DNA of 28,310 bases from Candidatus Hodarchaeum mangrovi (GTDB lineage Archaea > Asgardarchaeota > Heimdallarchaeia > Hodarchaeales > Hodarchaeaceae). A model generated the notes under the pieces. It saw nothing but the letters and a program-made list of their open reading frames with translations, searched no databases and was not told the origin of the DNA. Shown piece by piece: positions 1-28,310 of this stretch (positions are counted from its first letter, which is position 1; every line of letters starts with the position of its first letter). The position numbers and the translations under genes are program-made. The stretch is taken from positions 1 through 28,310 of the forward strand of contig JAEOUE010000060.1 in assembly GCA_016839515.1 (NCBI GenBank). The letters are read 5' to 3'.

Positions 1-2
1 AG

Positions 3-341
3 AAAATAATTATTTTAGCTCGAATTATCTTACAACCAGAAATATCTATTCAAGTACCTCCCAACCTTTTAAATGGATCAAGAAACCGTTTTATCAATGC
101 AGGTATTTCAGATTGGGGTGGTCTTTCGCCACTCACCCCCGATTATATAAATCCGAACCATAAATGGCCCAATATCGTCTATTTAGCAGAAATTTCTGCT
201 AAATCAGGGAAAAAAATGAAAGAAAGACTACCCATATATCCCAGATATCTTAATTTAGGGTGGATTTCCTCTAAAGTCAGACAAGTAATTACAGAACAAG
301 AACTCTCAACAGAAGATGGTTATCGGAAACGGGCTCAATGA
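3..341 (+). CDS. cofG: FO synthase subunit CofG, 3' part (truncated by window edge; not in ORF track)
   Basis: Frame 3 reads KIIILARIILQPEISIQVPPNLL...AGISDWGGLSPLTPDYINPNHKWP...KERLPIYPRY..., matching the CofG C-terminal QxPPNL, DWGGxSP, DYINP and ERLPIYP motifs. Its TGA (339-341) overlaps the cofH ATG (ATGA). Confidence 0.92.
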   Translation, partial: KIIILARIILQPEISIQVPPNLLNGSRNRFINAGISDWGGLSPLTPDYINPNHKWPNIVYLAEISAKSGKKMKERLPIYPRYLNLGWISSKVRQVITEQELSTEDGYRKRAQ

Positions 342-1480
342 TAGGAACTAGAAATGTTAAAGATTTTCTTCGGACTTCATCCATAAAACCGATTTTGAAT
401 AGGATTATGAACAGTGAGTATCCTTCTCCTGGTGAAGCATATGAACTTTTCAAAGTCCAGGGACGGGATATATATTTATTAGCTTACATTGCCGACCAAG
501 TCCGAGAGATACAGGTTGGGCCAGCAATTTCCTATGTTGTTAACCTCAATCTTAACTTTACTAATGTTTGTACTAAGAATTGTTTATTTTGCGCATATTC
601 CGTTTCTCCACAATCTTCTAATGGATTTTTTGAAATTTCTGAAGACTTTATTGCTGAAAAAATTAAGCGTTCTCTTCCTCATGAAATAACAGAGATTTGT
701 ATCCAAGGAGGGATACATCCTCATTCTTCCTTTGAAACCTATCTTCAAATTCTGCGAAATCTAAGACGAATTAAACCAAAAATTCACATTCATGCGTTTT
801 CCCCCCAAGAAATTCATCATGCTGCCCAAACAGCGGATTTAACTATTCAAGAAGTATTAAAAGAGTTCAAAAAGGCTGGATTAGACTCAATGCCAGGAAC
901 AGCTGCAGAAATACTCGATGATGAGATTCGAAGGTTAATTTGTCCCAATAAAATAAAAACTGCCCAATGGTTGGATATTATTAAAACAGCTCATGAGTTA
1001 ACTATTCCCACGACTTCAACAATAATGTTCGGACATATCGAAACTCCCAATCACTGGATTAGACACTTAGAATTACTAAAAGAGCTTCAACAAGAAACTG
1101 GTGGATTTACTGAATTTATACCATTACCCTTTGTAAGTAAAAAAACACTTTTAGCACAGAAATATTCTTCACAACTATTGTGCATGACCAATTTGGATTA
1201 TTTAAAGTTCTACGCGATTTCCCGATTATTTTTAGGTGAAGTAATACCTAATCTTCAAACTTCTTGGGTCAAGTTAGGATTTCCTCTTGCCCTTATGACA
1301 TTAAACGCAGGATGCAATGATATAGGAGGCACATTATTTGAAGAAAATATAACTCGATCAGCCGGAGGCGTTTATGGTCAGGTTGTTACTCCATCTGAAA
1401 TTCAAAGTTTAATATCAACATTGGGAAGACCTTTCAAGCAACGAGATACACTCTATAATTATTTTAATAATCCACATTAA
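338..1480 (+). CDS. cofH: FO synthase subunit CofH (radical SAM)
   Basis: CxxxCxxC in NFTNVCTKNCLFCAY, plus QGGIHP, HIHAFSPQEI, SMPGTAAEIL, TIMFGHIE, NLQTSWVKLG and GCNDIGGTLFEENITRSAG. Translationally coupled to cofG, which favours CofH over MqnC/MqnE. Confidence 0.92.
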   Translation: MIGTRNVKDFLRTSSIKPILNRIMNSEYPSPGEAYELFKVQGRDIYLLAYIADQVREIQVGPAISYVVNLNLNFTNVCTKNCLFCAYSVSPQSSNGFFEISEDFIAEKIKRSLPHEITEICIQGGIHPHSSFETYLQILRNLRRIKPKIHIHAFSPQEIHHAAQTADLTIQEVLKEFKKAGLDSMPGTAAEILDDEIRRLICPNKIKTAQWLDIIKTAHELTIPTTSTIMFGHIETPNHWIRHLELLKELQQETGGFTEFIPLPFVSKKTLLAQKYSSQLLCMTNLDYLKFYAISRLFLGEVIPNLQTSWVKLGFPLALMTLNAGCNDIGGTLFEENITRSAGGVYGQVVTPSEIQSLISTLGRPFKQRDTLYNYFNNPH

Positions 1481-1611
1481 AATGAAAATCCCCGTATAAC
1501 TTTTTGCAAATAAAAAGGATAAAATACTTCGCAAGAATTACTTAAAATAACACAAAAATAGAACAACCTTGTTTGTAATATTTGTTAAAGTGTGACTTTA
1601 TGTGATCTGAA

Positions 1612-1986
1612 ATGGATTTGGAAAAAAAATCTATTTTGGTTGTAGATGACGAAGAGGATACTTTGGAACTTCTCCAGACAATTCTTGAACATGAGGGTTT
1701 TAACGTTTGGAAAGCAATCAATGGAAAAGAAGCTCTTGACATGGTTAAGAAAAATCCTCACCTAATTTTGCGTGATGTGAGAATGCCTGGAGGATTATCA
1801 GGCCTTGAAGTATGCATTTCAGTTAAAAATAATAAAAAATATAGACATATCCCGATTATTATCTTTTCAGCTAAAGTTCTGGATCGTGATATTCGTCAAG
1901 GATTAGAAGCGGGAGCATCTGAATATATCACAAAGCCTTTTAGTTCTGTAGAACTTTTAAAATTAATTAATAAGCATATTCTTTGA
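1612..1986 (+). CDS. Stand-alone response-regulator receiver domain protein (CheY-like)
   Basis: ILVVDDE acidic pocket, phospho-acceptor Asp in LILRDVRMP, PIIIFSA and YITKPF. No output domain. GTGAT SD-like motif upstream. Confidence 0.92.
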   Translation: MDLEKKSILVVDDEEDTLELLQTILEHEGFNVWKAINGKEALDMVKKNPHLILRDVRMPGGLSGLEVCISVKNNKKYRHIPIIIFSAKVLDRDIRQGLEAGASEYITKPFSSVELLKLINKHIL

Positions 1987-2018
1987 ACTATTGCAATTTT
2001 AACAAAATTAATTGAATT

Positions 2019-3086
2019 ATGGTGAGCAATTTGGTTTTTATTGTAATACTCGCAGGTGGAGGGGGAGAACGCTTATGGCCATTTTCACGTCAAAATCTAC
2101 CAAAGCAGTGCATCTCATTGGATGGTAAGCTAACCTTAATCCAGCATACATACAATCGGGCACTTAATATTGTAGAGAATTCAAAAATTCTTGTATCAAC
2201 CCGTAATGAACTTCAACGCCTCATTAAAAAACAATTACCTAATGCATTAGTGATTGCAGAACCCTTAGCTCGTGATTCTGCAGCTGGAATGGGCTATGCC
2301 TGTGCTCATCTCCTTGAAAAAGGCATTAATGAACCTACAATTTTCATGGGGGCTGATTATTTCATTCCAGACATAACTCGTTTCAAGGAGGTTTTAGAAA
2401 CTGCTGTATCATTGGCTAATCAAGAAAAAATTTCAACCATAGGTATTAAACCTAGAAGAGTTGAAACACGCTTTGGTTATATAAATCCAGGAGAGAAAAT
2501 CCCCGATTCTAAAACTCCTGCCTATTTAGTTCAAAGTTTTGCAGAAAAGCCGACGAAAGTTTTAGCCAAAGAATACATAGCACATGGCTATCTTTGGAAT
2601 TCAGGAATGTTTGTAGTTAAACCCACAGTCCTATATGATAATTTTCGTCGTTATATGCCCCGTCTGTATGAAGCCTTAAACCAGATTAGAGAAACAAAAT
2701 TTGATCCTAAAGTAGCATATGAACGGTTTACCTCATTATCAAAAGTTTCTATTGATTATGGAGTAATGGAGAAAACCTCTGATTTAATAGTAGTTAAAGG
2801 AGATTTTGAATGGGATGATATAGGAACATGGGATTCTATGGATCGTATCCTAGAAAGTGATAGTGATGGTAATGTAGTACAAGCTCCTTTCTTAGGAGTA
2901 GAAACACAAGATTGTGTAATTTTTGGGAAAAAACCAATAATTACTTTAGGTATTTCAAATCTTGTTATAATCGAAGCTGCGGATTGTGTGTTTGTTTGTA
3001 CAAAAAAGAATGCCAGATCTATAAAAAAAATAACAACACGCTTGGAAACCCATCCTGAATTGAAAAAGTTATTGAATTTTCAGTAG
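2019..3086 (+). CDS. manC: Mannose-1-phosphate guanylyltransferase (monofunctional, no PMI cupin domain)
   Basis: VILAGGGGERLWPFSRQNLPKQ, EPLARDSA, ETRFGYI, FAEKP, WNSGMF, SIDYGVMEK and WDDIGTW. Confidence 0.88.
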   Translation: MVSNLVFIVILAGGGGERLWPFSRQNLPKQCISLDGKLTLIQHTYNRALNIVENSKILVSTRNELQRLIKKQLPNALVIAEPLARDSAAGMGYACAHLLEKGINEPTIFMGADYFIPDITRFKEVLETAVSLANQEKISTIGIKPRRVETRFGYINPGEKIPDSKTPAYLVQSFAEKPTKVLAKEYIAHGYLWNSGMFVVKPTVLYDNFRRYMPRLYEALNQIRETKFDPKVAYERFTSLSKVSIDYGVMEKTSDLIVVKGDFEWDDIGTWDSMDRILESDSDGNVVQAPFLGVETQDCVIFGKKPIITLGISNLVIIEAADCVFVCTKKNARSIKKITTRLETHPELKKLLNFQ

Positions 3087-3473
3087 TTTTTCAACCTTAT
3101 CCAGTTCTCTTTTTCGAATGAAGAATAATAGTAAGCCAAAAAAGAAAAAGAGACCACCAAAACTGAAATATATTTCGATAATCAATTCATAATCAGCTTG
3201 AGTATTTCCTACTGCACTTAGAACGAATAATATCATTATTAGATATATAAATCCCCCTACAAGAAGGAACAAATAGGACCCCCAAATTAGTATTTTTGTC
3301 CGCTTTTGAACCCGTTTTGAATAACAATTATTACATAACCAACCATCGGTGATTTTATCTCCATAAGAATTGGTTTGTTGTCCACGAACCATGTAGGTGA
3401 TAGCAAAATTCTGTTTACACAGAAGACATTCCTTTTCTCGAACCATTGAAAATCGTGTTACTTTTTTCGTCAA
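3069..3473 (-). CDS. Small hypothetical membrane protein with N-terminal CxxC...CxxC (Zn-binding-like) domain and two TM helices
   Basis: CLLC and CNNC pairs followed by two hydrophobic segments and a basic tail. Start is TTG 3473 or ATG 3446. The 3' end overlaps manC by 18 nt. Confidence 0.7.
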   Translation of the reverse strand: MTKKVTRFSMVREKECLLCKQNFAITYMVRGQQTNSYGDKITDGWLCNNCYSKRVQKRTKILIWGSYLFLLVGGFIYLIMILFVLSAVGNTQADYELIIEIYFSFGGLFFFFGLLLFFIRKRELDKVEKLLKIQ

Positions 3474-3555
3474 CTTTGAAGAAACTTTTTACTTTGGCCA
3501 AAAAGTGCGTGTATAATAATAAAATCAGTTTTAATAAATAATTTAGGTTTTATTC

Positions 3556-4545
3556 TTGGCAACGAAGAAAAATTCCACCATGGGTCACTTGATTAGTTTT
3601 CGGTCTTTTATTTTTGGACTGTTCTTAGCTCTCTTAGTATATTTTCTCTTAATGGTTTTGAGTGGATGGGAGGAACTCCTTCAAAATATTGTAAAAATTA
3701 ATCCCCTTATTCTACTTGTAGCCATGATATTGAGTCTTGGCAACTATATTTTTCGTTTTTTAAAATGGCATTTATTCACTAATAGTTTAAACCTTGAAGT
3801 TTCCTTTATGAATAATTTTCTTATCTTTTTTTCAGGTTTAAGTTTAGCCATTACTCCTGCAAAGGCAGGTGAGGCGATTCGTGCATTTTTACTACGAGAG
3901 ATGAGTCCTTCAGGATTATCCCAAGGATTAGCTTCAACATTTTCAGAACGATTAATTGATCTTTTAGCGGTAACAATTTTATCGTTATTTGGAATTCTTT
4001 TTCTTGGAAGTTACCATACAAGTGTATATTTACCAATTCTTCTTTTAATTCTAGTAACAATCATTTTAGGGGTTTTGATATTTCTATTCAATCCCTTGTA
4101 TAATATTTTTGTCAAAATTTTTAAGCTAGAAAAGTGGGGAAGTTTAGGATCTAAAATAGATCAATTTAGATCAGATGTTATTATTACTTTTCATTTTTTA
4201 ACGTTTGTTGGTGCATTGATGCTTGGATTAATAGGCTGGACCTGTGAAGGAATAGGGTTTTTTTTGATAGCTCAAAATTTACAGATCCAAATAACATTCG
4301 ACGCAGCAATATTTATATATGCCACTTCCTCATTATTAGGAGCCATATCATTTCTCCCAGGAGGATTAGGAGTAATGGAAGGAAGTATGGAAGTTTTTTT
4401 AGCCGATTTACTTAAAATTGGAACCGCCCTTGCTGCAGCATTAATAATTTTAATCCGTTTGACCACTTTGTGGTTTGGGGTAAGCCTTGGATTAGTTTTT
4501 CTCTTAATCATTACTAAAAAAGTAGAAAAAACTCCTGAATCATAA
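3556..4545 (+). CDS. UPF0104 / lysylphosphatidylglycerol-synthase TM domain (AglD2-like putative flippase)
   Basis: Polytopic membrane protein with RFLKW, TPAKAGEAIRAF, ERLIDL, PGGLGVMEG and IRLTTLW family motifs. Confidence 0.88.
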   Translation: MATKKNSTMGHLISFRSFIFGLFLALLVYFLLMVLSGWEELLQNIVKINPLILLVAMILSLGNYIFRFLKWHLFTNSLNLEVSFMNNFLIFFSGLSLAITPAKAGEAIRAFLLREMSPSGLSQGLASTFSERLIDLLAVTILSLFGILFLGSYHTSVYLPILLLILVTIILGVLIFLFNPLYNIFVKIFKLEKWGSLGSKIDQFRSDVIITFHFLTFVGALMLGLIGWTCEGIGFFLIAQNLQIQITFDAAIFIYATSSLLGAISFLPGGLGVMEGSMEVFLADLLKIGTALAAALIILIRLTTLWFGVSLGLVFLLIITKKVEKTPES

Positions 4546-4713
4546 TTACCTATGAAATTGAAGCTTGGAGAAAAAGGCCTATAATTTGATTAACACATGA
4601 AGGAAGATGAAATAAAGTCCATGAAATTGTTGTATCTTATTATTTCATGACTCCTTATGGGTCAAAATATCGTAAATGGAATCACTTCAAATTAAACGTT
4701 TTTATCAATCTAT

Positions 4714-6750
4714 TTATTTAATGAATTCTTTCTTAAAAAAGAAGATAATGACAAGCGTGATTAAAATCATGCCAAAGAAATAGTTTGAAAATCCAGTATT
4801 TTGACTGGAAAATGTATTGGAAGAGAAAATAGAGCTAGTAGTGCTAGTATAAGAATTGGAAGCATCATTAGAAGAACTAGTTGTGGAGGTATAATGAGAA
4901 GAACTAGTTGGAGAGGTAGGAAAACTAACTGATGATGTTGTGTAAGTGGTATCCGGTTGTTTAGTGAAAGTTATCGTATATGCATGCGTACCTTCTTCAC
5001 ATGTTATTAGATTTTCAGTAAATGAATAATAAGGAATATTTCCATCCAATATTACCGATTCTATAGTTGAATCGTCATCAAAATGTATAAATAAAGAGCC
5101 ATTAATTTTAGAAGAGACAGATTTTAAATGAACTCGCCTTTCTTGTATATTAATTGAGATTCCAGTAAAAGCTCCTCCTGTACCATATTCAGCAGGTAAA
5201 GTAGTATGTAATCCATATCCCCAATCAATAATTACATCTTCTGATAGAATAAATGAACTTGGTAAGGCTAGGATCGCTTCTATAGGGGCTAGATCAAACA
5301 CTCTTGCAGGATACCCATTATAATTGGGATAAGGTTGAAGTGTAATAGTGTCAAGCATGTTAGTATAACCCTTTGAAAACCTATGTGTCTGCATTAATTG
5401 ATTATAATGGAACTTTGACTTTGTGAGAAAAATCTCATTTTGAGTATATTGATATAATAAACTCGCGGTTCGAGCAACCATTATGTTACTAGAGCCAGAG
5501 AATTGACTTTGTGTGGTAAATGTATTGGGTGAATGGATCACAAGAGAGTTACTCATTAAAATTCCATCTGGTTTTATTGGATCTGAACCTAGGAATTCAT
5601 TTTCAAAATCTATAATTGCTTTATTGAGAAACTCCTCATTATTGGTTATTTCATAGGCTAGAATCATAGCATAATCGACATAAATCGAATTCATTTCTGG
5701 GATACCCATTGAAATCCCTCCTGAGACAGATGAAACCTTATAAACCCACCATTGATCAGGATGCCATATATAATCGCACATTGCCTGAGCTGTTTTACTG
5801 ATTAGCTCAAAATAGGTGTGAACTCCCGTACCAGCCGAATTATTCCAATCATTTAGAATATAAGCGAGTTCTAAAGTACATAGCCATCCTGTCATGTCAT
5901 AATGGGAAACTGAACTATCTAAAACACTACCAGTAATAGCATTAATGCTTCGGGGTAGAAGACCATTTCCTAGGTTATATGACCAAACTTTCTCAATTGT
6001 TTTATCAGCCCAATTCTTATATTTTATGTCTCCAGTTATTTCAGCCATCCATAATAATTGATTAATTCTTCCAGTTATACTTGGTGACCATGTTAAATGG
6101 CAATTTGTTCCTGTAATCTCTCCATCTTTATTTCGCGATGGATAGATTAGGTTTTCTGGAGACCAGAATATTTCATAACTATCTGAAATAAGATCTTCGA
6201 AAAATGGAATATAATATGGATCTTCAAGGGCAATAGGAATGAATAATCCCACAGGTGAGAATGTATCATCTACTATTACATCATTTTTCCAGTCATAGGT
6301 ACAAATTACATCATAGATAGTGTCTGCCAAATTCAATTGAGCTGAAGTGAATTTCAAAACGTTATTAAACATTTCACGGGCAAGAGTAAGATAACTAGAA
6401 TCATTTGTTATCTTATACATAGCATAATATATAGGTAAATAACCTAGATTATTCGTGGTACTGAAATTGACATTTTTAATAACTTCTGTTGAAAAGAAGA
6501 AACCTGTTTGATTTGCTCCATAGAAATCTTTTCGTAATTGTAACCTATCCCACGCATATTTTGCATCTTGATATAACTGAACAATAGAAATTGATGATGA
6601 ACCATCTGTTGGAAATTCATTTGCTGTTTTAGCCATTTCAAGTAAATTAAACTCTAAAGCAATAAGAAAGGTTAAAGAAAAACTAAGAATAATTAAGGAA
6701 AGAATTAATGGATTCACTAATGCCTTCTTCAGCTTAAATATGGAATTCAT
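4714..6750 (-). CDS. Secreted, membrane-anchored (alpha/alpha)-barrel glycoside-hydrolase-like protein (GH47-like, divergent) with Ser/Thr linker and C-terminal TM anchor
   Basis: N-terminal hydrophobic signal and repeated helical-hairpin motifs (YKITNDSSYL, AEITGDIKY, YEITNNEEFL, YQYTQNEIFL). Ends in an S/T-rich stalk then TGF-hydrophobic-KKEFIK. A GAGGT SD favours ATG 6750 over ATG 6762. Confidence 0.7.
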   Translation of the reverse strand: MNSIFKLKKALVNPLILSLIILSFSLTFLIALEFNLLEMAKTANEFPTDGSSSISIVQLYQDAKYAWDRLQLRKDFYGANQTGFFFSTEVIKNVNFSTTNNLGYLPIYYAMYKITNDSSYLTLAREMFNNVLKFTSAQLNLADTIYDVICTYDWKNDVIVDDTFSPVGLFIPIALEDPYYIPFFEDLISDSYEIFWSPENLIYPSRNKDGEITGTNCHLTWSPSITGRINQLLWMAEITGDIKYKNWADKTIEKVWSYNLGNGLLPRSINAITGSVLDSSVSHYDMTGWLCTLELAYILNDWNNSAGTGVHTYFELISKTAQAMCDYIWHPDQWWVYKVSSVSGGISMGIPEMNSIYVDYAMILAYEITNNEEFLNKAIIDFENEFLGSDPIKPDGILMSNSLVIHSPNTFTTQSQFSGSSNIMVARTASLLYQYTQNEIFLTKSKFHYNQLMQTHRFSKGYTNMLDTITLQPYPNYNGYPARVFDLAPIEAILALPSSFILSEDVIIDWGYGLHTTLPAEYGTGGAFTGISINIQERRVHLKSVSSKINGSLFIHFDDDSTIESVILDGNIPYYSFTENLITCEEGTHAYTITFTKQPDTTYTTSSVSFPTSPTSSSHYTSTTSSSNDASNSYTSTTSSIFSSNTFSSQNTGFSNYFFGMILITLVIIFFFKKEFIK
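4800..4950 (-). repeat. Low-complexity Ser/Thr coding repeats
   Basis: AGAAGAACTAGTTG occurs at 4870-4883 and 4897-4910 (27-nt period), encoding TSSS units of the linker. Confidence 0.7.
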
Positions 6751-7344
6751 TAGATACCTCATCCGCTTTATGGTCTGCTATATTCCTTTCAAATTTCTTA
6801 TTTATGAATTTTAAGATCAGTGAATGACAGGAGTCAAGCACACCATTATTCATATTGAATGAAGAAAATACTTTTTAACCAACTGGGTGTAAATTCGATT
6901 TGTTTATTACTGTTACTCTAAGGAATTTTATATTTTGCTCAAGAAAAGTTTTATTTAAATTTAAAATTTTGTTATTCATATATCTATTCGATATTTCATT
7001 ATTAAAATTATAATTTACTTTGATATCAATATTTGAGCTACTAGATCCTTGATATAGACTTTTAACAATTACTATGAATTATTTGTTTTAAATATAACGC
7101 AAATCTCAGTTATTTTCATCAAACAGGTATTTTTTCGAATTCTTTGATTTTCTTCATTAATCGCATTCCAATTATTGCAACAAACATTAAAGACTATTAT
7201 ATGAACATCTACTCATTCAAGATAAAAACAAAAGCAATTTTTTTACATAAAACCTTACTTCTAAAAGTACGTATTTATTTAGTATCTGATTGATAATCGA
7301 CGTAAGAATAATGGATTATACTTAGAATCTATTATCTTAAAGAA

Positions 7345-7361
7345 GAATAAAGGTTTAAATT
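7345..7361 (+). promoter_or_regulatory. Possible archaeal BRE/TATA box for the acyltransferase-GT2-deacetylase block
   Basis: Purine-rich GAATAAAGG followed by TTTAAA (7354-7359), about 35-45 nt before the start codons. The AT-rich background makes this weak. Confidence 0.3.
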
Positions 7362-7391
7362 TCAGAAAAAAATTACCAAAGATCGAATGGT

Positions 7392-8294
7392 GTGATACAA
7401 GTGATCGAATGGGTTAATAAAATAAAAAAATTCAAAATCACTGGTGAATCTGAACTTCAGATACCTGAAGACTTTAGAATAGGCTCTAATTGTAAAATTC
7501 AGGTTGATAAAAAACTTAAGATAGGGAAAGACTGTTCGATTGGCGATAATTGTGTTATTAAGGGAGTAAATGTAGACATAGGGGATCATTTACGCCTTGT
7601 CGGGCATGCAGAGATTGGTGGCGGTAGTTGTTTTGATCCTTCCTCTAGCTTAAAAGTAGGTGATCATTTTCATCTTGGAAAATATGGATTTATCAATACA
7701 GCACGATCTGTTGTCATAGGAGATGAAGTTGGATTGGGAATGGGATCAAAAATATTTACCCATGGAGCATATCTTAGTGTATTAGAAGGTTTTCCTGTAA
7801 GCTTTGCTCCTGTAACCCTTGGTAACCGTGTTTGGTGCCCTGGGGCAATAATAAATCCTGGAGTGACCATTGGAAATGATGTGGTTATAGGAGTGGGATC
7901 AGTTGTGACCCACGATATTCCATCAAATTCCTTAGCAGTCGGTGTCCCTGCAAAAGTAATTAAAAGTAATTACCCTAAAATTCCAAACTCAGATCAAAAA
8001 TCACTTATTCTTCAAAAAATAATAAAAGAGGCAACCGAGAATTTAAATTATAAGAAACCCGAATATGAAATTGTTATAAAATATCATCGAAGTGAAAATG
8101 GTCAGCCTAAATGTATTAAGATAGAAATAAATAATAAAACACTTATTTACTCTTTTAATTCTGCTAATGATAATTCACCAACATTTTTAGTTGATATTGA
8201 GCATCATGATGGAGTACCAAACGAGGTTGAAGAAATATTCACAAATCAATTACGTAGATACGGAATAAGACTAAAAAAGGATTATTTCATTTAA
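7392..8294 (+). CDS. Hexapeptide-repeat (left-handed beta-helix) acyltransferase
   Basis: Repeats such as IGKDCSIGDNCVI, IFTHG, VTLGNRVW, PGVTIGNDVVIGVGSVVTHDIP and AVGVPAKVIK. GTG start at 7392 or 7401; the latter has a GGTGTGA SD-like motif. Confidence 0.88.
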   Translation: MIQVIEWVNKIKKFKITGESELQIPEDFRIGSNCKIQVDKKLKIGKDCSIGDNCVIKGVNVDIGDHLRLVGHAEIGGGSCFDPSSSLKVGDHFHLGKYGFINTARSVVIGDEVGLGMGSKIFTHGAYLSVLEGFPVSFAPVTLGNRVWCPGAIINPGVTIGNDVVIGVGSVVTHDIPSNSLAVGVPAKVIKSNYPKIPNSDQKSLILQKIIKEATENLNYKKPEYEIVIKYHRSENGQPKCIKIEINNKTLIYSFNSANDNSPTFLVDIEHHDGVPNEVEEIFTNQLRRYGIRLKKDYFI

Positions 8295-8341
8295 AAAGCA
8301 CTCATAACATGTTATCGATTTAAAGATCAAGGAGGAATACA

Positions 8342-9172
8342 ATTATTTTAAATAAACAATATTGTACTCTAACTTGTGTAAGAAATGAAGAAAAAATAAT
8401 TGGCCAAACTATTAAAGCAATTAGTAATCAAAGCATCAAACCTATGCATATAGTAGTAGTTGATGATGGTTCAAGTGATGCCACACCCCGAATTCTTGAT
8501 AAATGTCGAGAGAAATTTCATAATATTACTGTTATTCGTCGCAAAAACCGTGGTTATTCAGCATTAGGGACATATATTATGGCAGATGTTTATAACTCTG
8601 GTATGCAATTCTTACTAAAACAGTCGAATTGGGAGTTCGTTGTTATTATTGGGGCAGATACAGTTTTACCCCCAACTTATATTGAAGATGTGATAACTCG
8701 AATGGGGAAGGAATATGCTGTCGCGGGTGGGAGAACAGATGGTCTTGAAAGGCAAAATCTCGAATATTGCTCTGGTTCTGGCCGAATAATTCACCGAACG
8801 ATAATGAAAAGATTAGGTGGTTATCCTAGATTATATTGTTGGGAAGATAGTGTTTTTAATGTTGCGTGGATGCTAGGATATAAAACAGGACATTTTCCTG
8901 AAATATTTTATCATCAAAGGAAAGGTGGGTATGGAAGTCGCCGTAGCTATATTGGTTGGGGACGTTCTATGAAACAATCCGGATATCATCCTCTTCATTT
9001 AATAGCTCGTTTTCTTAATGTTATAATTCTAGATCGTGAATTGAAACAGGCAATTCAATTTCTAGTTGGATATTTTGCAGAATCTTATCCCAAAGGAATA
9101 GAATGGATTGAATGGCGTAGGATTGATTTTAAAAGACGATTAACAAAAAGAATATTAAGTATATTACCGTAA
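8342..9172 (+). CDS. Glycosyltransferase family 2, extended upstream of ATG 8444 to a probable ATT start
   Basis: The in-frame upstream sequence YCTLTCVRNEEKIIGQTIKAISNQSIKP is the conserved GT2 N-terminus preceding IVVVDDGSSD. GAD(T) sits at the DXD position and WED is present. AGGAGG at 8330-8335 lies 6 nt before ATT 8342. Confidence 0.85.
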   Translation: MILNKQYCTLTCVRNEEKIIGQTIKAISNQSIKPMHIVVVDDGSSDATPRILDKCREKFHNITVIRRKNRGYSALGTYIMADVYNSGMQFLLKQSNWEFVVIIGADTVLPPTYIEDVITRMGKEYAVAGGRTDGLERQNLEYCSGSGRIIHRTIMKRLGGYPRLYCWEDSVFNVAWMLGYKTGHFPEIFYHQRKGGYGSRRSYIGWGRSMKQSGYHPLHLIARFLNVIILDRELKQAIQFLVGYFAESYPKGIEWIEWRRIDFKRRLTKRILSILP

Positions 9173-9804
9173 TGCAGGAGTTGAAAACGTTTAAAACAAT
9201 TATAAATGGATTCAAACATGTATTAGCTTTAAGTGCTCATACTGATGATGCTGAATATGGAGCGGGAGGTACAATTGCCCGACTTATCAAGGAGGGGTGT
9301 TTTGTGAGGATGATTGCTTTCTCATGGTGTGAAAATCGTGCATTAATAGATGAATTTGCTAAATCATGTAAGACATTAGGAGTTCAGAGTTACCAAGTGT
9401 TTGATCAAGAAAGAAGAAAATTCCAGCGTGATAGGCAGAATATTCTTGATATTCTAATTAATGAGAAAAAAAAAGAAGACTTTGATTTGATTCTTGTTCC
9501 CAGTCGTTTCGATACACATCAGGATCATAAAGTTATTGCTCCAGAAGCGTTTAGAGCGTTTCGTGAGGCTTCAATTTGGGGTTATGAGCTTTCTCACAAT
9601 ATTATGCTTGCCCATAATTTATGTTATGTGACATTAACAAGAGAAAATGTTCAAATGAAAATTTCAGCGATTAGATGCTATGAAAGTCAAGCTTGGAGAC
9701 CATATTTTACCAATGATATAGTTAGTAATCTCGCACAGCTTCGTGGGGCTCAAGTATCAGCTAAGTATGCTGAAGTCTTTGAGGTCATCAAGCAAGTAGT
9801 TTGA
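9172..9804 (+). CDS. PIG-L/LmbE family N-acyl-sugar deacetylase
   Basis: SAHTDDAEYGAGG (HxDD), HQDH, K..AIRCYESQ and YAEVF. Start overlaps the GT2 stop (TAATG). Confidence 0.9.
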   Translation: MQELKTFKTIINGFKHVLALSAHTDDAEYGAGGTIARLIKEGCFVRMIAFSWCENRALIDEFAKSCKTLGVQSYQVFDQERRKFQRDRQNILDILINEKKKEDFDLILVPSRFDTHQDHKVIAPEAFRAFREASIWGYELSHNIMLAHNLCYVTLTRENVQMKISAIRCYESQAWRPYFTNDIVSNLAQLRGAQVSAKYAEVFEVIKQVV

Positions 9805-9829
9805 ATAGATTCTTTTAACAATTACACTA

Positions 9830-11320
9830 TCAAAGGGAAGGTTTTAGCATTAAAAAAATACTTCTGATTTCTTGAATGTTTACTAAACGAAAACCAATTG
9901 CAAGTACTACAAAAATGCAGAAACTGAACAAAAATGAGGTGTAAAATAAGTTGTTGTTTAGAAAGAAAAATAACACTCCAATAGCTAAGCTAAACATCAA
10001 AGAAATCGCAATTCTAATAAATCTGGATTTTTCATAACTGACAGGATAAACTGACTGTGATAAATAGAAATTAAGGGCAAAAGTAACAATATAGAAAAGT
10101 AATAAACAAATAGCAGCTCCCATGGAACTCAATGAAGGAATTATCAGAATAATGAACGCCAAATGAAGAAAATGGGAAATAGAATTGAAGATACCTCCTT
10201 CCTTGGTCTTTTTTTGAAGTAACACTCCGAAACATGTGAGTCTAATCAAAGCTTGGAAAACAAAAGCAAATAAGATTATTGGAATTAGAATCGCACTATC
10301 TAAGAAGTCAGGACTTGAAAAAATTAGCACTAAAATGGGAGAAAATGCTGAAAGCATGAAAGTCAAAGCAATCATTAAGGTTAAATAAATCCTTGACATT
10401 TTATTGGCAAAATGTTGAACATAAGCATGATTACCCACATCAAAATTCTTCATGATTATTGTTGGATATGAAAGACTTACAATATAATCAAACATAGCAA
10501 ACAGATTAGCAATTGAAAGGGCTACTGAATAAGTTCCGAGAGCATCATTACCGTAATATGCTTTTAAGAGGAGGTTCAAGAAAAAAATCTTAATAGAACC
10601 CAGAAATATGACTGGTAAACCTGGTAATGAATAATTAAGAATGTTTTTAAAATATAAAAGGTTAAATTTTGAAAAATCAGTCTGCAAAAATAATTTAATC
10701 AGAATAGGGATAATAAGAATTAGATAGCCTAAAATATTAGCTAATATAAGTCCAAAAACGGATAAATTTGCTACAATTCCAAATAAAATAGATCCAAGAA
10801 GAGTTAAAAAAGGAATAATAGTTTGTAAAGAGAAAAACATCTTTTTTTTCTGATGCGAGCGGTAAAACTCTAGTATTATGGTGTCCAATCCGATAAGTGT
10901 TCCAAATGCTCCTATTGCTACAAGATCTAAGAGATAAGTGTCACTTGTAAATAGTGTAATATTAGTAAATGCAAGTAAATACATAGAAACATTGGTAAGC
11001 ACGGCAATTAACAAGCTTAGGATAATCCCGCTCATTAATATCATCAATGTTTTATTTTCGTCTTTTTCTGCACTAGATTCTGATGTTAATCGATAAATTG
11101 CAGTTTGTATGTTAAAAGCAATTATTGTGGCAAGTATCAATCCATTATTCTGGATGAAAAAGAAATATCCATAGTCACTTGTTCCTAAAAATGTTGAAAA
11201 AATTTTTACAAAAACAAATCCTCTTATTTTAACTAATATAACCCCTAGAGCTGACAGGACGAAAAAATCTCTTGCCTGTTGTTTAATAACTCCTATCGAT
11301 TCCAGATCAGAGTTTTCCAT
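9830..11320 (-). CDS. Wzx/MOP-family oligosaccharide flippase (AglR-like)
   Basis: 496 aa with about 12-14 hydrophobic segments, LGTSDYGYF, LGTYSVALSIAN and IIPSLSSMGAAI. Confidence 0.85.
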   Translation of the reverse strand: MENSDLESIGVIKQQARDFFVLSALGVILVKIRGFVFVKIFSTFLGTSDYGYFFFIQNNGLILATIIAFNIQTAIYRLTSESSAEKDENKTLMILMSGIILSLLIAVLTNVSMYLLAFTNITLFTSDTYLLDLVAIGAFGTLIGLDTIILEFYRSHQKKKMFFSLQTIIPFLTLLGSILFGIVANLSVFGLILANILGYLILIIPILIKLFLQTDFSKFNLLYFKNILNYSLPGLPVIFLGSIKIFFLNLLLKAYYGNDALGTYSVALSIANLFAMFDYIVSLSYPTIIMKNFDVGNHAYVQHFANKMSRIYLTLMIALTFMLSAFSPILVLIFSSPDFLDSAILIPIILFAFVFQALIRLTCFGVLLQKKTKEGGIFNSISHFLHLAFIILIIPSLSSMGAAICLLLFYIVTFALNFYLSQSVYPVSYEKSRFIRIAISLMFSLAIGVLFFFLNNNLFYTSFLFSFCIFVVLAIGFRLVNIQEIRSIFLMLKPSL

Positions 11321-11379
11321 GAAATCATCTTTCTTTGTTTTTACCTAGCATGCTTAGCAATTTCAAAATTCTAAAGAAT

Positions 11380-12405
11380 TTAATAAACAGTTGATTCGAA
11401 CATTTTCTCATATTCTTTGACTATGTTATTCCAATCAAATGGAAAAATCGAATTTCTTGCATTATTAGACATTTCTTGACGTAATTCAGGATTTGAAATT
11501 AATTCCTCAAAGCGATCTTTAAATATATCATAATCATTGCATAAATAGCCATTAAAACCATCCTTAATTATTTCAGGTATAGAGGTGGAATGTCGCGCTA
11601 TCGTTGGTAATCCAGAAGCTAATGCCTCTAAAAGAGCGTTACTAAACCCTTCATGCTCTGATGGAAATAAGAAAATATCATGACTACGATAAAACATGGG
11701 AATCTCGCTATATGGTATAAGAGTAAGGGTTATATTAGGTAATTTTTCTGCTTGCTTATTAATTTCATCATACATCTCCCCTTGGCCAATTAATGAAAAT
11801 TTTATGTTGGGAAAGGATTTTGCTAAATCTATTACTACTTCAGGATGTTTATGTGCCACTAATCTACCTATAAATAAAACTCGAAGTTCTTCTTGTTCAA
11901 CAGTTTTTTTTCGGGGAAAAAATAACTCTGTGTCAATCCCATTATATATTACTACTGCATCTCGTTCCCATTCTTCTTTAATTTCTCTTGCAGTGGCTTT
12001 ACTTACAGCATGAATTATATCTGCATCCTCGATAAGTTTATTGTAGGCACTTATTTCCTTGGATTCTAAGCGCCATTTTTCAGGTGTACCATGAACACTG
12101 AGTACATGTTTTACATTTTTATTACTTATTTTAGATATTTTTACAGATCTTAAACAACTTCTAATCAGTTTAGTGTGAATAATATCCGGTTTAAATCTAT
12201 ATAAACGGAGGGGCCAAATTTTATTTAGCGGTAATAGGGATATGTTTTTAGCGAAAACTTCATCATTTGAGAAGGCTAGGAATTGAAACTTTTCATGTGG
12301 TAATCGGGAGGCAATCAAAGTCCGATTTCTATCAATAGGATTCTCTGCATATTTATTAAGTTTATTTGGATGTATAAAGATTGCATGTTCAAATATTTTG
12401 ATCAT
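11380..12405 (-). CDS. Glycosyltransferase family 4
   Basis: PDIIH, AVSKAT, VIYNGID, FIGRLVAHK and FLFPSEHEGFSNALLEALASGLP (EX7E motif). Confidence 0.92.
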   Translation of the reverse strand: MIKIFEHAIFIHPNKLNKYAENPIDRNRTLIASRLPHEKFQFLAFSNDEVFAKNISLLPLNKIWPLRLYRFKPDIIHTKLIRSCLRSVKISKISNKNVKHVLSVHGTPEKWRLESKEISAYNKLIEDADIIHAVSKATAREIKEEWERDAVVIYNGIDTELFFPRKKTVEQEELRVLFIGRLVAHKHPEVVIDLAKSFPNIKFSLIGQGEMYDEINKQAEKLPNITLTLIPYSEIPMFYRSHDIFLFPSEHEGFSNALLEALASGLPTIARHSTSIPEIIKDGFNGYLCNDYDIFKDRFEELISNPELRQEMSNNARNSIFPFDWNNIVKEYEKMFESTVY

Positions 12406-12424
12406 ACGATATGCCTCAATTAAA

Positions 12425-14434
12425 TTAGTGTTTAAACTGATTTATAATAGTTTCAACAATTCTTTCTGATGCTTTCCCATCAACTTTAAAAGCGTGCTCA
12501 GTTAAAAACTCCTGAAGAAATTTTTCATATTTAAATAAAAATTCAGGATCTTCTAATATCTGATGGGTTACTTTAACAAGCTGTTCTGGCGTATTTAACT
12601 CTAAAATCCCCTCTGATTTCAGAAAGCGAAGAGAACTTTGTCTTTTAGTAAAATTAACAACTCCTACTGGCTTACCTACAACCAAAGCGTCTAAAATCGT
12701 TGTTGAATGTTGTGAGATAAAGACATCACATATTTTTAAGATGGAAAGGATATTTTGATCTTTAATGATTCGAACTGGTATTTTAGCTTCTTTTTTGAAA
12801 AATTCATATTGTGATAGGTCCTCACGTGGATGAACCTTGATAATTAATTGAATATTAGATTGTTGATTTGCGAAGCTAATTAATGTATGAATAGGAGCAA
12901 TTGCAGTTTCAAAAAAATCAGGTTGAGTTCCAAAGACTATTATTTTTTTATTTGGTGATAAATTTAGTTTTTTAATAATGTCTTCATTATTTATTTTATC
13001 CATAAGAGCGCTTAAAGAGTCATAAGTTGGATTGCCAGATATTATTACATTTTTCTTATCATAACCCAGCTTTAAAAGTAATTGTTCATAATAGGGACCA
13101 TAAACAAATGTCTTGTCTGGAGTAAGTGGAGGAACAAAAGTAGGATCATCTTGATAATCTACTGGCTTATTGGATCCAATATCAAGTTCTGTAAAAAAAC
13201 CATGCTGTAAAGCGAAAGAAGACACATTTATATTCTCCCTAGCACAAAGAGTAAGGGCTTTCCCAAAAGTAAAAAACTCGTTGATAAATAATATGACCTT
13301 TGGATTAATGATTTTAATTAAGCTATTGAATGTTGCTTTCCATTTTAATCCTAGGGGAATATATGCTTTTAGATACCACAAAATCCGTTTTCGGATAATA
13401 TTAGAAAATACGATTTCTGAATAAAGAAATACTTCCTCTGTAATTAATTCTTGTTCAAGTTTGTTATATTGCTGTTTAAAAAAACTGAGCTCTTTCTTAT
13501 ACTGCTTTTTGGCATTTTTATCGTTATAAGTATCAAATATTACTAATATTTTACCTCCAGCATTCTCATTCTTTGCTTTAACTACTTTTAAATCTTTTCT
13601 GATGTCATTGACTTTAAAAATCTCAACAATTGGACTTAAATCATGCTTTCTCAATTCATTTGTTATATTTTCGAAATAATAGTCACCAAGCTCAAATTGG
13701 TTGGTATTTTTATTATAATATGACCTCCAAGATACAGAATTTGTTATAATCGCTACACATGAGTCTATTTTTTCTTTATTAAGTGAATATATTCTAGATA
13801 TTATTTTTCCCCAAAGTTCAAACAATTTTTCCCTCAGAAATAAGAAATAAACTCCAAACCACCATTTGAATTTCATTAAAATATTCTTTTTAACTCTAAA
13901 AGAGAATTTTGGTTTTATCTCAAGAAATTTCTCTGATGAACTAAAAACTTGAGGGATAAGGTTTTCAAGGATACCTGATTCATCATACCATATGATTTTT
14001 CTTGGAGAAAGGTTTTTCTCTATTCCTTGAAGAATTTTTATCTGGAAGAATATTTCAAAGATTTCAAAACGAATACGACGATCAATAAACCACCAAAAAG
14101 AGTTTTGACGATAATTTAGAGTATCAAAAATAGATCCACTTCTAAAAACCCATTTTGAAACCCAATTTCTTGTTTCATCTTCTATACTCTCTTGGTCTTG
14201 TGTTAAATAAATATTTCCAGTTTCATGTTGAATATGATGCTTTGTAAGTGAATTATCTGAATTTAAATTAGTAGAAATTACAATATAAGAACTATTTTCT
14301 TTTTGTTGAGCTTCTTTTATCATTTTTAGAATTTTAGAATGGTTTATTTCTGATCCAATTAGAAAAAGCTCTTCAATATTTTTTTCACTCATTTGTATCA
14401 ATTTTTTATTTTTTAAATTAGCAAGATCAATCAA
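12425..14434 (-). CDS. GT-B surface-carbohydrate transferase (CDP-glycerol glycerophosphotransferase-like / candidate nonulosonyl transferase)
   Basis: C-terminal half has ALQHG, PDKTFVYG, GNPTYD, IIKVHPRE, HSTTILDALVVGKPV and DGKASERIV. TTG start overlaps the asnB stop. Confidence 0.6.
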   Translation of the reverse strand: MIDLANLKNKKLIQMSEKNIEELFLIGSEINHSKILKMIKEAQQKENSSYIVISTNLNSDNSLTKHHIQHETGNIYLTQDQESIEDETRNWVSKWVFRSGSIFDTLNYRQNSFWWFIDRRIRFEIFEIFFQIKILQGIEKNLSPRKIIWYDESGILENLIPQVFSSSEKFLEIKPKFSFRVKKNILMKFKWWFGVYFLFLREKLFELWGKIISRIYSLNKEKIDSCVAIITNSVSWRSYYNKNTNQFELGDYYFENITNELRKHDLSPIVEIFKVNDIRKDLKVVKAKNENAGGKILVIFDTYNDKNAKKQYKKELSFFKQQYNKLEQELITEEVFLYSEIVFSNIIRKRILWYLKAYIPLGLKWKATFNSLIKIINPKVILFINEFFTFGKALTLCARENINVSSFALQHGFFTELDIGSNKPVDYQDDPTFVPPLTPDKTFVYGPYYEQLLLKLGYDKKNVIISGNPTYDSLSALMDKINNEDIIKKLNLSPNKKIIVFGTQPDFFETAIAPIHTLISFANQQSNIQLIIKVHPREDLSQYEFFKKEAKIPVRIIKDQNILSILKICDVFISQHSTTILDALVVGKPVGVVNFTKRQSSLRFLKSEGILELNTPEQLVKVTHQILEDPEFLFKYEKFLQEFLTEHAFKVDGKASERIVETIINQFKH

Positions 14435-16313
14435 AGAATAAAGTTAGCCATGTATTTAGACACGCAACCCTAAATAAAAACATAATATCACTGGTTTTCA
14501 AATTTTTCCGATTGTGATAAAGGTTTAAGACCTTTGTTTTATCCACATAATTTTCTAACATATAATGATTATTTTCCTTCAAATTGGCTATGAATTGAAG
14601 ATCATCCTCTTTTAACCATTTAGTCTCTGGAACTGCAAATCCAATTTTATCACGACGATTTAAAATAGGTTGAGGAGTTATATTTGCCATAGCTTCTCTA
14701 AAAATCCATTTTGTTGTACCTTTTCTAATAAGATAATCTGAGGGAAGAGCTAATAAATACTTAACCAATTTATAATCTAGAAATGGAACACGAACCTCAA
14801 TTGAAAACGCCATAGAATTACGTTCATCAAATCTTAACATATGTTGAAAATTTTCTGTTAAATTCTTCTGTAATGCACTATTTAATGTATTCCTTCGTAA
14901 CCATAATGAAGGTAATCGACGTTTAGAATATTTTTGAATAAAATCCCTATTAAGATACTTTCTTATACCTCTTTCTCTTAGTACAAGTTTTTCATGAAGA
15001 TAAATGGGTAATAATTGAATAAGAAATGATTTTATGCTTCTTTTGTATTTGGTCTCTCGTATTTCGGTGAGGAAAGTTTTCCAATGAAATTTTTTAAATA
15101 ACTCAAAGAAATAATAAGCCGTTAGAGGAAAATAACCCGCCAATATTTCATCAGCACCCTGACCATTCAATAATACTATGGTACCTCTTTCAGATGCAAC
15201 TCTCATGACACAATAACTCCCAAAAGCGGATAATCCCCCTACTGGTTCTTCTTGGTGCCAAATAAATTTTTCAAAATCCTTATTTATATCCAAAACAGTC
15301 GGAGTATATGAATGATTTTTAAACATTGTATTTTGAGTTATTATTTTTACAAATTCCTCCTCCGAAAAGGAAAAAGTTTTATCAAAGGCAATAGAAAAAG
15401 TTTCGAAATTCATTCTTTGTTCTTCTGAGATAATCATATTAACGACTGAAACAATTGAGGAAGAATCAATACCACCACTTAAATTTGAACCAACAGAGAC
15501 ATCACTTCGTAATCTCAAACGTACAGCATCAATAAATAAGTCCTGAACAGTTTTAATATGCTCTTCACAAGATTTTGTATTAAAACCATCTGAGTTTTTA
15601 AGATTCTGAACTTCTTTACCTAGATTCCAATATTTATAAAATTCTAATTTTTGATTGAATTCAAATATACTATAAGAACCAGCTGGAAAACGATGGATTT
15701 CTTTAAAGAATGTCTCATCAGTGCGATCAAGGCTCCCCTCGTTTAAAAAATCCCATATCAAAGTGTTATTTGGCGAGATTTTCTCTTCTCTTAGTTGGAT
15801 GATTGGTTTCATTTCTGAGGAGATGATTAAATGCTCTTTATAGTATGAGTAATATAAGGGTTTGATACCAAATCGGTCACGAGCAATAAAAATTTCTTCT
15901 TTCTGTTTATCTAAAATGATAAACGCAAACATCCCGTTTAATTTTGATAAAATTTCTTTTCCAAAGATTTTATACCCGTTTAACAAAACTTCTGTATCAC
16001 TACTACTAAAAAATTGTTCACCTTGAGCCAAAAGCTCCTCTCGTAATTCTATATAATTATAAATCTCCCCATTATAGATTATTGTAAACCTATTGTCAAT
16101 AGAACTCATTGGTTGAATGGCATTATCAGAAAGATCAATAATCGCCAACCTATGATGGCCTAGGATAATAGATTGATCTGAATATTTATTGGACAGAAAT
16201 TTTTCAGTTCTAACAGCATCAGGGCCTCTATGTTTCATTTTATCAAGGGAATCAAGAAAAATATCTAATGCAGGATAATTTTTAGAACCTATAACAGCTA
16301 ATATTCCACACAT
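14427..16313 (-). CDS. asnB: Asparagine synthase (glutamine-hydrolysing)-like amidotransferase, probably sugar/uronate amidating
   Basis: MCGI N-terminal nucleophile at 16313 with GGAAGGAGA SD, plus HRGPD, HHRLAIIDL, YNGEIYNY, RDRFGIKPLY, LSGGIDSS, GQGADE and RVPFLD. The ORF-track start at 16400 is too long. Confidence 0.92.
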   Translation of the reverse strand: MCGILAVIGSKNYPALDIFLDSLDKMKHRGPDAVRTEKFLSNKYSDQSIILGHHRLAIIDLSDNAIQPMSSIDNRFTIIYNGEIYNYIELREELLAQGEQFFSSSDTEVLLNGYKIFGKEILSKLNGMFAFIILDKQKEEIFIARDRFGIKPLYYSYYKEHLIISSEMKPIIQLREEKISPNNTLIWDFLNEGSLDRTDETFFKEIHRFPAGSYSIFEFNQKLEFYKYWNLGKEVQNLKNSDGFNTKSCEEHIKTVQDLFIDAVRLRLRSDVSVGSNLSGGIDSSSIVSVVNMIISEEQRMNFETFSIAFDKTFSFSEEEFVKIITQNTMFKNHSYTPTVLDINKDFEKFIWHQEEPVGGLSAFGSYCVMRVASERGTIVLLNGQGADEILAGYFPLTAYYFFELFKKFHWKTFLTEIRETKYKRSIKSFLIQLLPIYLHEKLVLRERGIRKYLNRDFIQKYSKRRLPSLWLRRNTLNSALQKNLTENFQHMLRFDERNSMAFSIEVRVPFLDYKLVKYLLALPSDYLIRKGTTKWIFREAMANITPQPILNRRDKIGFAVPETKWLKEDDLQFIANLKENNHYMLENYVDKTKVLNLYHNRKNLKTSDIMFLFRVACLNTWLTLFFD

Positions 16314-16611
16314 TGCTCTTTCTCCTTCCAAAGAGTTATTACCTTTGGGAAGTTTAAAGACAATTATATTTTCTTTCTGTATTTGTTGATTATTATCCAT
16401 CTTAAAAAAACGGCGATATGAAGATAATTTCTAATAAACTTTTAACTCAAATGATTTAGATTTTTTTCTTAACAAAAAATGCTTTTCAATAGTGGAGAGA
16501 AATAAAAATCCTTATCTAACTACTAGCTATAATTTATGAATAGGTCTTCATTAAGATCATTTAGAATTAATTCACAGCAACTTATTTCAGTTGAAGAAAT
16601 GAGGCATTTTA

Positions 16612-17868
16612 ATGAGAAAAATTGCGGTAATTACGGGAGCTCGGTCGGAATATGGAATCTTAAGACAATTATTAAATTTGTTAAAAGCGTCTACTGATAT
16701 AGATCTGAATATCCTAGTCACTGGAATGCATCTAAGCCCCGAGTTTGGAAATTCAAGGTTGGAAATAATAAAAGATGGTTTTGACCCAGTAGCTGAAGTT
16801 GAATCACTTTTAAGTACAGATTCTGAGGTTGGAGTAGCTAAATCAATAGCTTTAGGGATTCTTGGTCTTACTGAAGAGTTATCACGAATTCAACCACATT
16901 TTACAATAATTTTAGGAGATAGATTTGAGATTTTAGCTGCTGCTATTGCTGCTGCTCACACAAATAGTATATTAGTTCATATTTCAGGAGGAGATATAGC
17001 TAGCGGAGTATTAGATAATTATTACAGACATATGATAACAAAAATTGCACAGGTGCACTTTACATCTTCTAAGGCAAGCATGGAACGTGTTTTATTAATG
17101 GGAGAAAATCCTGAAATGGTATTTATAACAGGATCACTTGCTTATGATGAGCTATTACACCTCGATACTCCGAAACGAAATGAACTCGCAAAAGAATTAA
17201 ACCTTCAAGAGGAAAAACCATGGGGATTAATGGTTTACCATCCCACAAGGAGTGTTAATGAAAGCAAAATAGAGTTTAATGCTATTCAAGGGGCATTAAC
17301 TAGAGCAATGGAGAAAATTGATTTTCAAATAGTATTACTCTTCCCAAATGCTGATCCTGGAAGCCGTGGTTTAATTTCAGACTTAAAAGAACAAAAGAAT
17401 TCGAATTGGATTATTCATGAGAACGTTTCACGTGAAATTTATATCGGTTTGTTAAAAGAAAGTAAATTTTTAGTTGGTAATTCGAGCAGTGGTATTGTAG
17501 AAGCACCAGCGTTAGGTTTACCTGTTTTAAACATTGGTAAGCGTCAAGCTGGTCGTGAAAAAGGTGGATTAATTGTTGACTTGGAACCTGATCTAGAAAC
17601 AATACTCAATTACATTCTAAAATTTATTAAAGATAAAGAAACCTCCCAAATTAAAAATAAAAGTAGCTCTCCATATGGTGATGGCCATGCAGCACCACGG
17701 ATTTTAAATAAATTATTAGAGATTCCCATAGAAAGGAATGCATATCCCTCAGACTTTTATGATAATACTGATCTTGTATCAGCGTTAAGAAAGATAAAAT
17801 CTTTAGATTTCAAATCCTTTAGTCAAAGAAGCATGTCAGTCTTTGATATTTTAAATATAAAGAAATAA
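16612..17868 (+). CDS. neuC: Hydrolysing NDP-N-acyl-sugar 2-epimerase (NeuC/LegG family)
   Basis: TGARSEYG, VTGMHLSPEFG, LGDRFE, RHMITK, PNADPG, VGNSSSGIVEAP, NIGKRQAGR and YGDGHAA. Confidence 0.92.
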   Translation: MRKIAVITGARSEYGILRQLLNLLKASTDIDLNILVTGMHLSPEFGNSRLEIIKDGFDPVAEVESLLSTDSEVGVAKSIALGILGLTEELSRIQPHFTIILGDRFEILAAAIAAAHTNSILVHISGGDIASGVLDNYYRHMITKIAQVHFTSSKASMERVLLMGENPEMVFITGSLAYDELLHLDTPKRNELAKELNLQEEKPWGLMVYHPTRSVNESKIEFNAIQGALTRAMEKIDFQIVLLFPNADPGSRGLISDLKEQKNSNWIIHENVSREIYIGLLKESKFLVGNSSSGIVEAPALGLPVLNIGKRQAGREKGGLIVDLEPDLETILNYILKFIKDKETSQIKNKSSSPYGDGHAAPRILNKLLEIPIERNAYPSDFYDNTDLVSALRKIKSLDFKSFSQRSMSVFDILNIKK

Positions 17869-17931
17869 ATGGTCTAAATTTATAATAGATAATATAATTC
17901 GTGTGTTTTCATTTTTGGAAGTGATCATTGC

Positions 17932-18639
17932 TTGGTTAGAAAAATAGCATGTCTAGTGGTTCTTGATCTCGATGATACTATATTTCCAGAAATTGATTTC
18001 ATTTTGAGCGGTTTTTTTGAAGTTAGTAGATATATAAGTCAAAAGTCTCATTATGAAGTGGATTATATATACCAAAAATTATCTACATTATTTAATAACA
18101 ATATCCGTAACAATACATTTGATATTCTTATCGAAGATTTACAATTATCAAATATTCAAGTTCAAGAATTAGTTGAATTATATAGAAACCATAAACCTGT
18201 GTTAAAACCTTGGGAAGATGCACTATTTTTACTAGATTACCTTTCAAAATATCCAAATAAGTTTACACTATGTCTGATTTCGGATGGAATCGTTTTACAA
18301 CAAAAAAATAAGATCAAAGCTCTAAAAATAGAACAATACTTTAAAAAGATCATCATAACAGATGAATTAGGGGGAATTGAGTATAGAAAGCCAAACCCTT
18401 TTGTGTTCAATTTATTATTAGATCAATTCAATATATCATCATCACAGTCAATATATATTGCTGATAACCCATTAAAAGATTTTATTGCTCCAAATGAAAT
18501 TGGGATGCATACTATGAGAATTAAAAAGGCAGAAGGGATATATGCAAAATTCGAGGCTCCATCTGAATATATGAAAGCTCAAATAACAATAACTTCTCTA
18601 GACCAAGCAATTCAAGCAATCGAGAGGATTTGTACATAA
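17932..18639 (+). CDS. HAD-superfamily hydrolase (phosphatase)
   Basis: Motif I DLDDT, motif II ISDG, motif III RKP and motif IV ADNPLKDF. TTG start with AGTGAT SD. Confidence 0.9.
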   Translation: MVRKIACLVVLDLDDTIFPEIDFILSGFFEVSRYISQKSHYEVDYIYQKLSTLFNNNIRNNTFDILIEDLQLSNIQVQELVELYRNHKPVLKPWEDALFLLDYLSKYPNKFTLCLISDGIVLQQKNKIKALKIEQYFKKIIITDELGGIEYRKPNPFVFNLLLDQFNISSSQSIYIADNPLKDFIAPNEIGMHTMRIKKAEGIYAKFEAPSEYMKAQITITSLDQAIQAIERICT

Positions 18640-18664
18640 TAAAAATTGCAGGAGAATAAAAAAC

Positions 18665-19690
18665 ATGCCAGCTATCACTGTATTATTCATTCCAGCTGGT
18701 TCTGGAATTGCTATTTCAGGGATAAAAAGTATAAAGAATATAGAAGATATTAAAACCGTAGCTGCTGATTCTGATCCATTAGCAGCAGGATTATATCTTG
18801 CTGAGAAAAAATATTTGATCCCTGAATTTAATAATCCAAAATTCTTCTCTATTATTCAAAAAATTATTCTAAAGGAGAAGATAGATATATTAATTCCATG
18901 TTTGGATCCTCTCCTCGAAATCATAGCTAACTATGGTCCAACAAAACTTGAAAAGCGCTTAGGAGTAAAAATTTTAATATCACCCCCAGAAACCATAAAA
19001 CTTACTAGGGATAAATGGTTAGCTTATAACCGGTTTAAAAATATTTTAAATTTTCCTGAGTCATGGATAGACTTAGATGATGTTCCCAAAGACACTTTTC
19101 CGCTTTTTATTAAACCTCGAAAAGGATCTGGATCAATCGGAGCTACTATTGTAAGGAATCAAACAGAATTGGAGTTTTTTTTCTCTTACCTAGATGATCC
19201 AATTATCTCTGAATATTTAGAGGGAAAAGAGTACACAGTAGATTGCTTAGCTTCTCCAAAAGGGAAATTAATTACAATCATTCCACGAGAACGGATTCAA
19301 TCAAAAGCAGGAATATCCATTAAAGCAAAATTTATGAATGTGACAGATGAGATAATTGAAATCGCTAAAGAAGTAAATAAACAGCTCCATTTTATTGGAC
19401 CTTTTTTCTTTCAATTAAAACAAGGTTCTGATAATACTTTGAAAATTATGGAGTTTAATGCCAGATTATCAGGAACAATGATCTTTTCTAATCTTGCAGG
19501 TTTTAATATTGTTGAGAAAGCAATCCGTCAGTTCAATGACCGAGATAATCTTATTTCAAATAGAACTCAATCTAATCCCTTACTCTTACCTGGCAAAGAT
19601 TTTTTTTATGAGTATGAAGCAATGAGTAGGTACTGGGAAGAAATTCTGATTAAAACTCATGATTTGAAATCTTTGCAAATTGAGGAATAG
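18665..19690 (+). CDS. ATP-grasp ligase (carboxylate-amine ligase-like)
   Basis: DKWLAY, PLFIKPRKGSGSIG, SEYLEGKEYTVD and IMEFNARLSG ATP-grasp motifs. Confidence 0.88.
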   Translation: MPAITVLFIPAGSGIAISGIKSIKNIEDIKTVAADSDPLAAGLYLAEKKYLIPEFNNPKFFSIIQKIILKEKIDILIPCLDPLLEIIANYGPTKLEKRLGVKILISPPETIKLTRDKWLAYNRFKNILNFPESWIDLDDVPKDTFPLFIKPRKGSGSIGATIVRNQTELEFFFSYLDDPIISEYLEGKEYTVDCLASPKGKLITIIPRERIQSKAGISIKAKFMNVTDEIIEIAKEVNKQLHFIGPFFFQLKQGSDNTLKIMEFNARLSGTMIFSNLAGFNIVEKAIRQFNDRDNLISNRTQSNPLLLPGKDFFYEYEAMSRYWEEILIKTHDLKSLQIEE

Positions 19691-19721
19691 AAATAATTGA
19701 CCCAAAAGGAAGTATAATAAT

Positions 19722-20777
19722 ATGTGGAATTTAGATTTTAAAATTGGTATGAAACAAATCTCTGATAATTCACCAGCATTTATCATTGCCGAAGCAGGAA
19801 TAAATCATAATGGGGATTTGCAGTTAGCAAAGCAGCTCATTAATAAAGCTTCTGAGGCAGGAGTGGACGCAGTAAAGTTTCAGACATTTATTGCGGAAGA
19901 AGTAGTAACAAATGATGCAAGAACAGCTACTTATCAAAAGGATATTACAGGAACAGAAAAACAAATTGACCTTATAAAAACTTTTGAACTTCCTCTAGAA
20001 GTTTTTGAAGAACTTTCGATTTATACAACTAAAAAGGGGCTGATCTTTCTTTCAACTCCATTTGATCTTCATAGTGTTGATTTTCTTGCCAAAATTGCTG
20101 TTCCTGCATTTAAAATTCCTTCTGGTGAAATTATAAATCCTTTAATATTAAAAAAGGTAAGTAAATATCAGATTCCTATAATCTTATCAACAGGGATGGC
20201 TACTCTTGGTGAAATAGAGGGAGCTCTAAGATATATTCGTCAAAATAATGAAACACGAGTAATTTTACTCCATTGCGTCACAAGCTATCCCACCCCTATT
20301 CATCAAGCAAACTTAAGAATGATTCAAACATTAAAAACGACATTTAAAACAATCGTGGGATATTCTGATCATACTTTAGGAATAACTGCTCCTTTAGTAG
20401 CGGTCACCTTAGGTGCTAAAGTCATTGAAAAGCATTTCACACTGGATAGAAATCTAGAGGGGCCAGATCATAAAGCATCTCTAGAACCAGCAGAGTTAAA
20501 AAATATGGTTAACGAAATAAGAAATGTAGAAGCTGCCTTAGGTTCAGGAATGAAAATTCCTATGGCAAATGAAGAAGAGGTAGCAAAAATTGCTCGACGA
20601 AGCATCGTTGCTGCAAGAAAATTAAAAAAAGGAGAAATTTTAACTGAAGAGAATCTAGCGTTAAAACGTCCAGCAGATGGATTATCACCATCATTCCTCC
20701 CTCTTATTATTGGAAAAGCTGTAACTAGAGAGATTAATAAGGATGAAAGATTATTCTTCCAAGATATAATTTGGTAA
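19722..20777 (+). CDS. neuB: Nonulosonic acid synthase (NeuB/LegI family) with C-terminal SAF domain
   Basis: IIAEAGINHNGD, DAVKFQTF, STPFD, LSTGM, LHCVTSYP, GYSDHT, IEKHFTLD, GPDH and RRSIVA...KRPADG. Confidence 0.95.
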   Translation: MWNLDFKIGMKQISDNSPAFIIAEAGINHNGDLQLAKQLINKASEAGVDAVKFQTFIAEEVVTNDARTATYQKDITGTEKQIDLIKTFELPLEVFEELSIYTTKKGLIFLSTPFDLHSVDFLAKIAVPAFKIPSGEIINPLILKKVSKYQIPIILSTGMATLGEIEGALRYIRQNNETRVILLHCVTSYPTPIHQANLRMIQTLKTTFKTIVGYSDHTLGITAPLVAVTLGAKVIEKHFTLDRNLEGPDHKASLEPAELKNMVNEIRNVEAALGSGMKIPMANEEEVAKIARRSIVAARKLKKGEILTEENLALKRPADGLSPSFLPLIIGKAVTREINKDERLFFQDIIW

Positions 20778-20831
20778 GCTTAAAGGAAATGACATAAATT
20801 AGAAGTAAAGGTATTATTTGGGTGAAAATTA

Positions 20832-21533
20832 TTGGAAATATTGGGTTTAATTCCAGCACGTGGTGGTTCAAAAGGAATCCCAGGAAAAAATATCAGACTT
20901 CTTGCTGGTAAACCATTAATTACTCATACTATTCATACAGCATTAAAATCGGAACTAATTGACCGAGTTATGGTTTCAACTGACTCTGAGGAAATTGCAA
21001 ATATTTCAAAAAAAGCTGGAGCTGAAGTTCCTTTTTTAAGGCCAAATAATTTAGCTGAAGACGATACACCGATGCTTAGTGTAATAAAACATTGTTTAGA
21101 GCAAATGACAACAATGAATTGGCATCCAGATATTCTTATATTATTGCAACCCACGTCACCATTTAGAAAAACCCAACATTTGGATAATGCTATAGAAAAA
21201 TTTCTTGAATCATCAGTTACATGTCTGATTTCTGTTCGAAGAGTGAATGACAATCCTTACTGGATGAAAGTAATTAAAGGAAAATTTATTTCTCCATTCA
21301 TAGAAAATACACACAATTTTTACCTTCGTCAGTCATTACCAATCATATACATCCCTAATGGGGCAATCTATATCTGGAAAACTTCTTATATTTTAAATTC
21401 TAATCAATTATTACCTAATGATACTGTTGCATATGAAATGGATGATTATTCTTCATTGGATCTTGATAATGAGATGGATTGGAAGTTTGCTGAATTTTTA
21501 ATTAAAGAAAATTTGAATAAAATGCTAGAATAA
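20832..21533 (+). CDS. neuA: CMP-nonulosonic acid synthetase (NeuA/LegF family)
   Basis: IPARGGSKGIPGKN, VSTDS, LLQPTSPFR, RQSLP, NGAIY and SLDLD. TTG start with GGTGA SD. Confidence 0.95.
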   Translation: MEILGLIPARGGSKGIPGKNIRLLAGKPLITHTIHTALKSELIDRVMVSTDSEEIANISKKAGAEVPFLRPNNLAEDDTPMLSVIKHCLEQMTTMNWHPDILILLQPTSPFRKTQHLDNAIEKFLESSVTCLISVRRVNDNPYWMKVIKGKFISPFIENTHNFYLRQSLPIIYIPNGAIYIWKTSYILNSNQLLPNDTVAYEMDDYSSLDLDNEMDWKFAEFLIKENLNKMLE

Positions 21534-21566
21534 CAATATTGCAGAAAAAGAACGAGGATAATTATA

Positions 21567-22709
21567 TTGAAAATACCATTATTCAAAATCTATTCTGATG
21601 AAAATGATGTAAAGGCAGTGAGTGAAGTCATTAAATCTGGAATGAGATGGGCAATCGGACCTCCTGTGGCGGAGTTTGAGAAAAAGATTTGTGAATATAT
21701 TGGTTCTAAGTTTTGTGTCGTTTTTAATTCAGGAACATCTGCATTACATTCGTTGATGTTAGCCTATGGTTTCCATGAGGGTGATGAAATAATTGTGCCT
21801 TCTTTTACTTTTATAGCTACCGCAAATGCCCCTCTCTTTGTAAATTCAAAACCTGTATTTGCTGATATCGAATCTAAGACATTAGGATTAGATCCAAATG
21901 ATGTCCTTGAACGAATTACAAAAAAATCAAAAGCTATTCTTCCTGTTCACTATGGTGGGGATCCTGCGAATATTTTCGAATTAAACGAGATCGCAGAAGA
22001 TCATAATTTAATACTAATTGAAGATGCAGCAGAATCTTTTGGATCTACAGTTGATAATAAAATGACTGGGACATTTGGTAATAGCGCTTTATTAAGTTTT
22101 TGTCAAAATAAAGTAATTACCACAGGAGAGGGAGGAGCCATTGTCACAGATTCTGAGGTTTTGTACAATAAATTGAAATTAATAAGATCTCATGGAAGAG
22201 TTGACCAGGGAGACTATTTTTTAAGTTCATTGTCTGGAAATTATGTAGATTTAGGATTTAATTTTCGTTTATCTAATATACAGGCCTCATTAGGTTTATC
22301 TCAATTAGAAAAAGTGGAACGGTTAATATCTATGCGAATTAAGATCGCCCATTACTATAGTCAAAGATTGAATGCATTCAAGGAAATAATAACTCCTCAA
22401 ATACGTCCAAATATAAGACATGTATACCAATTGTTCTCGATTCGCATTCCTTATTATTATCGTGACAGATTAATTGAATATTTGAGTCAAAATCAAATTA
22501 GCTCAAAAATCTATTTTTCACCAATTCATCAGACCTACTTCTATAAAGAAAAATTAAAGTATGATGTACATTTACCAGTTACTGAAACAATCTCTAAAGA
22601 AATATTGAGTCTCCCCATCTATCCTTCTATGACCCGTGATGAACAGGAATATGTTGTTAGGAGTATTGATAATTTTATTAAAAATTTCGAGAGTGATGAT
22701 AAGGTTTGA
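21567..22709 (+). CDS. DegT/DnrJ/EryC1/StrS PLP-dependent sugar 4-aminotransferase (LegC/PglE-like)
   Basis: NSGTSALH, VPSFTFIATAN, IEDAAESFG, SFCQNKVITTGEGG (PLP Lys) and LSLPIYP. Confidence 0.92.
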   Translation: MKIPLFKIYSDENDVKAVSEVIKSGMRWAIGPPVAEFEKKICEYIGSKFCVVFNSGTSALHSLMLAYGFHEGDEIIVPSFTFIATANAPLFVNSKPVFADIESKTLGLDPNDVLERITKKSKAILPVHYGGDPANIFELNEIAEDHNLILIEDAAESFGSTVDNKMTGTFGNSALLSFCQNKVITTGEGGAIVTDSEVLYNKLKLIRSHGRVDQGDYFLSSLSGNYVDLGFNFRLSNIQASLGLSQLEKVERLISMRIKIAHYYSQRLNAFKEIITPQIRPNIRHVYQLFSIRIPYYYRDRLIEYLSQNQISSKIYFSPIHQTYFYKEKLKYDVHLPVTETISKEILSLPIYPSMTRDEQEYVVRSIDNFIKNFESDDKV

Positions 22710-23779
22710 ATTCAGATTATTTTAAGAATAAAGTAATTCTAGTTACAGGAGCAGCTGGATCAATAGGAACAGAACTCGTAAAACAATTATTAAGACTTGA
22801 TCCCAAGGTAATAAGATGCCTTGATATTAATGAGACAGAATTATTCTATCTTGAACAGCGATTTAGATCAGATAAATTGAGGATTTTTATCGGAGATATT
22901 AGAGACGAAAAAAGATTAGAACTCGCTCTAGAAAATGTTGACATTATATTTCATGCAGCTGCGTTAAAACATGTCCCATTATGTGAAAATAATCCTTTTG
23001 AAGCAATTAAAACAAATATTGTAGGAACACAAAATCTAATTCAGGTAGCAAGAGCAGCTAATGTAAAAAAAATTATAACAATTAGTACTGATAAGGCTAT
23101 TAATCCCACCAATGTAATGGGTGCAACTAAACTTCTAGCTGAGAGATTAACTATAGCAGCAAATCTTTATATTGGAGATCGTAATATTTCGTATTCAACC
23201 GTCAGATTTGGTAATGTTTTAGGATCGCGTGGTTCGATACTCCCTTTACTTTTTAATCAAATACGCGATGGTGGTCCAGTCACTTTAACTGATCCAAAAA
23301 TGACTCGCTACATCATGAGAATTGATGATGCTGTGAAATTAGTATTAAAAGCAGCGATCCTTTCTAAAGGAGGAGAGATATTTATTTTAGAAATGCCTTC
23401 TGTCTCGACCGGTGATCTAATTGATGCGGTTATAGAGGAAGTAGCTCCTCGTTTTGGGTTTTCTTCAAAGGATATCAAAGTAAAAAATATCGGATCTAGG
23501 GCGGGTGAAAAAATTCATGAAGAATTAATTAGTGAATATGAAATAACAAGTTCTTTTTCACTTAAAAATGAAGCTATATATATTTTAATTCCTAAAAATG
23601 AATCATATCATTCTAAAATTTTGATTGAGCATCATAAGGCACAAGGTGCCATCATATTGACAAATGAAACAAAAATACTCCATTCTTCTGCTAATGCTGT
23701 CAAATTATCAAAAGAAGATATCATTTCACTAATAAAAACGATTATTGACGAATATCCTAGAGACAATCTTTTCAAATAG
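22706..23779 (+). CDS. NDP-GlcNAc 4,6-dehydratase (CapD/PglF-class SDR, soluble; LegB role)
   Basis: TGAAGSIG, HAAALKHVP, ISTDKA, NVMGATK (MxxxK), VRFGNVLGSRGS and GEKIHE. TTGA overlap with the previous gene. Confidence 0.9.
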   Translation: MNSDYFKNKVILVTGAAGSIGTELVKQLLRLDPKVIRCLDINETELFYLEQRFRSDKLRIFIGDIRDEKRLELALENVDIIFHAAALKHVPLCENNPFEAIKTNIVGTQNLIQVARAANVKKIITISTDKAINPTNVMGATKLLAERLTIAANLYIGDRNISYSTVRFGNVLGSRGSILPLLFNQIRDGGPVTLTDPKMTRYIMRIDDAVKLVLKAAILSKGGEIFILEMPSVSTGDLIDAVIEEVAPRFGFSSKDIKVKNIGSRAGEKIHEELISEYEITSSFSLKNEAIYILIPKNESYHSKILIEHHKAQGAIILTNETKILHSSANAVKLSKEDIISLIKTIIDEYPRDNLFK

Positions 23780-23856
23780 TATCCTAGTATGATTTATGTT
23801 ATTAAAAGAAAATATTTTTAGTTTTCACATTTCTAATTTATGATTTTTTATCAACA

Positions 23857-24987
23857 ATGGTAGTTACTTCCTTACAAAATTGTATGGGAAAGAAGATGTT
23901 AAGAGAAATATATCAAATAGATGATAAGAATGTAAAATCACATATGAATTTGAAATCTGTTGAAGAAGAGCTGATTAAGTGGTTAGATAGTCACTCTTTT
24001 GATAAAATAGTAATAAAACCGAATTGGGTTGATATGAAACCTTTGACACGAACTGAACTAGATATATTTACTCTAGTAACTAAAATTTGTAGCGAAAAAA
24101 TCAAATCCGTTCTTGTAGCAGACTGTCCTTTGGACAAAACAAATTTTAATAATGTAAAAGCATTCTATAAGTCAGCACTGTCAAATAAAAACATAAAAGT
24201 TCTTAATTTATCCAATGATGAGTTTGAAACAATTGATCTGGGAGAAAAATCGTTATTCATGCCTTTGATTGAAGTTGGAATTAAAAAATTCATGATGGGA
24301 AGTCAAAGGACAACTCCCCAGAAATATCATTTTGACACAAGACATGAATATGGAGTTAGCAAGATAATCTATCAAAGTGAGGGAATTATACACCTTCCAC
24401 GACTAAAAACCCATAGACTAGCTGGAATGACCGGATGTTCTAAATCCTATATTGGAACTGTTGTAAAGAAATATTGGCTTCCTCATTATACACTTGATTA
24501 TGATCAAATGCCCTTACCACGAGCTATTGAAAGACGTCTTAAAATTAAACAAGTGAAAGAAACATTACATCTCCCTACAAGATTTATTCCATATCGTATT
24601 CGCAAAGGTGTCCTTTCACTTTTACATGCACAAGACAAAATTGACTCGTATCTTCTTGGTGCAGCTTGGGAGGGAAATGATACAATCTGGAGAACCATAG
24701 ATGATTTATTATTAATATACAAACGGCATCATCAATTTTACATTCTTGATGGTCGTGTAGCGGGACAAGGAGAGGGACCACTCTTACCAGACCCCTTAAT
24801 ACTTGATAAAATCTGGACTGGTATAAATCCGATAGCTATTGATAATGTTGGTTCCTTAGCATTAGAAGAAGCAAAAGCAAAGGCCCCTACTAGATGGACC
24901 TCCCCCTATTCACATAACAGAATAAAATTACTTCAATATTTTGTCACTGGTGATGCCTCACCAGTCAAAGAATATATTGAGAAGTAA
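23857..24987 (+). CDS. DUF362-family protein
   Basis: IVIKPNWV, VLVADCP, HLPRLKTHRLAGMTGCSKSYIG, ILDGRVAGQGEGP and NPIAID. The start may be a later ATG (about 23896). Confidence 0.8.
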   Translation: MVVTSLQNCMGKKMLREIYQIDDKNVKSHMNLKSVEEELIKWLDSHSFDKIVIKPNWVDMKPLTRTELDIFTLVTKICSEKIKSVLVADCPLDKTNFNNVKAFYKSALSNKNIKVLNLSNDEFETIDLGEKSLFMPLIEVGIKKFMMGSQRTTPQKYHFDTRHEYGVSKIIYQSEGIIHLPRLKTHRLAGMTGCSKSYIGTVVKKYWLPHYTLDYDQMPLPRAIERRLKIKQVKETLHLPTRFIPYRIRKGVLSLLHAQDKIDSYLLGAAWEGNDTIWRTIDDLLLIYKRHHQFYILDGRVAGQGEGPLLPDPLILDKIWTGINPIAIDNVGSLALEEAKAKAPTRWTSPYSHNRIKLLQYFVTGDASPVKEYIEK

Positions 24988-25076
24988 GCTTTCTAATAAA
25001 ACCAATAAAACTAAATGAAGTACTCGATAATAATAATACAAACTTAAGTAATAATTATAATTGAGATCTGAAAGCT

Positions 25077-26387
25077 TCAAATGTGCAGTTTAATAACCAT
25101 TCGCTTTCCACTGGATTCTAAAGGAATACTAGTTACTTCTTGAATTTTAACCTTCAATTCCTTATCTATTAAAGACTCAATTCCTTGAATTGTTTTTTGT
25201 CTTATTTCAGGTGTAAATCGACTTAAAGGAACAACTTTTATCACTAATGAATCTTTATATTGATTTACCTGAAAATCCTGAATATAAGGACCATAGTCTT
25301 CAAAAAAGGAATTAAAGAATAAATAGGAAACTTTTTTACCTGAAGGTAGCGTTATAAAATCTGTGACTCTTCCTATGATTCTAGATAATAACTTGGAGGA
25401 TTTACCACAATTACAGGTAGAAGTAGAAAATTCAGCAAGATCTCCTGTATCATATCTGATAAAAGGCATCGAAAAATTATCTAAGCAGGTTAAAATTAAC
25501 CTACCAACATTATTGTCAGTATTTAGAGAAGGATCATGGACAATTTCTACTATAAAACTCTCTTCTATAATATGAAGACCATTGTGGCTTTTACATTCTC
25601 CAGCAACTAGTCCAAATTCTCTAGAACCATATTGATCAAATATTGGAGCATTTAAATTAGATTCAATCACCTTTCTCTGTTGCTTAGTAAGAGTTTCAGA
25701 AGTTGTAATGACACCTCTGATACCTGTAAGTTTGATTTTGCTCTTTTCAACGTATCTTGCGAGTTTTAGGATTGCTGAAGTATATCCATAAATAAAATGA
25801 GGCTTGAAGGATAAAATTTTTTTTAGCTTATTCTTATCTTCCATTTCCCATGCCAATATACATACTCTTTTCCTAAAAATACGGTTAATAATTCTTAATA
25901 GAAACGAATTTGGGCAATGACCAACTATCTGAAGCATCCGATCTTTATTTTTTTGATATCCAATCCAATCTTGGAAATAAAGATCATTTGCTCCACGAAC
26001 TAGCCCAAAATGACGATCATTACAAAATTGAAAAGGTTCCCCAGTAGAACCAGAAGTACTATGATATACCCAGTCATCCTCAGACATATTTTGAGCGATA
26101 AGATCTGATAAGTGATTTTGACAGATTTTTTTGGTAAGAATAGGTAAATTTGACAAATTTTCAATAGTGAAATCGGTAGAATCGAAATTTTGGATCTTAA
26201 ATAATTTCGAATAATACGGAACATTCATCTGAGCGTGCAAAAGTAATTTTTGGAGTTTTTTTCGTATGATATAATCCAATTCAGGTCTTGGAAGAGATTT
26301 ATTTTCCTTTAAACCATTTAGAATCTTTTTCCTAAATTTTCTGTCATTAAGGTATTTTTTAATTCCTTTGATTCCACGATAGCGCAT
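25077..26387 (-). CDS. Phenylacetate-CoA ligase family (PaaK/CapK-like) adenylate-forming enzyme
   Basis: NVPYY, LPILTK, STSGSTGEP P-loop, DQYGSREFG, PFIRYDTGD, GRVTD and C-terminal SGK. Confidence 0.88.
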   Translation of the reverse strand: MRYRGIKGIKKYLNDRKFRKKILNGLKENKSLPRPELDYIIRKKLQKLLLHAQMNVPYYSKLFKIQNFDSTDFTIENLSNLPILTKKICQNHLSDLIAQNMSEDDWVYHSTSGSTGEPFQFCNDRHFGLVRGANDLYFQDWIGYQKNKDRMLQIVGHCPNSFLLRIINRIFRKRVCILAWEMEDKNKLKKILSFKPHFIYGYTSAILKLARYVEKSKIKLTGIRGVITTSETLTKQQRKVIESNLNAPIFDQYGSREFGLVAGECKSHNGLHIIEESFIVEIVHDPSLNTDNNVGRLILTCLDNFSMPFIRYDTGDLAEFSTSTCNCGKSSKLLSRIIGRVTDFITLPSGKKVSYLFFNSFFEDYGPYIQDFQVNQYKDSLVIKVVPLSRFTPEIRQKTIQGIESLIDKELKVKIQEVTSIPLESSGKRMVIKLHI

Positions 26388-26963
26388 TTCAACAACATCT
26401 TCGAATGAAATTTATTTACCTTTAGAAATTTTCTTCTCAACAAAAATACAGAATTTTTGTCTTTTTATAATCAATGAAGGCATTGTGAACAATTTTCAGA
26501 TTATATGTGAAAACAGCGAAGAATTTATGTTCAGAAGAATTACCGTAGATTATAGGATTGGTTATTACAATTTTTGAATCAGAATTTTTCCGTAAAGAGG
26601 AAGATCCTGTTTTTCTGTTTCTTTTTTGGGTTTTTTACTACTTTAAGGGAGAATTATAAGACTAATTAGCCGGAAAAGTACAATTTAAAAAGCAAAATAG
26701 AGTTAAACTATTCTTATGGGGAGAATCTCTCTATTTGTCTTTATTTTTTCATTTAACTAAATTTATTATTAGCAAGGAGTTTGGTTAAGGTGTCCTATTT
26801 TATTTAATTCTCCATTTATTAATAGTTAATTATCATTAAGATTCTACAGTTAATTAAAAAATTATATCCGCATTACTGCGTTTGAAAATTTTCCACTATA
26901 TTAAAAAACAGAGCTTTTGGAAAGCTAAGTAACTAAATCCTATATGATGGAGGAATTAGGAAT

Positions 26964-27929
26964 ATGGACAGCACTATATTATTAACTGGAGCTGCAGGTT
27001 TTATAGGTTCACATACTTGTGAACGACTATTACAAGAAGATCATCAAATAATAGGAATAGATAATCTGAATAATTATTATGATCACCAATTAAAACATTA
27101 TAATCTGAAACACTTACAAAAGTATAATAATTTTCAATTCTACAAGGAAGATATTAGTAATTATAATAGCTTGAAAAGCCTTTTCAAGAAATATGACATT
27201 TCTAGAGTAATCCATCTTGCAGCACAGGCAGGTGTCCGTTATAGCCTTGAAAATCCTTTTATATATCAAAAGTCAAACGTGGAAGGGACTTTGAATCTGC
27301 TTGAGCTATGTAGACAAAAAGAAATAGCCAATATTATCTTTGCCTCCTCTTCCTCAGTTTATGGAGACCGAAATAAGGTCCCTTTCAAGGAAGGTGAATA
27401 TGTTGATAAGCCCGTATCAATATACGCAGCAACCAAACTAGCAGGAGAAGCCTTATGTTTTACCTATTCCCATCTTTATGATTTCAATATTAATTGTTTA
27501 CGTTTCTTTACTGTATATGGTCCCCGTGGGAGACCTGATATGGCTCCTCATAAATTTGTATACAATATTTTAACAAGGAAAACAATTAAGTATTACGATG
27601 TTCCTACTGGTCAAATTGCACGAGATTTTACATATATCGATGATATTATTGATGGAATTATGTTATCCTTAACCTATTGGAAGGGATTTGAGATATTTAA
27701 TCTAGGATTTGGCAACCCATTTCGGACAATAGATTTTATCAGGATAATAGAAGATCTAACAGGACTTAAAGCACAAATTGAGTTTATTGGACGACAACCC
27801 GGGGACGTAGCTATCACTTATGCTGATACAACTAAAGCTAAGACCCTTCTTGGATTCGAAGCCCACACATCGGTTAAAGAGGGGATGAGAAAATATTTAG
27901 AATGGTTTAAAGGCTATTACAATTTATAA
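26964..27929 (+). CDS. UDP-glucuronate 4-epimerase-like NAD-dependent epimerase (CapI-type SDR)
   Basis: TGAAGFIG, HLAAQAGVRYSLENP, ASSSSVYG, YAATK, RFFTVYGPRGRPDMA and RDFTYIDD. GGAGG SD. Confidence 0.9.
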   Translation: MDSTILLTGAAGFIGSHTCERLLQEDHQIIGIDNLNNYYDHQLKHYNLKHLQKYNNFQFYKEDISNYNSLKSLFKKYDISRVIHLAAQAGVRYSLENPFIYQKSNVEGTLNLLELCRQKEIANIIFASSSSVYGDRNKVPFKEGEYVDKPVSIYAATKLAGEALCFTYSHLYDFNINCLRFFTVYGPRGRPDMAPHKFVYNILTRKTIKYYDVPTGQIARDFTYIDDIIDGIMLSLTYWKGFEIFNLGFGNPFRTIDFIRIIEDLTGLKAQIEFIGRQPGDVAITYADTTKAKTLLGFEAHTSVKEGMRKYLEWFKGYYNL

Positions 27930-27935
27930 TTAAGC

Positions 27936-28310
27936 TTAAGAGCTTTTGGATCGTTTTAAATAACTTCCAATAGAACTATATCTTATATCTTTAGGGATTT
28001 CCTGTTTTACAAATACCCTTCGCCCATCAATAAAAATTTTCTGCTTCATTCCTTGGGTAATTTCCTGCAAATTGAGATTTTCATATTCTGGCCACTCTGT
28101 TAAAAGTAAACAGGCATCAGCTCCTTTAATACATTCAGAAATACTGGAATAGGGGATAACCTCAAATTTTTTGTATGGAAAGAGATCAATTCTCTCAATT
28201 TGAGGATCATGAGCACGTATAGTAGCACCAGAACGATATAATGCCTGAATAATATTAATACTAGGAGCTTCACGTATATCATTAGTCCCAGGTTTAAACG
28301 ATAAACCCAA
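27936..28310 (-). CDS. ugd: UDP-glucose/GDP-mannose 6-dehydrogenase, C-terminal part (truncated by window edge)
   Basis: LGLSFKPGTNDIREAPS, HDP, LLTEWPEY and IDGRR: the UDP-binding C-terminal domain. Confidence 0.88.
   Translation of the reverse strand: MGLSFKPGTNDIREAPSINIIQALYRSGATIRAHDPQIERIDLFPYKKFEVIPYSSISECIKGADACLLLTEWPEYENLNLQEITQGMKQKIFIDGRRVFVKQEIPKDIRYSSIGSYLKRSKSS

Follow-up and report, generated by a model that had tools for sequence, protein, structure and literature searches.

A paired HAD phosphatase and ATP-grasp ligase as a candidate N-acylation module in a nonulosonate operon of an Asgard archaeon

Introduction

Which enzyme acylates the 4-amino sugar when a nonulosonate operon carries no gene for the usual N-acetyltransferase? 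In many microbes, surface glycans, flagella and pili are capped by nonulosonic acids and bacillosamine-type sugars, whose N-acyl groups govern recognition by antibodies, phages and host lectins. In a 2017 account, finding the genes for non-acetyl groups such as glyceroyl and glycolyl is called "a major challenge", and N7-glyceroyl pseudaminic acids are presented as existing sugars whose genes were then unknown (PMC5378307).

The canonical CMP-legionaminic acid pathway runs through LegB/PglF, LegC/PglE, LegH/PglD, LegG/NeuC, LegI/NeuB and LegF/NeuA, and the archaeal legionaminic acid cluster of Halorubrum sp. PV6 is described as including a NeuD homologue (PMC6137143). In Candidatus Hodarchaeum mangrovi, an Asgard archaeon, we find an operon that encodes five of these six steps and that carries, instead of the LegH/PglD/NeuD step, a HAD phosphatase and an ATP-grasp ligase. 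Here we describe this operon, its relatives and the acylation route that the two genes may represent.

Results

Gene order of the nonulosonate operon

We analysed positions 1 to 28,310 of contig JAEOUE010000060.1 (assembly GCA_016839515.1), a stretch of 28,310 nucleotides hereafter called the window, with gene calls based on the list of open reading frames together with Pfam and NCBIfam profile matches. Seven genes follow one another on the (+) strand in the order NeuC, HAD, ATP-grasp, NeuB, CMP-transferase, aminotransferase and dehydratase, with gaps of 63 bases or fewer (63, 25, 31, 54, 33 and -4). The series opens with a NeuC/LegG-type hydrolysing NDP-sugar 2-epimerase (16612..17868; TIGR03568 367.6 bits, cut-off 235.9; Epimerase_2 9e-74). 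Next come a HAD-IA phosphatase-type hydrolase, P0001 (17932..18639; HAD_2 5.2e-17), and its partner P0002, an ATP-grasp amide ligase of the PRK12767/ATPgrasp_Ter/PylC-like_N type (18665..19690; ATPgrasp_Ter 3.1e-25; PRK12767-type 158 bits); the ends of the interval 17932..19690 coincide with the HAD start and the ATP-grasp stop, and both reading frames are open. Downstream lie a NeuB/LegI-type nonulosonate synthase (19722..20777; TIGR03569 444.4 bits, cut-off 399.65; PseI model 315.1, below its cut-off of 340.25), a CMP-nonulosonate synthetase of the NeuA/LegF/PseF family (20832..21533; CTP_transf_3 5.2e-29; PseF model 169 bits, below its cut-off of 205.7), a DegT/PglE/LegC-type 4-aminotransferase (21567..22709; DegT_DnrJ_EryC1 1.6e-111) and, overlapping the latter by 4 bases, an NDP-GlcNAc 4,6-dehydratase of the Polysacc_synt_2 type and PseB/PglF/FnlA family (22706..23779; Polysacc_synt_2 2.2e-101; PseB model 300.5 bits, below its cut-off of 407.75). 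The arrangement is not due to chance, since the same HAD/ATP-grasp adjacency is present in 13 of 14 loci of the ligase's clade and the two domains also occur as fusions.

Absence of a PglD-type acetyltransferase

A preliminary description of this DNA had given the same gene order and had stated that the operon lacks a LegH/PglD/NeuD or GNAT acetyltransferase, and both points are confirmed by open reading frames, Pfam and NCBIfam. Among the 22 window proteins and 6 leftover open reading frames, there is no GNAT or PglD-type acetyltransferase. Neither a PglD/NeuD/LegH-type nor a PseH-type acetyltransferase exceeds its family cut-off in the window or in the 91%-complete genome (4.0 Mb, 348 contigs): the NeuD/PglD model TIGR03570 (cut-off 160.8) reaches at best 51.9 bits in the window, over residues 142-188 (47 residues) of the protein encoded at 7392..8294, and at best 60.6 bits in the whole assembly, over a C-terminal part only, while the best PseH score in the assembly is 58.1 bits (cut-off 93.1). 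A LegH/PglD/NeuD protein, with the PglD N-terminal domain and left-handed beta-helix at more than 160.8 bits, is thus found in neither window nor genome.

The sole possible stand-in in the window is the hexapeptide-repeat acyltransferase encoded at 7392..8294 (+ strand), which we judge not to be PglD/LegH-like. Its best NCBIfam matches are the WcaF/LacA/WbbJ/Maa O-acetyltransferases, all below their cut-offs, and no counterpart was found in the 14 related loci described below. The assembly holds 15 weak hexapeptide matches, and acetylation by another acyltransferase family could take place. A PIG-L/LmbE-type de-N-acetylase gene (9172..9804, + strand; PIG-L 5.3e-12; 80.4 bits with an HMM derived from PIG-L genes in related loci) lies 8 kb from the HAD/ATP-grasp pair.

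Features of the phosphatase and the ligase

P0001 has the features of a HAD-IA hydrolase, with the motif residues D12, D14, T16, S117 (T in most orthologues), K153, D178 and D183 and a helical cap formed by residues 20-105 (model pLDDT 94.9). Fourteen orthologues share D12, D14, K153, D178 and D183 without exception, as well as the cap residues E20, S26, G27, R59, F63, Y84, H87, P89, Q124 and K127. The motifs IYRxHxP, DGxxxxQxxKIxxL and DNPxKDF mark this HAD subfamily. The nearest folds are PH1655 and NANP, with a TM of about 0.7. Mammalian N-acylneuraminate-9-phosphatase (NANP/HDHD4) and the TIGR02253 HADs thus share the HAD-IA fold and a similar cap with P0001. In contrast, P0001 is only 18% identical to the NANP structures (2gfh, 2w4m and 4knw; E about 1e-11), its best NCBIfam match, TIGR02253, scores 69.8 bits against a cut-off of 169.75, placing it outside the NANP/TIGR02253 family, and its genomic context excludes a 9-phosphate substrate.

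P0002 is a free-standing protein of 341 aa with the Pfam domains PF15632, PF02655 and PF21360 and no Bac_transf (phosphoglycosyl transferase) domain. Its AF2 model (pLDDT 89.4) has the three-domain ATP-grasp fold. In Foldseek, 2pn1 ranks first (5.5e-25), ahead of biotin carboxylase domains, PylC and PurK, and CPS is also among the matches; the solved structures closest in fold, which comprise a protein without assigned function, carboxylases and PylC, include no enzyme that acts on a sugar nucleotide. Look-alikes of the ligase in the ESM Atlas are generic ATP-grasp clusters only, and the fold searches with ligase and HAD gave no substrate hint. Carbamoyl-phosphate synthesis was considered and rejected, as "carbamoyl phosphate synthase-like" is a generic PRK12767 label, P0002 is a single ATP-grasp unit and the operon has no amidotransferase.

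The residues K117, K150, E189, D193, R208, R210, Q250, E263 and R267 are kept across all ligase clades. Among 79 homologues, K117, K150, E189, D193, E263 and R267 are 93-100% conserved in each of five clades, as is N265 in four of them, and most of these catalytic residues are invariant in A1. P0002 therefore has both the lysines and the E-x-N-x-R motif, which in the ATP-grasp fold serve in ATP binding and as the Mg/acyl-phosphate motif, respectively. R152, adjoining K150, is conserved in the HAD-associated clades only (100%, 100% and 75%) and is D or C elsewhere, a pattern that lends weak support to the reading favoured below. The broader ligase superfamily comprises 2237 cluster representatives at E <= 1e-30, including clades without a HAD partner.

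The pair in related loci

We retrieved 80 loci with a 35-sequence ligase alignment and scored them by BLAST and with HMMs built for this analysis. Fourteen of them form the clade of the window's ligase (38-58% identity to P0002). A HAD gene lies immediately upstream of the ligase in 13 of these 14 loci, the exception being L008, which has no HAD; NeuB is present in 11 and a PglD-like gene in none, these counts being of related sequences rather than independent events and including four loci with one flank shorter than 2.5 kb or both shorter than 5 kb. Pfam detects no hexapeptide/PglD protein among the 120 other open reading frames within 9 kb of the 14 ligases and a single GNAT, beside a Fic gene and about 5.7 kb from the ligase (L006:1314-1886). 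PIG-L genes occur in only two loci of this clade, both haloarchaeal and both also with a formyltransferase. At the genome level, TIGR03570 scores above its cut-off in none of ten genomes of clade loci and not in the window genome, versus 4 of 14 control genomes. The suggestion that the pair stands where the N-acetyltransferase is absent is thus upheld for this clade (PglD-like 0/14 loci; TIGR03570 0/11 genomes).

A quick maximum-likelihood tree places the window ligase in a set of 15 rows (SH-aLRT 95), with an upstream HAD in 14 and a PglD-like gene in none. The hosts are Asgard, halo- and nano-archaea, Patescibacteria, Thermotogota, Thermodesulfobacteriota, Aminicenantota and Spirochaetota. 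Three loci of the clade (L004, L010 and L014) are of the bacillosamine type, with a PglC-like Bac_transf, HAD, ATP-grasp, DegT and PglF-like dehydratase and without NeuB or NeuC, which argues that the pair acts on a nucleotide-4-amino sugar and not on a 9-phosphate. Likewise, a gammaproteobacterial-class genome carries an operon of overlapping Bac_transf, ATP-grasp, HAD and DegT genes (L096).

Fusions and a more distant clade

Word-indexed searches returned no larger ligase fusions; these were recovered by exhaustive profile search. P0069 and P0081 are HAD+ATP-grasp fusions of 550 aa, to whose N-terminal half P0001 is 42-43% identical, P0255 is an ATP-grasp+HAD fusion, and P0356 (762 aa) joins Bac_transf, ATP-grasp and HAD, with identities of 31% and 32% to the two window proteins. 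Other related ligases are fused to PIG-L (P0302) or have a methyltransferase fused or adjacent (P0376, P0386). The fusion proteins are rare metagenome singletons with one or two members per cluster, and we found no recorded names for them. No PHP or metallophosphoesterase partner turned up in the 80 loci or in the 12 long forms of the ligase that were scanned. Together with the conserved adjacency, the HAD/ATP-grasp fusions support the earlier view of HAD and ATP-grasp as a functional unit. From gene content, the pair is a conserved predicted module in many phyla among the nonulosonate and bacillosamine loci examined.

HAD/ATP-grasp pairs also form a sister group of 19 rows, in which the ligase is 26-36% identical to the window's and the HAD lies downstream in 18. 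A PglD-like gene is present in 14 of these 19 loci and a PIG-L deacetylase in 18, and such pairs can therefore be an addition to the acetyltransferase and not a replacement. The expected anti-correlation with acetyltransferases accordingly holds in the window's clade (0/14 loci, 0/11 genomes) and fails in the sister clade (PglD-like 14/19). By the same counts, co-occurrence of such pairs with LegH, named at the outset as evidence against the replacement, is not seen in the window's clade (PglD-like 0/14) and is seen in the distant one (14/19).

Discussion

The role that we favour on balance, as the best explanation of the data as a whole, is that HAD and ATP-grasp form a two-enzyme module that would substitute for the LegH/PglD N-acetyltransferase of a legionaminic-type pathway based on UDP/NDP-GlcNAc. 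From the gene content, the catalytic residues, the pairing and fusions, the absence of PglD-type genes and the occurrence in bacillosamine-type loci, all of which are observed, we infer a substrate, a phosphate logic and a product as follows. Dehydratase and aminotransferase would generate NDP-4-amino-4,6-dideoxy-GlcNAc. In a CoA-independent step, the ATP-grasp enzyme would then activate a carboxylic acid as acyl phosphate and couple it to the 4-amino group. A phosphorylated hydroxy-acid is the probable substrate, with 3-phosphoglycerate as the best guess and phosphoglycolate, phospholactate or phosphoserine as alternatives. The HAD would strip the phosphate after acylation of the sugar nucleotide, which we favour, or while the acid is still free. 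In the last steps, NeuC, NeuB and the cytidylyltransferase would yield a CMP-activated legionaminic-type acid in which the acylated 4-amino group has become N7, for example Leg5Ac7Gra. Replacement of the acetyltransferase is the part of this scheme that we consider likely, whereas use of a phosphorylated acid followed by dephosphorylation is nearly evenly balanced, leaning slightly to the doubtful side, and glyceroyl as the specific acyl group is a tentative suggestion. The surface sugar is likely to bear an unusual acid, with glyceric acid as our best guess.

How novel would such a route be? The preliminary description presented it as an undescribed system, which overstates the case given the published accounts of Neisseria PglB2 (PMC11130364, PMC6959607) and of Cj1438C/Cj1435 (PMC11800397). 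PglB2, described as an "ATP grasp/phosphoglycosyl-transferase" of the pgl O-glycosylation locus with a linked "ORF8", which two reviews mention without assigning it a role, has an ATP-grasp domain in the position of the PglB acetyltransferase domain, in a dehydratase/aminotransferase pathway to 2-acetamido-4-amino-2,4,6-trideoxyhexose, and leads to the 4-glyceramido sugar GATDH instead of diNAcBac (PMC11130364, PMC6959607). Going by that published description, the window operon likewise combines a 4,6-dehydratase and a 4-aminotransferase with an ATP-grasp where the PglD/PglB acetyltransferase would be expected, and by this analogy PglB2 is a genetic precedent for the predicted module. The window differs in its free-standing ligase, explicit HAD partner, NeuC/NeuB/NeuA nonulosonate branch and archaeal host. 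The Bac_transf fusion that is typical of PglB2 is lacking in P0002 and is seen in its relative P0356, and within the window's ligase family PglB2-like arrangements comprise P0356 and the Bac_transf/ATP-grasp/HAD/DegT operons of L096, L004 and L014. In a profile search with 36 HADs, no Neisseria protein is among the best 120 of 1126 matches. A class-level sample of 400 genomes (class of G001), 26 of which have a ligase match, yielded no PglB2 sequence; the sole 500-aa frame in this sample (G019, L095/L118) is an ATP-grasp + DegT protein from a genome of 71% GC, without Bac_transf or HAD.

The two-step logic itself has a parallel in the glucuronamide of the Campylobacter jejuni capsule, where the amidoligase Cj1438C is described as joining serinol phosphate and the HAD Cj1435 as removing the phosphate afterwards (PMC11800397). 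An ATP-dependent amide ligase, a phosphorylated partner and a HAD that acts on the amide product are what we propose for the window pair, on whose side the evidence is gene pairing and fusions. The polarity is reversed, as in the Campylobacter account the sugar supplies the carboxylate and serinol-P or ethanolamine-P the amine, on a growing polymer (PMC11800397). Cj1438 and Cj1435 are absent from the PDB matches of the window's ligase and HAD. On the product side, Pse5Am7Gra of Tannerella forsythia, for which an ion of 361.14 is reported, a 350-Da Leg derivative that may bear N-glycolyl at N5 or N7, and Vibrio vulnificus are cited for nonulosonates with N7-glyceroyl or N-glycolyl groups; the acyl group on N7, the former 4-amino group, is at the position proposed for the window module. 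In the 2017 account these are sugar structures whose genes were still to be found (PMC5378307). The literature that we searched contains no description of this HAD/ATP-grasp pair.

What if the ligase replaces the acetyltransferase and uses a non-phosphorylated acid, for instance an amino acid (Ala, Glu, Ser or Gly)? In that case, the HAD would have a side role, either in providing the acid from a phospho-precursor (phosphoserine to serine) or in clearing phosphorylated by-products. The relatives of the ligase in structure searches include the amino-acid ligases PylC (4ffl) and Ddl, the methyltransferases beside or within P0376 and P0386 fit such chemistry, and N-methyl-glutamyl legionaminic acid is described on Clostridium flagellin (PMC2674064), which shows that a ligase need not use a phosphorylated acid. 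We nonetheless regard this as unlikely: common amino acids need no dedicated phosphatase, and a side role leaves unexplained why HAD and ligase are neighbours in 13 of the 14 loci in the window's clade and in 18 of 19 second-clade rows, why the two are fused at either end of the ligase, and why the cap residues are invariant across domains of life.

The pair may also be an add-on to an acetyltransferase encoded elsewhere that makes the diacetamido sugar. It could then re-acylate an amine freed by PIG-L, giving a new N5 group, or, by analogy with Cj1438/Cj1435, form an amide between the C1 carboxylate and a phosphorylated amine. The second clade, with PglD-like genes in 14 of 19 and PIG-L in 18 of 19 loci, points this way, as do the ATP-grasp+PIG-L fusion P0302, the PIG-L (9172-9804) and hexapeptide acyltransferase (7392-8294) genes in the window, and the reported joining of a sugar carboxylate to a phospho-amine by Cj1438C (PMC11800397). 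We give this even less weight, as the clade of the window ligase has no PglD-like gene in any of its 14 loci or, at the family cut-off, in any of 11 genomes, its PIG-L genes are confined to the two haloarchaeal loci with a formyltransferase, and the protein at 7392-8294 is O-acetyltransferase-like and forms a unit of its own with GT2 and PIG-L. Moreover, the pair occurs in loci without any nonulosonate genes (L004, L010, L014 and L096), which rules out the C1 carboxylate as a general target. A eukaryote-style sialic acid route, with the HAD as a NANP-like nonulosonate-9-phosphate phosphatase and the ATP-grasp as a sugar kinase, seems highly improbable, even though NANP is among the best HAD folds, TIGR02253 is the best NCBIfam match and the host is an Asgard archaeon. 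The TIGR02253 score (69.8) is far from the cut-off (169.75), the product of the operon dehydratase is a 6-deoxy sugar without a site for a 6- or 9-phosphate, and the pair is found without NeuB or NeuC in three loci of the window's clade and in L096 and fused to a phosphoglycosyl transferase in P0356. The occurrence in those three loci agrees with the earlier statement that the HAD is not a 9-phosphatase.

If, as we favour, the pair replaces the acetyltransferase, the HAD/ATP-grasp module offers a concrete two-gene candidate for non-acetyl N-acylation. Should the phosphate logic be true, it would explain the phosphatase partner and open a CoA-free enzymatic route to custom N-acyl sugars. The route, whose role is predicted from genes, is widespread, and the window represents an Asgard archaeal example with a predicted complete pathway in one operon. 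One may speculate further, though we consider it doubtful, that the pair is a general CoA-independent "phospho-acyl" N-acylation machine. Such a machine would join the glycolytic intermediate 3-phosphoglycerate, activated on the enzyme to the level of 1,3-bisphosphoglycerate, to a 4-amino nucleotide sugar and then remove the phosphate. For legionaminic and pseudaminic acids and bacillosamine (GATDH), it would supply the long-sought genes behind N-glyceroyl, and perhaps N-glycolyl, groups, and it would have spread by gene transfer over both prokaryotic domains, with a Leg5Ac7Gra-type surface sugar in this Asgard archaeon.

Finally, two further genes of the window may be mentioned. A transferase of the BFO_1060 family, named for a Tannerella locus tag, is encoded with a score of 84.3 bits, below the cut-off of 200. 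A DUF362 protein (23857..24987, + strand; DUF362 5.3e-18; no NCBIfam match) is encoded 77 bases downstream of the dehydratase; its membership in the operon is uncertain, and L010 also has a DUF362 gene.

Results

ORF listing, Pfam and NCBIfam place the HAD-IA hydrolase (P0001; 17932-18639, +) and the ATP-grasp ligase (P0002; 18665-19690, +) exactly where the preliminary description had put them. On the same strand, the pair follows a NeuC-type hydrolysing 2-epimerase (16612-17868) and precedes a NeuB-type synthase (19722-20777; above the cut-off of the NeuB model and below that of the PseI model), a cytidylyltransferase (20832-21533), a DegT aminotransferase (21567-22709) and a Polysacc_synt_2 4,6-dehydratase (22706-23779). 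The intergenic gaps from NeuC to the dehydratase are, in order, 63, 25, 31, 54, 33 and -4 bases, and a DUF362 gene (23857-24987, +) begins 77 bases after the dehydratase. By NCBIfam model scores the operon encodes NeuC and NeuB in place of PseG and PseI, and the sugar is therefore probably of legionaminic and not pseudaminic type. The window is one entire contig of 348 in a 4.0-Mb assembly of 91% completeness, and among named relatives its ligase comes nearest (58-59% identity) to proteins of Promethearchaeota and Hodarchaeales MAGs.

As noted previously, the operon is without the usual acetyltransferase: no GNAT or PglD-type protein is found among the 22 window proteins and 6 leftover ORFs. 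A hexapeptide protein (7392-8294) resembles WcaF/LacA/WbbJ/Maa O-acetyltransferases and aligns with the NeuD/PglD model along just 47 residues (51.9 bits, cut-off 160.8). Over the assembly, this model matches at 15 places, in its C-terminal beta-helix part only (best 60.6 bits against the same cut-off), and no PseH scores above cut-off (best 58.1 bits versus 93.1); this absence refers to a 91%-complete assembly, which may lack about 9% of the genome, and there are further families of acyltransferases.

The HAD retains the DxDxT motif (D12, D14, T16), the motif II serine, K153 and D178/D183. When it is aligned with 13 orthologues, its catalytic residues are invariant (at motif II, S117 in P0001 and T in most orthologues), as are the cap residues E20, S26, G27, R59, F63, Y84, H87, P89, Q124 and K127, which suggests that the orthologues act on one common, specific substrate. 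Also intact in the ligase are the lysines, acidic residues and E-x-N-x-R motif shown to be conserved in a comparison of 79 homologues. R152, adjoining the ATP-binding lysine, shows conservation in the 79-sequence alignment only among ligase clades associated with a HAD, which lends weak support to the reading favoured below. Predicted models (pLDDT 89.4 for the ligase, 94.9 for the HAD) were compared with solved folds. The ligase best matches 2pn1, of unknown function, and next biotin-carboxylase domains, PylC, PurK and carbamoyl-phosphate synthetase; the HAD best matches PH1655, mouse and human NANP, YfnB and a phosphoglycolate phosphatase (TM ~0.6-0.7, 15-23% identity). Neither fold search indicates a substrate for the ligase or the HAD. 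Residues ~294-315 of the ligase form an insertion, missing in the 79-sequence alignment from every row outside its clade and from at least 87% of those within it; its start coincides with the sole low-confidence stretch of the model (residues 294-302, pLDDT <50).

From a 35-sequence ligase alignment, 80 loci were fetched from one-genome-per-species contigs; their ORFs were scored against the window proteins, neighbour clusters were named by Pfam, and HMMs were then built and run on every locus. A quick maximum-likelihood tree of 79 ligases resolves three kinds. Clade (a) (15 rows, SH-aLRT 95) joins the window to 14 loci with 38-58% ligase identity, from Promethearchaeota, two haloarchaea, Nanoarchaeota, Patescibacteria/Saccharibacteria, Thermosipho, Syntrophorhabdus, Aminicenantes and a spirochaete. 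The HAD gene lies immediately upstream in 13 of these 14 loci, NeuB is present in 11, and none has a PglD-like gene. Three of them (L002, L007, L013) are compact operons of NeuA, NeuB, NeuC, HAD, ligase, DegT and dehydratase. Another three (L004, L010, L014) are without NeuB or NeuC and carry, in this order, a PglC-like transferase, HAD, ligase, aminotransferase and dehydratase, the last being PglF-like (~620 aa) in L004 and L014. Pfam finds no hexapeptide/PglD proteins among the 120 other ORFs within 9 kb of clade (a) ligases; its single GNAT is encoded in L006, next to a Fic gene and ~5.7 kb away from that locus's ligase. The only clade (a) locus without a HAD, L008, has 4-6 kb from its ligase two overlapping genes (14719-16846, -), one for a true FkbH-domain protein that includes a HAD-IIIC domain (TIGR01686, 322.8 bits) and one for a phosphopantetheinyl transferase; L008 also has two full, adjacent NeuC paralogues.

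Clade (b) (19 rows, support 100) has ligases 26-36% identical to the window's, the HAD downstream in 18/19, PIG-L in 18/19 and, frequently, methyltransferases and a PtmE-like gene. As annotated, its loci comprise a full canonical pathway plus a deacetylase and the pair. A PglD-like gene is found in 14/19 of them versus 0/14 in clade (a) (Fisher p = 1.5e-5, which is not a true probability since the rows are related), so the proposed separation of the pair from such genes holds in the window's clade and breaks down in clade (b). In whole genomes, the NeuD/PglD model scores above cut-off in 0/10 for clade (a), including two complete haloarchaeal chromosomes and 0.7-0.8-Mb Patescibacteria, versus 4/14 controls. 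Clade (c) (29 rows; for example L016-L019, L024-L026, L030, L032-L039, L041 and L042) has no HAD, and its ligases, ~420-445 aa apart from two shorter outliers, bear an extra N-terminal 100 residues. Most of its loci encode a WbqC-like protein (15 loci), an unnamed 317-aa protein without Pfam match (17 loci) and a DegT aminotransferase, a candidate for another amino-sugar acylation set.

The two proteins also occur fused. A word-indexed search yielded P0069 and P0081, 550-aa proteins with the HAD N-terminal to the ligase and 42-43% identity to each window protein. An exhaustive ligase profile search over 1.84 billion cluster representatives returned 15,618 relatives at E <= 0.001, with 2,237 of them at E <= 1e-30, and 12 long forms from its best 150 matches were scanned for domains. 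P0356 (762 aa) combines Bac_transf, ATP-grasp and HAD, with 31% identity to the window's ligase, 32% to its HAD and the HAD cap motifs in common; P0255 fuses ligase and HAD. Others join ligase and PIG-L deacetylase (P0302), methyltransferase and ligase in both orders (P0376, P0386) or tandem ligases (P0254, P0256), and point to lines of deacetylating, re-acylating and methylating tailoring. The fusion clusters have one or two unnamed metagenome members each. A ligase match occurs in 26 of 400 genomes sampled from the class of genome G001, one of which holds an operon of overlapping Bac_transf, ligase, HAD and DegT genes (L096).

Discussion

Window annotation, related loci and fusions bear out the observation of a HAD and an ATP-grasp ligase in a nonulosonate operon and show the pair to be a conserved module; on sequence evidence, the two are one functional unit. 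The pair is predicted to act at the nucleotide-4-amino-sugar stage: dehydratase and aminotransferase accompany it both where a nonulosonate is made and where the sugar is passed to a lipid carrier. The loci leading to a lipid carrier rule out the HAD as a nonulosonate-9-phosphatase, a role already dismissed in the preliminary description (L004, L010 and L014 have the pair without NeuB/NeuC), and equally the C1 carboxylate as the general target of the pair.

In the window's clade, the pair probably takes the place of the missing acetyltransferase. Hexose C4 becomes C7 of the nine-carbon sugar, and the acyl group added by the pair would finish on N7. Could the pair instead be an add-on that acts after deacetylation? 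Pairs of clade (b) appear to do so alongside the canonical pathway, and a PIG-L gene lies 8 kb from the pair in the window; however, the window's own clade has a PglD-like gene in none of its 14 loci, and we consider an add-on quite improbable. As to the favoured reading as a whole, in which the pair replaces the acetyltransferase and joins a phosphorylated acid, the fold matches of both predicted models are uninformative, and we take the rarity of fusions to count against it.

The mechanism proposed earlier, in which the acid joined by the ligase would carry a phosphate that the HAD takes off, appears plausible, and a phosphate on the acid would best explain why the phosphatase partner is obligatory. 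Which acid is joined is a guess, in which we favour glyceroyl, partly because 3-phosphoglycerate is an abundant cellular metabolite. FkbH enzymes derive glyceryl units from bisphosphoglycerate, and the FkbH protein in the HAD-less L008 may count weakly toward glyceroyl. Further reasons are that PglB2 of Neisseria, the one genetically defined ATP-grasp in this position, yields a 4-glyceramido sugar (PMC11130364, PMC6959607) and that pseudaminic acids with N7-glyceroyl are known (PMC5378307). That the ligase joins an amino acid rather than a phospho-acid seems doubtful: there is a legionaminic acid that bears N-methyl-glutamyl (PMC2674064), and a ligase could thus use an amino acid, but the obligatory phosphatase favours a phosphorylated acid. 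The logic of ligation followed by dephosphorylation has a characterised example in Campylobacter jejuni (PMC11800397): Cj1438C uses ATP to couple glucuronate with serinol phosphate or ethanolamine phosphate, after which the HAD Cj1435 dephosphorylates the product.

The system is not of an undescribed kind, contrary to the earlier suggestion: PglB2 and Cj1438/Cj1435 precede it, the former for an ATP-grasp replacing an acetyltransferase and the latter for a ligase with a HAD. New with respect to the literature searched are a ligase that stands alone and has an explicit, conserved HAD partner, the use of the pair in a nonulosonate pathway, its spread over both prokaryotic domains and the Asgard example. 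The literature searched, to which subscription papers and the primary Neisseria papers did not belong, showed no ATP-grasp/HAD pair in legionaminic or pseudaminic pathways. Two haloarchaeal loci of clade (a), L009 and L011 (Halorientalis pallida, Halosimplex pelagicum), are legionaminic clusters with the pair that also carry PIG-L and a formyltransferase, and are predicted to make a sugar that is N-formylated at position 5 and bears a non-acetyl group on N7. They have no PglD-like gene, whereas the Leg cluster of Halorubrum sp. PV6 has a NeuD homologue (PMC6137143).

Several neighbouring genes deserve mention. In the window, a PaaK/F390-synthetase-like adenylating ligase (25077-26387, -) converges on the DUF362 gene; a 60%-identical copy flanks the closest related locus (L001:11538-12902), and L010 also has a DUF362 gene. 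A possible role of the DUF362 and PaaK/F390-synthetase-like proteins is the activation or modification of a further acid destined for this glycan. Divergent from the operon, 12425-16400 (-) encodes an AsnB-type glutamine amidotransferase (TIGR01536, 438.9 bits), likely a tailoring enzyme, and a protein of 669 aa with a match to the BFO_1060 glycosyltransferase family (84.3 bits, below the cut-off of 200), likely a nonulosonate transferase; the family takes its name from Tannerella, and BFO_1060-like genes also occur in L013 and L018. The hexapeptide acyltransferase gene forms a tight, separate three-gene run (7392-9804, +) with a GT2 glycosyltransferase and a PIG-L de-N-acetylase, the GT2 stop and PIG-L start overlapping at base 9172; this may be a unit of its own that transfers GlcNAc, deacetylates and re-acylates, outside the nonulosonate pathway. 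Finally, MptE-like (PF01973) proteins are encoded next to the compact HAD/ligase operons in a Syntrophorhabdus genome (L002:7490-8365) and a Paceibacterota genome (L007:14672-15508); in L052, the Maf-type flagellin nonulosonate transferase has a PF01973 domain as well.
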